The notes below the pieces were generated by a model. That model was not told where the DNA came from and searched no databases. It was given only the letters and a program-made list of their open reading frames with translations. Positions 1 to 64,000 of a stretch of DNA of 64,000 nt are shown here, piece by piece. The stretch is from Gammaproteobacteria bacterium. GTDB lineage: Bacteria; Pseudomonadota; Gammaproteobacteria; UBA4575. Position numbers and translations under genes: made by a program. The stretch spans positions 896,001 to 960,000 of the forward strand of contig CBDEUS010000001.1 in the NCBI GenBank assembly GCA_965243395.1, given 5' to 3'. Each line of letters opens with the position of its first letter. Positions within the stretch are counted from its first letter, which is position 1.

Positions 1-1029
1 GAGCCTATAGTTGAAACTATAAAACTCGCGAATCATGACTATCATTCAAAAGTAGCCTATGCGCTTATTGCAGATAAATATATTTTGCAAATAGGTGAAT
101 CTACAGAAAATAAGAGCGATTTAATGGAAATAATTGCTCTCTCATTAGCGCCTTTGCTGTTTATAGCAATCCCATTTGCCTCATTGATATGTTGGAAAAT
201 AGCAAAACATACTACTAAAGATATTGAGCAAGTCAGTAAAACTGCTTCTCTTTTAGAATCTGGTGATTTTTCCCAAAGGGTCAAAATAGGTACAAACGTT
301 CGTGAAGTAGCATCACTTGGTATTAGTTTCAATAACATGGCTGAACGTGTCCAAACATTAATAACTGAAATGCGAGAGATGATTGATAATATCGCGCATG
401 ATCTACGAAGCCCTATAGGTCGAATACGAGCAATTTCAGAAGATTCTATTTCTAATAATAATAATCTAGAGGAATATAAAGTCGCGTCTGCTCAAACATT
501 AGAAGAATGTGATCGTTTAATAACGATGATTAATACTACATTAGATGTAGCAGAAGCTGAGTCTGGTGTCAGTAATGAGCACCATGAAAAAGTAAATATC
601 TCAAATATAGTTGAAGAAGTTTGCGATTTGTTTGAACCGTTAGCCGAAAGTAAAAACATTAGACTAATTGCAACTGTTCAGCCTAATAAAATCATTTCTG
701 GAAATAAACAAAACTTACAAAGAATGATTTCAAATATGATTGATAATGCAATTAAATATACTGGAAAAAATGGAGAAATTATTGTTGATGTTATTAATAA
801 TGAAAAAGAAATCAAAATTTTTATAAAAGACACTGGTATAGGTATTCCAGGTGATGAAGTAGATCGAATATTTGATAGGTTTTATAGATGTGATTCTAGC
901 AGATCAAATGAGGGATGTGGGTTAGGATTGAGTTTTGCGCGTGCTGTTGCACGCTCTCATAATGGCGATATACAAATAGAAAGTGAAGTAAATAAAGGAA
1001 GTATCTTCACAATCATGCTTCCATACTAA
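1..1029 (+). CDS. Two-component sensor histidine kinase (HAMP-HisKA-HATPase), 5' truncated by the window edge
   Basis: Frame is open from base 1; TM segment then HAMP; H-box IAHDLRSP, N-box NMIDNAIKY, DTGIG, FDRFYR, GCGLGL. Confidence 0.93.
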   Translation, partial: EPIVETIKLANHDYHSKVAYALIADKYILQIGESTENKSDLMEIIALSLAPLLFIAIPFASLICWKIAKHTTKDIEQVSKTASLLESGDFSQRVKIGTNVREVASLGISFNNMAERVQTLITEMREMIDNIAHDLRSPIGRIRAISEDSISNNNNLEEYKVASAQTLEECDRLITMINTTLDVAEAESGVSNEHHEKVNISNIVEEVCDLFEPLAESKNIRLIATVQPNKIISGNKQNLQRMISNMIDNAIKYTGKNGEIIVDVINNEKEIKIFIKDTGIGIPGDEVDRIFDRFYRCDSSRSNEGCGLGLSFARAVARSHNGDIQIESEVNKGSIFTIMLPY

Positions 1030-1126
1030 TTATTCTGTGAATTATTACCAAATGGTGAAATTATCGTAACAAACAAATGGGGATTGATAATACATAATAC
1101 ATGCACATTCATATTTATAGTATTGC

Positions 1127-1528
1127 ATGTATGCCAAAAGTTTAAACACAATTGAAAAACATGTATTGCATCATTTCATCAATCAAAATCAAAATAAGTT
1201 TAAAAACTTAACTGAACAGATTGTACATGCTTCAATTGTAAATAGAAAAAAGTCGAATACTGGGTTTAAAACAGAGTTTTTGATACCAAAATATATACCA
1301 AAAATAAACACTCTGAGCATAAATACAGTTTTATACTTATATGGTGCACATCAAGAACTTGATTCTTTTGTAAACTTTATGCTCTGGTTTACATTTGGTC
1401 GGCTTAATTATTTAGAGGGTATTTCCAGTATAGGCACATGGCCTAGTAATGAACTAGATATCATCATTTTTCCATCATACGAAGTTAGTTCGCTACATTC
1501 ACAGGCAACTGATTATCTCATCAAATGA
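1127..1528 (+). CDS. Hypothetical protein
   Basis: 133-aa ORF filling the intergenic space; no motif recognised. Confidence 0.55.
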   Translation: MYAKSLNTIEKHVLHHFINQNQNKFKNLTEQIVHASIVNRKKSNTGFKTEFLIPKYIPKINTLSINTVLYLYGAHQELDSFVNFMLWFTFGRLNYLEGISSIGTWPSNELDIIIFPSYEVSSLHSQATDYLIK

Positions 1529-1606
1529 TCATTTTTCAGTAAGCTTGTCATTAGATTAGCTAAGTAGATTTACACATGTATTAAATATTAATCACGGGAG
1601 TTAATC

Positions 1607-2620
1607 ATGAGTTTATCTAAAGTCAAATTTTTTATAACTATTATTTGTTTAACATTTCTTATTACACCCATAACGAGCATAGCAAGTAATAATCAAGATA
1701 GAGCGTGTACAAAATCTGCAAAATTTCTTAAATCTGCATGTGGTTTTGAGGTCAGAGATGATTATCTAAGCACGGTAGCAATCTGTCTTAATGAATCGGA
1801 CAAAGACAGTCGAAAAGAATGTATGCGTGATGCAAGATCCAATCAAAGAGAAGCTAACATGGAATGCAGAGAAGTATTTAGAGCTAGAAAGAGAGTGTGT
1901 AATGATATCGGTGAAGAGCCCTATGATCCCCCATTTAGTGAAGAATTTTCGCAAGAATTTGTTGATCCACGGGAAATTGGAAAATCTGTAAGTCCGAATC
2001 CTTATTTACCTTTAATTGCTGGAAATCAATGGGTATATCAATCCACTACAATTAATGAAGAAGGAGAAGAAGAAATTGAAAACAATGTTGTCACCGTAAC
2101 AGATAAAACTAAATTAATTGATGGCATCAGGTGTCTTACAGTTACAGATGTGGAGATGGATGGTGAGGACATTATTGAAAGCACGGATGATTGGTACGCA
2201 CAAGATATTTATGGAAATGTTTGGTATTGCGGAGAAATTTCGGAGAACTTTGAGTTATTTGAAGGAGACGACCCAGAAATTCCAGAACTTGTCGATATCG
2301 ATGGATCATGGAAATCAGGTAGAGAAGGAGCGAAAGCAGGTATTCTTTTACCTAGCGTTCCACAAATTGGCGAAACTATACGTCAAGAAGTTGCCTGGGG
2401 TGACGCCGAAGACATTATTGAAATTTTAGCGACTGATGCATCTGAATCAGCACCTGGTGGTTCTTGCACCAATAGTTGCTTACAAACATTCGACTATACA
2501 CCGCTTGATCCCGAGGCACTTGAGCATAAATTTTATGTGCCGGGGTTGGGACTTATAGTAGAAGTTGATTTAACTAATGGTGATCGCAATGAACTAATCG
2601 AATTTAGAAGCTCGCTTTAA
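1607..2620 (+). CDS. Secreted hypothetical protein with a Cys-rich N-terminal domain and an acidic C-terminal domain
   Basis: GGAG RBS, signal peptide, six Cys in the first ~100 aa, followed by a terminator. Confidence 0.8.
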   Translation: MSLSKVKFFITIICLTFLITPITSIASNNQDRACTKSAKFLKSACGFEVRDDYLSTVAICLNESDKDSRKECMRDARSNQREANMECREVFRARKRVCNDIGEEPYDPPFSEEFSQEFVDPREIGKSVSPNPYLPLIAGNQWVYQSTTINEEGEEEIENNVVTVTDKTKLIDGIRCLTVTDVEMDGEDIIESTDDWYAQDIYGNVWYCGEISENFELFEGDDPEIPELVDIDGSWKSGREGAKAGILLPSVPQIGETIRQEVAWGDAEDIIEILATDASESAPGGSCTNSCLQTFDYTPLDPEALEHKFYVPGLGLIVEVDLTNGDRNELIEFRSSL

Positions 2621-2637
2621 TATAAAACTTTTAGTGA

Positions 2638-2669
2638 AAAGGCAGCAAATTTTACAATTTGCTGCCTTT
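2638..2669 (+). terminator. Rho-independent terminator, possibly bidirectional
   Basis: Perfect 14-bp stem aaaggcagcaaatt-ttac-aatttgctgccttt. Confidence 0.85.
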
Positions 2670-2704
2670 AATATGTATATTTGCAATCAGCAGAATAGAG
2701 TAGT

Positions 2705-2748
2705 TCACACCACTACAAAACCCGCGATCTAAGACTTAATTCGAGTGA
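2705..2748 (+). repeat. 44-bp direct repeat, copy A
   Basis: tcacaccactacaaaacccgcgatctaagacttaattcgagtga; 37/44 identical to 6052-6095 without gaps (hand alignment). Confidence 0.85.
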
Positions 2749-2817
2749 TAGCCCCTCAAACAAATTGAAAAGCTAAGCATCTGTAATTGAAAGAGAATAA
2801 ATTCAAGTCTCTTCTAG

Positions 2818-2837
2818 ATACCCCCAGAAGTACCCCA
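2818..2837 (-). mobile_element. Putative tyrosine-integrase arm-type site pair (island-end remnant)
   Basis: Minus strand TGGGGTACTTCTGGGGGTAT; tandem GGGGTA repeats resemble those near att sites of P4-family integrase islands. Confidence 0.45.
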
Positions 2838-2855
2838 ATTTGGCTTTTGATTAGT

Positions 2856-2883
2856 AATGTCTGCTTTCGACTAAAAAGAAGTT
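2856..2883 (-). repeat. Degenerate copy of the ~30-bp palindrome (only one arm intact)
   Basis: Minus strand ...tagtcgaaagcagacatt matches ...tggccgaaagcggacatt of the 5998-6027 copy; lies just past the stop of 2899-3576. Confidence 0.55.
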
Positions 2884-2898
2884 ATAAAAGTTATTTGT

Positions 2899-3576
2899 TT
2901 AATTGCTGAATCGTATAATTTCTTTATTTGAAAACAACCAAACACGTCCTATCCAGTAAACTACCATGGCAAGAATTAAGAAAACTGGAATACCAATAAT
3001 ATAGATAAGTTGTTCTCCAGGCATATCTTTAATATTAGCGCCTTGCATTTTTATAATTTTGTCAATGAGCGCCAGTACAGCCCATACCAAAGAAAAACCC
3101 ATTCGCCACACATGCCTAATGATGCGATGTGGACCTGATAATCCTGATTTATAAATATTATGCATGTCGCCTATCGCACATAAAATTGCGAAGACAGCCC
3201 AATAATAATAGTTGTTCTCAACGCCTACATCAGTTGTACTATTTGTTATAAATATTGAACCAACTGCTAAAACTATTATCCATACCAATGCCATATACTC
3301 TAGAACGTTAATTTCATTTTTTTTATGGTGAGCTGTAAGCCATGCAGTAAATATTGTGTAAATAACTAACAAGCTTAGCAACATATCATCAATTGATTCT
3401 TTTAATGTTGCTGCTATAAAACCAGACACCAACATAATTAGCATTGAAGCTGTAAAACAACTACCAGCTTTTTTATGTAGATCCCCGCCTTTATTCGCTA
3501 ACAAGGTAACAACAGCAGCAACTAATCCAATCGATCCTGCCGGTGTATGTACCGCCCACACAATTATCTCTTTCAC
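2899..3576 (-). CDS. Integral membrane protein (DUF2306-like)
   Basis: About 6 TM helices; conserved-looking His motifs VHTPAG, KGGDLHKKAG, RHVWRM. Confidence 0.75.
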   Translation of the reverse strand: MKEIIVWAVHTPAGSIGLVAAVVTLLANKGGDLHKKAGSCFTASMLIMLVSGFIAATLKESIDDMLLSLLVIYTIFTAWLTAHHKKNEINVLEYMALVWIIVLAVGSIFITNSTTDVGVENNYYYWAVFAILCAIGDMHNIYKSGLSGPHRIIRHVWRMGFSLVWAVLALIDKIIKMQGANIKDMPGEQLIYIIGIPVFLILAMVVYWIGRVWLFSNKEIIRFSN

Positions 3577-3600
3577 GACGTAAGTCTCAAATAATTAAAG

Positions 3601-3927
3601 CTATAAATTGTTATTTAGTTTCTTACTTGCAAGATAACCATATTGAGAATCTTGATGCTGTCCCACTAAATATTCGTAAAGCGTATTTGCAATATCATGA
3701 TTTCCTAAACCTTCATGGGCTTGTGCTTTTAAGTAAGTTACCTCTGCTTTCATTTCTGGCGTTGAATCATTTATGTTTTCAGCTCGTGTAATTAGCTCTA
3801 ATGTACTTTCATAATCTTGTGCCTCAAATTTTTTGTACGCTTCTGTGATAGAGGCACTTTGAATCATGCTGCTACATCCTGCTACGACCAGCATTAAGAC
3901 CAAAAATAATAATTTCTTAATCATCAT
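3601..3927 (-). CDS. Small TPR-like lipoprotein
   Basis: Lipobox VAGC; helical TPR-like pattern YLKAQAHEGLG...A...YE. Confidence 0.8.
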   Translation of the reverse strand: MMIKKLLFLVLMLVVAGCSSMIQSASITEAYKKFEAQDYESTLELITRAENINDSTPEMKAEVTYLKAQAHEGLGNHDIANTLYEYLVGQHQDSQYGYLASKKLNNNL

Positions 3928-4030
3928 TTAAACCTTAGATTTAATTTGAAGTAATCAACGGCGCGAGATACTATCAATACATAAATCGATATAATAGAGA
4001 GAAATATCTATATCAGGTATACATATTTGC

Positions 4031-4921
4031 ATGGATTGGAAATCAATAAAATTCGACTGGAATCGGGCTAGAGCATTTCTTGTCACAGCAGAAGAAGGCT
4101 CACTCGCTGCTGCCGCACGTGCTCTTAATATGACTCAACCTACATTAGGCCGTCAGGTAGCTGCATTAGAAGATGAGCTTGGTGTTGAACTTTTCAATCG
4201 CAGTGGTAGAGGCTTGGAACTTACACCTAATGGAATGATGTTAGTTGATCATGTGCGCGCAATGGGCGAAGCTGCTAACCTTGTTTCTTTAACTGCTTCC
4301 GGCAGATCTCAAGCAGTTGAAGGACTAGTATGTATTTCCGCAAGTGATGCTTTTTCAACTTACCATCTACCAGGAATGATCAGTCGATTGAAAGAAAAAG
4401 CGCCTGGTATTCAAATTGAAATTGTTGCATCAAACGAGTTGAGCGACTTACGTCGTCGCGAAGCAGACATTGCTATTAGACACGTGCGACCAGAACAACC
4501 TGACCTTATAACCAAACTAGTCCGAGAACCCCTAGCAAACTTATATGCAGCAAGTTCATACTTTGAGAATCATGACCGCCCAATGTCTATTGATGATTTA
4601 TCGAATGCTGATTTTATTGGATTTGAGAATGTTGACCGATCTGTTGCAATCTATAATGAAATCGGTCTACCCATAACTAAAAATAACATAAAGTACAATT
4701 CAGGCTCTGTGGTAGTGGGTTGGGAATTAGTTAAACATGGACTTGGTATCATAATAATGAGTGAAGAAATAGCTTTAAACACACCCAATATTGAACAAGT
4801 ATTAGAAAACTTTGAGTCAATACAATTTCCTGTTTGGTTGACAACGCACCGTGAATTACACACTAATCGTTGTATTCGAATTGTATATGACCATCTCGCT
4901 ACAGAGCTTAGTAGCCAATAA
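4031..4921 (+). CDS. LysR-family transcriptional regulator
   Basis: N-terminal HTH EGSLAAAARALNMTQPTLGRQVAALE...LF.R; substrate-binding domain READIAIR. Confidence 0.97.
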   Translation: MDWKSIKFDWNRARAFLVTAEEGSLAAAARALNMTQPTLGRQVAALEDELGVELFNRSGRGLELTPNGMMLVDHVRAMGEAANLVSLTASGRSQAVEGLVCISASDAFSTYHLPGMISRLKEKAPGIQIEIVASNELSDLRRREADIAIRHVRPEQPDLITKLVREPLANLYAASSYFENHDRPMSIDDLSNADFIGFENVDRSVAIYNEIGLPITKNNIKYNSGSVVVGWELVKHGLGIIIMSEEIALNTPNIEQVLENFESIQFPVWLTTHRELHTNRCIRIVYDHLATELSSQ

Positions 4922-4966
4922 ATATTTAGTGAGAAATTTGTTGGAATCACTTATACGTAACTCTAG

Positions 4967-4995
4967 AATGACCGCTAACGACCCAAAGCAGTCAT
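4967..4995 (+). repeat. ~30-bp imperfect palindrome, copy 1
   Basis: (a)atgaccgct-aacgacccaa-agcagtcat: 9-bp arms with one mismatch, 10-bp spacer. Confidence 0.8.
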
Positions 4996-5020
4996 ATTTA
5001 AAATAATCTAGGGGATTGTA

Positions 5021-5992
5021 ATGTATCAATTAAGAAGTGGTTTAACATTTCTTGAAATGTGTCAAAAGGCATTGTTATTTTTTGCGCTAGGTTTGTTTGT
5101 TGGAGCAATGGCTCAGCTTATAATGCCAAAAATATTAAGCCCCACTCTTGTAAGAGATATATTAGATATTCCTGTCTACCCAAGACCTAACTCATTTATT
5201 TTCTTATTAGAGCTTACACCAATGTTTTTGGCGGGCTCAGTATTTGGCTGGATACTATCCATAGCATCAAAACCTCACTACATAATCAATACAGCATTTG
5301 CGACTCTCGGATCATTACTGTTTGTATTTTTCATGTCATTTAATATGAGCCGGTTATTTGGATTTAATGAATTTTATTTTGAGCATCCATGGATATGGTC
5401 ATATCTAGCAGGTTTTACTTTTACATTGTTATTATTTAGTGCTGTATCAAACGCTGAAACCATCAAAACAAAAGGTGTTGCAACTTTATGCGTATTACTT
5501 GCATGCATATCCATTTACTTAATTGCAAGCTATGTTTACTTGTCAAGAGACTATAAGAGACCTATAGATGCCTATGCATCTGTGGAGGGAATCAGATTAC
5601 TACCAAGGTTCATACCAAAAGCTTATTTGATGTTAACAAATTATAAAAACCGCTATATAGAAGGCAACAAAGAGTCACTGCATAGATTTCTTTTCACACT
5701 TTATGCTTCTAAGAGATATAGCAAGTCAAGACTGATAGAACTTTCGGCTGGATACTTGAAAAATGGCGCTGATATTAATGAGGTTAACCATCATGGAACT
5801 ATATTGCATGGGGCTGTCAGTTCAAGAGATGTAAAACTTATAGAACATGCACTAAGTTTTGGCGCAGATAAAGAAATCAAAACACATATATATAAAAATT
5901 ATAGGTGCACTGATATGACAAGTCTGGAATTAGCCAAATGCTTGCATGCTCTCGGTCGGCATGATTACACAAATATTATTTCGCTGCTTTAA
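5021..5992 (+). CDS. Membrane protein with a C-terminal ankyrin-like domain
   Basis: About 5 TM helices, then GADINE...GTILHGAV...ALSFGAD ankyrin-like repeats. Confidence 0.75.
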   Translation: MYQLRSGLTFLEMCQKALLFFALGLFVGAMAQLIMPKILSPTLVRDILDIPVYPRPNSFIFLLELTPMFLAGSVFGWILSIASKPHYIINTAFATLGSLLFVFFMSFNMSRLFGFNEFYFEHPWIWSYLAGFTFTLLLFSAVSNAETIKTKGVATLCVLLACISIYLIASYVYLSRDYKRPIDAYASVEGIRLLPRFIPKAYLMLTNYKNRYIEGNKESLHRFLFTLYASKRYSKSRLIELSAGYLKNGADINEVNHHGTILHGAVSSRDVKLIEHALSFGADKEIKTHIYKNYRCTDMTSLELAKCLHALGRHDYTNIISLL

Positions 5993-5997
5993 ACCAA

Positions 5998-6027
5998 AAT
6001 GACCGCTAATGGCCGAAAGCGGACATT
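5998..6027 (+). repeat. ~30-bp imperfect palindrome, copy 2
   Basis: aatgaccgct-aatggccgaa-agcggacatt, starting 6 bp after the stop of 5021-5992. Confidence 0.85.
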
Positions 6028-6051
6028 ATCGGTAGTTGAAGAGTAGGGTGC

Positions 6052-6095
6052 TCACCCCTCTACAAAACCCGCGTTCCTAATCTTAATTCGAGTGA
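6052..6095 (+). repeat. 44-bp direct repeat, copy B
   Basis: tcacccctctacaaaacccgcgttcctaatcttaattcgagtga; flanks can pair (gctcac/gtgagc). Confidence 0.85.
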
Positions 6096-6409
6096 GCAAC
6101 TCATCTACTTAAATAAATAATCAAATTATTGATTAAATTAAAAAAAGTCCTTTTTGCCATAGTATCGGCAATAAATTTCCGCTATGGAATGTTACTTCAT
6201 CCTACCCGCCAACGCTTATATACGATAACTAGCATATAAAAGTTATTTTAAGACTGGCGAAGTGCCTAAACAACAAAAAATACTTACTGATATTTTCTGT
6301 TGAATAATGGCATACATCTTGCTCTACATATAAATATGTCAAATTATAAACATTATAACTAATGCATATCATTATATATGTCTACAACATCCAAAAGTGA
6401 AATTTTATT

Positions 6410-9271
6410 TTGAGTGTCAGTAGAGCAACTAATTTTATCATTCCTAAAGCTCTTTGGATCTTATATTTTTGCTATGCGACTATTGTGGCACTTATTTTCC
6501 AGAAGTTTCTTTTGCCTTTGTTGCCATCCCTTCATGCGGGGAATGGATTACTGACCAATGATGCAATTTATTTTCATACAGTTGCGAAGGATTTGGCTGA
6601 TCAAATTCGATTAAATGGTTGGTCTAATTGGTCGCTTTACCCTGGGTTAGGGGCTGGTGCTAACGTTTCAGTCTTATCAATTTTATATGTATTTTTTGGC
6701 ACAGATCCATCATTGGCAATTCCTATAAATGCTGTACTACATGCTAGCAGTGGTGTTCTAATTTATTTAATTGCGAAGACAATCTATCCGGGAAATGTTG
6801 GGCATTACGCGGGACTAATTGCATCTGCATTTTTTATAGTTTTTCCATCAAGTCTGAATTGGTATGCACAAATTCACAAAGATGGATATGCAATTTTAGG
6901 CTATCTACTAGTGTTGTATTCATGGGTCTCATGGGTATCAATAGAAAATTGGAAAAATAAGCTTTTACTATTTTTATCAGGAAATATATTTGGCGGAATA
7001 TTGATAATGTCCGTACGCATATACGCGGTAGATGTATTATTGTTGGCAGTGTTTTTATTATTATTTTTTGTAGCGTTAAGCAATATAACTCAAAAAAGGG
7101 GATTGCCGATTATTTTTGGGGCTGCCGCCGCAGTGATATTCCTTGGAGCCTTAGTTATCACTACGCATGTTTTAGGTTTTGATAATTTAGCTAATGTTTA
7201 CACTTCTGCATATGATGAGAACTGTCCCATTGTTGAGTCTTGGGAATGGCAACGCATTTCTTTTGTTCCAGCAAAAATAGATTCTTTAGCTGAAAACATA
7301 TCTGCATTACGTCTTTCTTTAATTTGTAGTGGGTATGAATCTAATTCCGTACATGATGGTTTTATCGTTCCAGATAACTTCATAAGTTTAATTGCATATT
7401 TGCCAAGAGTGTCGCAAATAGCTTTATTTGCACCTTTTCCTGATACTTGGCTGAATGAACTTTCTATAACCAGAATTGTAGGTTCCGTTGAAATATTCAT
7501 CTGGTACCTCTTAGTGCCTGGCATATTTCTATTATTATGGCAACGCAACACTCTATCAGTTTGGTTAATACTTGGTTTTGGATTTGTGTTCTTGTTTACA
7601 TATGGATATGTCACCGCAAATTTAGGAACATTACATCGCATCCGTTATCCATTCTTAATGATCTTTATGTTACTGGGACTGCTTGGTTGGCTAGGGACTA
7701 TATTTAAACATTTGAATTTAGAAATGTTTAAAAGAAACATGACTTCACCCAAAACAGATTACCGAAATGCATTTAAGAAGGAGCGAGTGAAAGTGGTCAG
7801 TGCAGGTGCATCGGTTATATGTTTCACAGCTTTATCATTTGTGTTGTTTTTTTACCGCGATGTTTTGATGGGGCAAAAATTTGGAGTAGGAAGTGAGTTA
7901 GATGCATTTTTTTTGGCAATGTTGTTACCAATGTTTTTTGTAAATGTTTTTAGCATTCCTTTAGGTTCTTCATTTATTCCTGTATATCACAGGTTACGAA
8001 ATAATTCAGCTACCAATGCTGATTCAATGTTTTCAACAGTATTGTTTTTTTCACTTGGAAGCTTAACGATGGTGGGAGGTATACTTCTTTTATTATCTAA
8101 TGTTATATATCCTATTATTGTAAGCAAGCTGGATGTAAACACAATTTTGCGCACACTTGATTTACTTCCATATTGTGTATTGATCTTGGTGCAAAGTGTA
8201 GTAGTGGTATTAGCGAATGCAATCCTCAATGCACGGCAAATATATAGTTGGCCTGCGATTTATCAAGCAGCTGTACCAATTTTTTCAATCATTTCACTAT
8301 TTATATATGGAAAAGAATCAGGTATTGCAAGTGTTGCGGTAGGAATGCTATTTGGTCAGACAATTAATCTAATTTTAGTTCTGTATTTATTATATCGAGA
8401 CGGGGTTACATTAAAAATCAACTTCTCTAGTAGAATTCATAATGAAAGCTATAGAGAACTATACAAACTATATGTAGCACTCGTAGTTGCCGCGTTATTT
8501 GCGAGCGCAACGACGGTAATTGATAACGTAATGGCATCCAGTCTGAATGCAGGTAGTATTGGAATATATTCATTAGGTAGTAAAGTAAGTATTTTTGCTA
8601 CCGGAGTAATTGGCGCAGGAATTGCCTCGGTGGTATTACCTCGATTTACTACTCTGTTTTTAAATGGGGATTCTGAAGCGTGTAAGCGCGACCTCGCATT
8701 TTTTATCTACTTAGGAACTGTTTTAACTATACCAATAGCATTAGTATTATTTAGTATTTCTGATGATGTGGTACAAATTGTTTTCAGCGGTGAATTGATG
8801 ACAATGCATGGTGCAGAAGAGGTTGGCCGCGTAGCAATATTTGGAATAGCCCAACTTCCATTTTTTGTTTCTTATGCCTTACTAATCCGGTTTGCCAATG
8901 CTTATAAAAAGGGTAAGTTTATAGTGATAGCGGCATCACTCGGGCTTATTTTAAATGTTGTGTTGAATATAATTTTAATGCAAATAATGGGAGTCTCGGG
9001 CCTAGCTCTAGCCACTACATTGTCAGTTTTAGTGACCAGCTTAATTCTTATGATTATGGCAATCAGATATGGTTATATTAGAGTGTTTGATGTTTTGCTA
9101 ATTACATTTTCTTGGTGTATTTATTTAACCTCTGTTTTGTGTATACACTTCCAAAGTTATGCTGGTTTTGCAGTTTCGATAATTGCAATGTTAGTTTTAA
9201 TGTGGGAAATTTGGATGGCTCAGAGAGAGCCATCATTAAAATCTAAATTGGATATTCCAGCATATAGCTGA
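6410..9271 (+). CDS. Fusion of a polytopic GT-C/Wzy-like membrane domain and a MurJ/MviN-family (MOP) flippase
   Basis: C-terminal half FG.GSELDAFFLAM.LP...FIPVY...ID..MAS.L..GSI is MurJ-like; N-terminal half has DAIYFH, IHKDG, NLGTLHRIRYP typical of polytopic glycosyltransferase-like proteins; start codon uncertain. Confidence 0.8.
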   Translation: MSVSRATNFIIPKALWILYFCYATIVALIFQKFLLPLLPSLHAGNGLLTNDAIYFHTVAKDLADQIRLNGWSNWSLYPGLGAGANVSVLSILYVFFGTDPSLAIPINAVLHASSGVLIYLIAKTIYPGNVGHYAGLIASAFFIVFPSSLNWYAQIHKDGYAILGYLLVLYSWVSWVSIENWKNKLLLFLSGNIFGGILIMSVRIYAVDVLLLAVFLLLFFVALSNITQKRGLPIIFGAAAAVIFLGALVITTHVLGFDNLANVYTSAYDENCPIVESWEWQRISFVPAKIDSLAENISALRLSLICSGYESNSVHDGFIVPDNFISLIAYLPRVSQIALFAPFPDTWLNELSITRIVGSVEIFIWYLLVPGIFLLLWQRNTLSVWLILGFGFVFLFTYGYVTANLGTLHRIRYPFLMIFMLLGLLGWLGTIFKHLNLEMFKRNMTSPKTDYRNAFKKERVKVVSAGASVICFTALSFVLFFYRDVLMGQKFGVGSELDAFFLAMLLPMFFVNVFSIPLGSSFIPVYHRLRNNSATNADSMFSTVLFFSLGSLTMVGGILLLLSNVIYPIIVSKLDVNTILRTLDLLPYCVLILVQSVVVVLANAILNARQIYSWPAIYQAAVPIFSIISLFIYGKESGIASVAVGMLFGQTINLILVLYLLYRDGVTLKINFSSRIHNESYRELYKLYVALVVAALFASATTVIDNVMASSLNAGSIGIYSLGSKVSIFATGVIGAGIASVVLPRFTTLFLNGDSEACKRDLAFFIYLGTVLTIPIALVLFSISDDVVQIVFSGELMTMHGAEEVGRVAIFGIAQLPFFVSYALLIRFANAYKKGKFIVIAASLGLILNVVLNIILMQIMGVSGLALATTLSVLVTSLILMIMAIRYGYIRVFDVLLITFSWCIYLTSVLCIHFQSYAGFAVSIIAMLVLMWEIWMAQREPSLKSKLDIPAYS

Positions 9272-9286
9272 AAGTTATACGAGTGA

Positions 9287-9330
9287 TCACCCCTCTACGA
9301 AACCCGCGTCCTAAATCGTAATGCGACGTA
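9287..9330 (+). repeat. 44-bp direct repeat, copy C
   Basis: tcacccctctacgaaacccgcgtcctaaatcgtaatgcgacgta; 35/44 identical to copy B without gaps. Confidence 0.8.
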
Positions 9331-9385
9331 AACATGAAGTATCCATTGGCTTTTTTTGAAAACTAAATAATGAAAAACAATAAGT

Positions 9386-9408
9386 AAAAGGCATCCCCAA
9401 AATGCCTT
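9386..9408 (-). terminator. Probable ssrA terminator
   Basis: Minus strand AAGGCAT-tttgggg-ATGCCTT followed by a T-rich tail, ~25 bp after the tmRNA CCA. Confidence 0.55.
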
Positions 9409-9431
9409 CTAAAAATGTTTGATTAATTGAT

Positions 9432-9787
9432 TGGTGGAGGCGGCGGGAATCGAACCCGCGTCCGCGAACCCTCTGCCGTTGGTACTACATGCTTAGTCGC
9501 TCTTTAACTTAACCGTTATACTCCCGAACGACAGGGCATATAACGGGGAGCCTGGATTAGTTTTAATGGATCCGCTCCAGACAGACTTCACCACGAGCTT
9601 ACTAAGGTTACGCCCGAGTCAGAACCGTAAGCTGAACTGGTCGGACGGCAATAGACTGGTTTTTAAGCAGCTAGAGCGTAGTTGTCATCGTTTGCAACTA
9701 TATTTTGCAGCGTTATTTACGAGGCCAGCTAACATCCTCGGCATGCACCTCAAGTTTCGTAATCCACGTCGAAACCGAGTCGCCCCC
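9432..9787 (-). ncRNA. ssrA: tmRNA (transfer-messenger RNA)
   Basis: 5' GGGGGCG pairs with 3' CGCCTCC-ACCA; T-arm GCGGGTTCGATTCCCGC; tag frame gca aac gat gac aac tac gct cta gct gct taa = ANDDNYALAA. Confidence 0.98.
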
Positions 9788-9947
9788 CATTCATTTCACA
9801 AGAGCGATACGATGAATATATAACTATACTATATATAAGTATCAAACTTTGTTGATAAAACGCACGGTATATATATTGGACCGTCCTTTTTCGATATGAT
9901 TCCGGCCTCTCGAATACTCATTTTTACCTTAAAGGCGATCATTTTAA

Positions 9948-12900
9948 ATGTTGATCATTCAAGGAGATCAAGCGTTATCTTCATTTAGAATTCAGAATCT
10001 TCAACGCCTGCTGAAAGCATTCACCTCTAAGGTCTCCGGTATTACGGCTACGTATGTTCATTTCGTGCAAACTAATGATGAACTTACACAAAATGAACAT
10101 TCAAAACTTGAAGCACTGCTTTCTAGAGCGCAATCGTCAAAAAACGAAACAGAAAGCAATTTTGAACTTCTCGTAATACCGCGATTTGGAACGATTTCTC
10201 CATGGTCTTCTAAAGCAACCGATATTGCACACAACTGTGGTTTGGAAAAAGTAAACCGTGTTGAGCGAGGTGTTTGGTATCAATTTACTCTAGATAGTGC
10301 GCTAACAACACAAGAAAAAGAAAAATTAGTTTCAACTTTGCATGACCGAATGACCGAATCTGTTTCTTTTTCACTTGATGATGGTCAAAAATTATTTATT
10401 GAAGAAAGCAAGCGCGAATTAATGCAAATTCCTCTAGGTAAGAATGCCAAAGATGCATTATCCAAAGCAAACCAGGAAATGGGGCTGGCTTTAGCTGAAG
10501 ATGAAATTGATTATTTAATTGAAAATTATAAAGCGCTTGATAGAGCCCCAACAGATGTCGAGTTAATGATGTTTGCGCAAGCAAACTCTGAGCATTGTCG
10601 ACACAAAATATTTAACGCCAGTTGGAATATAGATGGTCAGCTTAAACAACAAAGTTTGTTTGGCATGATTAAAAATACCTATAAACATTCTTCCGAAAAT
10701 ATTTTATCTGCCTACAGTGATAATGCTGCAGTCATTGTCGGTCATGAGGCCTCACGTTTCCATGTGAATCCTGCTAATCATCAGTACCAGTTTGATCAGG
10801 AAAATGTTCATATCTTGATGAAAGTGGAAACCCATAATCATCCCACTGCAATTTCTCCTTTTCCCGGGGCGGCAACAGGTTCGGGAGGAGAAATTAGAGA
10901 TGAAGGTGCAGTAGGTCGTGGTGGAAAACCGAAAGCAGGTTTATGCGGGTTTTCCGTTTCAAATTTACATTTACCTGAAAGTTTACAACCGTGGGAGTTT
11001 GATTACGGAAAACCCAGCCGAATAGTCAGCGCATTAGATATTATGATTGAAGGGCCAATAGGCGCGGCTTCTTTTAATAATGAATTTGGGCGACCAAATA
11101 TACTTGGTTATTTCAGAACGTTTGAATTAGATATTTCGGCACAAAAAGATAATAGTGATGTGCGGGGATATCACAAACCCATCATGATTGCAGGTGGTTT
11201 GGGAAATGTTCGAGATGAACATGTATTAAAAGAAAAATTTCCCAGCGATACACCGATTATTGTTTTAGGGGGCCCTGCAATGTTAATTGGTCTGGGCGGT
11301 GGTGCGGCTTCTTCTATGGCAAGCGGAACAAGTACAGAAGATTTGGATTTTGCATCTGTACAACGTGGTAATGCTGAAATGCAAAGACGCTGCCAAGAGG
11401 TGATTGAGCAGTGCATTGTTCAAGGCAAAGAAAGTCCAATACTTTCTATCCATGATGTTGGGGCAGGTGGACTATCCAACGCTATTCCGGAACTTATTCA
11501 TGATGCAGCGTTGGGTGGAAAATTTGAACTTAGAAATATCCCTAATGCTGAGCCCAGTATGTCACCTAAAGAAATTTGGTGCAACGAAGCGCAAGAACGT
11601 TATGTGCTTGCAGTAGACAAGAACAAATTAGATGAATTTGAGGAATTGTGCATACGTGAGCGATGTCCTTATGCCGTTCTAGGTACTAGCACAAAAGAGC
11701 CGCAGCTTGTTCTTGGTGACAAAGAATTTAATAACCATCCAATAGAACTACCGATGGACGTTTTGCTTGGCAAAACACCCAAAATGGAACGCAATGTTCG
11801 GTCTAAATCAAGCTTGTCTCAAACATTTTATATGAAGGATATTGATTTAGTCGAAGCGGTTGATCGAGTGCTTCGATTGCCTACCGTAGCATCAAAAAGC
11901 TTTTTAATTACCATCGGTGATCGCACCGTTACAGGTATGGTTACACGAGATCAGTTTGTGGGTCCTTGGCAAGTACCTGTTGCGGATGTTGCCGTAACTT
12001 GTAGTGACTACCAAGGTTATACGGGTGAAGCAATGGCGATGGGTGAACGTACTCCTGTTGCATTACTTTCTGGACCAGCATCGGGTCGGATGGCTATCGG
12101 TGAAGCGATTACCAATATCCTTGCTGCAGATGTTAAGCAACTTTCCGATATTCGCTTGTCTGCTAACTGGATGGCGCCTGCAGGTCATGAAGGCGAGGAC
12201 GCAAATTTATTTGCCACTGTGCAAGCCGTCGGTGAAGAATTGTGTCCTGAATTAAAAATTGCTATTCCCGTGGGTAAAGATTCGTTATCTATGAAAAGTG
12301 TTTGGAATGCGGAGGGCACATCTAAGTCAGTCACTGCGCCGCTATCTCTAATTATTTCCGCGTTTTCTCCTGTGCAGGATGTGCGGAAATCATTAACACC
12401 TGAATTAAATAAGAATTTAGAAAACTCCTTAATCCTGCTAATTGATCTTGGTGCTAAGAATAATCGATTAGGTGGTTCTTCGTTAGCACAAGTTTATTCG
12501 CAATTGGGTGATATGCCTGCCGATCTGGATGACCCAGCACTGCTTAAAAACTTTTTTGCAGCTATTACCGAATTAAAATCTGCAGGTTTAATTCATGCAT
12601 ATCATGATCGATCAGATGGTGGTTTATTGGCATGTATCTGTGAAATGAGTTTTGCAAGTCATGCAGGGCTGGATATTCATATTGATGACTTAGGTGATGA
12701 TTTCATTGCAAGTTTATTCGCAGAAGAATTAGGAGCCGTCATCCAGATTGCAGAGGAAGATTATGATGCCGTCGTGAATTCACTGGCTAAACACAAATTA
12801 GATTCTTTCACATATGTTCTAGGCAAGCCTAATAATGAAAATACACTTTCTATTTCGCATTCAAATAAAGTTATATACAAAAATAAATGGTCAGAGCTAA

Positions 12901-13841
12901 TTAAAGCTTGGTCAAGCACAAGTTATGCAATTCAATCCTTGCGGGATAATCCTTTATGTGCAGATCAAGAATTAGAAGTTACTACTGATGAAAAAAATCC
13001 TGGGTTAAGTGCAAAATTAAACTTTGACATCAATGAAGACATCACACTGCCTTATATAAATAAAGGTGTGAATCCAAAAATTGCCGTATTAAGAGAGCAG
13101 GGTGTGAATGGCCATATCGAAATGGCTGCTGCTTTTGATCGTGCTGGATTTGATGCAGTGGATGTACATATGACAGATTTAATTAGTAAAAGACAGAAGC
13201 TTGAAAACTTTAATGGCTTAGTTGCCTGTGGCGGATTTTCATATGGAGATGTATTAGGGGCAGGAGGCGGCTGGGCTAAATCAATATTATTCAATAATTA
13301 TCTAAAAGATGAGTTTGAAACCTTTTTTAATAATAAAAATGTTTTTGCACTGGGAGTTTGCAATGGTTGCCAGATGATGTCGCAACTAAAAAACATTATC
13401 CCTGGAGCACAAGACTGGCCTGAATTTATACAAAATGAGTCTGAACAATTTGAAGCAAGACTCGTCATGGTAGAAATTCTTGAATCTCCATCTATTTTCT
13501 TTCAAGGCATGCAAGGTTCTGCATTGCCTATCGTGGTCGCACATGGTGAAGGAAATGCGGTTCACACAGGAAATGGTCTTGATCAGTTGCAAAAAGATAA
13601 CTTAATAGCGATACAATACATTAATAATTACTTACAAGTATCTGAAAAATATCCATTTAATCCTAATGGATCTCCGCTAGGCGCGACAGGATTTTGCAAT
13701 GATGATGGACGGTTCACCATTATGATGCCGCATCCTGAAAGACTGTTTCGTACAGTGCAATATTCATGGCACCCAGAAGGCTGGAATGAGGATGGACCAT
13801 GGATGAGAATTTTCAGAAATGCTAGGAATTTCATAGAGTAA
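9948..13841 (+). CDS. purL: Phosphoribosylformylglycinamidine synthase (large PurL)
   Basis: [40 protein letters not shown]; 1297 aa. Confidence 0.99.
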
Positions 13842-14070
13842 CATCAAATTATTAATCTTAATTAAACTTATTACCCTTATAGGCCAAAATAATTAGAAAC
13901 AAACCTTTTGAATTCATTGTCATATTTAGTGTTCGTTTATTGAAAAATTGTGTCAATAAAACGTTATTTAAAATAAAAAATTGTGAATAAAAGATATCTC
14001 TTTTATGTGGGATTCCTCTATAATCACTTTAAGAGAAAGCCTTAATTGGGGAAGGGTATCTGGATAAATA

Positions 14071-14685
14071 ATGAACAAAAAATTTAAAATTTTATTTTTT
14101 CATATCATGCTTGTAACACTGATGCCTTTTAGTGTGTCTGCTGAGTGGTATGTAGGTGCTGATACTTATCAAAATGAAATTTTGCCTTATCCAGATAGTA
14201 TCTCTGACAACAGTTTATTTTCAGAGAATATTACAAGTTACAAATCTGATCCTTACGACACAAGCGTTTCTTTATTTGGCGGCTATCGCACTACGGATAA
14301 TTTCTCGCTTCAACTTGAATATCAGGATGAACTTTCATTTGGTATAGATGAAATGTTTGCGGGCTCATCGCTTTGGTTCCCTGAAGCTAGCTCAGAAAGT
14401 TTTGATTCAAATGCTTTGTTCTTCACTGGAATAAGTAGTTATCCGATCAATGATAGTGGCGTGTTCTATATGAAAGGCGGTTTGTTTAATTGGGAAATTG
14501 ATTCCAATTATTATGAAACAAGTGAAAAGTATTTAGGCCGAACCAGCGGCACAGACTTTTTCTATGGCTTAGGCGCAAACTATGATTTAAATACTCGATT
14601 TGGTATCAGTGCTGAATGGGAACGTTACCAAATGGAAGAATCTGATATTGACTATCTCTCTACCAAGCTTAAATTTAAGTTCTAA
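14071..14685 (+). CDS. OmpA-like outer-membrane beta-barrel protein
   Basis: Signal peptide, alternating beta-strand pattern, terminal Phe (LKFKF). Confidence 0.85.
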   Translation: MNKKFKILFFHIMLVTLMPFSVSAEWYVGADTYQNEILPYPDSISDNSLFSENITSYKSDPYDTSVSLFGGYRTTDNFSLQLEYQDELSFGIDEMFAGSSLWFPEASSESFDSNALFFTGISSYPINDSGVFYMKGGLFNWEIDSNYYETSEKYLGRTSGTDFFYGLGANYDLNTRFGISAEWERYQMEESDIDYLSTKLKFKF

Positions 14686-14883
14686 AGCCATACTCTAAGG
14701 CTTGAATATACAATCTATTTACTATCTCTATCGGCAGATAAAGATCTGAATCTATGCCTTTATTAGGGGCTAAATGCCTGAAATTAAGCATAATTTCCTA
14801 ATAATAATAGATATTTGAGCTATAATTTAAGGTTCAGCATATTAACTATAGTTACTTATAAAAATCCATCAGGAGATCTCGCG

Positions 14884-16164
14884 ATGTTTACAGCAGACAT
14901 GACTATTGCAAATTTCGACAAGGAACTTACCGATGCAATTAAATCGGAAATTCGTCGACAAGAAGAACATGTAGAACTTATTGCATCTGAAAATTACACA
15001 AGCCCACGTGTAATGGAAGCACAAGGATCTGTCTTAACCAACAAATATGCAGAAGGTTACCCGGCAAAGCGATATTACGGTGGATGCGAATATGTAGATA
15101 TTGCTGAGCAACTCGCTATAGATCGTTTAAAAAAATTATATTCTGCAGATTACGCTAATGTGCAACCTCACTCTGGTTCACAAGCGAATGCTGCAGTTTA
15201 TCTAGCGTTATTGGAACCGCATGACACGATTATGGGCCTTGCTTTGTCACATGGCGGACATTTAACACATGGCTGCCCGGTTAATTTCTCCGGAAAAATA
15301 TTCAACGCAGTGCAATATGGTTTAAACCCAGATACTGGTGAAGTGGATTACGATGAAGTCGAACGTCTTGCAAAAGAACATAAACCTAAAATGATTGTTG
15401 CAGGTTTTTCTGCATATTCACGTGTTTGGGACTGGCAACGTTTTAGAGATATTTGCGATGAAGTAGGCGCTTTATTTTTTGTAGATATGGCGCACGTGTC
15501 TGGATTAATTGCAGCAGGTTTATATCCAAACCCTGTGCCCGTTGCAGATGTTGTCACTTCAACAACACACAAAACGTTACGAGGACCACGTGGTGGAATC
15601 ATTCTTGCGAGAGAAAATGAAGAAATTACCAAAAAGTTAAACTCTATGGTATTCCCAGGGACACAAGGCGGGCCTTTAATGCACGTCATTGCCGGTAAAG
15701 CTGTAGCATTTTTAGAGGCATTACAACCGGAATTTAAAGAATATCAGCAACAGGTTTTAAATAACGCCAAGGCAATGGCGCAACAATTTATGGACCGCGG
15801 CTATAAAATTGTTTCAGGTGGTACTGATGATCACTTATTTTTAGTTGATTTAATTGATAAAGGTATTACCGGTAAAGATGCGGATGCGGCGCTTGGAAAG
15901 GCGAATATCACTGTAAACAAAAATACTGTTCCTAATGATCCACAATCACCTTTTGTAACAAGTGGATTACGTATAGGTACACCTGCAGCAACAACACGCG
16001 GCTTTAAAGAGCAGGAATGTAAAGAACTCGTTAACTGGATCTGCGACATTTTAGATAATCTAGAAGATACAAGTACAATTGAGCGTGTTAAAAATCAAGT
16101 GCTCGATCTTTGCAAACGTTTTCCTGTTTATCGCTCAAGTTCAGAGCAGCAAGCAGTAGCTTAA
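14884..16164 (+). CDS. glyA: Serine hydroxymethyltransferase
   Basis: [27 protein letters not shown]; AGGAG RBS supports the ATG at 14884. Confidence 0.99.
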
Positions 16165-16207
16165 AGTTTTATACAACTAACATTATAAAATTATTGAGCG
16201 TTAAAAA

Positions 16208-16726
16208 ATGCATTGCCCATTTTGCCGCTCGGAAGAGACTAAGGTAATTGATTCGCGCCTTGCCAATGATGGCTATCAAGTCCGCAGGCGGCGTGAATGT
16301 TTGGACTGTAACCAGCGTTTTACAACTTTTGAAACAGTAGAAAGAAATTTACCAAGAGTGGTGAAACACGATGGGCGTAGAGAGCCCTTTAGTGAAGATA
16401 AACTTCGAAAAGGCATTACGCTTGCTTGTGAAAAAAGACCTGTTGCCACTGAAGATATAGATACAGCTATTAATTTAATTTCACGTAAAGCTTTAGGAGT
16501 AGGAGAGCGAGAAATTTCTGCAAAGGTAATTGGTGAATGGGTAATGCAAGAGCTTCGCTCGCTCGATCAGGTTGCATATGTACGCTTTGCATCTGTTTAT
16601 ATGAGCTTTGAAGATGTGCAAGCATTTAAAGATATTATTGATCGCGTTGAAAATGAGTTAACTCCAGAAATGCTTAAAAGCCAGCTGTCACTCATCGTTG
16701 AAGATAGCGATAATAAAACTCATTAG
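16208..16726 (+). CDS. nrdR: Transcriptional repressor NrdR
   Basis: MHCPFC...RRRRECLDC zinc ribbon, ATP-cone, VAYVRFASVY. Confidence 0.99.
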   Translation: MHCPFCRSEETKVIDSRLANDGYQVRRRRECLDCNQRFTTFETVERNLPRVVKHDGRREPFSEDKLRKGITLACEKRPVATEDIDTAINLISRKALGVGEREISAKVIGEWVMQELRSLDQVAYVRFASVYMSFEDVQAFKDIIDRVENELTPEMLKSQLSLIVEDSDNKTH

Positions 16727-16758
16727 TCATCTCAATTTTTAGCTGGCAGATCGTCAGT

Positions 16759-17874
16759 ATGAATAAATTAGTCAATGATCATGCCTATATGGCTCAAGCT
16801 CTGCGATTAGCCGAGAAGGGCCTCTATACTACGCGAACAAACCCAAGAGTTGGTTGCATTATCGTGAAACATGACCAAGTTATTGGTCATGGTTTTCATG
16901 TTTCTCCAGGAAAACCACATGCTGAAATTAATGCAATAGAAAATTGCAAAGGGGACACACAGGACGCTATTGCTTATGTAACTCTTGAGCCTTGCTCACA
17001 TTATGGAAAAACGCCACCCTGTATCGAATCTTTGGTTGCGGCAAAACTCCGTCGTGTTGTTGCTGCCATGCAAGACCCAAATCCACAAGTTGATGGCAAA
17101 GGGCTAGAGTATTTGCGAGAACACAACATTGAAACGACCTGCAATATCCTCAAAAATGAAGCCACAGAATTAAATAAAGGATTTGTACAGCGTATGACGA
17201 AGGCTCGCCCTTATGTAACAGTAAAATCCGCAATGAGTATTGATGGCAGAACGGCTCTACAGTCAGGCGAAAGTAAATGGATTAGTAGTGAACAATCCCG
17301 CAAGGATGTGCAAAAACTGCGTGCTCGAAGCTGTGCCATTATGACGGGCATTGATACAGTTATACAAGATGACCCTCAACTAAATGTAAGACTTAAAAAA
17401 GAAGAGTTAGGTTCCAATAATGATATTGAGCAGCCAATACGGGTGGTACTTGATACAAAACTAAGAATCTCACCTAAAGCTAAGATAATAAATATACCTG
17501 GTCAAACGATTATTTTTACATGCTGTAAAGATAGTAGAAAACAACAAACTCTTGTTGACAAAAATGTAGAAATTGTTGTTGTGTCTATTCAAGATGGCCA
17601 TGTTGATTTTAAAGATGTAATGTCTAATTTGTCTGAAAGAGGTGTAAATGAGGTTTTAGTTGAAGCAGGGCCAACCTTGATTGGCAATTTAATAGAAAAC
17701 GAATTAGTTGATGAAATGATTATTTATATGGCCCCGCATATCATGGGAGATTCAAGTAAAGGTTTAGTAAAGCTTGAGCCCATACTTGATATGCAAGAAC
17801 GAATTAATATGCAAATTATTCAAACTAGAAAAATAGGAAATGACATTAAACTTCAACTGAAAGTTCAGTATTAA
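16759..17874 (+). CDS. ribD: Bifunctional riboflavin deaminase/reductase
   Basis: NPRVGC, HAE, TLEPCSHYGKTPPC, VEAGP. Confidence 0.98.
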   Translation: MNKLVNDHAYMAQALRLAEKGLYTTRTNPRVGCIIVKHDQVIGHGFHVSPGKPHAEINAIENCKGDTQDAIAYVTLEPCSHYGKTPPCIESLVAAKLRRVVAAMQDPNPQVDGKGLEYLREHNIETTCNILKNEATELNKGFVQRMTKARPYVTVKSAMSIDGRTALQSGESKWISSEQSRKDVQKLRARSCAIMTGIDTVIQDDPQLNVRLKKEELGSNNDIEQPIRVVLDTKLRISPKAKIINIPGQTIIFTCCKDSRKQQTLVDKNVEIVVVSIQDGHVDFKDVMSNLSERGVNEVLVEAGPTLIGNLIENELVDEMIIYMAPHIMGDSSKGLVKLEPILDMQERINMQIIQTRKIGNDIKLQLKVQY

Positions 17875-17895
17875 TTAAAAATTAAGAATAAAACT

Positions 17896-18465
17896 ATGTC
17901 CACAATTGTTGCTGTAAAGAAAAATGGAAAAGCGTGTATCGCTGCAGATACGCTGACAACATTTGGTGATATAAAACAATCAAGTGAGTTTGACGATACG
18001 CATGATAAAATTTACATGCATTTAGACAACTATTTTGGGATTGTTGGCAGTGCGGCTCACCATATTGTAATTCAAAGCCTATTGAAAAAGCATGGAGCCG
18101 ATTTGAGTTTTAATTCTCAACTTGAAATATTTGAATCATTTCGTAAATTACACCCCATTCTCAAAGACGAATATTATCTAAACCCGAAGGATGAAGAAGA
18201 AGATCCGTATGAGTCTTCACGCATTGATACACTATTAATTAATCCTCATGGAATTTTTGCAGTTTATGCTTTACGCGAAGTATTTGAATATTCGAGATTT
18301 TGGGCAGTAGGCTCTGGAAGTGATATTGCTTTAGGAGCCATGTATGCCGTCTATGACCGCTTAAGCGATGCGGAAGAGATTGCAAAAATGGGTATAGAAG
18401 CAGGAGCGACGTTTAATAACGCTACTGCGTTACCAATGACTTTATATACAATCGATTTAAAATAA
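17896..18465 (+). CDS. Ntn-hydrolase proteasome beta-subunit homolog (BPH/HslV-like)
   Basis: N-terminal STIVAV, AADTLTTFG, K in DKI, AVGSGS..ALGAM. Confidence 0.85.
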   Translation: MSTIVAVKKNGKACIAADTLTTFGDIKQSSEFDDTHDKIYMHLDNYFGIVGSAAHHIVIQSLLKKHGADLSFNSQLEIFESFRKLHPILKDEYYLNPKDEEEDPYESSRIDTLLINPHGIFAVYALREVFEYSRFWAVGSGSDIALGAMYAVYDRLSDAEEIAKMGIEAGATFNNATALPMTLYTIDLK

Positions 18466-18472
18466 CTAAATT

Positions 18473-19063
18473 ATGTTTACAGGTATTGTAGAAGAAGTGG
18501 GTATTATCCAGAATGTTGCTAAAAAGCAGGATATCCACCAGTATGAAATACAAGCATCATCTAAGTTTATTCAAGATGTTCAGCAAGGTGATAGTATTGC
18601 TGTCAATGGAGTATGTTTAACGGCATATGAAGTTAAATCAGATTCGTTTTACGTTGACGTTTCTGAAGAAACTCAAAAATGCACTAACTTTGGGCAAACT
18701 GTTAATAATAAAGTTAATTTAGAACGGGCTGTTACACCTACAACAAGACTAGGTGGGCATTTTGTTAGCGGACATGTAGATGGGTTGGGAGTTATAACTC
18801 AACGTGAAGACAAAGAAAATGAAACTATTTTATGGCTACAAGTACCTTTAGAGCTTGTGAAATTTATCGCTGTAAAAGGATCTATTTGTATTAATGGAGT
18901 AAGCTTAACAGTAAATCAAACTAATGATGAGCAATGTTGCGTAACAATCATTCCTCACACTTTGGCTAATACGACATTGGCATCTGTTCAAGTTCAAGAG
19001 TATGTAAATATCGAGGTGGATTTGATTGCCAGGTACTTAGAAAAAATCGCTCAAACTTTATAA
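18473..19063 (+). CDS. ribE: Riboflavin synthase
   Basis: MFTGIVE, DSIAVNGVCLT, VNLERA, GGHFVSGHVD. Confidence 0.98.
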   Translation: MFTGIVEEVGIIQNVAKKQDIHQYEIQASSKFIQDVQQGDSIAVNGVCLTAYEVKSDSFYVDVSEETQKCTNFGQTVNNKVNLERAVTPTTRLGGHFVSGHVDGLGVITQREDKENETILWLQVPLELVKFIAVKGSICINGVSLTVNQTNDEQCCVTIIPHTLANTTLASVQVQEYVNIEVDLIARYLEKIAQTL

Positions 19064-19076
19064 TAGAGTATTAATT

Positions 19077-19553
19077 ATGAAGCATAGTGAAACTACTGGC
19101 GCGAATTATTCGGGCAACAATAAGAAAATTGCAGTTGTTGCTGCACGCTTCAATGGTGAAATTGTAGAAGCGATGCGTAAAGCTGCGCATCAAACATTAC
19201 TAGATCATGGAGTTAATGAAGCCGACATTTTTCATTTGCATGTACCCGGTGCATTTGAGCTTCCACTTGCTTGTAAATCGTTAGCAAATAAAGATTATGA
19301 TGCTGTAATTGCACTCGGCTGTGTTATACGAGGTGAAACACCTCACTTTGATTATGTGTGTAATGGGGCAGCCTTAGGCATTCAAATGGCTAATTTGGAG
19401 ACAAATAAACCTATAGCATTTGGTGTATTAACAACCAATACCAGTGAACAAGCTCAACAAAGATCTTCTGAAAAAAATATTGAGCAAAATAAAGGTCGAG
19501 ATGCGGCTTTATGCGTATTAGAAATGCTTAATGCTCTTGATTCAATTCAGTAA
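19077..19553 (+). CDS. ribH: Lumazine synthase
   Basis: ARFN, VPGAFELP, GCVIRGETPHFDYV. Confidence 0.98.
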   Translation: MKHSETTGANYSGNNKKIAVVAARFNGEIVEAMRKAAHQTLLDHGVNEADIFHLHVPGAFELPLACKSLANKDYDAVIALGCVIRGETPHFDYVCNGAALGIQMANLETNKPIAFGVLTTNTSEQAQQRSSEKNIEQNKGRDAALCVLEMLNALDSIQ

Positions 19554-19561
19554 TAGTATTT

Positions 19562-19978
19562 GTGCAGCCTGAAAAACGTCATTGGTCAAGAAGATTCGCG
19601 TTGCAGGCCATATACCAATGGCAGTTAGGCGGACATAGCGTTGACGAGTTATTAGCTCAGTATGTTGAGGATGAAAACTGGCATAAAGTAGATAAGGATT
19701 ATTTTGTAGACTTAATCAGTGGGTCGATTAATGAAAAAAATGAACTCACTAACGTATTTTTACCTTTTATAGAAATTCAGGCAGAGCAAATTGATCCAAT
19801 TGAGAATGCGATTTTACTTTTTGCTACATATGAAATAACGCATAAACCAGAAACGCCCATTAAAGTTGTATTGTCTGAGGCTATAAATTTATGTAAGAAA
19901 TTTGGCTCAACTGATGGTTATAAATTTGTTAATGCTGTATTAGATAAAGTGGCTGCAGCACGTACCTCAAACAATTAA
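19562..19978 (+). CDS. nusB: Transcription antitermination factor NusB
   Basis: RRFALQAIYQW, EAI.L.KKFG...YKFVNAVLD. Confidence 0.97.
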   Translation: MQPEKRHWSRRFALQAIYQWQLGGHSVDELLAQYVEDENWHKVDKDYFVDLISGSINEKNELTNVFLPFIEIQAEQIDPIENAILLFATYEITHKPETPIKVVLSEAINLCKKFGSTDGYKFVNAVLDKVAAARTSNN

Positions 19979-19984
19979 TTTAGC

Positions 19985-20953
19985 TTGCCTAATTTGTCTG
20001 AACAAGAATTAATCGAAAAATATTTCTCTCGACACCAATCTGCTTGTGAGTCTGTGCAAATTAGTGTGGGTGATGATGCCGCTATAGTTAATCCACCTAA
20101 CGGTAATAAGCTTGTAGTGACTACAGATACACTAAATGCAGGAATACATTTTTATTCAGATTGTAATGCAAAATTCTTAGGTCATAAATCTCTAGCAGTT
20201 AGTTTAAGTGATATTGCTGCAATGGGAGCAATGCCTCTATGGGCAACGTTGAATTTATCATTACCAGAAATTAATCATGAATGGTTAGATAACTTTTCTA
20301 ACGGACTTTATGAACTTGCAGATGCATATCATGTAAAGTTAATTGGCGGTGATCTTGTCACTGGACCTCTTTCAATTACTGTTTCAGTTATCGGATATTT
20401 AAGATCAAAACAACTATTGAGAAGTAATTGTGAAGTTAATGATCTAATATATGTCACAGGTTATTTGGGTGATGCTTCATTTGGATTAAAGGTACTTGAG
20501 GATAATATAGATATCGATAATGAAGATCGCGAATACTTTTTAACTCATTTCCAACAACCAACGCCTAGGTTAGATGCATCAGAATATATTGCTGATATTG
20601 CAAATTCAGCAATTGATATTTCAGATGGGTTTCTGCTAGATATGCTGCGAATGTTAAAGATGAGCAAAAAAGGTGCAGTAATTGATGTAAATAAGATTCC
20701 AGTCTCGAAACCTTTAAAAAAATATCTAGACCAATTTATACACTTAGATGATGTATTAACCGGCGGTGAAGACTATCAACTTATTTTTACCGTTAAGCCA
20801 GAGGATAAAATTAGATTAGAGAAAACTTTATCTAGCCGTAATATTATGATCACTCAAGTAGGCGAAATTGTGGCTGGTTCAAGTATAAGTTTGCTACGCG
20901 ACAACCAGCCATTTGTTTTACCAAAGCATTTAGGGTTCGATCATTTTTCTTAG
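19985..20953 (+). CDS. thiL: Thiamine-monophosphate kinase
   Basis: GDDAA, SDIAAMGA, LIGGD, IDISDG, GGEDYQL. Confidence 0.97.
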   Translation: MPNLSEQELIEKYFSRHQSACESVQISVGDDAAIVNPPNGNKLVVTTDTLNAGIHFYSDCNAKFLGHKSLAVSLSDIAAMGAMPLWATLNLSLPEINHEWLDNFSNGLYELADAYHVKLIGGDLVTGPLSITVSVIGYLRSKQLLRSNCEVNDLIYVTGYLGDASFGLKVLEDNIDIDNEDREYFLTHFQQPTPRLDASEYIADIANSAIDISDGFLLDMLRMLKMSKKGAVIDVNKIPVSKPLKKYLDQFIHLDDVLTGGEDYQLIFTVKPEDKIRLEKTLSSRNIMITQVGEIVAGSSISLLRDNQPFVLPKHLGFDHFS

Positions 20954-20958
20954 TTAAC

Positions 20959-21444
20959 ATGCAAGAGTCCATTCGAAAAATTGTTTTACGAAACCCTGTC
21001 CATATTTTCTCATTTGGTCTTGGTGCGGGCTTGTCTCCAATCGCACCAGGAACATTTGGCACTTTAATTGCTGTGCCTCTATTTTTATTGGTGAGTAATT
21101 TTTCACCTATAATATATTTACTTTTTGTTACGTTGTTATTTTTTGTTGGATGTTGGTCTGCCGGGTATACAGCTAAGGCGTTGAAAGTGCATGATCATCC
21201 CGGAATAGTGATCGACGAAATAGTTGGTTTTTTAATCACAATGCTACTTGTTCCCGTTACCTGGTACTGGGTTATCTTAGGATTTGTCCTGTTTCGCTTA
21301 TTCGACATCTGGAAGCCTTGGCCCATCTCAGTCGTAGACCAACATATCAAGGGTGGCACGGGTATTATGTTGGATGACCTGCTAGCCGCTTTGTATAGCC
21401 TGCTATCCCTACATATCGCAATTTGGTCGGTCAAAATCCTGTAA
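20959..21444 (+). CDS. pgpA: Phosphatidylglycerophosphatase A
   Basis: APGTFGT, IVIDEIVG, FRLFDIWKPWP, GIMLDDLLA. Confidence 0.98.
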   Translation: MQESIRKIVLRNPVHIFSFGLGAGLSPIAPGTFGTLIAVPLFLLVSNFSPIIYLLFVTLLFFVGCWSAGYTAKALKVHDHPGIVIDEIVGFLITMLLVPVTWYWVILGFVLFRLFDIWKPWPISVVDQHIKGGTGIMLDDLLAALYSLLSLHIAIWSVKIL

Positions 21445-21639
21445 TTCATGACCTAGGTCTCTGAGCAGGGTAAACTCTGTAAGTTGAGGAATATACTACT
21501 ATATTTCAGTTAGATAAGGCCGATTCTCAAAGCCATATTTAGACTTCAACAAGAGTGAACATAGGCAGTGAAACTGTCTATTAATAATACAGTAATAAAT
21601 TAAGCAGAAATATATAACCAACAATAGTTACTTGGAAAT

Positions 21640-24030
21640 ATGGGTGTATTAGGCGCAATACGCGTAGATGGAACGATAGATCAGATCATCTCGCAAGGAT
21701 CTGCAGGGGGCGACTACCAGAAGAACCTCGTCAAATTACAAAAGTTATCCTCAAAAGCTATTCCTAAACTAGCAGATCGTATTGATGGTGCAAATGAAGA
21801 GCAATCCAAACATATCATCAATATTTTGTCAGATTTAGCTACCCTTAAAAATGCAGAACATTTTAAACCTTTATTTTCTCACCAAAGTAATCATGTTCGT
21901 GATGGTGTAGTTGAAGCTTTATCTAAGTCTCCAGATATTGACCCAAATCGATTCGTTGATTTATTTGAAAAACAGAATGCTTCAAAACCTATGTTAATAA
22001 GTTTGCTTACTGCTCAAAAACAAAAAGTAAACGGTTCTAAGTTATTACGTTATGCCTATAAATTAGAACATAACGACCAAGCAGCATTATTTAAATTACT
22101 TGAATCAATCGCTAGTGAGACAATCGTTCCAGAATTGGTTAATCGTGTAGACACAAAAGATCCTATTATCAGAACATACATTACGAAAGTAATGGCAAAA
22201 TTTGATTTACCTAATGTCATTGACTCATTAAGTAAACTTTTATCTGATGAAAATAAAGCAGTGCGTCTTGCCGCGCTTGATGGCTTGTCTCGAGCAAATA
22301 AAATTAATGATATTGAAAAGCTTTGCAAATTAATTGGAGATCCCGATTACAAAGTTCAAAATAAGGCAATTGAAGCAATTGTCAAAGTTAATCATCCAAA
22401 AACAGTATTATATCTAATACCACATCTAAAAGATGAATCGGAGTATGTTCGCAGGGCAGCAGTTGAAGTTTTAAACGAAATCGCAAGTAAAGAATCTGTA
22501 AAAGATTTATTGAATGCCATTAAAGATGAAGATTGGTGGGTGCGTAGTCGTGCTGCTGATGCACTTGGGAAAATTGGTGGCAAACGTGTCGTACAAGCAG
22601 TTATTCAACTTATTAAAGATGATGATGAATTCATACGTCGTTCTGCAATTGAAATTATTAATGCTACTAAAGATGAGAGTACTTTTGACGCTTTAGTGCA
22701 ATCATTGGACGATTCTGACTGGTGGGTCAGAGAAAGAGCAATTGATGGTCTTGCAGAATTGGGGAATAAAAAATGCATCCCTATTTTAGTGAACATGCTC
22801 ACTAAAAATCCAGATAATGAAGCAATGGTAGTTGTTTTATTAAAAGCTTTTGCAACATTAAAAGCCGATGAGGCAGTTACGATTACAGTTAAACAATTAA
22901 AATCCAAATCAGAGAACATTATTAAAGAAGCAATTAAAACTCTGATGGTTATTACTCCAGAAGATAAAGTCGAGCTTATAGTAAAAGCAATAGATAAAGT
23001 TATTGCCGATCATTCAGAAGAAGTTCAAGAGTTAGGGCAGGAAGCCATTAATAGAATTGTTGAACAAGAACCTCCTGAATCATCAATTCAAGTGTTTAAA
23101 GACGAAGTCGATAGTATAGACGTAAGCAAAGACACAGTCACCATGAAGGGTAAAATTACTCGTGGTGATACTTCAATAGAAAGCAAAACAGTTAATCCAG
23201 ATGATTTACAGCCCGATGATATGCTGGCTGACCGTTATCGTTATATTAAGAAAATTGGTAAAGGCGCATTTGGCTCAGTATTTCTAGTTGAAGATACAAT
23301 GATTAGTGAAGAAATCATTCTCAAATTTTTAAATACTCAGTTTGTAACAGATGAAAGCATAATTAAGCGATTTATCTATGAATTACGTTTTGCACGTAAG
23401 ATTACTCATCCCAATGTGATTCGCATCTATGACATGGTGTCATTTGGTAAAGCACATGCAATTTCAATGGAATATTTCAGAAGTCATACTCTAAGTGCTG
23501 AAGTAAAAGATAAGAAGCCAATGAATATCGAAAGAGCGAAAAAATTCACATATGACGTTTGCAGCGGCATGGAGAGCGCACATGCAGTGAATGTCGTACA
23601 CCGGGATCTGAAGCCAAACAATATACTTATCAATGAAGACAATATTTTGAAAATTGTAGACTTCGGTGTTGCAGCTGCAACACAATCAACAGATACCAAG
23701 CTTACTAAAACTGGGCTGCTAGTCGGCACACCAACTTATATGGCACCCGAACAGGTACTTGGAAAAGAAGTTGATGAACGTACAGATATTTATAGTTTGG
23801 GTGCAATCATGTATGAGATGCTAACAGGAAGGCCGCCTTACTCAGGTAAAGATAGCATGTCTATTATGTATCAGCATGTACAAGGTAAAGCCGAAAAAGT
23901 TAGTGAGAAAAACGAAGAAGTATCACAAGAATTAAGCGATGTAGTCTCCAAAGCAATGAGCGTTAAGGCTGAACATCGGTTTCAAAATATGACTGAATTT
24001 AAAAACGCAGTTGAGCAGGCAAAAGTATAA
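21640..24030 (+). CDS. HEAT-repeat protein fused to a C-terminal Hanks-type Ser/Thr kinase
   Basis: Repeats such as DEDWWVRSRAADALG; kinase motifs IGKGAFG, HRDLKPNN, DFG, GTPTYMAPE; no TM segment. Confidence 0.95.
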   Translation: MGVLGAIRVDGTIDQIISQGSAGGDYQKNLVKLQKLSSKAIPKLADRIDGANEEQSKHIINILSDLATLKNAEHFKPLFSHQSNHVRDGVVEALSKSPDIDPNRFVDLFEKQNASKPMLISLLTAQKQKVNGSKLLRYAYKLEHNDQAALFKLLESIASETIVPELVNRVDTKDPIIRTYITKVMAKFDLPNVIDSLSKLLSDENKAVRLAALDGLSRANKINDIEKLCKLIGDPDYKVQNKAIEAIVKVNHPKTVLYLIPHLKDESEYVRRAAVEVLNEIASKESVKDLLNAIKDEDWWVRSRAADALGKIGGKRVVQAVIQLIKDDDEFIRRSAIEIINATKDESTFDALVQSLDDSDWWVRERAIDGLAELGNKKCIPILVNMLTKNPDNEAMVVVLLKAFATLKADEAVTITVKQLKSKSENIIKEAIKTLMVITPEDKVELIVKAIDKVIADHSEEVQELGQEAINRIVEQEPPESSIQVFKDEVDSIDVSKDTVTMKGKITRGDTSIESKTVNPDDLQPDDMLADRYRYIKKIGKGAFGSVFLVEDTMISEEIILKFLNTQFVTDESIIKRFIYELRFARKITHPNVIRIYDMVSFGKAHAISMEYFRSHTLSAEVKDKKPMNIERAKKFTYDVCSGMESAHAVNVVHRDLKPNNILINEDNILKIVDFGVAAATQSTDTKLTKTGLLVGTPTYMAPEQVLGKEVDERTDIYSLGAIMYEMLTGRPPYSGKDSMSIMYQHVQGKAEKVSEKNEEVSQELSDVVSKAMSVKAEHRFQNMTEFKNAVEQAKV

Positions 24031-25113
24031 ATGGCAAGAATAGATGCATTTTTAAAACTTGGACGTGAGCAAAGTTGCTCAGATATTCATTTGGCTGTGG
24101 GAGTTCCCCCCATGTTTCGTATGCATGGTGATTTGGTGCCTATTAAGTTCCGCGACTTAGGGGATAGTGAACTTGAAGGATATATGAGCGAAATTTTAAC
24201 AAAATCACAAAAAGAAAAATTTCGTCAAGGCGATGATTTAGACTTTTCATATATGTCAGATGGTGTTGGGCGTTTTCGTGTTAACTTATTTAGGAAAACT
24301 TCCGGAATTGGTGCAACGTTTAGACATATACCAACTGAGATTCCTGCATTTGAAACCCTAAAGCTACCTCCTGTAATTAAAACCTTTGCTGATTTTAAAC
24401 AAGGCATGGTGCTAGTAACCGGTTCAACTGGTACAGGCAAATCAACCACTTTAGCGTCGCTTATCCACCATATTAATAAAACACGTAAAGAAAATATCAT
24501 CACACTTGAAGATCCCATTGAATTTATTCATCCAAGTATGAAATCACAAGTGATCCAGCGCGAAGTGGGTACGCATTTAAATAGTTTTGGTGATGGTCTT
24601 CGCGCTTCTTTACGCCAAGACCCTGACATCATACTCGTAGGTGAGATGCGTGATTCGGAAACAATCAGCATGGCAATGCTCGCGGCTGAAACGGGTCATT
24701 TAGTATTTGGCACCCTACATACAACGTCTGCAACAAAATCAATTGATCGAATAATTGATGCGCTACCAGCGGAACAACAAGGCCAAGGAAAAATTTTCTT
24801 ATCGCAAAACTTACATGCTGTTGTCACACAAGAGTTAGTTAAAACATCTGATGGTAGAGGTCGCAGAGCAATTGTAGAAATTATGATAATGAATAATGCA
24901 ATTTCTAATTTAGTGATGACGGATAAGACTTTTCAGATTCCCAATCAAATACAAACGGGTAGTTCGATTGGCATGCAATTAAAAGATCAAGCTTTACTTG
25001 CCGCAGTACAATCAAAAGAAGTTGATCCGGATGATGCCTACTTACACGCTAACGATAAAAAAATGTTTCAGCAATTTGTTTCTGATCCAGATTTACTTCC
25101 AAAGGCTAGCTAA
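24031..25113 (+). CDS. pilT: PilT/PilU-family ATPase (paralog 1)
   Basis: SDIHL, Walker A GSTGTGKST, TLEDPIE, LRQDPDIILVGEMRD, GTLHT. Confidence 0.93.
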   Translation: MARIDAFLKLGREQSCSDIHLAVGVPPMFRMHGDLVPIKFRDLGDSELEGYMSEILTKSQKEKFRQGDDLDFSYMSDGVGRFRVNLFRKTSGIGATFRHIPTEIPAFETLKLPPVIKTFADFKQGMVLVTGSTGTGKSTTLASLIHHINKTRKENIITLEDPIEFIHPSMKSQVIQREVGTHLNSFGDGLRASLRQDPDIILVGEMRDSETISMAMLAAETGHLVFGTLHTTSATKSIDRIIDALPAEQQGQGKIFLSQNLHAVVTQELVKTSDGRGRRAIVEIMIMNNAISNLVMTDKTFQIPNQIQTGSSIGMQLKDQALLAAVQSKEVDPDDAYLHANDKKMFQQFVSDPDLLPKAS

Positions 25114-25119
25114 ATAATT

Positions 25120-26202
25120 ATGGTTGATATCGATACACTTTTAGAAATGTTAGTGGCACGCGGTGGTTCTGATTTACATCTTGTATCTAATGATCCACCT
25201 AGAATGAGAGTTTTTGGTGATTTAGAAGCTATTTCTGAGGATATTTTGAGCGCTAAAGAATTGCTTGAGCAAATGATGAATATTATGCCTATGCGTTCGA
25301 AAGCAGTGTTTGAAAAAGAAGATAATGCTGATTTTGCATACAGCATAGAAGGAACAGGTCGTTTTCGTGTGAATTCATTTAGGCATCTTAATGGGGTAGG
25401 TTGTATCTTCCGATCCATTCCTGCAGAAACAGCTTCATTAGAAGATTTAAACATGCCGGAAATTTTGGCAAGTGTTACTCGACAAAAAGCTGGCATGATT
25501 CTGGTTACAGGTAAAACAGGTTCGGGTAAGTCAACCACTCTAGCCGCAATGGTAAATGAAATTAACAACTCTTTAAAAGGGCATGTATTGACCATTGAAG
25601 ATCCGGTTGAATTCGTGCACGAGCAGAAAAACTGTTTAATGAGTCAACGAGAAGTGGGGCAACATGCAAAGTCATTTGCGAGTGCATTGCACTCTGCATT
25701 GCGTGAAGATCCAGATGTCATCTTAGTGGGTGAGATGCGAGATCTTGAGACAATGAGTTTAGCAGTAACTGCAGCAGAAACAGGGATTATGGTATTAGGC
25801 ACTTTACATACAAACAGTGCCGCATCTACGGTGGATCGAATCATTAATGCTTTCCCTACGAATAAACAAGATCATATACGTACGATGCTTTCAACCTCCT
25901 TACGTGCAGTAATTTCACAGCAACTCATTAAGACTAAAGATGGAAACGGTAGAGCTGCAGCAGTTGAAATTATGATCAATACACCTGCGATGGCTAACAT
26001 CATTCGTGAAGGTAAAACAGATCAAATAGATAACTCGATACAAGGCGGACGAAGCTTTGGCATGCAAAGCATGGATACTGCCATCAAAAAACTTCTTAAC
26101 GAAGAAAAAATAACGCCTGAAGCTGCTTTTGAAGCCGCAAATGATAAAAGTCAATTCACTAAATACTTCAAAAATACTAACACTGCGAGTCCAGCCGTAT
26201 AG
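25120..26202 (+). CDS. pilT: PilT/PilU-family ATPase (paralog 2)
   Basis: SDLHL, GKTGSGKST, TIEDPVE, LREDPDVILVGEMRD, GTLHT, AMANIIRE. Confidence 0.93.
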   Translation: MVDIDTLLEMLVARGGSDLHLVSNDPPRMRVFGDLEAISEDILSAKELLEQMMNIMPMRSKAVFEKEDNADFAYSIEGTGRFRVNSFRHLNGVGCIFRSIPAETASLEDLNMPEILASVTRQKAGMILVTGKTGSGKSTTLAAMVNEINNSLKGHVLTIEDPVEFVHEQKNCLMSQREVGQHAKSFASALHSALREDPDVILVGEMRDLETMSLAVTAAETGIMVLGTLHTNSAASTVDRIINAFPTNKQDHIRTMLSTSLRAVISQQLIKTKDGNGRAAAVEIMINTPAMANIIREGKTDQIDNSIQGGRSFGMQSMDTAIKKLLNEEKITPEAAFEAANDKSQFTKYFKNTNTASPAV

Positions 26203-26211
26203 GTTCATGCT

Positions 26212-26868
26212 GTGTTTATTCGAAAAATAATTCTAGCTAGTTTACTTTTCTTTACGACTTCTTTACTTGCGTCTGAAAGTTCTATTTCTCAAATTGAAGT
26301 CATGGCGTTATTTAAAGATAAAGCTATGGTAAGCATTGATAACGAACAACACTTGCTAAAAGTAGGCGAATCTGCCGTTGCAGGGGTACAACTGATTAAA
26401 GCTACTAGCAAATATGCGTTATTGGAAATAAACGGAAAACAAGCTAAGTATGCATTGGGTAACCGTGTGCAGGCTAGTTACTCGGTTACTGAAAAGAAAA
26501 GAGTAAATATTTATCGTAATAGTAGTGGAATGTTTAAAACTGTTGGTTCTATTAATGGTTATACGGTTGATTTTCTTGTGGATACAGGTGCTAGTGTTGT
26601 AGCATTGAATTCAACTTTAGCAAAACGCCTTGGTATACAATACAAGCTTGATGGAGAAGAGACCGTTGTTGCTACTGCATCCGGGAAAGAACTTGCATAT
26701 GCTATCGACTTAGACCAAGTAAAAGTCGGAGAAATTATGCTGAGAAATATTGATGCCGTTGTAATTGAGGGGAATGATCCTGCGACACCATTATTAGGAA
26801 TGTCTTATTTAGGACGTCTTAACATCAATAATGAAGGCCAGTTAATGAGCCTTGAAGAAAAATTTTAA
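26212..26868 (+). CDS. Exported retropepsin-like (clan AA) aspartyl protease
   Basis: Signal peptide; FLVDTGAS and LLGMSYL. Confidence 0.92.
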   Translation: MFIRKIILASLLFFTTSLLASESSISQIEVMALFKDKAMVSIDNEQHLLKVGESAVAGVQLIKATSKYALLEINGKQAKYALGNRVQASYSVTEKKRVNIYRNSSGMFKTVGSINGYTVDFLVDTGASVVALNSTLAKRLGIQYKLDGEETVVATASGKELAYAIDLDQVKVGEIMLRNIDAVVIEGNDPATPLLGMSYLGRLNINNEGQLMSLEEKF

Positions 26869-27761
26869 TGGCTAAAGACAGCAGAGACGTAACCATAATG
26901 TTCGTAGATATAGCGGGCAGTACCCGTTTGTATCAGGAATATGGTGATACGCTGGCACAAGATAGTATTGCGCGCTGTTTAATTCGAATGTCAGAAATAA
27001 TTAAGCGTCATAAAGGTACTGTCGTTAAATTCATCGGTGATGAAATACTCTGTTATCTATCAGATCCCGAACTTGCCTTTCAGGCTGCATTTAAACTACA
27101 AGAAACTGCAAAAGAAACCGTTGACCCTAATGGCGTAAGTCTAGAATTACGAATTGGCATGCATTATGGCTCTGCTATTGTTGAGCCGACGGATATGTAT
27201 GGCGATTCAGTGAATGTAACCGCTGCAATGCGTGATATAGCAAAGGGAGGGCAAATTATTGCTACTGATGCAATGGTGGAACATATTCCACCTGAAATTG
27301 CTCATTTTACACGTCGTTATGATACTTCACGCATCAAAGGACGACAGGAACAAACTGTGATTTACGAAGTAATGTGGGAAGGAGAGGCTTCTACACAAAT
27401 TCTTTCTGGAACCACAACTTTGGAAAACATGAAGTCGACTAAGTTGCAGTTATCCTTTGAAGATACGGAAATTGCACTACTCGCTAATATGCCTGCTTTA
27501 ACAATTGGCCGCGATTTAAATAGCGGAATTGTCGTCGAAGGAACATTAGTTTCAAGGCAACATGCGATTATTGAATATCGTCGTGGAAAATTCTTGATTC
27601 GTGATCAAAGCACTAATGGTACATACGTTCTCACTGAAGACGGGCGTAGTATTTATTTACGTCGTGAAGAATTTCCATTATGGGGTGAAGGTAAGATTAG
27701 TCTTGGGAAAACCATTCTCAATGATAGTGATGAAGACCTCATCCATTTTAATACTCTTTAA
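26868..27761 (+). CDS. Class III adenylate/guanylate cyclase domain plus C-terminal FHA domain
   Basis: FVDIAGST, KFIGDE, RIGMHYG, GDSVN; FHA motifs IGR, VSRQHA, STNGT. Confidence 0.93.
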   Translation: MAKDSRDVTIMFVDIAGSTRLYQEYGDTLAQDSIARCLIRMSEIIKRHKGTVVKFIGDEILCYLSDPELAFQAAFKLQETAKETVDPNGVSLELRIGMHYGSAIVEPTDMYGDSVNVTAAMRDIAKGGQIIATDAMVEHIPPEIAHFTRRYDTSRIKGRQEQTVIYEVMWEGEASTQILSGTTTLENMKSTKLQLSFEDTEIALLANMPALTIGRDLNSGIVVEGTLVSRQHAIIEYRRGKFLIRDQSTNGTYVLTEDGRSIYLRREEFPLWGEGKISLGKTILNDSDEDLIHFNTL

Positions 27762-27849
27762 TTAATTTCAACCTCCAATTCAATATAGAGCCTATTTCAA
27801 CTGAAATGGGTACAATCAGCTGATTGAGTTCATCTGATATTATAATTTA

Positions 27850-29256
27850 ATGAAAATACGTACCCGTTTTGCTCCTAGTCCCACAGGATATTTGCATATT
27901 GGAGGTGCACGAACAGCGCTCTTCAATTGGCTATATGCAAAAAAACACCAAGGCGAATACGTATTGCGTATTGAAGATACTGATAAACAACGTTCTAAAG
28001 ATGAATTCACTAAGGATATTTTAGAAAGTTTAGCGTGGCTTGGAATCCATTCAGACATTGAACCTGTATATCAATCTAAGCGTTCAGAAAAATACTCAGC
28101 AATAATTCAACAATTGCTTGATGAAGATAAAGCATACTACTGTTATTGCTCAAAGGAACGATTAGACTCGTTACGAGAGGAACAATTAAAAAACAAACAG
28201 AAACCTCGCTACGATGGGACTTGCCGAAATTTAAAGTCTCCACCTGATTCATCAATTAAACCAGTTGTACGTTTAAAGAACCCTGAACAAGGAAGTATAA
28301 CTATCCATGATGAAATACGCGGTAAAGTAATTGTCCAAAATTCTGAACTAGATGATTTAATTCTTGCACGATCGGATGGTTCAGCAACCTACCATTTAAC
28401 TGTAGTCGTAGATGATATTGATCTAAATATCACTCATATAATTCGAGGCGATGATCATTTAAACAACACATTTAGACAACATAATCTATTTTTAGCCTTA
28501 AACAAGCAGGCTCCTGTATATGCTCATATACCCCTAATTCATGGAATCGATGGTAAACGACTTTCAAAGAGGCATGGGGCTGTTTCAGTGAATCAATATC
28601 GCAAACAAGGATTTTTACCAGGCGGCTTATTAAATTATTTAGTAAGGCTAGGGTGGTCGCATGGAGATCAAGAAATTTTTACAACTGATGAGATGACTGA
28701 ATATTTCAATTTACATGCAATCCAACAGTCACCTGCAACTTTTGACATAGAAAAACTACTTTGGGTAAATCAACAACATATTAAAAATATTTCTGGCAAC
28801 GAAATAAGTGCTACTTTAGCAGAGTATTTTGATGAATCAGGAATAAAAACAGATGGACAACCCAACTTGGCGAAATTGTATGATGCACTAAAAGATCGTA
28901 GCAAGACCTTACTGGAAATTTGTGAAACAAGTGAATTTATATATAAAGATGTGTCTGAATATGATCCTAAATCTGTTAAAAAATTTTTCACGCCAAAAAG
29001 TACTGAAATATTAAATATATTAAGAAAGAAATTTACTGCAATTAATGAGTGGATAGCCAAAAATATCCATACTGAAATTAAGTTAACTGCTGATGAGCTG
29101 AATTTAAAGATGGGAAAAGTAGCTCCACCGTTGAGGTTAGCCGTTACTGGTGGGGCTAATTCGCCATCAATAGACGTAACACTTGAGCTATTAGGAAAGA
29201 AAAAAACCCTGTCACGAATTGATCAAGCAATTGAATATATTGCTACTTCAGGTTAG
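27850..29256 (+). CDS. gltX: Glutamate--tRNA ligase
   Basis: RFAPSPTGYLHIGG, LRIEDTD, RLSKR. Confidence 0.99.
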   Translation: MKIRTRFAPSPTGYLHIGGARTALFNWLYAKKHQGEYVLRIEDTDKQRSKDEFTKDILESLAWLGIHSDIEPVYQSKRSEKYSAIIQQLLDEDKAYYCYCSKERLDSLREEQLKNKQKPRYDGTCRNLKSPPDSSIKPVVRLKNPEQGSITIHDEIRGKVIVQNSELDDLILARSDGSATYHLTVVVDDIDLNITHIIRGDDHLNNTFRQHNLFLALNKQAPVYAHIPLIHGIDGKRLSKRHGAVSVNQYRKQGFLPGGLLNYLVRLGWSHGDQEIFTTDEMTEYFNLHAIQQSPATFDIEKLLWVNQQHIKNISGNEISATLAEYFDESGIKTDGQPNLAKLYDALKDRSKTLLEICETSEFIYKDVSEYDPKSVKKFFTPKSTEILNILRKKFTAINEWIAKNIHTEIKLTADELNLKMGKVAPPLRLAVTGGANSPSIDVTLELLGKKKTLSRIDQAIEYIATSG

Positions 29257-29287
29257 ATTGAGAAAATTAGACTCGTGAGAATAGATA

Positions 29288-29363
<76 letters not shown>

Positions 29364-29393
29364 AACTAATTGTGTATTGGACACTAATAACTA

Positions 29394-29621
29394 ATGCCTG
29401 CGAAACCCATCATAAATGATCGCCGCAATAAAGTAGAAAGACGCAGTATAGGTACAGCTGCACAATTTCCTATTATTACTACACAAGGTATGTGTATTCG
29501 AAAAGATCGTCGTATTACTCCAGAACGAAGAATTTCAAATATAGTCGTAAAAGAATGGAGTATTAAAAACTCAATTTTTGAAGTTTTATTTGGAGAGAAA
29601 GAAAAAGACAAAGCCAAGTAA
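29394..29621 (+). CDS. Small basic hypothetical protein with four (D/E)RR motifs
   Basis: DRR, ERR, DRR, ERR in 75 aa. Confidence 0.6.
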   Translation: MPAKPIINDRRNKVERRSIGTAAQFPIITTQGMCIRKDRRITPERRISNIVVKEWSIKNSIFEVLFGEKEKDKAK

Positions 29622-29649
29622 ATTAGTTACTTGCTTAATTGAATAAATG

Positions 29650-30390
29650 CTAAATACTTAATTGTCCTTGATGCGCAACTTTTATCGTGTCTTCACCAAT
29701 TTTTTGACCAATTAATTCAACTGTCTGCAATACATTATCAGGTGTGCGAGAGTTTCTTGAGAAGGTTAAATCTGCATTATAAAAACCACTATTAGCAATA
29801 GTTATTACACCATTCAAATCTAGTTCGCCATTTTGGTTAATTAACGATATTTGAATTCCATCTCCTTGTTGAGTAAAAACGCTATTCACATCTCCTAAAT
29901 TTAGAGGAATGAAACCCAATATGCTCGTATTAAAAGTATTTAATATGCCATTGGCATTATTTGGGAAACCATTTTTAATATGTAAATTTTCAAATTTTGC
30001 ATCAAACTGTCCGCTGATAGTTAATCCAAGTTTTTCAAAGTACGGACTTAATAGAGATAACTCACCATTGAGGTCAATATCTTCAGTAATTACTTCAGAG
30101 CTTGCAACTGTAGTTTCAAAATTACCTTTTAAATTACTTGAATTGATAGAAACATCCGCATTTACTTTGCCAACCAACAAACTAAGTGGGTTAGCTGTCC
30201 ATTTAGTATTTTGTAGACCGATTTTATCTATAACTATATTTTGTACATTTCCTTTCAACAAAGTACCACTCATACCAGCGGTTGAGATGTTGTTTGGTAA
30301 GTATTTTTCAATTATTGAAGCAGGAGCAAAGTAGGCGATTGCGCCGATAAAAATAACCAAGCCTAATAAAAATTTAATTGCAACTTTCAT
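29650..30390 (-). CDS. gspN: T2SS protein N
   Basis: N-terminal anchor, FAPA..., SGTLLKG, last gene of the gsp cluster. Confidence 0.85.
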   Translation of the reverse strand: MKVAIKFLLGLVIFIGAIAYFAPASIIEKYLPNNISTAGMSGTLLKGNVQNIVIDKIGLQNTKWTANPLSLLVGKVNADVSINSSNLKGNFETTVASSEVITEDIDLNGELSLLSPYFEKLGLTISGQFDAKFENLHIKNGFPNNANGILNTFNTSILGFIPLNLGDVNSVFTQQGDGIQISLINQNGELDLNGVITIANSGFYNADLTFSRNSRTPDNVLQTVELIGQKIGEDTIKVAHQGQLSI

Positions 30391-30412
30391 AACTACCTAA
30401 TGAAAAAATAAT

Positions 30413-30898
30413 TTACTTTGTTAATGTAACTTTACCGCTAACTTTACCTATCTGCTCGGAGCGTTCAAAAGATGCGTCTGCTACATTGATGTTATTTCGA
30501 CGATCGAGCTCACCAAGTAGCACAATCAAATAATCAAATGCAATATCTTCCACCCAAAGCTGCACACTATCATCACCTTTTGGCTCAATTCTTGTTATTG
30601 CTGGACGAATTCCCATTTGTTTTGCGCCTGTATCGACTACTGCTAATAAAGAACGGCTATCATTGCTTCGATTAAACAAATTAGGATTAATACGCTTTAG
30701 GTGTTCGACTTCTTGCTTTTTTTGCAACATCCAAACTACTGTGTCGCGCTTTGCTTCAACTCTATTTTGTTTATTATCTCTACTTGATGAAACAGGAGAC
30801 CAAATTGCGAAATATAAAATAGCAATTCCAACCAATGCGGACGCGGCAAGCACCATATAGCGTTCGCGTGTTTGTAATGTTTCCCACCAATCTTTCAT
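30413..30898 (-). CDS. gspM: T2SS protein M
   Basis: WW..LQ.RER, TM segment, IWSP, position after gspL. Confidence 0.92.
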   Translation of the reverse strand: MKDWWETLQTRERYMVLAASALVGIAILYFAIWSPVSSSRDNKQNRVEAKRDTVVWMLQKKQEVEHLKRINPNLFNRSNDSRSLLAVVDTGAKQMGIRPAITRIEPKGDDSVQLWVEDIAFDYLIVLLGELDRRNNINVADASFERSEQIGKVSGKVTLTK

Positions 30899-32148
30899 TT
30901 GAGTTCTCCTTTAACGACTACTAGCTTGGCTTCTACAGAACTCCCTTGTGTATTAGCTGATTGAATATCAGCAGTGTAGTTTTTGCTTTTTAATGACTGC
31001 TTAACAGCGTCTAATACTTGCACATCGGAAGATCTAACATTCAAGTTTAATTTCCCTTCTCGAAAATTGAGCGCATTGATATCAAATTCTCCGGCTTGTT
31101 TCATCGACTCACCACTCATAGCCAATAACTCCATAAAACCAGCTTGAGACTGTGAATTTGCAGTATCCAAAAAGTTTCTCAGTCTGGCTTCCATTTTTGT
31201 ACGTGCACTATCAGCAGTTATATTTTGCATATCTGGAAAAGTTTGTCTGGTAATCTGCACAATTTGTGCATCTAATTTTTTCTCTTGTTTGCTGAGTCGA
31301 GCATGGTCAAGGAAAACATAAATAAACGACAATGCTAACCATGCGCCAAACAGCATTGCAGCAACTTTCCAAGCTCCAAATTGGCGATGTTTTTTGTCCT
31401 TTTTCTTATAGCTTGTTTGTAAAAGATTGATGCAAGCATCTTCATCTAAACCGTCTGCAAATAATCCAGGCGGGCAATCATCTAATTCATTTGTATTAAC
31501 GGGTAAATTAAGCTTTTTAACACCAACTTGTTGATCATCGCAGCAATAAACATTGAGTTCAGCTGGCGTGACTTCCGCTTGCCTTAGCGAAGACGTAAGC
31601 ATTTGTTGTAAATTGTGCAAATCTATTGTGAAACCTTGATAATTGTCTGTACGCACTAATGCACGCTCATTTTCAATTAGTAGGGTCCAAGTACCTTCTC
31701 TGAAAGGCAGTCCAAAAACGTCAGCAGTTATTAAGTATGGATATATTCCAACATTATCAAGCTCGTCAATAATTCTATCTAAAATATGTTTTTCTATAAC
31801 TGCTACTGGAAAATCATCTTCTCCATAACGGGCGCCAAGCGCAAAGTGAAGATTCTCTACATCGTCTGCCAGTTCTTCTTCAAGAGCAAAAGGTACCGCT
31901 TTTTGTAAATGCTTTTGTTTTCTTGCTCTTGTATTTACGCTTGTAAGCAACATTTGCTCAAGTGGCAATAAGATAACTACATTAGTATTTTGTGTGACCG
32001 AAGAAACTTGGGACAAGCGTGCTTCTGCACCTCTTGTAATTGGCACTCCTTCTTCATCTAATTTGATCCACTTAACAAATTGTGATTCTTCGCTATCCAA
32101 ATTTTCAAGTAATGCACTTTGGATATATATGATTACTGTTTCTTCCAT
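30895..32148 (-). CDS. gspL: T2SS protein L
   Basis: AVPFALEEELADDVENLHFA, INLLQ, single TM segment. Confidence 0.95.
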   Translation of the reverse strand: MEETVIIYIQSALLENLDSEESQFVKWIKLDEEGVPITRGAEARLSQVSSVTQNTNVVILLPLEQMLLTSVNTRARKQKHLQKAVPFALEEELADDVENLHFALGARYGEDDFPVAVIEKHILDRIIDELDNVGIYPYLITADVFGLPFREGTWTLLIENERALVRTDNYQGFTIDLHNLQQMLTSSLRQAEVTPAELNVYCCDDQQVGVKKLNLPVNTNELDDCPPGLFADGLDEDACINLLQTSYKKKDKKHRQFGAWKVAAMLFGAWLALSFIYVFLDHARLSKQEKKLDAQIVQITRQTFPDMQNITADSARTKMEARLRNFLDTANSQSQAGFMELLAMSGESMKQAGEFDINALNFREGKLNLNVRSSDVQVLDAVKQSLKSKNYTADIQSANTQGSSVEAKLVVVKGELK

Positions 32149-32158
32149 AATGATTTCT

Positions 32159-33097
32159 CTATATTTTCTGACTACGTTTCACTACAGTTAAGTTATTCCC
32201 ATTACCACGGTGAATTAAACTCACCATTTTAACTTGACTCTTCCCAATTACACATTTTGTATTTAATAAAAAATGACTGGTAGCGAAACTATGTTTTTCA
32301 AAATCTATTGTAATATTTTGCATAGAAGGAACCTTGTTAAGATCTTCAATAATTCTGAAAGGCTTATCTTCTCTATATTCAACTAATTCTTCACCCGTAC
32401 CTTGGGTTATATTCTCTCCTAAGGTTTCTAACACCTGAGCAGAAGCAGTATTAAGATTTAATACCGCATTTGAGGGAAGTGCAGTGACATGTGGTAATAA
32501 TTCATCATATATTTCTTGAGTAATGCCATGTACTAATCGGAGCTCAGAAATATCTTGCATGGGTTGATCAGAGGGCAAATAAGCTACTTCCAAACTTCTA
32601 TATATATCTTGTTCAGCACCATCAGGACAGGCCGGTTCTACATTAGCATCGATCCAATCAATAATTGCACAAACCAGCCCGGGGTTTATATTTAGGTTGG
32701 TAAATAATCTTTCAAATGCTTTACGCACATTGGGGTCAGGCTTCTCTCCATCCATTAATAGATTTACATTTAATTTGCCCTGTGGATCTTCTAATTGACC
32801 TTCGATAAATCCATTGGGCAAAGGAAAGAGTAGGGGTTGTCCGTTATTCCACCAGGCGTTATCTGCATCATAGGCATCATATGTATTGTCCTTTTGATCT
32901 CGGGCTAAAATAGCCATAGCCCATTCTTCAGCACCTTTTGCATACGCCCAAGCTTGTCCACTATTAAATGCATTTTCAGTTCGGTGAAAATTTAATTGAT
33001 AGTTAGCGGCAATAGTCACAGCAGCGGTAACTGCTAATGCAATGATAAGTACTGCAGTAATTAAGGCAACACCAGATTGTTTATTCAATGTATTCAT
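32159..33097 (-). CDS. gspK: T2SS minor pseudopilin K
   Basis: QSG/VALITAVL prepilin site, KLNVN, IIDWID, LNLNTA. Confidence 0.95.
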   Translation of the reverse strand: MNTLNKQSGVALITAVLIIALAVTAAVTIAANYQLNFHRTENAFNSGQAWAYAKGAEEWAMAILARDQKDNTYDAYDADNAWWNNGQPLLFPLPNGFIEGQLEDPQGKLNVNLLMDGEKPDPNVRKAFERLFTNLNINPGLVCAIIDWIDANVEPACPDGAEQDIYRSLEVAYLPSDQPMQDISELRLVHGITQEIYDELLPHVTALPSNAVLNLNTASAQVLETLGENITQGTGEELVEYREDKPFRIIEDLNKVPSMQNITIDFEKHSFATSHFLLNTKCVIGKSQVKMVSLIHRGNGNNLTVVKRSQKI

Positions 33098-33103
33098 GGC
33101 TTT

Positions 33104-33721
33104 TTATGTAGTACTCGGAGCAGCAAATAAACGCCGGATTTCGTCCATATTTTCAACTTTAATAATAATTTCTACAGCGTTTGGAACACCCACTTGCTGA
33201 AATGAATTACTATTTAAAGGTGGCCATGTAACATGCCATTGACTACCTTGCAAATATCTTAATTTAATTGACTCTACGCCTTCTAATAAATCAGTAGTGA
33301 AATATTCTTCTGCAATGGCGCCATCAAGCTGACCCCAGGTGTATCGCTTCAAGGTATTTTCAGATAACTCGTACGAAACTCGTTGGAGTTTACTACGCAC
33401 AAGATTAGCAGGATTTCGCCATCCTGCATGAGTGAAGCTCATTGCTTTCTCTTCATCACCGACGAATGCTGGTTGAAGATCTGAATATTGGTTGCGAATC
33501 GCACGATTTACTAACTGATTTATATCTTTTTCAAGATACCTAAATGTCAATTGCAGATCTTTCAATTGATCAGATGAACTTTGTAAATATTTTTGCCCTT
33601 TTAAAACTTGATTTAATCCACCGTAAGCAAACACAGACATCACGGCAAAAACAAATATAGCCACCATAATTTCAATTAGAGTGAATCCATGTATTTTCTG
33701 CTTGCAGGATTTCTTTAACAT
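33104..33721 (-). CDS. gspJ: T2SS minor pseudopilin J
   Basis: G/FTLIE, GWRNP...RSKLQRVSY; start placed at the ATG just after gspI. Confidence 0.93.
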   Translation of the reverse strand: MLKKSCKQKIHGFTLIEIMVAIFVFAVMSVFAYGGLNQVLKGQKYLQSSSDQLKDLQLTFRYLEKDINQLVNRAIRNQYSDLQPAFVGDEEKAMSFTHAGWRNPANLVRSKLQRVSYELSENTLKRYTWGQLDGAIAEEYFTTDLLEGVESIKLRYLQGSQWHVTWPPLNSNSFQQVGVPNAVEIIIKVENMDEIRRLFAAPSTT

Positions 33722-33725
33722 AATT

Positions 33726-34106
33726 TTATCCAGGGTTAAAAAACAATGTGATAAGAGTTGCGTAATTTTGTGCACTTTTATCCTTATCTTTTCTAACAGT
33801 AATTTCTACACGGCTAGTATCTGGATCTTCAGTCCCTTCAACTTTTCTTGTCCAATACCAAGTCAAGCCTGCTAACGTTTCATCTCCGTCAGTAAAACCA
33901 TTTTTTGGTTTAGCTGAAGTTAATTCCATTTCTGCCATTTGGTTTTGTGCCACCCAATAAGCCAATGTTTTATCTCTTAAGTAAATCGTGTTATTTGTAG
34001 TGGAGGTTACGGTTTTAATTACTGCTGCTAAACCTAATGCTATTACCGCGACCGCGACCATAACTTCTACTAAAGTAAAACCTTTATGTCTTTTAAAAAT
34101 TAACAT
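33726..34106 (-). CDS. gspI: T2SS minor pseudopilin I
   Basis: G/FTLVEVMVA, LAYWVAQN; start placed at the ATG after the gspH stop. Confidence 0.93.
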   Translation of the reverse strand: MLIFKRHKGFTLVEVMVAVAVIALGLAAVIKTVTSTTNNTIYLRDKTLAYWVAQNQMAEMELTSAKPKNGFTDGDETLAGLTWYWTRKVEGTEDPDTSRVEITVRKDKDKSAQNYATLITLFFNPG

Positions 34107-34116
34107 GTAATAATTG

Positions 34117-34701
34117 CTATCGTTCGACAATTTCATATTCGCCGTTTTCGGCAAACTTCATGTTAAAAGAATGATCAATCCGATCTGTTAAGTTAAGTTC
34201 AAATGGGCTTACTGTGCCATCTGATAAAATAAATATGTGTGGAGTAACATCTTTCAACTTTGAGGCTGTAAAATTCACTCTCACACCTTCAAGAAAGAGT
34301 TCATACTCCAATCCATCAGGTAATATTCGCTCATTTAATAACTTATCTTTTTCTAAGGGTACCCAAGTAAATTTTTCTTTTTTTTCTTTATCTAGACTTG
34401 TAGTTAAGGTGTAAAAAGAGTAACTATCTTTAGTAAACAGGATGCCTAATTCTTGCGAATTAAAAATAGCTTGTTCTTTTGCTAATTCAATCAAAGCAGC
34501 AAGTTGTTGAGATTTACGGTTCATTCGTTCGGCTTGGTTATCTCCAAAAGCGAGGGTAGCAGCAGACACTACTATGCCAACAATTAATAAAACCGCTAAT
34601 AACTCAATTAATGTAAAACCAGAATCATTCCGGTTTTTTAATGTTACTCCTATTGAATATGGAGAAGTATTGTTTCGCTTGAGTAACATTTTTGGTTTCA
34701 C
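34117..34701 (-). CDS. gspH: T2SS minor pseudopilin H
   Basis: G/FTLIELL, PHIFILSDG..SPF; start uncertain (GTG 34701 or ATG 34689). Confidence 0.9.
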   Translation of the reverse strand: MKPKMLLKRNNTSPYSIGVTLKNRNDSGFTLIELLAVLLIVGIVVSAATLAFGDNQAERMNRKSQQLAALIELAKEQAIFNSQELGILFTKDSYSFYTLTTSLDKEKKEKFTWVPLEKDKLLNERILPDGLEYELFLEGVRVNFTASKLKDVTPHIFILSDGTVSPFELNLTDRIDHSFNMKFAENGEYEIVER

Positions 34702-34720
34702 AAGGGTAAAATTTAAAGCA

Positions 34721-35179
34721 TTACCTTAAATCAGCTAAAGATAAATCCTTATTATTTTCTTCACCACCCAATTTTCCATCTGCACCAAAGGTAAATAAAT
34801 CTATTTCAGCATTAGTACCCGGACTCGCGTATTGATATTCGCTGCCCCAAGGGTCTAATGGTAATCTTGGTAGGTAACCGCCTTTACGCCAATTTTTAGC
34901 TTCTGGGCCACCGGTAGGTTTGCTTACCAAAGCCTGTATCCCTTGTTCTGTAGTCGGATAGTTAAAATTATCTAAGCGATATAAATTCAATGCAGATTCA
35001 ATGGCACGTATATCACTTAGTGCTTTTTTCACGCGTGCTTCTTCAACCTGACCAAAAATATTAGGTGCAATGACTGCGGCTAATAAACCGATGATGACTA
35101 CGACTACAATAATCTCGATTAAAGTAAATCCGCGCATATGTCGACTTTTATTACTTTGGTAGTTTCTATACTTATTCAT
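34721..35179 (-). CDS. gspG: T2SS major pseudopilin G
   Basis: G/FTLIE, LYRLDN..YPTTEQG, DPWG, GADG. Confidence 0.98.
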   Translation of the reverse strand: MNKYRNYQSNKSRHMRGFTLIEIIVVVVIIGLLAAVIAPNIFGQVEEARVKKALSDIRAIESALNLYRLDNFNYPTTEQGIQALVSKPTGGPEAKNWRKGGYLPRLPLDPWGSEYQYASPGTNAEIDLFTFGADGKLGGEENNKDLSLADLR

Positions 35180-35406
35180 GCAATTACTCTCGTGTTGTTA
35201 ACTCGCTGATTATTAAGGGCAAATATTATAAAATTGTAACAAGAACCCGTATGCACTAGCGCTCTTAGATAGTTTTGTCGGTCAATCTAGACAGATAATC
35301 GGCGATGATGATTGCTATACTGATAAAAATAAATCTAAATAAAATATATATTTATCAATAAGTTAATTCTATTTTTAATGTAATTTAACCTAAATAGAAT
35401 AATGAC

Positions 35407-36624
35407 TTATTGTCCCACTAGTTGGTTCAAATTAAATATAGGCATCAAAATAGCCATAACTATGCCAAGCACTAAAATACCCATCCCAATAATAATTAAT
35501 GGTTCAAGCAGCTTTAATGATGTATTAACAACTGTATTCAGCTCGCGTTCTTGTTGAGACGCTGCTCGGTCTAGCATTTGTTCTAAATTACCACTTTGTT
35601 CGCCACTGGCGATTAGATGTAGAGTCATTGGAGGAAAGTGCCCTGAACGTTCCAAGGATGAATGTATAGTCGCACCTTCACTAATACTAACCGCAGCTTC
35701 TTGTACTGCTTGACGCATTGGTCGATTCATTATTACTTCAGCAGCGATTCTCAATGAATCTAGTACGGGTACACCTGATGCCGTCATAATACTGAGTGTT
35801 CTTGAAAATCTTGCAGTATTTACTCCTCTTGTAAGCCTTCCAACAATTGGCATTCTAAGAAATATCTTATGCATTTTCGCTTTAAACAATTCGCTACGCA
35901 TGGCACGGCTAAATGCAATCACTCCGGCAATAATCACTATTAAAATATAAATTCCATATGACGCGAGAAAATTGCTAAAAGAAATTAACATACGCGTAAG
36001 TAATGGCAGCTCTTGACCTAAATCTGCAAAAATACCTACAACTTTTGGTACTACAACAACAACTAAAAGAATTACAACACTTATAGCAATAAATAAAAGA
36101 GCTATAGGATATACAAGCGCACCTACAACGCTTTGTGTAGTTTCCTGTTTTGTTTCTGTGTAATCTGCAAGTCGATCTAGCACCGCATCTAAGTGGCCTG
36201 ACTTTTCTCCTGCAGCAATGGTTGCTCGAAACATTTCAGGAAATGCAGAAGGAAACTCGCTCATGGCTTTTTCTAATGAGAAACCTTCTGTTACACGTGA
36301 TCTCACACCCATAATAATTCGTTTTACGCGAGGTTTTTCTGTGTGGTTTCCAACGGTACGCAATGATTCTTCTAAAGGGGTGCCAGAACGTACTAATGTA
36401 GCTAACTGACGTGTAAATAAAGCTAGATCTGTAGAACTGAATCCGCGAGAAAATAAACCTTTAACAGAAGATTTTTCTGCACGCTCTTTTACTTGATTAA
36501 TGGCTAATGGATCAAAGCCTTTGGAACGTAATTGTTGTCGAGCAGAACGTGGGCTATCGCCTTCGATTACTCCACGTTTTTCACGGCCAGCAGTATCAAG
36601 TGCGGTATATTCAAATGCTGGCAT
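35407..36624 (-). CDS. gspF: T2SS inner-membrane platform protein F
   Basis: FTRQLATL, AAGEKSGHL..VL.RLADY, LEPL. Confidence 0.97.
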   Translation of the reverse strand: MPAFEYTALDTAGREKRGVIEGDSPRSARQQLRSKGFDPLAINQVKERAEKSSVKGLFSRGFSSTDLALFTRQLATLVRSGTPLEESLRTVGNHTEKPRVKRIIMGVRSRVTEGFSLEKAMSEFPSAFPEMFRATIAAGEKSGHLDAVLDRLADYTETKQETTQSVVGALVYPIALLFIAISVVILLVVVVVPKVVGIFADLGQELPLLTRMLISFSNFLASYGIYILIVIIAGVIAFSRAMRSELFKAKMHKIFLRMPIVGRLTRGVNTARFSRTLSIMTASGVPVLDSLRIAAEVIMNRPMRQAVQEAAVSISEGATIHSSLERSGHFPPMTLHLIASGEQSGNLEQMLDRAASQQERELNTVVNTSLKLLEPLIIIGMGILVLGIVMAILMPIFNLNQLVGQ

Positions 36625-36638
36625 TGTATACTCGAGGT

Positions 36639-38165
36639 TTAGTATTCAACATCTTCTTTAGTCACGCGCATGACTTCTTCAAGTGTAGTAACTCCCTCAA
36701 GTACTAGGCGAACTCCATCTTGTCGAATGCTCGCCGTATGCTGATGTGCATATTTTTCTAATTCTTGTTCAGCACCAATGTCATGAATCATGCCACGCAT
36801 ATTTTCATCAATCGCTACAAGTTCATAAATACCTGTTCTCCCTGAATAGCCTGTGCCATTGCATGCGCTACATGATCCGGGAGAATAAATTGTAGGTGGT
36901 TGACTAAACTCTTTTCCTGCTTGTTTTATTTGTTGAAGTTCAACATCATTTGCAGTGTGAGAAACTTTGCATTCTTCACACAATACTCGGACGAGGCGTT
37001 GAGCTAATACCGCAACTAAACTTGATGCAAGCAAAAATGGTTCAACTCCCATATCTCGCATACGTGTAATAGCACCTACTGCAGTGTTTGTATGCAAAGT
37101 TGAAAATACCATATGGCCCGTCAAACTGGCTTGTACAGCAATAGATGCCGTTTCCAAATCACGAATCTCACCCACCATCACAACATCAGGGTCTTGACGC
37201 AAAATTGCACGTAAGCCTCGTGCAAATGTCATGTCTACTTTTTGGTTAACTTGAGTCTGGCCAATTCCATCAATGAAATATTCAATCGGATCTTCAACCG
37301 TAAGAATGTTGCGTTTCTTGTTATTAATCTCACTTAATGCCGCATACAATGTTGTTGTTTTACCAGAACCCGTTGGACCGGTAACTAAAACAATACCATG
37401 TGGTTTTTCAATTGCTTGTTTGATCCTATCGTGAATTCCAGGTTGTAAGCCCAAGTGTTCTAAATCTAGTCGACCTGCCTGCTTATCTAGTAAACGTAAT
37501 ACCACACGCTCACCATGTCCCGAGGGCAGGGTAGAAACACGAACATCAACAGGGCGCCCTGCAATACGTAATGAAATACGACCGTCTTGAGGCAGACGTT
37601 TTTCAGCAATATCCAAAGCGGCCATTACTTTGATACGAGAAACAACCAACGCACCCAGGTTACGTGGCGGCTGTAACACTTCACGCAACACACCATCCAC
37701 CCGCATGCGTACCGAGAGTCTCGATTCAAAGGTTTCAATATGAATATCAGATGCGTTTTCTTTAACTGCTTGAGTTAATAATGCGTTGATTAAACGAATG
37801 ATAGGTGCGTCATCATCCGCATCCATTAAATCTTGTGGTTCTGGCAGGGCTTCTGCCAAGCTGGCAAGGTCAAGATCATCCTCAAAACCTTCCATTAATG
37901 CTAATGCACCCGTGGCGCTTTCGTCATACAGTTGTGTAAGCAATTCATCAAACTCATCTTCAGACAAGGTGCGAATATTAAGCGGCTTGCCTACAAATCG
38001 GCGCGCTTCCGCAAGAGAGGGGGGTTTTACATCTGGACGTTGAAAAATCATGACACGCCCGTTAATTTCGTTTCCGATTAAAATGCCATGGCGTTTAGCA
38101 AAGCTAAACGGCGGTCTACGAATTTCTCGTGGAGCAAGTGAAGGTTGTGCTTTTTCGGCTTCCAT
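36639..38165 (-). CDS. gspE: T2SS ATPase E
   Basis: ASDIHIE, GPTGSGKTTT, LRQDPDVVMVGEIRD, CxxC...CxxC. Confidence 0.98.
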   Translation of the reverse strand: MEAEKAQPSLAPREIRRPPFSFAKRHGILIGNEINGRVMIFQRPDVKPPSLAEARRFVGKPLNIRTLSEDEFDELLTQLYDESATGALALMEGFEDDLDLASLAEALPEPQDLMDADDDAPIIRLINALLTQAVKENASDIHIETFESRLSVRMRVDGVLREVLQPPRNLGALVVSRIKVMAALDIAEKRLPQDGRISLRIAGRPVDVRVSTLPSGHGERVVLRLLDKQAGRLDLEHLGLQPGIHDRIKQAIEKPHGIVLVTGPTGSGKTTTLYAALSEINNKKRNILTVEDPIEYFIDGIGQTQVNQKVDMTFARGLRAILRQDPDVVMVGEIRDLETASIAVQASLTGHMVFSTLHTNTAVGAITRMRDMGVEPFLLASSLVAVLAQRLVRVLCEECKVSHTANDVELQQIKQAGKEFSQPPTIYSPGSCSACNGTGYSGRTGIYELVAIDENMRGMIHDIGAEQELEKYAHQHTASIRQDGVRLVLEGVTTLEEVMRVTKEDVEY

Positions 38166-38181
38166 TATGAAGTACTCGTGA

Positions 38182-40311
38182 CTATTCCAGAATAATCACA
38201 TCAGAGTCAGTTTCAATTGTGATATTTTCATCGGGAAGGTCTTCAGTTTGAATTTCTTCTACTCCAACACCTTCGATATCCTCAATTGCAGTAGTTTCAA
38301 CACCAGGTGATTGTTCCAGTAATTGATCAACTGATACTGATGACGCTGGTGAAACCAGGCTGCCTGGGATTTGGGTAACGAGATCATCCAGATCAGGTAA
38401 AAGCTTAGCTTTTTCTTTTAGAAGACCGCGCTCATCAATCTTTGCATCAAGTTGCCGTGCTTTCATGAAACTATATTTTGCATTTGTAGCATATGTGCTA
38501 GTGGCAGCATCACGCACTATGACCGGGTGTATAAACACCATCAGATTTTGTTTGTTATTTTGAGTGTCAGTCGCTTTGAACAAATGGCCGAGTAAAGGAA
38601 TATCGCCAAGCAATGGAACTTTATTCTCTGAATCTTGAAATTCGTCCTGTATTAAACCCCCGAGAACAATTGTTTGCTGGTCTTTTGCTAAAACGCTGGT
38701 GTTGATTGTTCGCGTATTTGTAATTAAATCGCTTGCCTGAGTTGATTCAGATAATGTGGAAGATTCAGTTTCAATATCTAACTTAACACTGTCACCTTCA
38801 TTTATTTGCGGGGTAATACGCAAGGTAATACCAACATCTTGTCGCTCAATAGTTTGGAATGGATTTACGGCAGAATCGGTTCCTGAACCTGTGTTGGTAA
38901 ACTGTCCCGTGATAAATGGAACATTTTGTGCGACTACAATCTCAGCTTCTTCATTATCAAGCGTCATCAATTGAGGTGTAGATAAAATATTAGTAGCTGT
39001 ATCTCCCTCTAATGCACGAAGGATCGCTGCAAATCGATCTTTACCGCTAAGCTTTGCTGCACCAAGAAATGCTCCAGATGTAACTGCTGATAACGCGCTA
39101 GTTGAATCACCACTCAGGGCACCCGTTAAATCAATTCCACTGTTTGGCAATAGTGTGCCAAATGCGGGTGTTGTTCCTGAAGATCTATCTGTAGGCACAT
39201 ACGCAAATTCAACACCAAGTTCACGTGATAGCCCCGTAGACACATCGGCAATAATGGCTTCAACCAAAACTTGTGCACGACGAATATCTAATTGGCTAAT
39301 GATTCTTCGTAAGCTATCGAACTTAGCGGGCGAGGCAGTAATAATCAGTGCATTATTTGTTTCGTCCGCCTGTATATCGACTTCCTGAGAATTTGTTCCT
39401 GCAGCTGCATTCCCATTGCCTTGTTGTCCTTCCGCTTCAAATTGTGAAACGCCGAGTAGAATTGGTGCTAATTCTGCAGCTTTTGCATATTTTAAAAATA
39501 CAACTTGAGAATTTCCGCCACCCTGCAGTGGTGTATCTAAATGCGCAATGATTCCACGAATTCTTAATCGTGCTGCATTGTCTCCAGATAGCAAAACACT
39601 GTTAGATCGTTCATCTGCGGCAAGAGTAGTACCACCAGGAACTTGGCCTTGAGCATCTTGGCGATTCATAGAAGTAATAATTCGAACTACTTCTGTAGCC
39701 GAAGCATATTGTAGTGGCACAATCTCAATTTCTTGGTTATCAGGTCGATCAATGCGATTAATAATTGAGATGAGTCTTTCGATGTTAGCAGCACGATCAG
39801 ATACAACTAATACGTTACTGTTCGGATATGCAGCTAAATGACCTTGTTGAGGAACAAGAGGGCGTAAGATTGGTACCATTTGTGCTGCGGGTACATTTTT
39901 AATGGCTACAACGCGCGTTACAAGTTCGTCTCCCGTAGCATCTGCACTTGATTCACCCGTGGTTACCGGGCCTTGTTTTGCATTCACGTCCGGGAGAATC
40001 TTAATGATTTCTCCTACTTGTACAGCAGCATAACCGTGTACCTGTAATACAGAGAGAAATACCTGGTAAACCTCTTCGCGATTCATGGGTCTCGCAGAAA
40101 CTACCGTAACCTTTGCTTTTACGCGTGGATCTACAACGAAGTTTCGCCCAGTTGCTTCCGCTACCGTTTCAATGAAAGAACGGATATCTGCATCTTTCAA
40201 ATTGAGTGTGACACCAGTTTGCGCGTGCACTAAAGAACAAGTGAGCAAAAAGAGCAGGGAATATGCACTAAGAGCTTTCAATAATCGACTAAGGTTAGGC
40301 TTATTTTTCAT
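38182..40311 (-). CDS. gspD: T2SS secretin D
   Basis: N0-N3 domains, LDIRRAQVLVEAII, KVPLLGDIPLLG.LF. Confidence 0.98.
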   Translation of the reverse strand: MKNKPNLSRLLKALSAYSLLFLLTCSLVHAQTGVTLNLKDADIRSFIETVAEATGRNFVVDPRVKAKVTVVSARPMNREEVYQVFLSVLQVHGYAAVQVGEIIKILPDVNAKQGPVTTGESSADATGDELVTRVVAIKNVPAAQMVPILRPLVPQQGHLAAYPNSNVLVVSDRAANIERLISIINRIDRPDNQEIEIVPLQYASATEVVRIITSMNRQDAQGQVPGGTTLAADERSNSVLLSGDNAARLRIRGIIAHLDTPLQGGGNSQVVFLKYAKAAELAPILLGVSQFEAEGQQGNGNAAAGTNSQEVDIQADETNNALIITASPAKFDSLRRIISQLDIRRAQVLVEAIIADVSTGLSRELGVEFAYVPTDRSSGTTPAFGTLLPNSGIDLTGALSGDSTSALSAVTSGAFLGAAKLSGKDRFAAILRALEGDTATNILSTPQLMTLDNEEAEIVVAQNVPFITGQFTNTGSGTDSAVNPFQTIERQDVGITLRITPQINEGDSVKLDIETESSTLSESTQASDLITNTRTINTSVLAKDQQTIVLGGLIQDEFQDSENKVPLLGDIPLLGHLFKATDTQNNKQNLMVFIHPVIVRDAATSTYATNAKYSFMKARQLDAKIDERGLLKEKAKLLPDLDDLVTQIPGSLVSPASSVSVDQLLEQSPGVETTAIEDIEGVGVEEIQTEDLPDENITIETDSDVIILE

Positions 40312-40486
40312 TTAGTTACGTAATTTTTACAAGGTAAATCTCAGTATCTTCAGCTTATCAGGATATACCTATAGCGAATACAAGTTGCCTGACTTTTATA
40401 CACTAAATCCCTATATATACGGTTAATATTCATCTCTGTGATCGCTATTCCTGGATTAATGGAGAATCTCGGTGCCTAGCTCCTGC

Positions 40487-41380
40487 TTATTGACTTAAAT
40501 CCTGGAACAACGTGATTTCGGTGCCTCCTCGATTCACAGTCAGCGTGACCTCCGTGGCGGTTGCGAGAGATTGCATTGCTTCAGGACCCTTATTTGGTGC
40601 ATCCAGTGTAACGCCATTAATATTGGTTACTACATCACCAGGCTCCAAACCCAATTTGTTGAACATTTCGGCATTTTTGCTCGGTGTGAGCTTATAGCCC
40701 ATAAACTTACCATCAGGGGAATTCTCTGGGGAAGCGTTTATGAATTCTGTCAAACGAACAGGGTTTTTCATGATTTCTTGTCGAAACTGACCAAGTGTCT
40801 CAAAGTTATTTTGAGCACTGGCCGGACTCGTTTGTGGCTGATTTGCTCTTTGACTGGTGGAGGTTGTTTTCTTTTGGCTAAATCCTTTAGCGTTTGCTCT
40901 TGGCAGACGCAATGTTTCCATCCTAATGTCACGCTCCAGTATCACTCGATCTGCATACACTGCATGAAGGACAGCACCACCAGGAATATCATCGCCTAAT
41001 GCATAGTGTTTGATTTTATTCGCACCACTGGAAATGATGGCGTAACCATATTCCTTTCCACCTGCAAGTACGCCTAGAAGTTTTAAATTCAAAGTAGTTT
41101 CGGGAGCATTTTCAACTTTTTTCACAGAAGCAGCTGGGGCAGGTTTACCCATCAAATGTAGCTGCGCGATCTTTCGGTCGTGATTCGCACGGGGTTGTGG
41201 TTTTACATTTGTTGGAGCCGTGGCGGGGGGTGCAATTACAACATCTGAGCCGCTATCAAAAAATCCCCAAATCAATTTAGCCAAAGTAATTAAGATTAAG
41301 ACAACCAAAGCTATACTGACCCAGCGGGGCAGTTTCATTTCAATCTTGGGCCAAAGGTTATTTAAAGCTGCAGCGTCCAT
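40487..41380 (-). CDS. gspC: T2SS protein C (HR + PDZ)
   Basis: TM segment, APETTLNLKLLGV, ETLRL, PDZ-like GLEPGDVVTNING. Confidence 0.93.
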   Translation of the reverse strand: MDAAALNNLWPKIEMKLPRWVSIALVVLILITLAKLIWGFFDSGSDVVIAPPATAPTNVKPQPRANHDRKIAQLHLMGKPAPAASVKKVENAPETTLNLKLLGVLAGGKEYGYAIISSGANKIKHYALGDDIPGGAVLHAVYADRVILERDIRMETLRLPRANAKGFSQKKTTSTSQRANQPQTSPASAQNNFETLGQFRQEIMKNPVRLTEFINASPENSPDGKFMGYKLTPSKNAEMFNKLGLEPGDVVTNINGVTLDAPNKGPEAMQSLATATEVTLTVNRGGTEITLFQDLSQ

Positions 41381-41471
41381 TCTTCATTAACTAATCATGA
41401 TGCGTTTTAAGATTGAAAATAGTAATTTAGGTTCATCAATATGTTTTGGTAAACAATCTGCTCAAATATGC

Positions 41472-41509
41472 TTGACATCAAAACCATGGTTAGCGTAACT
41501 TGCGCCGGC
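41472..41509 (+). promoter_or_regulatory. Sigma70 promoter with GC-rich discriminator for tRNA-Glu
   Basis: TTGACA-N18-TAACTT-GCGCCGGC upstream of the tRNA. Confidence 0.65.
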
Positions 41510-41554
41510 TCTAACGGCGAAGTTTCCATTTATAGAGTTATATCGTCTTATCAT

Positions 41555-41630
41555 GTCCCCATCGTCTAGAGGCCTAGGACATCGCCCTTTCACGGCGGCA
41601 ACGGGGGTTCGAATCCCCCTGGGGACGCCA
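41555..41630 (+). tRNA. tRNA-Glu(TTC)
   Basis: 76-nt cloverleaf GTCCCCA...TCGCC-CTTTCAC-GGCGG...TGGGGACGCCA. Confidence 0.98.
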
Positions 41631-42074
41631 TAACTCTGATTCCTTGGCGGAAAAATAAGAATTTCGTTCCTTATTAATATACCGACCCTAACTCACTCAT
41701 TAAACATAGAGTTTTCTGTATGGTTGAGATACTAATGCCCTGATAAGGGGTAGTAAATAGCTTATGGTTGGTTATGAAATTCTAAGTAGTTCACTTAGCT
41801 AAGTTGCATAGAAAACATCAAACTTTTCAAAAAAGTTCTAATTTGGTGTATGCCATACGATAAATTATGCTCATATATTAGAAATTAATTTAATAAATTT
41901 TGGTAACTACATAAATTCAAAGTAAATTTACTGCAAAGAATTAAATAAAAATTATAATCGTGCGCTACCCACATTGGGTGTACATTCAAAGTATGAAGAT
42001 TTGCTAGAGTATCAGTAAATAAGCAAATATTAATATACAAAGTTAGTGAATTAATTTTCACTCAGGAGTGAGCC

Positions 42075-42680
42075 ATGCCGACTTCAATTGACCTGCAAAA
42101 CTTAAACCAAGAAACGCTGAATAAGTGGTTTGATGAAAGATTAGAACAAAAATTACAAGAAAGAGAAGAGTCCAAAATCCCGCAACTTTCACTTATTGCT
42201 ACAAAAGGCACCATGGATATGGCTTATCCGCCATTTATTCTTGCTTCCACAGCCGCAGCATTAGGTTGGGAAGTATCCTGTTTCTTTACTTTTTATGGTT
42301 TAAATTTATTAAAGAAAGACCTTGATTTAGAAATTTCACCTTTAGGCAATCCTGCAATGCCCATGAAAATGCCTTTTGGTCCGGAGTGGTTTAAAAGTGT
42401 TGAGTGGAACATACCCAATGCGTTGAGCAGTAACATCCCGGGTTTTGAAAAGTTTGCAACTTCAATGATGTCTCAAACTCTTAAGAGCAAAGGTGTTGCA
42501 AGCGTTGAAGAGTTACGCGAGCTTTCTATTGAAGCAGATGTGAAACTCGTCGCGTGTCAAATGACAGTAGACTTATTCGGCTATGAAAAAGATGAATTTA
42601 TTGACGACGTGAGTGATTGGGTAGGTGCTGCATCATTCTTGCCAGCGGCACAAAAATCAGATATCTGTTTATTCATTTAG
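42075..42680 (+). CDS. DsrE2-like (DsrE/F-like family) sulfur carrier
   Basis: ATKGTMDMAYPPFILASTAAALG, FFTFYGL, ACQMTVDL, GAASFL. Confidence 0.88.
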   Translation: MPTSIDLQNLNQETLNKWFDERLEQKLQEREESKIPQLSLIATKGTMDMAYPPFILASTAAALGWEVSCFFTFYGLNLLKKDLDLEISPLGNPAMPMKMPFGPEWFKSVEWNIPNALSSNIPGFEKFATSMMSQTLKSKGVASVEELRELSIEADVKLVACQMTVDLFGYEKDEFIDDVSDWVGAASFLPAAQKSDICLFI

Positions 42681-42690
42681 CAAACTAAAA

Positions 42691-43251
42691 TTGAAAGCAT
42701 CACTAGTATTTGGATTCATTTTATTTCTAGGTGTTTCTGCATGCTCACAAAATGTAGAAAAACAGCTCACAGAAAGCAGAGAAGCTACCCAACAACTTGG
42801 CAGTCAACTTAAAAAAAAGTTAGTGCAAAGCATGCAAACCGGTGGCCCAATAGGAGCATTGGACGTTTGCAATATAGAAGCTGAAGATATTGCAGGCAGT
42901 ATTTCTAACAAACTTGGATTAGAAGTAGGTCGAACTTCTCTCAAACTTCGTAACGTAAACAACGCTTCGGATGATTGGGAAAATGAAGTGTTACATTATT
43001 TTGAAAAGCAAAAACAATCTGGAGCAGAGATAAAAAACCTTGAAATCTATGAAATTACTAAAGACATGGATGGCAAGTGGTTTCGTTATATGAAAGCCAT
43101 ACCAACCGCAGAGGTTTGTTTAATGTGTCATGGTGATACCATTGCGCAACCCGTACAAGAAAAACTTCAATCTCTTTACCCAAATGATCAAGCAACAGGT
43201 TTTAAAGCAGGGGATATTCGCGGAGCTTTTACAGTGAAGTTAAAAATGTGA
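42691..43251 (+). CDS. DUF3365 (Tll0287-like) monoheme c-type cytochrome lipoprotein
   Basis: Lipobox-like VSAC, RTSLKLRN, CLMCHG, YP.DQATG...RGAF; start placed at TTG 42691. Confidence 0.88.
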   Translation: MKASLVFGFILFLGVSACSQNVEKQLTESREATQQLGSQLKKKLVQSMQTGGPIGALDVCNIEAEDIAGSISNKLGLEVGRTSLKLRNVNNASDDWENEVLHYFEKQKQSGAEIKNLEIYEITKDMDGKWFRYMKAIPTAEVCLMCHGDTIAQPVQEKLQSLYPNDQATGFKAGDIRGAFTVKLKM

Positions 43252-43280
43252 GTTAAGAATAATCTGACGTAAGTACAAAT

Positions 43281-43304
43281 AAAAAAGGGGGCAAAAGCCC
43301 CCTT
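43281..43304 (-). terminator. Rho-independent terminator between convergent genes
   Basis: aaaaaagggggc-aaaa-gccccctt; U-tract on the minus strand (fccB side). Confidence 0.85.
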
Positions 43305-43328
43305 AGTTTTAAAGCTTTGAATAGATAT

Positions 43329-44606
43329 TTATCCAAACATTTCAGCAGTCATATTATTAAACCAGCTATATGCATATTCCACTTCGCGTTTAAGCATTTC
43401 TGGAGAAGCATCTTCAGGAGTCAATCCACCGCCAAGCTTTTTAATCTCCGAACGATCTTCAGCTAATTCATATACCGCTACAACAGAAATTCCATAATCC
43501 GGTGCAATCAAGCTATAGCAAGCATTGGCGTAAGATGCTACAGGTGCATCCTTGCCTTGCAATAAGCTGACTACGGCTGCAGCACATACTTTTGCTTGCG
43601 TGCCGGCCGCATAACCAGACTTAGGCATACCTTTGGCAATACTGGCATCACCAATCACATGCACATCTTTATGTTTTGTTGATTCAAAGGTACCGAGATC
43701 AACCGGGCACCAACCTGAGTCATCTACAAGATCAGAGTCATGTGCAATTTGGGCGGCGTGTTGTGGAGGAATAATATTGGCTACTGCAACTTTATGGTCG
43801 TCGAAGTCCGTGCTTACCGTCATATCTTTTGTATTTACTGACTTAACTCCACCACCTGTGTCTGCACCAGCAACCCACTCAATCATCTCTCCATATACTT
43901 TTTTGTAGCCTTGCATAAACAAACCTTGTTTAGAGAACTTGTCTTTAGCATCAAGGATAAGCAATTTTGACTTTGGCTTATTGTGTTTTAAGTGATGCGC
44001 AATTTGTGCAGCGCGTTCATAAGGTCCAGGCGGACAACGGAAAGGGTTTTGTGGTGGCGCAATAATAACGAGACCACCATCATCCATTGATTCTAGCTGG
44101 CTACGAAGCAAAGCAGTTTGTGGTCCTGCTAGCCAAGAGTGAGGCATCACTTCTGAAGCTTCTTCACTATAACCTTCAATAGCACCAAATTTTAATGAAA
44201 TGCCCGGGGATAGCACACAACGGTCATATTCTAATGTAGTTCCGTTTGCAGTCATCAATTTGTGTGCTTCAGCATCAACCATGGTTGCTTTATCTTGAAC
44301 TAATTTAATACCGTGGCTGGAAATATTATCGTAGCCAAATTTAATAGTAGAGATATCACGATCACCACCAATGACTTCGTTACTCATAAAACAAGTGTGA
44401 TGGTGTGCTTTTGGCTCAACAATGGTAACTTCAATAGATGAATCACCTTTTGCTATATATTTAGCAGCAATTAAACCGCCAACTCCACCACCAACAACTA
44501 CAACACGCTTCTTTGCCGCATGTGCGAGAAACGGAAAACTTAAACCACCAGTAGCTAATGCACCGCCAGTGGCTTTTAAAAAACTTCTTCGATTTAGATT
44601 TGTCAT
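43329..44606 (-). CDS. fccB: Flavocytochrome c sulfide dehydrogenase, flavoprotein subunit
   Basis: Tat signal NRRSFLK, GGGVGG, CFMSN, FRCPPGPYERA, MPKSG, CYSL. Confidence 0.95.
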   Translation of the reverse strand: MTNLNRRSFLKATGGALATGGLSFPFLAHAAKKRVVVVGGGVGGLIAAKYIAKGDSSIEVTIVEPKAHHHTCFMSNEVIGGDRDISTIKFGYDNISSHGIKLVQDKATMVDAEAHKLMTANGTTLEYDRCVLSPGISLKFGAIEGYSEEASEVMPHSWLAGPQTALLRSQLESMDDGGLVIIAPPQNPFRCPPGPYERAAQIAHHLKHNKPKSKLLILDAKDKFSKQGLFMQGYKKVYGEMIEWVAGADTGGGVKSVNTKDMTVSTDFDDHKVAVANIIPPQHAAQIAHDSDLVDDSGWCPVDLGTFESTKHKDVHVIGDASIAKGMPKSGYAAGTQAKVCAAAVVSLLQGKDAPVASYANACYSLIAPDYGISVVAVYELAEDRSEIKKLGGGLTPEDASPEMLKREVEYAYSWFNNMTAEMFG

Positions 44607-44635
44607 TTTTTAAACTCCTAGCTAATCAGTAGTTA

Positions 44636-45295
44636 CTATTGGTTTGCATAAAATTGAATTAAATCACGCATTGCTTCATCACCAGCAGCGGTATGCGCTT
44701 CTTCCATTTGTTTTTTCATTTTCTTGGGCATTTCACGATTGCCATTATTGTAATCGTCAAGTGTATATTGTAAGTAAGGTACCCATTGACCAGCCAAAAC
44801 TCCTGCATCATCTTCTGCAGAGCTGCCACCATCTTCATGACATTTTTCACAATGCGCTTCATGTAATTTCGCACCAGACTTAGCTTGACCATCATCTGCA
44901 GCTTGTTCGGCACTTTCAAACGGCAATTCTGCAAAGTACTTCGCAATGAGTTTAATTTCTTCTTCGGAATACCCTTGAGCAATCCGATCCATTACTGTAG
45001 AGGCTCTGGCAAAGTATTCCACATCTTCAAAATCAGGATCCGATTCAATAATTTCATCAACTTTATCTTCATCATCGCCATACTTATAAGCGAGCATTGC
45101 GCCTATGATGTAAAGTTCTGACATTCCTGAAATGGTGGGCGTTGCTGGTCCTTCACTAATCCCTTCAGGTCCATGACAACCTAAACAAGTATTTGACAGC
45201 ATTTCTGCGCTAGCACCATCTGCAGCTGCAGGTGAAGTGAAAGTTACTCCAAACAATAAAATTAATAGAGTAACAAGGATGCGATGATCTAACAT
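44636..45295 (-). CDS. fccA: Flavocytochrome c diheme cytochrome subunit
   Basis: CLGCH and CEKCH; LAGQW..YL; REMPKKM; AGGAG RBS before the ATG at 45295. Confidence 0.92.
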   Translation of the reverse strand: MLDHRILVTLLILLFGVTFTSPAAADGASAEMLSNTCLGCHGPEGISEGPATPTISGMSELYIIGAMLAYKYGDDEDKVDEIIESDPDFEDVEYFARASTVMDRIAQGYSEEEIKLIAKYFAELPFESAEQAADDGQAKSGAKLHEAHCEKCHEDGGSSAEDDAGVLAGQWVPYLQYTLDDYNNGNREMPKKMKKQMEEAHTAAGDEAMRDLIQFYANQ

Positions 45296-45439
45296 AGAAC
45301 TCCTCCTAATTCCTGGATCCATATGTTGTTATTAATCTGGTACATAGTCATGCATAGACTAAGTACGTGGGAAACTTTAGCACATTGAAAAAACGTATTT
45401 AGCTCTATTCTAATGAAAATTCCTGATTTGTTTTAAGAT

Positions 45440-46006
45440 TTAAGCTTTTTCGTCTTCTTCTTGCTCTTTAGGGATCTCGTGAGCAACTTCTTCAGGCTCT
45501 TCCGGGATTTCATGAGCAACGCCTTTATGGCAATCAATACAGGTTTTTTCGCTGTCACCTTTAGCAATTTTCTTATGTTTTTTGCGCGCAGAGCGATCTT
45601 GTTCTTTTAGGTCCATTGCCGCTATTAAATGACATGACTTACATTCACGTGAATCGGTCGCTTTCATTCGATCCCAAACTGAATTGGCCATTTCCCAGCG
45701 ATAAGCTTCAAATTTTTCTTCCGAATCAATCGCACCAGTAATTTCTCCCCAGACGTCTTTAGCCGCACGAAGTTTTGCAACAAGTTTGGGCCCCGTTTCG
45801 TGAGGAACATGGCAATCAGAGCATTCTGCACGTACACCTGAAATATTTGTGTAATGAATACTCTCCATCCATTCTTCTTGCACCCATTGCATAGAATGGC
45901 AAGAGGTACAAAACTCAGTGCTGTTTGTAGCTTTCAATGTCACCGAGGAGCTAGTGCTTAAAGCTGCACCTATTAATAACAGTAAAACAATAAAAATTAG
46001 CTTCAT
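45440..46006 (-). CDS. NapC/NirT-family tetraheme cytochrome c
   Basis: N-terminal anchor; CTSCH, CSDCH, CKSCH, CIDCH; HYTNISGVRA. Confidence 0.95.
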   Translation of the reverse strand: MKLIFIVLLLLIGAALSTSSSVTLKATNSTEFCTSCHSMQWVQEEWMESIHYTNISGVRAECSDCHVPHETGPKLVAKLRAAKDVWGEITGAIDSEEKFEAYRWEMANSVWDRMKATDSRECKSCHLIAAMDLKEQDRSARKKHKKIAKGDSEKTCIDCHKGVAHEIPEEPEEVAHEIPKEQEEDEKA

Positions 46007-46317
46007 GTACTTAGTTCAATGAATAGAAATATTTAGAAAGGATAATAAAGGTAAGGAGTTTTCGCTATTTTTTTTAGACAACAAACATTGTGCCATTGCA
46101 TTTTCGGCTAACCAAGCCTCTCGAAGCTATATAAATTTTATATTTATTTAATAAATCAATTTAACTAAATAATATAATTCACTGAAAATAATGTAAATTA
46201 ATTAAAAAATGGCATGCATAAGTAAATTGAATTAGTACTTTATTATATACTAATATATCGTCTAAAGTATAATTAAAGTCCTGTACAAAGACCAACTACA
46301 TATAAACGTACAAACTT

Positions 46318-47622
46318 ATGAAAACAATTTTTCTATTTATCTTTGGATTAATAGTCTGGTTACTGCTAACCAACTATCAAGTTGTATATTCAAAAATTAC
46401 ATCTTTTGTAAATCTTGAAACAGAGAATACTGAACTTGTCAGCACTGATAACAATATCGAAGCTATCAAAGACACTGTTAATCAAGCAAACGAAAATGAA
46501 ACATCAGATACTAGCTCTGAATTAACTGAAGAAGACGTAGCGAGCCTAGGAGAAGAACAAAATACTAATTCTGATGAATCGATTGCAGAAGAAAATATAA
46601 TTGAAACAACAGATAAAACTGCAGAATCTCAACTGATTGAAGTTACAGCTGCTAGTAACAACCTTGAAGAAGCTGAAACAGATTCAGAAGAAGAGTTTGA
46701 AAAAGAGGCGGAAACTGAAATTGATCAAGCTGTTCAATCTCAAGTAGCTGCAAATTTTCCTATGTTTAATCAATCAATGATGTCCGCTTGGACACCATAC
46801 ATGAATAACAATGCCTATAACCCATGGGCGAACCAATATACAAATATGATGATGGCAATGATGGGTATGATGATGAATCCTGCAACGTACATGAACCCCA
46901 TGACGATGATGAATCCCTCAGTCAACATCATGACACAGCCTCAAAATTTGAATGCAATGATGATGTCCATGGATCCCAAGATGGTGTTCGGCATGTTTGG
47001 ACAACCTAGCCAAAGCTATAAAGAAGGCGAGACACCAGATCAACTACCTGTGGTTACAATTCCAGGTTTTCCTACTCAAACATATCAAAGCTGGCCAAAA
47101 AACACTGTTTCACCTGAAATAACACGTGAAGCAAAGCTCCACGCATTTCAAACTGCAATGGCCATGAGCCCGCTATCGATGCGCAATATGGTTAGCATGA
47201 TGGCCGATAAAATTCCTGTAGACGAGGGTGTGAGTTGGGATGATGCAGTCGAAGCTATGAAACTTCGCGCAAACGAAGTTAACTTTAAATTTGTGGGTTC
47301 AAGTCCACTATGGAAACAAATTGAAGCAGAGACTGAACAACCTTCTGCCAAAGTTGAAATGTTCCGCTTCTGCGATGCAAGAATGGCGAGAAAAATTTTA
47401 GATGAAGTACCCGAGTTTATTGTGTTTTTACCTTGCAAGATTGCGTTGCTAGAAGATGCAGAAGGTAAGCTTTGGGTAATGACTTTAGATTGGGACGTTA
47501 GCTGGTTGGACTATGCGCAAAATCCAAATAACCATTTATCTAAAGATATTCGAGAACATGCAGAAGTGATTAGGGAAAATATTCAATACATCATGGAAGG
47601 TGCGGCAACCGGAGATTTTTAA
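46318..47622 (+). CDS. Exported protein: acidic linker + Met-rich repeat + C-terminal DUF302-like domain
   Basis: Hydrophobic N-terminus, E/T/N-rich region, MMMAMMGMMMNP tract, FRFCD..MA...FLPCKIA. Confidence 0.85.
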   Translation: MKTIFLFIFGLIVWLLLTNYQVVYSKITSFVNLETENTELVSTDNNIEAIKDTVNQANENETSDTSSELTEEDVASLGEEQNTNSDESIAEENIIETTDKTAESQLIEVTAASNNLEEAETDSEEEFEKEAETEIDQAVQSQVAANFPMFNQSMMSAWTPYMNNNAYNPWANQYTNMMMAMMGMMMNPATYMNPMTMMNPSVNIMTQPQNLNAMMMSMDPKMVFGMFGQPSQSYKEGETPDQLPVVTIPGFPTQTYQSWPKNTVSPEITREAKLHAFQTAMAMSPLSMRNMVSMMADKIPVDEGVSWDDAVEAMKLRANEVNFKFVGSSPLWKQIEAETEQPSAKVEMFRFCDARMARKILDEVPEFIVFLPCKIALLEDAEGKLWVMTLDWDVSWLDYAQNPNNHLSKDIREHAEVIRENIQYIMEGAATGDF

Positions 47623-47664
47623 TTCTTTTTGATTAAATTTTAATTGTAATAGCGGAGAAGAGTA

Positions 47665-48432
47665 ATGATAACAAAGAGTAAAATCCTTCAATCAATTGCA
47701 GTTGTAATTGGTTTATTTATTGCTGGGGCTGCAGCGATTCATGCAGATGAACATGCAGGAAAGGATGCTGAAAATAAAGCAAACCCGACTGCTTCATATT
47801 TTAATTGGGGGGGTCAAATGAGTCCTGCGATGCAGAACTCAATGAAGCCTGAAGTCCAGAAAAAAATGATGGGTTGGATGGCTCGACCACAAGACATGAT
47901 GACTATGGAAGGTTGCGCCGCGTGTCATGAAGGCGAGAACTTGGCCCGAATTGCGAAAGACTGGGGCCCGATGCTGTCATCTATGAAGCCAATGGTGGAT
48001 ATGATGAACCCGATGACAGGCATGGTTGAACCCATGATGAACCCCATGATCAGCATGATGCACCCAATGGCGGATATGATGGGTCCAATGATGAATATGA
48101 TGGGACCAATGATGGCGCCTATGACTGGAATGATGAACCCTATGATGGGAATGATGACTCCTATGATGGCGCCTATGACTGGAATGATGAATCCCATGAT
48201 GGCAGGCATGGCTAATCCAGCTCTGATGATGAACCCAGGTTGGTACATGAGCATGATGGGACCAATGATGGGCATGATGTATCCCATGATGAACCCTATG
48301 GGGATGATGGGTGGCTATGGTGGCTATGGCGGTAACTCAATGGGTCAAATGATGGATCCTAAGCAGTATGAAAACTGGTTCAATCAGTGGACAGAGTCCA
48401 TGCAGAACATGGCTCCACAAACTAAACAATAA
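47665..48432 (+). CDS. Exported Met-rich repeat protein with one CxxCH motif
   Basis: Signal peptide (IHA/D), CAACH, (MMxP) repeats, C-terminal MGQMMDPKQYENWFNQW; GGAG RBS. Confidence 0.85.
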   Translation: MITKSKILQSIAVVIGLFIAGAAAIHADEHAGKDAENKANPTASYFNWGGQMSPAMQNSMKPEVQKKMMGWMARPQDMMTMEGCAACHEGENLARIAKDWGPMLSSMKPMVDMMNPMTGMVEPMMNPMISMMHPMADMMGPMMNMMGPMMAPMTGMMNPMMGMMTPMMAPMTGMMNPMMAGMANPALMMNPGWYMSMMGPMMGMMYPMMNPMGMMGGYGGYGGNSMGQMMDPKQYENWFNQWTESMQNMAPQTKQ

Positions 48433-48453
48433 AGTAAGTTCATTTAATGTTGG

Positions 48454-48485
48454 TAAGTCGTGTGTAGAGCACTATGCACGACTTA
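48454..48485 (+). terminator. Intergenic stem-loop (terminator or mRNA stabiliser)
   Basis: taagtcgtgtgtag-agca-ctatgcacgactta, 14-bp stem with two G:U pairs. Confidence 0.6.
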
Positions 48486-48545
48486 GTTATTTCATCGCAT
48501 ACTAGTTTTATTAGCACTAACTACGCAATTAAAGGCAATTACACT

Positions 48546-49076
48546 ATGCAATCTCTCCAAAAAACAATCCTCTTCTTAACTATTACGTGTTGTCTATTCA
48601 TTGTTGGCGCTTCTAACAGTCTTGCTGAGAATAAAGAAAGCACTGCTCCTGATATGAGCGCAATGATGGGTATGATGAATCCAGCAATGTATATGAACAT
48701 GATGAATCCGATGATGGGCATGATGAATCCAGGGATGTACTCGAATATGATGAACCCCATGATGGGTGGGATGAATCCTATGAATCCCATGGCAGGTATG
48801 AACATGATGTACCCGATGATGGGCATGAGTGCTCCAATGATGGGATCAATGATGAATCCAATGATGGGTATGAATATGATGTACCCGATGATGGGCATGA
48901 TGGGGCCTATGATGTCTCCTATGGGTGGAATGGGAATGCCAGGAATGTCTTATAGCACCCCAAATAGTAATCCAATGGGTCAGATGATGGATCCTAAGCA
49001 GTACGAAAACTGGTTCAATCAGTGGACAGAAATGATGAAAAACTTCACACCCCCAACAAATACAACATCTAAATAG
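48546..49076 (+). CDS. Exported Met-rich repeat protein
   Basis: Signal peptide (SLA/E), ~100-aa M/N/P/G tract, same C-terminal motif as the upstream gene; start placed at ATG 48546. Confidence 0.85.
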   Translation: MQSLQKTILFLTITCCLFIVGASNSLAENKESTAPDMSAMMGMMNPAMYMNMMNPMMGMMNPGMYSNMMNPMMGGMNPMNPMAGMNMMYPMMGMSAPMMGSMMNPMMGMNMMYPMMGMMGPMMSPMGGMGMPGMSYSTPNSNPMGQMMDPKQYENWFNQWTEMMKNFTPPTNTTSK

Positions 49077-49105
49077 TATTCGTTTTATTTATTAGACAAA
49101 TATAA

Positions 49106-49582
49106 ATGAATAAAATAGTTCAACAAGCGCTCTTCATAATCCCAATTGCTGCATTAATTGTTGCCCCATTAGTAATTGATCATGAAAAAATAGAATCAAA
49201 ATTTTTTAGTTCTGAAAAGTCAATTACACAGTCTCAATCTAACCATCATAATGATGTAGATTTTAATCTACCGCATGTCGTTGATAATGAACAATATGCA
49301 ATGTCCGAACCATTTTCAGAACACTCTTTTTTCATACATCCATGCAATATGGGCAACCCTATGGACCCTGCTGCTTGGATGAGCATGATGATGCGTATGA
49401 TGAATTACATGCAAATGACGCAGATGATGCAGCAAATGACTAAAATGCCGACCGGGATGACTAATCCATCAGCGACGTGGATGAGCCCACATATGATGAT
49501 GCCAAATCAACCAAATACCGCGAAGCAGCCACTAAGCCCAAAGGAATATGAGAAGTGGTACAACGAGCAGCTTAAAAAGTAA
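49106..49582 (+). CDS. Membrane-anchored or exported Met-rich protein
   Basis: Hydrophobic N-terminus, MDPAAWMSMMMRMM tract, C-terminal SPKEYEKWYNE. Confidence 0.8.
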   Translation: MNKIVQQALFIIPIAALIVAPLVIDHEKIESKFFSSEKSITQSQSNHHNDVDFNLPHVVDNEQYAMSEPFSEHSFFIHPCNMGNPMDPAAWMSMMMRMMNYMQMTQMMQQMTKMPTGMTNPSATWMSPHMMMPNQPNTAKQPLSPKEYEKWYNEQLKK

Positions 49583-49708
49583 TTCTTGAAGTTATAAAGA
49601 GTGCTCAACTTGGCTGAAAATAAGGTTTATCCGCGCAATTATGAATTCTGATGCTTACATTTTAAACACTTGTAAAATCTCACAAACTGTACGATACATA
49701 ACTACAGT

Positions 49709-49740
49709 GATGTATACATCCATATATGCATTGGTATAAT
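49709..49740 (+). promoter_or_regulatory. Extended -10 promoter with an upstream 12-bp palindrome
   Basis: GATGTATACATC (49709-49720) and TGGTATAAT (49732-49740) before the YeeE gene. Confidence 0.5.
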
Positions 49741-49780
49741 TCGCGGCCTTTAAAACTATTACCTCAGCGGATAGATAACC

Positions 49781-50926
49781 ATGGAAGAATTATCTAACTT
49801 ACATCTTGTTGCCCTACTAGGATTCTGTATAGCCTTAGTATTCGGCTTTGTTGGAAACAAAACCCATTTTTGTTCAATGGGTGCGATTAGTGATGTAGTT
49901 AATATGGGCGCCAAAGGCAGATTAGGTGCCTGGTTCCTTGCTATAGGCCTTGCCATCCTTGGAGCACAATTCCTCTTTCTTCAAGGTTATATCGATTTAA
50001 ATGCTTCAGTTTATTTATCCCCTAATCTTTATATTTTAAGTTATGTACTGGGTGGCATTCTGTTTGGTATTGGCATGACACTCGCAGCCGGTTGTGGTCA
50101 ACGAAATTTAGTCAGAGTAGGGGGCGGCAACTTAAAAGCATTAGTGGTTTTAATAATCTTAGGCATCACCGCATACATGACCATGCGAGGCGTACTAGCT
50201 ATGGTGCGATTGAATTGGGTGTATGCCGTCAATGCAGACTTAACGACACAAGGTATTCAAGACCAAAGTTTATTTAGTTATTTAGGTGCGCTATTTAATT
50301 TAGAAGATGCCAGTCTGCTAAGAAAAATTGGTGGATTTATCATTGCATTTGGCTTTATTGCTTATGCTTTTAAACAAAAAGAATTCAGAACCAGTTTTGA
50401 TAATGTTCTAGCCGGTGTTGTTATTGGCGTCTGTATTACCGCAGCCTGGTTTGTAACAGGCTATATCGGGCAAGATGACTTTGACCCGATCACTCCACAA
50501 GGCATGGCATTTATAGGTCCAACTGGTAACACTATTAGCTACCTTATGACGTTTACGGGTGCACAAATTAACTTTGGAATAGCCGTTGCTCTTGGCATGA
50601 TTGCTGGCTCATTTATTTATGCAATATTTTCTGGAAATTTCAGAATAGAAACTTTTAGTAACAAAACTGAAATGGTCAATCACATGATCGGTGGAGTATT
50701 GATGGGATTTGGTGGTGTATTGTCTTTTGGATGCACCATTGGACAAGGCGTTACAGGTATGTCTACGTTGGCAATTGGCTCGATGATGACTTTAGCTTCC
50801 ATCATCTTTGGCAGTGCGCTTACCATGAAAATTCAATATCACATGCTAGATGAAAAAGGCTTTTTCCCTGCGCTAGGCACCGGCTTATCTGAGCTACTTA
50901 TACCATGGAAAAAACAAGAAGCTTAA
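49781..50926 (+). CDS. YeeE/YedE-family sulfur-compound (thiosulfate) transporter
   Basis: Three conserved Cys motifs FCSMG, AAGCG, FGCTIGQG; about 9 TM helices. Confidence 0.93.
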   Translation: MEELSNLHLVALLGFCIALVFGFVGNKTHFCSMGAISDVVNMGAKGRLGAWFLAIGLAILGAQFLFLQGYIDLNASVYLSPNLYILSYVLGGILFGIGMTLAAGCGQRNLVRVGGGNLKALVVLIILGITAYMTMRGVLAMVRLNWVYAVNADLTTQGIQDQSLFSYLGALFNLEDASLLRKIGGFIIAFGFIAYAFKQKEFRTSFDNVLAGVVIGVCITAAWFVTGYIGQDDFDPITPQGMAFIGPTGNTISYLMTFTGAQINFGIAVALGMIAGSFIYAIFSGNFRIETFSNKTEMVNHMIGGVLMGFGGVLSFGCTIGQGVTGMSTLAIGSMMTLASIIFGSALTMKIQYHMLDEKGFFPALGTGLSELLIPWKKQEA

Positions 50927-50957
50927 TAATTGTTCTACTTAATAAAATATTAATTTA

Positions 50958-51374
50958 GTGCACTTATCATACCGAATTCTATTCGTTCTCTTTTTAATAT
51001 CTATCTCAACAATAGTATTTTCCGAGCAAGATGATCCTGTTGTTACTGGATCCAAAACATTTAAAGCAAAATGTGCTTCATGTCATGGAGATGATGCTAA
51101 AGGAAAAAATTCTAGTGACACTGACACAAAACTGAATGCTCCTGATTTAACACAGATTTCAAAAAGAAATAAAGGCGAATTTCCCGTATCGAGAATCTAT
51201 GCAATTATTGATGGTAGGGAAGTGTTACAAGAACACGGCACGCGCGCGATGCCAACTTGGGGGGATCTATTTTTATCAGATACGATTTGGGAAGGTTGCA
51301 GTCAGGTAGATGAGCAAATTGTTCGCGGCAGAATTTTAGAACTCATTTTATATCTTGACTCTATTCAGCAGTAA
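50958..51374 (+). CDS. Monoheme cytochrome c
   Basis: Signal peptide, CASCHG, APDLT, HG.RAMP.WG. Confidence 0.9.
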   Translation: MHLSYRILFVLFLISISTIVFSEQDDPVVTGSKTFKAKCASCHGDDAKGKNSSDTDTKLNAPDLTQISKRNKGEFPVSRIYAIIDGREVLQEHGTRAMPTWGDLFLSDTIWEGCSQVDEQIVRGRILELILYLDSIQQ

Positions 51375-51437
51375 TTAAAACTAAATTAATCACTGCTGAA
51401 TAACATTAATTTGAATATCGTTTATTTCTAAGATCTT

Positions 51438-51755
51438 TTACTTAATTACTGCTTCTCCTGAACCGGTTTCGCCAAGATTATCTGTCCAGCTAATTTTTAC
51501 CGTATCTCCAGCGTTTCCACCTTCAAACTCAAATGACCAGTAAGGGTTTTTAGAAACTCCTGTTCCCCATTCAGCAGAAATAATCATTTCACCGTTGAGT
51601 TCGGCTTTTACTTCTTTAATAAAGTGTGCAGGAATGAGTTCGCCCGTTTCTTTGTCTTTTCGACTACCGGACTCCATTTCGTGATACATAATGGCTTTCA
51701 CGACAGTAACGCCATCTTTTAATTTCGCCCTAATTTTCATTTCTTTTTCAGCCAT
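51438..51755 (-). CDS. soxZ: Sulfur oxidation protein SoxZ
   Basis: HEMESG.RKD, IPAHFI, VSKNPY, WTDN.G. Confidence 0.96.
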   Translation of the reverse strand: MAEKEMKIRAKLKDGVTVVKAIMYHEMESGSRKDKETGELIPAHFIKEVKAELNGEMIISAEWGTGVSKNPYWSFEFEGGNAGDTVKISWTDNLGETGSGEAVIK

Positions 51756-51773
51756 AATTCTTTCCCTTTATCT

Positions 51774-52223
51774 TTAAACGCAGCCGCCGGCCGTTACTTT
51801 TACAGCACTTTTACTTGAGTAAAGTTTTCCATCCGATTTAACAATTGCAACTACATTGGATGACTCGCGCAATTTAATACGTGTGGATACAAATGGTTTT
51901 GATTTTCCGTGAAAATAAAACCTTGAAATCCAAGGACGAGGGTTTTTATCACCCATAATGCTGATCCATTCAACATTTTCCAAATCGGTTGAAACCTTTA
52001 CGGGTACCGTTGCACCGTTTTCTGCAATTTCGGGTGCATCAATCATAACGTGACCTTCTAATAATTCTTGATCACCAATTAAACCTTTAAGAGCAGGTTC
52101 ATATTCGGTTTCATCAAAGGCTGCTGTAGGCCACTCTGCCGAAAGAATAGAAGGGATGCCCATTGCCGATAGCAACCCCACATAAAAGCTTTTTTCTAAA
52201 AAATTTCTTCTGGATATCTTCAT
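51774..52223 (-). CDS. soxY: Sulfur carrier SoxY (variant C-terminus)
   Basis: Tat signal SRRNFL, APEIAENGATVPV, STRIK, VKVTAGGCV. Confidence 0.93.
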   Translation of the reverse strand: MKISRRNFLEKSFYVGLLSAMGIPSILSAEWPTAAFDETEYEPALKGLIGDQELLEGHVMIDAPEIAENGATVPVKVSTDLENVEWISIMGDKNPRPWISRFYFHGKSKPFVSTRIKLRESSNVVAIVKSDGKLYSSKSAVKVTAGGCV

Positions 52224-52352
52224 GAATCCCTCGTTAGTTATTCGATTAACTAGTTACGCTAAGTAGCTAATATTTATATAAATAAGATTGAAATAGTGTA
52301 TGTATTAAGACGCTATTTTACCATGTAAGTTCCTCGGCTTGCTCATATTTTT

Positions 52353-52366
52353 TTGATATACATCAA
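52353..52366. promoter_or_regulatory. FNR-type binding site
   Basis: Perfect TTGAT-atac-ATCAA, ~130 bp upstream of soxY. Confidence 0.7.
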
Positions 52367-52553
52367 TACATTAGCTTGTTTTATACACATGTTTACAAGA
52401 AACTATGCTGCTAGTTCTAAGCCTCGCTATGGAATTCAAACAGTGAATAGATAGCGTGGAACCTGAACTAGATCATTTCGCAAGGTTGGAACTGGTTGGT
52501 TAATCTAAATTATTGCTACCAAATTCAAATATTTTATTAGCAATGAATAAATT

Positions 52554-53360
52554 TTGGGGAGAGGTTGGGTGTATCCGCTAAACGTATTTGTATTAATAAT
52601 TGGGGTATTTCTGTGTGCTGTTGGGGCTATTTTAATAGTTTTTGCATACAAGAAACGGATTTCTATAATCAGAGCAGCAAGAATAGATGCAGATACCATA
52701 TTTAACCAAAATAGGAAAAAAGCAAACAAACTAATTGTCTTGGCTTTAAAAAAGCAACAAGAGATCGTCAATGATGCCGAGCAATTAGCTATCCCGATAC
52801 GAGAAGAAATACATAGTTTAAAGACAGCAGATAAAGAGCTCACAATGCGCTTGGAGCAATCTAAAAAAATCATTGAAAATATCATTGATAAAAGTTACGC
52901 ATATGCTGCTTGCACAGAGCTTATATCTGAAGAAGATCTGGTTTCAAACCACGTCTATAAAGAAGATCGCAAAATCATTAAGGCAAAGTTAAAGAAACTT
53001 GCAGTTAACTCTATCGATGGTGTTAAAAGCTTTAATTCAGAAAAAAATATAGCTAATTTTGTATCCATTTCTGCAAAAGCGAATATGGCTGGGGCTTTAT
53101 TACTCACAACAGTAGAGATGTTAAGCGCGAAAGTAACTGCGTATAACGGTCATAGAGCTTTAGAAAAATTATCGGAATCTATTATTGCTACAGAAACACT
53201 TATTAAATGCATAGATAGTCGAGCTGAAATCTATGAAGAATTTAAAAATCTATTAATTAAAAGATTAGAAATCGAAATACATTTCAAAAGAGCAAAGCAA
53301 TTTGCCAGAGAGAAACAAAGAGAACTTAGTGAGCTAGAGAGAGAAGATAGATATATTTAG
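52554..53360 (+). CDS. TM/coiled-coil protein resembling the N-terminal part of DUF4041 proteins; possibly truncated
   Basis: TM segment, coiled coil, AKVTAYN...EFKNLLIKRLEIE...REKQRELSELERE, then an abrupt stop. Confidence 0.55.
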   Translation: MGRGWVYPLNVFVLIIGVFLCAVGAILIVFAYKKRISIIRAARIDADTIFNQNRKKANKLIVLALKKQQEIVNDAEQLAIPIREEIHSLKTADKELTMRLEQSKKIIENIIDKSYAYAACTELISEEDLVSNHVYKEDRKIIKAKLKKLAVNSIDGVKSFNSEKNIANFVSISAKANMAGALLLTTVEMLSAKVTAYNGHRALEKLSESIIATETLIKCIDSRAEIYEEFKNLLIKRLEIEIHFKRAKQFAREKQRELSELEREDRYI

Positions 53361-53581
53361 ACTTATATCAGTTAATATTTTTTAGCAGCACACTTAGATC
53401 TATAACCATCTCTTCATTACCGCAAATTCAGAGTTAATCATCAGTTCTTCTATGAACCCAAGATTTCAGAAGGTTGGAATAAATAAAAACTGAATAAAAT
53501 CAATATCTGATTTTTGGGGTATAAATTTACTGATATACGGTTATTTTTTGCAATTTGTCAGTAAAAACATACCTCCCACAA

Positions 53582-53597
53582 TGTGATCCAGGCCACA
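53582..53597. promoter_or_regulatory. CRP/Vfr-like site
   Basis: TGTGA-tccagg-CCACA (one mismatch to TGTGA-N6-TCACA), ~100 bp before the chemosensory operon. Confidence 0.5.
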
Positions 53598-53695
53598 AAA
53601 ATAATAATGAGAATAAAGTCACAGATTAGCTGACAGCAATCTTCTGTAGGCACATACAAAAAATTACTAATTATTCACTCGGTAAGGAAACTAGT

Positions 53696-54568
53696 GTGAA
53701 TGAAATGACTCGAGAATTCTGCATAGAATTGCGCGGGATTGAACTAAAAGACCGCAATGTTCTAAAGCGTATACTAGCGATTACAGAAGGTCGTACGCGC
53801 ACCTATAGACTAGTTGATTCTACCGAATCCGACCACGCCGATATACTTATTGTTAATGCAGATGACAACAATATAAAAGAGGAGTGGGCACAGGAATTTA
53901 TTGGCACGAATGGAATTTGTATGATTCCAACTATCCTGGCTAGCAGATCCAGACTCGAAGATACTCAATACAACAGCACAAGTTTACCTTTCTTTCCAAC
54001 ACGGATTTTAAAATTACTCGATGAGGTTACCGTAAAAGAGTTTAGATTCACTCCTGAACTCCGTATTGAAGAACCGAAAAATATAGAGATAGAAACCGAA
54101 AAAGAATATAACTCTTTTAACCAACGTAACTATAAAGCTGAATTAAGTAACAAAGAACTAGAAACATTTATTGGCCAAGCTGATATCGGTGTCGATCAGA
54201 ATAGAAAACGTAATGTTTTAGTTGTTGACGATAGTCTGCCGATTCGAAAAGCATTAGATATGAAGCTTCGTTTGATGGACTATGATGTTCATCATGCATC
54301 TAGTGGCCGTCAGGCTTTATATTCCATTCAAAAAACCCGATTTGATTTTATATTTCTTGATGTTGTCATGCCTGGTATCGATGGATATGAGGTTTGTAAA
54401 CTTATAAAACGAAACAAATCAACTAAAAACATACCTGTAGTGATGCTTACAAGTCGATCATCACCATTCGACAAAGTAAAAGGAAGATTAGCAGGTTGTG
54501 ATTCATATCTAACCAAACCGGTTGAACATGAAAAGTTCGAGAAAGTTGTTGCTAGTCTGGTTGCTTAA
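53696..54568 (+). CDS. PilG-like response regulator with a long N-terminal extension
   Basis: C-terminal receiver VVDDS, FLDVVMPGIDGY, SSPFDKVKGRLAGCDSYLTKP. Confidence 0.88.
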   Translation: MNEMTREFCIELRGIELKDRNVLKRILAITEGRTRTYRLVDSTESDHADILIVNADDNNIKEEWAQEFIGTNGICMIPTILASRSRLEDTQYNSTSLPFFPTRILKLLDEVTVKEFRFTPELRIEEPKNIEIETEKEYNSFNQRNYKAELSNKELETFIGQADIGVDQNRKRNVLVVDDSLPIRKALDMKLRLMDYDVHHASSGRQALYSIQKTRFDFIFLDVVMPGIDGYEVCKLIKRNKSTKNIPVVMLTSRSSPFDKVKGRLAGCDSYLTKPVEHEKFEKVVASLVA

Positions 54569-54579
54569 AAGGATTTGTT

Positions 54580-54942
54580 ATGAGTAGCAAAGTACTAATT
54601 GTTGATGATTCTAAATTCGATCTAGAGTTATTAAAGACAATTGTTAGCAAAGAAGGCTACGAAGTTATAACTGCAATATCTGGCCAAGAAGCTGTTGACA
54701 AAGCAACTAGCGTACATCCGGACTTAATCTTTATGGATGTCATTATGGAAAACAAAGACGGTTTCGAAGCTTGTCGAGAGATCATTTCCAATACAGAAAC
54801 AAAACACATACCCATCATTTTTGTTACAGGTAAATGTCAAAAAGCCGATCGAATTTGGGCTGAATTACAAGGTGGTAAAGCTCTAGTTGGAAAACCCTTT
54901 ACACCTGACCAAATAGTTAACGAGATTCATAAGCATATTTAG
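54580..54942 (+). CDS. pilH: PilH-like single-domain response regulator
   Basis: IVDDS, FMDVIM...GFEACR, QKADRIWA..QG. Confidence 0.85.
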   Translation: MSSKVLIVDDSKFDLELLKTIVSKEGYEVITAISGQEAVDKATSVHPDLIFMDVIMENKDGFEACREIISNTETKHIPIIFVTGKCQKADRIWAELQGGKALVGKPFTPDQIVNEIHKHI

Positions 54943-54952
54943 ATAAAACGAT

Positions 54953-55498
54953 ATGGATACCACAAACCCTCAACATAACGAAACCTCATGGCTTTTAGAT
55001 AATGAAAAGCTGATTGAAAAACTTGAATCTGCCTATCAAGGAAAGTCGAATGAAAAGGAAAGTAGCACTGTGCTGCGGTGTTATGGATTCAAGGCAGGGA
55101 ACATGAATTTTATTATAGATGAAGCTATAGCTTGTGAAATATTAGATGAAAGTAACATTCATTTTGTTCCAATGAGTGCCAGTTGGTTAATAGGCGTTTC
55201 AAATATAAGAGGCGATGTAGTACCTATTATTGATTTAGAAAAGTTAATTAACGGAGATGATTCAAATGCCGAGTATAAAAATAGAAAGCTAGCAATCATT
55301 GGGAAAGGTGAAAATACCATTGGAATTGAATTAGATGAATTACCAGTTTTATTGGAATTTGATAAAAGAAAAAAAATAAATGATTTTTCTAATCAAGCTG
55401 ATCGTATACAACCGTTTATTCAATATGCATACGAGAAAGATGATGATATTTGGTTCTGTATTAATTTTCCTCCGTTTATTGAATCTATCTCTTTTTAA
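54953..55498 (+). CDS. CheW/PilI-like coupling protein
   Basis: VP...SWLIGVSNIRGDVVPIIDL. Confidence 0.9.
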   Translation: MDTTNPQHNETSWLLDNEKLIEKLESAYQGKSNEKESSTVLRCYGFKAGNMNFIIDEAIACEILDESNIHFVPMSASWLIGVSNIRGDVVPIIDLEKLINGDDSNAEYKNRKLAIIGKGENTIGIELDELPVLLEFDKRKKINDFSNQADRIQPFIQYAYEKDDDIWFCINFPPFIESISF

Positions 55499-55531
55499 AT
55501 TTAACTATATACATGCTATTAGGACAAAGTC

Positions 55532-57808
55532 ATGATTAATTCAAGCATACTCTCAAACATATCGATTAACAAAAAGCTCACAATATTATTCATATCTGTA
55601 GCAGTCGGTTTTGCGATTACCACTGCCGCATATTGGTTTAAAGTTATGAACGAACGTGAGTCAATAGAACGTACAAATTTATTTATTGAATATAGTAATC
55701 TCATTAGCGAGGCACAAAAGAACTATTTTAAAGTAAGGAGATTTGAAAAAGACTTTTTACTAAGTATCTCAGCTTCTACGGGTCAAACATACAACAATAC
55801 ACCATTAGATGAACACGCAAAGCATGTATCTTTGCTAGAAGATAACATGGTCGAATTGCGAAACTTAGGCGATAAAATTAATGCATCAAGGTCTGAAGAA
55901 GTAGTTATCAACGAGATAGAGATGCCTGTCGAGTATATTCCCGAACTCGTTACACAAGCATCAACTGTTGTAGATAATTATAAAACATCATTTTCAGACA
56001 TCGTAAAGTTCAATCAATTTGTAGGTTTTACTGACAATGATGGTTTAAGGCTGAAAGCAAGACAACTTCTAAATTCAATCGAAAGTAATTTAGTAAAAAC
56101 TGAAAATCCGAAATTACTCGTTTCTATAGCTAATCTTCGATTTAACGAAAAACATATTCTACAGTCAATTGACTTAACCGAGTCGTATGAGAATCTTAAA
56201 ATTGAAGCACAAGAATTTAAAAAAATATTGAAACGTACCCCTCTAAATCTACAAAATAAAAATCTTTTAGTTAACTATATGGATGACTATTTGAATATTG
56301 TAGAAGAAATAGTCACAAATAAACGAAATGCAAACGAATATACAGAGCTTTATGATTTTATGTTAGGCCCAATGTTCGACGAGATGGGTAGATCCTCACA
56401 ATTAAGTATCATTCAAAACCAGGCTGCATTAGAAAAAGACACCATAATTGCAACGCTAGTTGTGACAATTTTATTGATTGCAATAGCAATTTTAATTACT
56501 TCTTTGCTTTATTATTTTGGTGATTCAATTCGAAAGCCTATTAATAAGCTTTTAAACACAATACATGATGTCAATAAAGGTAACCTAAATGCAAGAGTAA
56601 AATCTGATCAAAAAGATGAGTTTGGTGAACTTGCCGATTCCTTTGATCAGCTTCTTGATGAAAAAGTCGCACAGCTCTCAAATTCGGAAAAAGAAAACGA
56701 AGATCTCAATGAGTCAGTGATAGAACTAATAAAAGCTGTAGCACAGCTCAGTAAAAAAGACTTTACTGTAAAAGTGCCAGTTTCTGAAGATATCACTGGA
56801 GCAATTGGTGATTCGCTTAATTTATTGACACATCAAACTGCAGACGCACTCATTAATGTGAGAACAATTTCTTCTCAAGTAGCTGGTGTCTCTAATATCG
56901 TGCATAAACAATCTAGACTCGTAATGGCTGTTGCTGAACAAGAACGCAAGCAAGTTGAACATACTGTGGTAGAGCTTAATAAATCCTCCGATGCGATGAA
57001 TAAAATTTCTACCGACGCTGAGGATGCAAACAAAAGAGCTGATAATGCAATTAAAAATACACAATCTGCATTGACTGCTGTAAATCGCTCCGTTGAGGGT
57101 ATTAATAGTATTCGAGATACGATTCGTGAAACAGAAAAAAGAATTAAACGTCTAGGTGAACGATCACAAGAAATTACCGGAATTGTTAATTTAATTAACT
57201 CTATTGCTGAGCGTACCCACATTCTTGCACTCAATGCGAGTATGCATGCCTCGGCTGCTGGTGAAGCTGGTCGCGGGTTTGCTGTGGTTGCAGAAGAGGT
57301 GCAGCGTCTTGCGGAAAGTGCGCGTGAAGCAACAACTGAAATAGATACGCTTGTAAATAATATTCGTATTGAAACAAAAGATACTGTTACCGCAATGAAC
57401 AAAGCAATAAGTCAGGTTGCTGATGGGACCAAACTTGCTGAACAAGCTGGTGAAGCTATGCAACATACCGAAAAATCGACTGAAGATTTGGTTAAGGCCG
57501 TAGAAAAAATTACTGTTAGCTCAAAAGATCAGGCTAATGTAAGCCAAGAAATTGTAGAAAAGTCAAAAGAAATTGTACTAAATACACGTAAAACTGATAA
57601 ATACCTTCAAAAGCAAACAGTCAACACCAATAATCTTGTTAAGTTTTCCAAGAAACTACTCTCTACAATTCGTACATTCAATCTTCCTGAAAAAGAATCT
57701 GATCCATATAACATTAATGTACAAACCATTGATGTTCCCGAAATTTCAGATGCAATTAAAAAGCAAGATGCAAATGAAGCAGGTAATGACAAAGTCGTAA
57801 ACGCTTAA
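55532..57808 (+). CDS. Methyl-accepting chemotaxis protein (PilJ-like)
   Basis: Two TM segments, HAMP, hairpin tip IAERTHILALNASMHASAAGEAGRGFAVVAEEV. Confidence 0.95.
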   Translation: MINSSILSNISINKKLTILFISVAVGFAITTAAYWFKVMNERESIERTNLFIEYSNLISEAQKNYFKVRRFEKDFLLSISASTGQTYNNTPLDEHAKHVSLLEDNMVELRNLGDKINASRSEEVVINEIEMPVEYIPELVTQASTVVDNYKTSFSDIVKFNQFVGFTDNDGLRLKARQLLNSIESNLVKTENPKLLVSIANLRFNEKHILQSIDLTESYENLKIEAQEFKKILKRTPLNLQNKNLLVNYMDDYLNIVEEIVTNKRNANEYTELYDFMLGPMFDEMGRSSQLSIIQNQAALEKDTIIATLVVTILLIAIAILITSLLYYFGDSIRKPINKLLNTIHDVNKGNLNARVKSDQKDEFGELADSFDQLLDEKVAQLSNSEKENEDLNESVIELIKAVAQLSKKDFTVKVPVSEDITGAIGDSLNLLTHQTADALINVRTISSQVAGVSNIVHKQSRLVMAVAEQERKQVEHTVVELNKSSDAMNKISTDAEDANKRADNAIKNTQSALTAVNRSVEGINSIRDTIRETEKRIKRLGERSQEITGIVNLINSIAERTHILALNASMHASAAGEAGRGFAVVAEEVQRLAESAREATTEIDTLVNNIRIETKDTVTAMNKAISQVADGTKLAEQAGEAMQHTEKSTEDLVKAVEKITVSSKDQANVSQEIVEKSKEIVLNTRKTDKYLQKQTVNTNNLVKFSKKLLSTIRTFNLPEKESDPYNINVQTIDVPEISDAIKKQDANEAGNDKVVNA

Positions 57809-57843
57809 ACATAGAAAAAATATATATAAAAGATTTTAACAAA

Positions 57844-60800
57844 ATGTCAGACGCCAACCACATAGTCAAACAAATAGAGGTCATTAATGATCTGATTCAA
57901 AATTGGATTGATTTGCCAGATAAAAATGATGAAGCACTTAATGACTTGTTAATTGAATTAGATTTAGTGATCAATTCGCTAAAAATTCAAACAGAAGAAA
58001 ATGAAGGCCGAGAAATCACCAATATTTTCACACATTTTCAAGACAACTTATTAGCGTTCAGCGAATCTTCCGTTTCAGAAAAACATATTGAACTAATATC
58101 AGCCTGGCCAATATATTTGACTGAGTATATTTCAAACCGCAGTGATGAAGAAGTTCAATATAATCTTCGAGAATTCCTAAATAATGATGGTTGGTCAGTA
58201 CGCTATATTGCCTCAGACAGTAGTGAATTCGACTCTCCATTTGAAACGGCCAATACGATAGAGATTAATAATGAAGAAATAGAAGAATCACCCACTCAAA
58301 TTGATAGTCAGATCTTTGGAAATACTACTTTAACAGCTGAACAAAAAGAGTTTTTAGAACTTATTATTGCTGAGATCGTGGATATTCAGGAAACACATTC
58401 GAGCCGCATCACTGCTCTTATATCTGATTCACCAAGCAGTGATTCCAAATATGAAAATGAAATCGAAACCCAAGTTGAACAGCTCGAACGAATTGGGTCG
58501 GCAACCTATATGATTGGATTAAAAGGGGCGAGTAAATTTTGTCAGCAATTATCCACAGCCCTCAAACATGTTCTTGAAACTAAACCAAGTCAGCTATGTG
58601 AACTACAAGAAGAAATTATAATTTGGCCGGACATGCTACAAGCGTATTTTTATGCGCCCAATGATAAAGAATACATCCAGGTTTTATTAGACTATCTAAA
58701 TTTAGACTGCTGGCCAATTAAAATTACACAAGATGAATTAAAAATAATTGAACAAGCATTTGTATTTTCAAGAATAGAGGTTGAAGATCATAATAGTGAG
58801 GAGCGAATACGTGAGGCTATACCTGAAGCAGTTAGTCTTGATAAACCAGAGGATGTTAATGAAGAATTGTTTGATAGTTTATTGCAAGACTTACCTGATC
58901 AAACTCAAGAATTTACATTGGCGGTTCAGCAACTAAGAACATCTGAATTTATTGAACAATTGGAAATTTCAAAACGTTTGGCGCACACTTTAAAAGGTGC
59001 GGGAAACACCGTTGGCATCATGGGGCTTGCTAACATGACGCATCACCTGGAAGATATTTTAGAGGCTTTACTCAAAGCAAAGACCATACCTTCTTCTTCA
59101 CTTCATAATACGATTGAAAAAGCGGCAGATTGTCTTGAAGAAATGTCTGAATTTCTTCATGGAATGGGAGACACACCAACCGATGCATTATCTATTTTTC
59201 AAGAAGTATTGAATTGGGCCAATTATATTGATGAACACGGTGTGCCGAATGACGATAATACGCTGGATGATATTGTTGCTCCTGGCGATGTTAATTTAAA
59301 TGTTGTACATAATGACCAGGTAACTTCTGAACGATCAGGGGGAGTTGAAAGTAGTAATAAACAACAAAGCGAGCAGTCTTTACGCATTTCTACCAGTTTG
59401 ATTGATGAACTCTTGAAATATGCAGGTGAAAATATTATTTCAAACGCGCAGATTCAAGAATTTATTGATCGTTCGAAATCCTTCTCAAAACAACTGCGAT
59501 CTAATAATAGTAAAATTAAAACGATTGTTAGCGAGTTAGAGCATTTAATTCATGTGCGAGGATTTTCTTCACGTTTCCAAGAACAAAACAAATTAAGTAA
59601 TTTTGATCCTCTCGAGATGGACCAATACAACGAACTTAATACCTACGCAAATCTGCTAATAGAGCTAACAGCAGATTCAAGTGAATTTTTGGAGAATTTG
59701 GATGAATCTCTTCTAAAACTTGATAACTTATCTGCCAATCAAAACCATGTCATGGTAGAAAATCAGGATGCCGTATTACGCACTAAAATGGTCCCTGTAC
59801 GCTCAATTGTCCAAAGGCTAAAACGCAGTGTTAAACAGGCAAATAAACTTTCTGATAAAACATCACAGCTCATCGTCACAGGTGAAGAGATATTAATTGA
59901 CAGCGAAATTTTAAATCAATTAATTGATCCGCTCATGCATATTCTTCGAAATGCTATTGATCACGGGATTGAATCTCCAGAATTTCGCGAGAAGCAAGGT
60001 AAAGACAAAATGGGTCTGGTCGAATTAAATTTCAAAAAAGAAGGAAAGTTGATTCATATTAGCTGTCATGATGATGGTCGCGGGCTTGATATTGAGAGAA
60101 TTAAAGAAAAAGCATTTGAAAAAAATCTTATTCAAAAAAATAAACCATTCAGCAAAAAAGATGCGATGAAAATAATATTGCATCATGGATTTTCGACAAA
60201 AGAAAATGTTTCACAACTCTCGGGAAGAGGGGTTGGGCTCGATGTCGTATTTGAACAAGTAAGAGATTTAAAGGGTTCATTAACAATGGAGTCTAAGTAC
60301 GGCAATGGATTGCAGATCGAACTTGTAATTCCTACCTCATTCCATTCTACACAAGCTTTCTTGGTTTCATGTGCAAATAATAGGCTTGCGCTTTCTGATC
60401 GTGGAGTAGAAGAAATCTTGCATCCTGGCGCCGGGAAAATTATCGAACAAGATGGACAACAAATTTTCGCTTACAAACAAAAACGTTACCCAATTTTTGA
60501 TTTACAGAAGTTATTATACGGTGATCAAGTAACTGAACGAACAGAAGCAAGTCAAGTAGTGTTTATTGTTGAAGACGAGTTTCAAAAACATCATGCTATT
60601 TTAATCGATAAAATTATTGATTCACGTGAAATAGTGATCAAACCCTTTAGTAAATTTATTCCAAAAATGTCTGGTTTACTAGGTACGACTATTTTAGGCG
60701 ATGGTAGTGTCACGTCAGTACTAGATCTTTTAGACATTGTGAATACACAGCATTCAGATAGCCCTCATGTAAAGAAATTACGAAGGGTACAAGCATCTGA

Positions 60801-61176
60801 AGAAATCTTTCAGAACGCTCTTATCGTCGAAGATGCAATCAGTACTCGAAAGTCATTGGCACAATTTATGAGTGATCTGGGATTCAACGTTGAAGTAGCT
60901 ATTGATGGTGTTGATGCAATGGATAAAATCCAAAAACAAACCCCATCCATTATCCTCACAGACTTAGAGATGCCACGCATGAACGGTTTAGAATTAACCG
61001 ACCATGTGCGTTCAAATGAAAGTACTCAAGATATACCGATCATTATGATTACATCACGTGCGACAGACAAGCATAAACAAGAAGCCAAGCGAATTGGTGT
61101 GAACGAATATATGACGAAACCTTATGATGAAGATAAATTATTGATGATGGTCAATTCGCTTAGTAATACAGTATAA
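57844..61176 (+). CDS. ChpA/CheA-like hybrid histidine kinase (Hpt-HATPase-CheW-REC)
   Basis: AHTLKGAG, FDPLEMDQY, HILRNAIDHGIE, SGRGVGLD, C-terminal receiver TDLEMP. Confidence 0.95.
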   Translation: MSDANHIVKQIEVINDLIQNWIDLPDKNDEALNDLLIELDLVINSLKIQTEENEGREITNIFTHFQDNLLAFSESSVSEKHIELISAWPIYLTEYISNRSDEEVQYNLREFLNNDGWSVRYIASDSSEFDSPFETANTIEINNEEIEESPTQIDSQIFGNTTLTAEQKEFLELIIAEIVDIQETHSSRITALISDSPSSDSKYENEIETQVEQLERIGSATYMIGLKGASKFCQQLSTALKHVLETKPSQLCELQEEIIIWPDMLQAYFYAPNDKEYIQVLLDYLNLDCWPIKITQDELKIIEQAFVFSRIEVEDHNSEERIREAIPEAVSLDKPEDVNEELFDSLLQDLPDQTQEFTLAVQQLRTSEFIEQLEISKRLAHTLKGAGNTVGIMGLANMTHHLEDILEALLKAKTIPSSSLHNTIEKAADCLEEMSEFLHGMGDTPTDALSIFQEVLNWANYIDEHGVPNDDNTLDDIVAPGDVNLNVVHNDQVTSERSGGVESSNKQQSEQSLRISTSLIDELLKYAGENIISNAQIQEFIDRSKSFSKQLRSNNSKIKTIVSELEHLIHVRGFSSRFQEQNKLSNFDPLEMDQYNELNTYANLLIELTADSSEFLENLDESLLKLDNLSANQNHVMVENQDAVLRTKMVPVRSIVQRLKRSVKQANKLSDKTSQLIVTGEEILIDSEILNQLIDPLMHILRNAIDHGIESPEFREKQGKDKMGLVELNFKKEGKLIHISCHDDGRGLDIERIKEKAFEKNLIQKNKPFSKKDAMKIILHHGFSTKENVSQLSGRGVGLDVVFEQVRDLKGSLTMESKYGNGLQIELVIPTSFHSTQAFLVSCANNRLALSDRGVEEILHPGAGKIIEQDGQQIFAYKQKRYPIFDLQKLLYGDQVTERTEASQVVFIVEDEFQKHHAILIDKIIDSREIVIKPFSKFIPKMSGLLGTTILGDGSVTSVLDLLDIVNTQHSDSPHVKKLRRVQASEEIFQNALIVEDAISTRKSLAQFMSDLGFNVEVAIDGVDAMDKIQKQTPSIILTDLEMPRMNGLELTDHVRSNESTQDIPIIMITSRATDKHKQEAKRIGVNEYMTKPYDEDKLLMMVNSLSNTV

Positions 61177-61214
61177 CCAGTTTCTCACCGCGATAACTTC
61201 TAATTTATTAGTCA

Positions 61215-61406
61215 TCAGCTTTCATTAGGCGAAGCTTCCAGTGATGAATAAGATAACAATGAGTCAGAAGAGAAGGGTTCTATCATTAGATAACTATCCG
61301 TTTCATTTGACTTTTCCATGACTATCGTTGGAGTAGACGCGTAAACAGCGAACGCTAGTCCAATCACTGCTAAAAGCGTATACAGTTTCAATTCAATATT
61401 TTTCAT
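61215..61406 (-). CDS. Small exported hypothetical protein
   Basis: Signal-peptide-like N-terminus (VYA/S); preceded by a sigma54-type promoter. Confidence 0.55.
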   Translation of the reverse strand: MKNIELKLYTLLAVIGLAFAVYASTPTIVMEKSNETDSYLMIEPFSSDSLLSYSSLEASPNES

Positions 61407-61444
61407 TTCTTTCTGTCTCAATAAAAGATTTGTATTCACCGAAC

Positions 61445-61460
61445 AGCAATATACATGCCA
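61445..61460 (-). promoter_or_regulatory. Sigma54 (-24/-12) promoter
   Basis: Minus strand TGGCAT-gtata-TTGCT with canonical GG-N10-GC spacing. Confidence 0.65.
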
Positions 61461-61573
61461 ATAATTACATCTTTATTATTCAGCATGTTTATTTAAAAAC
61501 TAGATATAAAATCACCCATCATGAGCCAGATTAGTGCAAAGTCGCACTAATTCTAGTCGTTCATGCTAATTAT

Positions 61574-62239
61574 TTAGGCTAGCGAATGCAGGTCAGACAG
61601 GGTTTTAATCTCGTGGTCCGCCTTAAAAGGAAGTTGCTCAGCTGTTCGGCCATAGCGATTAATCCAAACAGAATTGAAGCCGTAAGAGGCTGCACCTGCT
61701 ATATCCCACGAATTGGAAGATATAAAACAAATTTTGTTTCTTGGTAATGCAAGTTGTTCTTCTACAAATTCATACACTGCAGGGGAGGGCTTATAGCTGC
61801 GAACTTGTTCTGTTGAATACACACCGTCAAGCAAATTATCAATACCGGCATGCTTAAGAGCAGCGCTGAGGTTTTGTGGTGTTCCGTTTGACAACACCGC
61901 GGTTTGTACTTTGTTTTCTTTAAGGCGAGTAAGCACTTCTTTCACATCGGGGTAGCAAGCCAATTCAGAATGCGCTTCAAATATCTTTTTCTTAATGTCT
62001 TCATCTTCGACGCCATACACTGCGCAAGCAAAATCTAGTGCGTATTTACGAATTTTTTCGTAGCTTGTGTATTGATTCATCAAGCTTAGTTGCGAGGAAT
62101 ACTGTAAACGCTTTGAGCGCCAAAGCTTATAAACCACGAGTGCATTTTCACCCAATTCTTCTTTATATTCTTCAAAGGGTAAATACGTGTCTAATAAAGC
62201 GCCATAGGCGTTGAAAACATAAGCTTTAATTTTATTCAT
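61574..62239 (-). CDS. HAD-superfamily haloacid dehalogenase type II homolog (motif I Asp replaced by Asn)
   Basis: FNAYGALLD, WRSKRL.Y, LSNG, YKPSP, SSNSWDIAGA. Confidence 0.9.
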   Translation of the reverse strand: MNKIKAYVFNAYGALLDTYLPFEEYKEELGENALVVYKLWRSKRLQYSSQLSLMNQYTSYEKIRKYALDFACAVYGVEDEDIKKKIFEAHSELACYPDVKEVLTRLKENKVQTAVLSNGTPQNLSAALKHAGIDNLLDGVYSTEQVRSYKPSPAVYEFVEEQLALPRNKICFISSNSWDIAGAASYGFNSVWINRYGRTAEQLPFKADHEIKTLSDLHSLA

Positions 62240-62271
62240 ATCTGATATTTTAATAGTTTTGTTCGAAAAAT

Positions 62272-62310
62272 AAAAAAAGCCCCGATTAATAATTTTAAAT
62301 CGAGGCTTTT
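62272..62310 (-). terminator. Rho-independent terminator
   Basis: aaaagccccgatt...aatcgaggctttt stem with U-tracts on both strands. Confidence 0.7.
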
Positions 62311-62380
62311 AATAGGGGAGTCGTTCTACTCTAGTTCCTGAGAGTCAAAAACATCCCTTTTGCTTCCCAGCTTTTTGTTG

Positions 62381-62989
62381 TTACTTAGAAGGTGTTGCGT
62401 CTGCTACAACAGGGGCTATGTTGTACATACCTTCAAACATTTTCTGGAAACTTGTTGGATCCATCATCCATGATGTTGATTTTTCAACAAATTTTGGATC
62501 AGTAAATTGCGCATAGTATGCAGGATTCATGAATGCAGCCATGTAATTCATATAAAGCTGAGGATTCATGTATGTATTCATTGCAGATGTGTAGAACGCA
62601 GGATTCATCATAGCGGCAGTCCAGTTCATGTACATTTGTGGGTTCATAAATTGGGCTGAAGCGCTCATCCAAGATGCTGGATTGCTCATATAAGCCATGA
62701 TTTCATTGAATTGCTCTTGATCTAGACAAGTATTCATTGCTCGAAAAGGCACTTGTGGATCATTAAAAATGGCTAGAAACTCCATGAATTTTGCTGGGTC
62801 TGCCATTGTTGCTGCCATAACTTGTGGGTCTGTGTAAGCCTTTAACTTACAATCTTCAGTTTTGGCTACTGCATCATCTTGTTTAATAGTGTCAGTAGTT
62901 TCACCAAAGACAACAGTTGAGATGCTGATTAAAAGAACAACTGCTAGTGCAGCAAGCGAATATTTATAAGAAGTGATAAAGGATTTCAT
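62381..62989 (-). CDS. Exported Met/aromatic-rich protein with ~13-aa (M)NP/DP repeats
   Basis: Signal peptide; MSNPASW, FMNPQMY, MMNPAFY, YMNPQLY, FMNPAYY, WMMDP. Confidence 0.85.
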   Translation of the reverse strand: MKSFITSYKYSLAALAVVLLISISTVVFGETTDTIKQDDAVAKTEDCKLKAYTDPQVMAATMADPAKFMEFLAIFNDPQVPFRAMNTCLDQEQFNEIMAYMSNPASWMSASAQFMNPQMYMNWTAAMMNPAFYTSAMNTYMNPQLYMNYMAAFMNPAYYAQFTDPKFVEKSTSWMMDPTSFQKMFEGMYNIAPVVADATPSK

Positions 62990-63289
62990 TGGAACTTACC
63001 CCTGTTAATTAATAAATGTATTAGAATATATTAATATAATATTATTCTAATGCCACTAAAATATATTAATAAGAAGATAAGATCTAGAGATATATATATA
63101 TTTCAATAGTTTAAGCTAGAAAGAATTATTACCAAAGAAATAGCATCAAACCTGAAATGAGTATTAAAGCTCTAGTATTAGATAGATTATCCGTGAAAGT
63201 AATACTTACTTACATTAAAGCTGAATATAGGTGGGATACAGAAAATGGCATAAAGGCACGATAGAAGTGTAAGTAGCTTGATATATATA

Positions 63290-63317
63290 ACTTCGCATAA
63301 TATATATTATGTTAAAT
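63290..63317 (+). other. dif: dif site (XerC/XerD chromosome dimer resolution)
   Basis: ACTTCGCATAA-TATATA-TTATGTTAAAT; XerD arm identical to E. coli dif; intergenic. Confidence 0.92.
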
Positions 63318-63571
63318 ATAATATATGTAAGTTATTCATATAGTTGAGGAAGATCCCTCCTGCTTTTAGTCAACAAATTCGCATTTATAGAGATACGCCA
63401 GCATACGCAGCCAGGTTTGGTCATAGTTAGGTGCGAATTATTCAATAAACGCCTCGGTTTACGTTTCACTCAGCGGGACCTAAAACTATACTGGATCGAT
63501 GACAACGCCTACGAGAATATGAGCGTTGGATGAATCGTATTATTCAATACAAGTTTGATTTTATATAAATA

Positions 63572-63907
63572 TTATTTACAAATTGTAGCAATTTTATTTA
63601 ATACCAATTTATATAAACCTTCTATTTCTCTACATTTTGCATAAATCTCTTCATCGTCAAATTCTTCTTCTGCTATATTTTTGTATTTAGCATTGAAAAT
63701 TGCTACTTCTTGATTATATTTCAAAAACTCATCAGAAGCTTCTTGTGCATCCATCAATATTAAATTAGTTTTTATTAAAGTAGGTAAATTATCATATTTT
63801 AAAAATTCAGTTATGCATTCACGATACTTCTGATATATAGTTTGTTTAACATCAGGATCTTCATCTTTGTCAACTTGATGTATACAAACATATTTAGACA
63901 TTTTCAC
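63572..63907 (-). CDS. Hypothetical protein (low GC)
   Basis: 111-aa ORF right of dif; no motif recognised. Confidence 0.55.
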   Translation of the reverse strand: MKMSKYVCIHQVDKDEDPDVKQTIYQKYRECITEFLKYDNLPTLIKTNLILMDAQEASDEFLKYNQEVAIFNAKYKNIAEEEFDDEEIYAKCREIEGLYKLVLNKIATICK

Positions 63908-64000
63908 AAATAACTCATTTTGCTTTCTCTAATTACTTCCTTGAGTGAAGTCCCCATAAGCCAACCTGATTTTGAAAATACTATAGATTAAATAATAGTG

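Follow-up and report, generated by a model that had tools for sequence, protein, structure and literature searches.

What role do four adjacent, exceptionally methionine-rich proteins play within a sulfur-oxidation locus? The question is raised by genes O1–O4, which lie close together within a 64,000-nucleotide stretch of gammaproteobacterial DNA (hereafter the window). The locus represents an undescribed and conserved module, which lies within the sulfur-oxidation loci of uncultured sulfur bacteria belonging to a marine-type group.

Architecture and composition of the methionine-rich genes

The open reading frames (ORFs) of the window include the four co-oriented, forward-strand genes that an earlier note on this DNA had placed between positions 46318 and 49582. 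These genes and a stem-loop that lies among them are as follows:

46318-47622, + strand: O1, 434 aa, DUF302 protein (ORF and Pfam DUF302)
47665-48432, + strand: O2, 255 aa, 25.5% Met (ORF and CAACH motif)
48454-48485, + strand: 14-bp stem-loop between O2 and O3, with a T-rich tail after it (consensus scan only)
48546-49076, + strand: O3, 176 aa, 29.5% Met, assigned as an O2 paralogue that lacks the heme domain
49106-49582, + strand: O4, 158 aa, 13.3% Met, assigned as an O2 paralogue

The Met/Pro/Asn/Gly low-complexity tracts described previously are borne out in all four ORFs and contain 27–41% Met, against a mean of 2.25% across ORFs of at least 300 aa in the same genome. Similarly, the reported density of about 45% Met over some 100 aa in 48546–49076 agrees with the 46 Met counted in the best 100-aa segment of O3. 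When all six frames of the 2.58-Mb genome were scanned, peak density reached 16–21 Met per 40 residues in O1–O4 and no ORF beyond the cluster exceeded 11; chance composition is excluded as the source of this enrichment. The O2 and O3 tracts each comprise 41% Met, with 2–4% charged residues, 0–1% His, no Cys and Pro spaced at 7 or 4 residues. Tract length differs among orthologues, from none to ~150 aa, through in-frame tandem repeats. Because the non-repetitive parts are kept in 76 homologues, the coding strand is correct as called; antisense ORFs at 47925–48287 and 48539–48898 are mirror images of the repeats and were rejected as genes of their own. N-terminal signal peptides or anchors were assigned to O1–O4 by eye and suggest export. 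The stem-loop is possibly an internal attenuator or mRNA stabilizer.

O2 and its paralogues

O2 consists of a Sec-type signal peptide (by eye), a putative small helical heme-c domain (approximately residues 50–115), the Met tract and a C-terminal helix motif, MDPKQYENWFNQWTE. The CxxCH motif previously reported on one of the four proteins is the CAACH at residues 84–88 of O2, in which C84 and C87 are the sole cysteines of the protein, and its C, C and H are invariant in all 76 O2 relatives. Several Met are likewise invariant among these relatives and are candidates for the sixth heme ligand. The 129-aa tract (41% Met) follows an uncharged (x-P-M-M-x-M-M) theme and is predicted to be disordered, with model pLDDT values of 86–92 over residues 50–110 and below 50 over residues 164–228, and a helix at residues 232–249.

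Database searches with O2 gave no match in Pfam or NCBIfam at E ≤ 0.01 and none to a PDB chain at E ≤ 1 by sequence. In fold comparisons, the best Foldseek match had E 4.8 and the best VIA-align match Z 4.1, the latter to generic helices only; the confident domain spans only ~65 residues. With the heme domain as sole query, 27 matches were found at E ≤ 1e-3 among 1.84 billion cluster representatives, and no publication on O2 was found in the literature. O2 is similar to Class I and SoxAX-type cytochromes in its single CxxCH, apparent export, invariant Met and sulfur-oxidation locus, but differs from them in matching no cytochrome model, no PDB sequence and no convincing fold. On sequence grounds, O2 belongs to a new family of monoheme c-type cytochromes and would carry attached heme.

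O3 and O4 are lineage-specific paralogues of O2 in which the tract and C-terminal helix are kept. Neither had a Pfam or NCBIfam match, and the expectation that these proteins belong to no characterized family holds for O2–O4 in both databases, and for O2 in the PDB. O3 comprises a signal peptide (by eye), a 120-aa tract (41% Met) and the C-terminal motif of O2; it aligns to positions 106–221 of the O2-family profile and is kept in 17 of 36 loci. Its start was set at 48546 because homologues begin at the same point; a longer version starting at 48474 was rejected, the hairpin at 48454–48485 filling the gap after O2. In O4, which by eye is membrane-anchored or exported, the Met/Gln tract is shorter and the C-terminus carries a PKEYEKWYNEQ motif. 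All that decay has left of the heme motif in the window copy is one Cys, whereas orthologues in three other loci (L007, L012 and L022) still have the CxxCH domain.

O1, its DUF302 domain and an invariant cysteine pair

O1 extends from an N-terminal hydrophobic signal or anchor through an acidic variable linker, a Met-rich tract (approximately residues 150–232, 27% Met) and a conserved pre-domain to a C-terminal DUF302 domain. This domain occupies residues 340–391 (PF03625; Pfam score 37.1 bits, gathering cut-off 23; E 2.8e-9) and was also recovered by the genome search; the two cysteines that had been ascribed to a DUF302-like domain are C352 and C373, the only ones in O1. The AlphaFold model has pLDDT values of 70–94 over DUF302 and below 50 elsewhere. 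In Foldseek comparisons the modelled domain matched 1q9u_A (E 1.1e-7, TMt 0.79) and 1j3m_A (E 5e-7, TMt 0.70), and it is predicted to have the TT1751/1q9u-like alpha-beta fold, akin to the solved DUF302 folds 1q9u, 1j3m and 7tj1.

The Cys pair (FCD... / LPC...) is invariant in all 33 aligned O1-type sequences (the O1 fragment of the window and 32 orthologues). It is also present in each of the 18 nearest plain DUF302 relatives, which have no Met tract and seven of which have a soxAX, fccAB or Tll0287-like gene within 1.5 kb. O1 has the Cys pair and sulfur-gene neighbours in common with plain sox- or fcc-linked periplasmic DUF302 proteins but, unlike these, is extended by a conserved pre-domain (~140 aa), a Met-rich tract and a linker that is long and variable. 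Within one lineage (L005 type), O1 is without the long Met tract. Genome notes record DUF302 genes in sox clusters without soxCD (PMC5037610), and DUF302 has been described beside YeeE in sox clusters (PMC11034169).

The O1–O2 pair is the core of the module

In each of the 33 loci of the collection, O2 is immediately preceded by O1, and the two are adjacent in 36/36 loci when three from other families are included. Synteny is kept over at least four families, with intact ORFs and invariant motifs in 76 relatives. Of the 56 home-order genomes, 40 contain O2, 37 contain O1 and 36 contain both; matches in the four O2-only genomes span just the Met/C-terminal part, and the match in the one O1-only genome falls at a contig end. 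Within an even sample of 400 gammaproteobacterial genomes, O1 of the full-length type (E ≤ 1e-131) was detected in six, the very six that have O2, and the O1 pre-domain was found only alongside O2 (6/6, versus 0/89 genomes bearing plain DUF302). O1 and O2 are an obligate pair and form the core of the module. The four-protein system proposed in the earlier note is conserved and undescribed, but its members are not four equal partners: the selected unit is the O1–O2 pair, with O3 and O4 as paralogues.

O1 and O2 are both missing from approximately 15 of the 56 genomes of the order. One complete 1.6-Mb genome of the order has yeeE and soxZY adjacent and the module absent, whilst assembly breaks probably account for several further apparent absences. 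Dsr-based sulfur oxidation can do without the module.

Sulfur-gene neighbourhood and hosts

The genes flanking O1–O4 in the window, with the number of loci in which they recur where counted singly, are:

42075-42680, + strand: DsrE2, sulfur carrier (NCBIfam NF047629, score 220.6 bits, cut-off 210); 34 of 36 loci
43329-44606, - strand: FccB, divergent from O1 (Pfam/NCBIfam)
44636-45322, - strand: diheme FccA-like cytochrome, divergent from O1 (Pfam/NCBIfam)
45440-46006, - strand: NapC/NirT tetraheme cytochrome, divergent from O1 (Pfam/NCBIfam)
49781-50926, + strand: YeeE/YedE-family (Sulf_transp) membrane protein (PF04143, E 4e-63); 32 of 36 loci
50958-51374, + strand: small monoheme cytochrome c (Pfam); 5 of 36 loci
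51438-51755, - strand: SoxZ (Pfam); 28 of 36 loci
51774-52223, - strand: SoxY (Pfam), C-terminus GGCV where the canonical form is GGCGG; 28 of 36 loci

This arrangement is the one described previously, with NapC/NirT, FccA-like and FccB genes upstream on the opposite strand and YeeE, cytochrome c, SoxZ and SoxY downstream. As a general setting for the module it survives in part: across the 36 loci (tblastn counts, identities confirmed by Pfam), DsrE2, YeeE and SoxYZ are constant neighbours, but the FccB/FccA-like/NapC unit (43329–46006) occurs in just 18. Other neighbours included TusA (13 loci), a FadL-type porin (10), SoxX (9) and SoxA (8). When Pfam families were counted without preselection over 145 ORFs of nine of the 36 loci, DUF302 (9), Sulf_transp (8), SoxY (8), SoxZ (7) and DsrE_2 (6) came out at the top. 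When fcc/sox/dsr neighbours were weighed against cop/msrPQ neighbours, sulfur genes lay beside the module in 36/36 loci, and MsrP-like or multicopper oxidase genes in none.

In keeping with the sulfur-related role first suggested, homologues were found in Dsr-type sulfur oxidizers only. Within the home order, dsrA was present in 54 and fccB in 55 of the 56 genomes. The complete genome to which the window belongs contains dsrA and represents a DsrAB and FccAB host, and no soxA, soxB or soxC was found in it. Given the GGCV terminus of SoxY and a host without soxA, soxB or soxC, the SoxYZ of this locus cannot operate in the canonical Sox cycle. The module is very likely tied to sulfur metabolism.

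A possible role in handling zero-valent sulfur

The four-protein module probably handles elemental sulfur outside the cytoplasm. As to mechanism, we tentatively favour an accessory periplasmic module that would hold and redox-activate zero-valent sulfur and feed a SoxYZ/YeeE/DsrE2 route, a reading that is quite possible but that we stop short of calling likely. Zero-valent sulfur (S8 or polysulfane) would be supplied by periplasmic FccAB or, in other lineages, by way of a FadL-type porin. On chemical reasoning, the disordered, thioether-rich and Pro-punctuated tracts would act as a soft coat or phase retaining this hydrophobic sulfur, and their physical character, with high Met, few charges, spaced Pro and predicted disorder, appears to fit a hydrophobic coat. 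The O2 heme and the O1 DUF302 Cys pair may open S–S bonds via redox chemistry, and sulfane sulfur could then pass to the variant carrier SoxYZ and to YeeE in the membrane and, if transfer runs in this direction, onwards through DsrE2 (and TusA) to cytoplasmic rDsr. The dispensability of the module and the presence of FccAB in no more than 18 of the 36 loci count against this reading. A more far-reaching version, which we regard as doubtful, is that O2 with its paralogues and O1 with its Cys pair constitute a new kind of periplasmic sulfur organelle coat or condensate, a thioether-rich protein phase that dissolves S0, mobilizes it, whether stored or imported, through a gate of heme and thiol, and hands it over to the non-canonical SoxYZ and YeeE for import. 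If true, this would provide the long-sought connection of extracytoplasmic zero-valent sulfur with the cytoplasmic Dsr pathway.

The sulfur-globule envelope proteins SgpA–D of Allochromatium vinosum, an rDsr organism, are described as Sec-exported and repetitive with regularly spaced prolines, and SgpA–C as extremely hydrophobic (PMC10386293). As far as that description goes, the Met-rich proteins resemble SgpA–D in having Sec-type signals (by eye here), repeats and spaced Pro, the Met-rich tracts and SgpA–C are both hydrophobic and largely uncharged, and the hosts of both are rDsr sulfur oxidizers. In contrast, the Met/Pro/Asn/Gly composition is other than that reported for Sgp proteins, and neither the O2 heme domain nor a DUF302 partner is known for Sgp proteins.

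Alternative explanations

An enzyme with a tethered carrier is an unlikely alternative to zero-valent sulfur storage. In such a system DUF302 would be a periplasmic catalyst acting on sulfur compounds, such as the polythionates or SoxY-bound sulfur proposed for DUF302 genes linked to sox, O2 its dedicated cytochrome, and the tracts inert spacers or docking arms, flexible and inert to proteases and sulfide rather than binding ligands. Strict O1–O2 co-occurrence would suit this arrangement, as would the L005-type O1, the Cys pair of plain DUF302 proteins, which are found beside sox or fcc genes despite lacking a Met tract, and the role in trithionate oxidation speculated for DUF302 (PMC5037610). 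However, a spacer needs no 41% Met, a trait nonetheless kept over four paralogues and several families, and O3, which is little beyond a tract and a C-terminal helix, still persists in 17/36 loci.

The tracts might instead serve as a Cu(I)/Ag(I) sponge or chaperone, shielding copper from sulfide precipitation or detoxifying the metal, with the heme and DUF302 domains engaged in metal redox. MxxM is a classical Cu(I)/Ag(I) ligand pattern, Met-only Cu(I) sites occur in periplasmic copper proteins, and overlapping MxxM motifs number 33 in O2 and 27 in O3; metal binding by these tracts is chemically as feasible as sulfur binding. We nevertheless consider this role improbable, as a homologue of multicopper oxidase, the copper protein used as query, was found in 0/36 loci, no copper family ranked among the top 25 Pfam families of the 145 ORFs from nine loci, and the sole multicopper oxidase of the genome lies on the other contig. 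Furthermore, known Met-rich copper loops also employ His/Asp, whereas the tracts contain 0–1% His and 2–4% charged residues.

Equally improbable is an oxidant sink, in which Met would be sacrificed at the oxic–sulfidic interface and re-reduced by MsrP, or a redox switch that would dissolve a condensate and gate sulfur handling by oxygen. Met oxidation reportedly dissolves, reversibly, the Met-rich condensate of the yeast Pbp1 low-complexity domain. Since Met oxidation could melt a Met-rich phase, the condensate envisaged for zero-valent sulfur might itself double as an oxygen-sensitive switch. A sink would be consistent with Met-rich and apparently periplasmic proteins, with the one MsrP-like molybdoenzyme of the genome, and with the precedent of MrpX from Azospira suillum, a Met-rich periplasmic peptide that works with YedY/MsrP and is encoded in the yedYZ operon (PMC4436054). 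O1–O4 are comparable to MrpX, as described there, in being exported (here by eye), natively unfolded (here predicted) and Met-rich, but MrpX has 20% Met and 44% charged residues (PMC4436054), as opposed to 41% and 2–4% in the O2 and O3 tracts, and O2 has an invariant heme site. This site and the DUF302 partner would be superfluous for a pure sink. Moreover, the MsrP-like gene of the genome is ~183 kb distant, its product as query detected an MsrP-like gene in 0/36 loci, and Oxidored_molyb was absent from the top 25 Pfam families of the 145 neighbouring ORFs (nine loci).

The negligible prospect that these are non-functional, decaying or artefactual low-complexity ORFs, as the lost heme motif of O4 in the window and variable repeat length might suggest, is refuted by conservation: ORFs are intact and their motifs invariant in 76 relatives, and the gene order extends over at least four families.

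A fifth, Met/Tyr-rich protein

A further gene, for a related protein judged by eye to be secreted, was found in the window:

62381-62989, - strand: protein with MNPxxYMN repeats, tract 18% Met and 9% Tyr

This protein, for which no Pfam match was obtained, is encoded at a syntenic position beyond soxYZ, on the downstream side, in 14 of the 36 loci and possibly belongs to the same system as O1–O4.

Architecture of four methionine-rich proteins

ORF calling across the window substantiated the four co-oriented genes that an earlier note had picked out from the sequence, and resolved them as follows.

46318-47622 (+): O1, 434 aa, with a hydrophobic N-terminus, a long acidic linker, a Met-rich stretch and a C-terminal DUF302 domain
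47665-48432 (+): O2, 255 aa, with a Sec-like leader (by eye), CAACH at residues 84-88, a Met tract and the C-terminal end MDPKQYENWFNQWTE
48546-49076 (+): O3, an O2-like protein without the heme part
49106-49582 (+): O4, with an N-terminus resembling a membrane anchor, a shorter Met/Gln tract and a related motif at the C-terminus

Methionine accounts for 27% of O1 residues 150-232 and 41% of the 129-residue O2 tract, to which Pro, Gly and Asn contribute a further 13%, 14% and 7% and charged residues just 4%. The mean Met content of long ORFs in this genome is 2.25%, and none of the other ORFs in a six-frame scan of all 2.58 Mb approached the Met values of O1-O4. Successive prolines in O2 and O3 are spaced 7 or 4 residues apart, and the DNA contains in-frame tandem repeats, imperfect and 9 to 72 bases long. 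Outside the window, contig C1 of the same genome encodes a small Met/Cys-rich ORF 6 kb upstream (C1:889975-890265) and a secreted Met/His-rich protein (C1:488404-488880). The O2-O3 gap contains a 14-bp stem-loop (48454-48485, +) with a T-rich tail; the stem-loop overlaps a spurious longer O3 start (48474).

Searches of a 5.8-billion-protein collection returned 155 relatives of O2 (E <= 0.001), of which all named entries are 'hypothetical' except one labelled cytochrome c553. Both Cys and the His of the CxxCH motif are invariant in a 76-sequence alignment, as are one Pro, one Gly and several Met. AlphaFold predicted with confidence a small helical domain (residues 50-110, pLDDT 86-92) and a C-terminal helix, and a disordered tract (pLDDT below 50). 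O2 had no match in Pfam, NCBIfam or PDB sequences; its model reached a best, unconvincing E of 4.8 against the PDB with Foldseek and a best Z of 4.1 against 48,161 chains with VIA-align, the latter reflecting generic helices only, and neither search excludes any family. The heme domain alone gave 27 matches (E <= 1e-3) among 1.84 billion cluster representatives and no usable match in the ESM Atlas. O2 defines a new putative heme-binding domain family. O4 orthologues of three other genomes retain the O2-type heme domain; O2, O3 and O4 are therefore paralogues, descended from one ancestor with a leader, a heme domain, a Met tract and a C-terminal helix.

O1 and the DUF302 family

To our knowledge, DUF302 is represented by three solved structures and has no known function. 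The C-terminal domain of O1 scores above the Pfam DUF302 threshold, its last 140 residues model as a DUF302 fold (1q9u, TMt 0.79), and its exactly two cysteines are both invariant across 33 aligned O1-type sequences. The 18 closest ordinary DUF302 proteins, drawn from other gammaproteobacterial families, all have the same pair; to their architecture O1 adds a conserved ~140-residue pre-domain and the Met tract. A soxAX, fccAB or Tll0287-like gene lies within 1.5 kb of seven of these 18 plain DUF302 genes, in agreement with published genome notes, whose gene descriptions place DUF302, with no function assigned there, inside sox clusters without soxCD (PMC5037610), next to YeeE in the sox clusters of Sulfitobacter (PMC11034169) and within an sqr operon of a cyanobacterium (PMC5061849). 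The O1 locus gives context to this sulfur-linked branch of the family. A second, plain DUF302 ORF of 136 aa is encoded on contig C2 of the same genome, outside the window (C2:671792-671977).

When the O1 and O2 families were compared profile against profile, only Met-repeat segments aligned, and no deeper relationship emerged. Complex prediction with the C-terminal 240 aa of O1 and O2 residues 45-255, both with alignments, gave a score of 0.00 (mark 0.32), which speaks neither for nor against binding. That the system is simply a DUF302 enzyme with a tethered cytochrome, its Met tracts serving only as spacers, is an unlikely explanation, and the best placed of the alternatives considered here.

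Distribution of the O1-O2 pair

In all 33 loci of the species-level genome collection, every one from an uncultured Gammaproteobacteria/Thiotrichales MAG, the O2 gene is immediately preceded by that of O1. Within the home order (one family, 56 species genomes), O2 was detected in 40 genomes, O1 in 37 and both in 36; the four O2-only matches covered just the Met/C-terminal part, and the single O1-only match was truncated by a contig end. Across an even sample of 400 class genomes, the full-length O1 type (E <= 1e-131) and O2 occurred in exactly the same six genomes, spanning four families, and 89 further genomes had plain DUF302 proteins only. The module core is an obligate O1+O2 pair, and at six of the 400 sampled class genomes its taxonomic range is narrow.

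In the window's genus and in genus g11, several MAGs without the pair carry fccB at a contig end, suggesting that the Met-repeat genes break short-read assemblies; some apparent absences of O1/O2 are thus probably assembly breaks at repeats, and the module is probably under-counted in metagenome-assembled genomes. The genomes apparently lacking O1/O2 with fccB or O1 at a contig end are G010, G014, G018, G043, G045 and G047. Genuine absence also occurs, as in a complete 1.6-Mb genome in which yeeE and soxZY are adjacent and O1/O2 are missing, and the module is therefore accessory.

A conserved sulfur-oxidation neighbourhood

Pfam and NCBIfam scans bore out the earlier description of the neighbouring genes. 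DsrE2 and a Tll0287-like protein are encoded upstream of O1, together with FccB, a diheme cytochrome and a NapC/NirT tetraheme cytochrome on the opposite strand; downstream of O4 follow a YeeE/Sulf_transp membrane protein, a member of the thiosulfate/sulfur transporter family, a small cytochrome c and SoxZ-SoxY. Three of these genes are taken up individually in the text.

42625-43251 (+): Tll0287-like (PF11845) protein with a CLMCH motif, between dsrE2 and fccB
45440-46006 (-): NapC/NirT-type tetraheme cytochrome
51774-52223 (-): SoxY, ending in GGCV, not the canonical GGCGG

The window's proteins and four proteins from locus L005 were searched by tblastn over 36 loci, recovering O1 in 36, DsrE2 in 34, YeeE in 32, SoxY and SoxZ in 28 each, FccA, FccB and NapC in 18 each, TusA in 13, a FadL/TodX-type porin in 10, SoxX in nine and SoxA in eight; loci without a given neighbour are mostly short. 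The most distant lineage has the arrangement soxX-soxY-soxZ-soxA-tusA-dsrE2-fadL-yeeE, divergent from O1-O2. An unbiased Pfam tally of 145 ORFs within ~6.5 kb of O2, from nine of the 36 loci spanning clades, ranked DUF302 (9), Sulf_transp (8), SoxY (8), SoxZ (7) and DsrE_2 (6) highest, followed by NapC (4), FCSD (4) and FadL (3), with no copper or methionine-sulfoxide-reductase family among the 25 most frequent of the 87 tallied. The earlier note had set linkage to fcc/sox/dsr against linkage to copper/msr genes, and the comparison came out for sulfur, the genome's own MsrP-like molybdoenzyme and multicopper oxidase each being found by tblastn at 0/36 loci. From this context, O1-O4 very probably constitute an exported redox and thiol module of sulfur trafficking between periplasm and cytoplasmic Dsr route, with leaders judged by eye.

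The neighbourhood likewise bears on two further readings. A Cu(I)/Ag(I) binder would accord with the abundant MxxM motifs, but the surveyed loci show no linked copper genes and His is nearly absent, making this reading improbable. An oxidant sink or oxidation-gated condensate, for which MrpX and Pbp1 are precedents, is just as doubtful, since msrP is unlinked and the charge content very different.

At loci L005, L008, L010, L020, L025, L027, L031, L033, L046 and L048, from other families, genes for TusA and a FadL/TodX-type outer-membrane channel adjoin the module (soxX-Y-Z-A-tusA-dsrE2-fadL-yeeE); the presence of such a hydrophobic-compound porin among sulfur genes is a hint of elemental-sulfur uptake. 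The NapC/NirT-type gene forms one unit with fccAB in 18/36 loci, pointing to a connection between flavocytochrome c and the quinone pool in this lineage. The Tll0287-like gene is present in 8/36 loci, and its listed GTG start, overlapping the end of dsrE2, is probably too early.

Host metabolism and a variant SoxY

Genomes of the home order almost uniformly encode dsrA (54/56) and fccB (55/56), the latter so widespread that module presence cannot be informatively compared with it. The window's genome (100% complete, two contigs) contains dsrA and no soxB, soxC or soxA. Across the order, soxB occurs in 24/56 genomes with no relation to O2, and in 0/15 of the window's genus; a role for O1/O2 as a SoxB replacement was rejected, as O2 is found both with and without soxB. 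Among SoxY C-termini surveyed in loci L003-L047, 19/28 end in GGCV (GGCA or GGCT in sister genera), and the canonical GGCGG end characterizes the soxAX-linked lineage (8/28). The variant end, together with the missing soxA, soxB and soxC, marks the window's SoxYZ as a putative non-canonical carrier in a host without a Sox cycle, and the pair looks like an orphan.

Proposed mechanism and significance

An old question about sulfur oxidizers is how insoluble zero-valent sulfur stays available to them outside the cytoplasm and by what route it reaches the Dsr or sHdr enzymes within; the globule proteins known to us are purely structural and confined to few lineages. We tentatively propose, from gene context, that O1-O4 handle zero-valent sulfur, which is quite possible. 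The Met tracts are uncharged, hydrophobic but broken by Pro, Gly and Asn, predicted to be disordered and variable in length, properties that are the signature of a material, not of a binding site. Their thioether-rich phase would be a plausible solvent for S8 or polysulfane, the heme and invariant Cys pair would supply electrons and a thiol for S-S bond opening, and sulfane sulfur would be handed to SoxYZ and YeeE and then to DsrE2/TusA. A hydrophobic substrate is also consistent with the FadL-type porin of some lineages.

In purple sulfur bacteria, the Sgp envelope proteins are described as Sec-exported and hydrophobic, with prolines at regular intervals (PMC10386293); the Met tracts share this grammar, with Sec export assigned here by eye, but their side chain is a thioether. 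A coarse search of the genome by composition for small, secreted Gly/Tyr-rich proteins returned one ORF outside the window (C1:706953-707330), a secreted Tyr/Gly/Arg-rich protein of 126 aa that speaks neither for nor against Sgp-type proteins.

A search of openly accessible main-text literature found no description of the O2 family or the O1-O2 system; DUF302 in O1 aside, O1-O4 are covered by none of the curated families, solved structures or papers searched. No characterized system known to us combines a heme-c domain, extended by a disordered 40%-Met tail, with strict pairing to an elaborated DUF302 protein. We regard O1-O4 as new as a system, with a function read from context. One conserved module unites a variant SoxYZ carrier, YeeE and the cytoplasmic relays DsrE2 and, in some loci, TusA, as well as a hydrophobic-compound porin in some lineages, with two uncharacterized redox/thiol proteins of extraordinary thioether-rich, disordered composition, and so supplies concrete and cheaply testable candidates for extracytoplasmic sulfur handling.

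Other genes of the window

The first 16 kb of the window hold housekeeping and regulatory genes by Pfam scan, with no bearing on the module. The sulfur locus is flanked by gene groups at 29650-41380 (-) and 53696-61176 (+), one a type II secretion cluster, in which Pfam confirmed the GspD secretin and GspC, and the other a chemotaxis-type cluster with response regulators, CheW, an MCP and a CheA-like hybrid kinase. Two further genes lie beyond.

61574-62239 (-): HAD-family hydrolase
62381-62989 (-): secreted protein with MNPxxYMN repeats and two Cys

The tract of the secreted protein contains 18% Met and 9% Tyr; the protein has no Pfam match, and its 51 relatives are all 'hypothetical'. Its gene adjoins that of the hydrolase and is syntenic downstream of soxYZ in 14/36 loci, and the protein may be a fifth member of the system.
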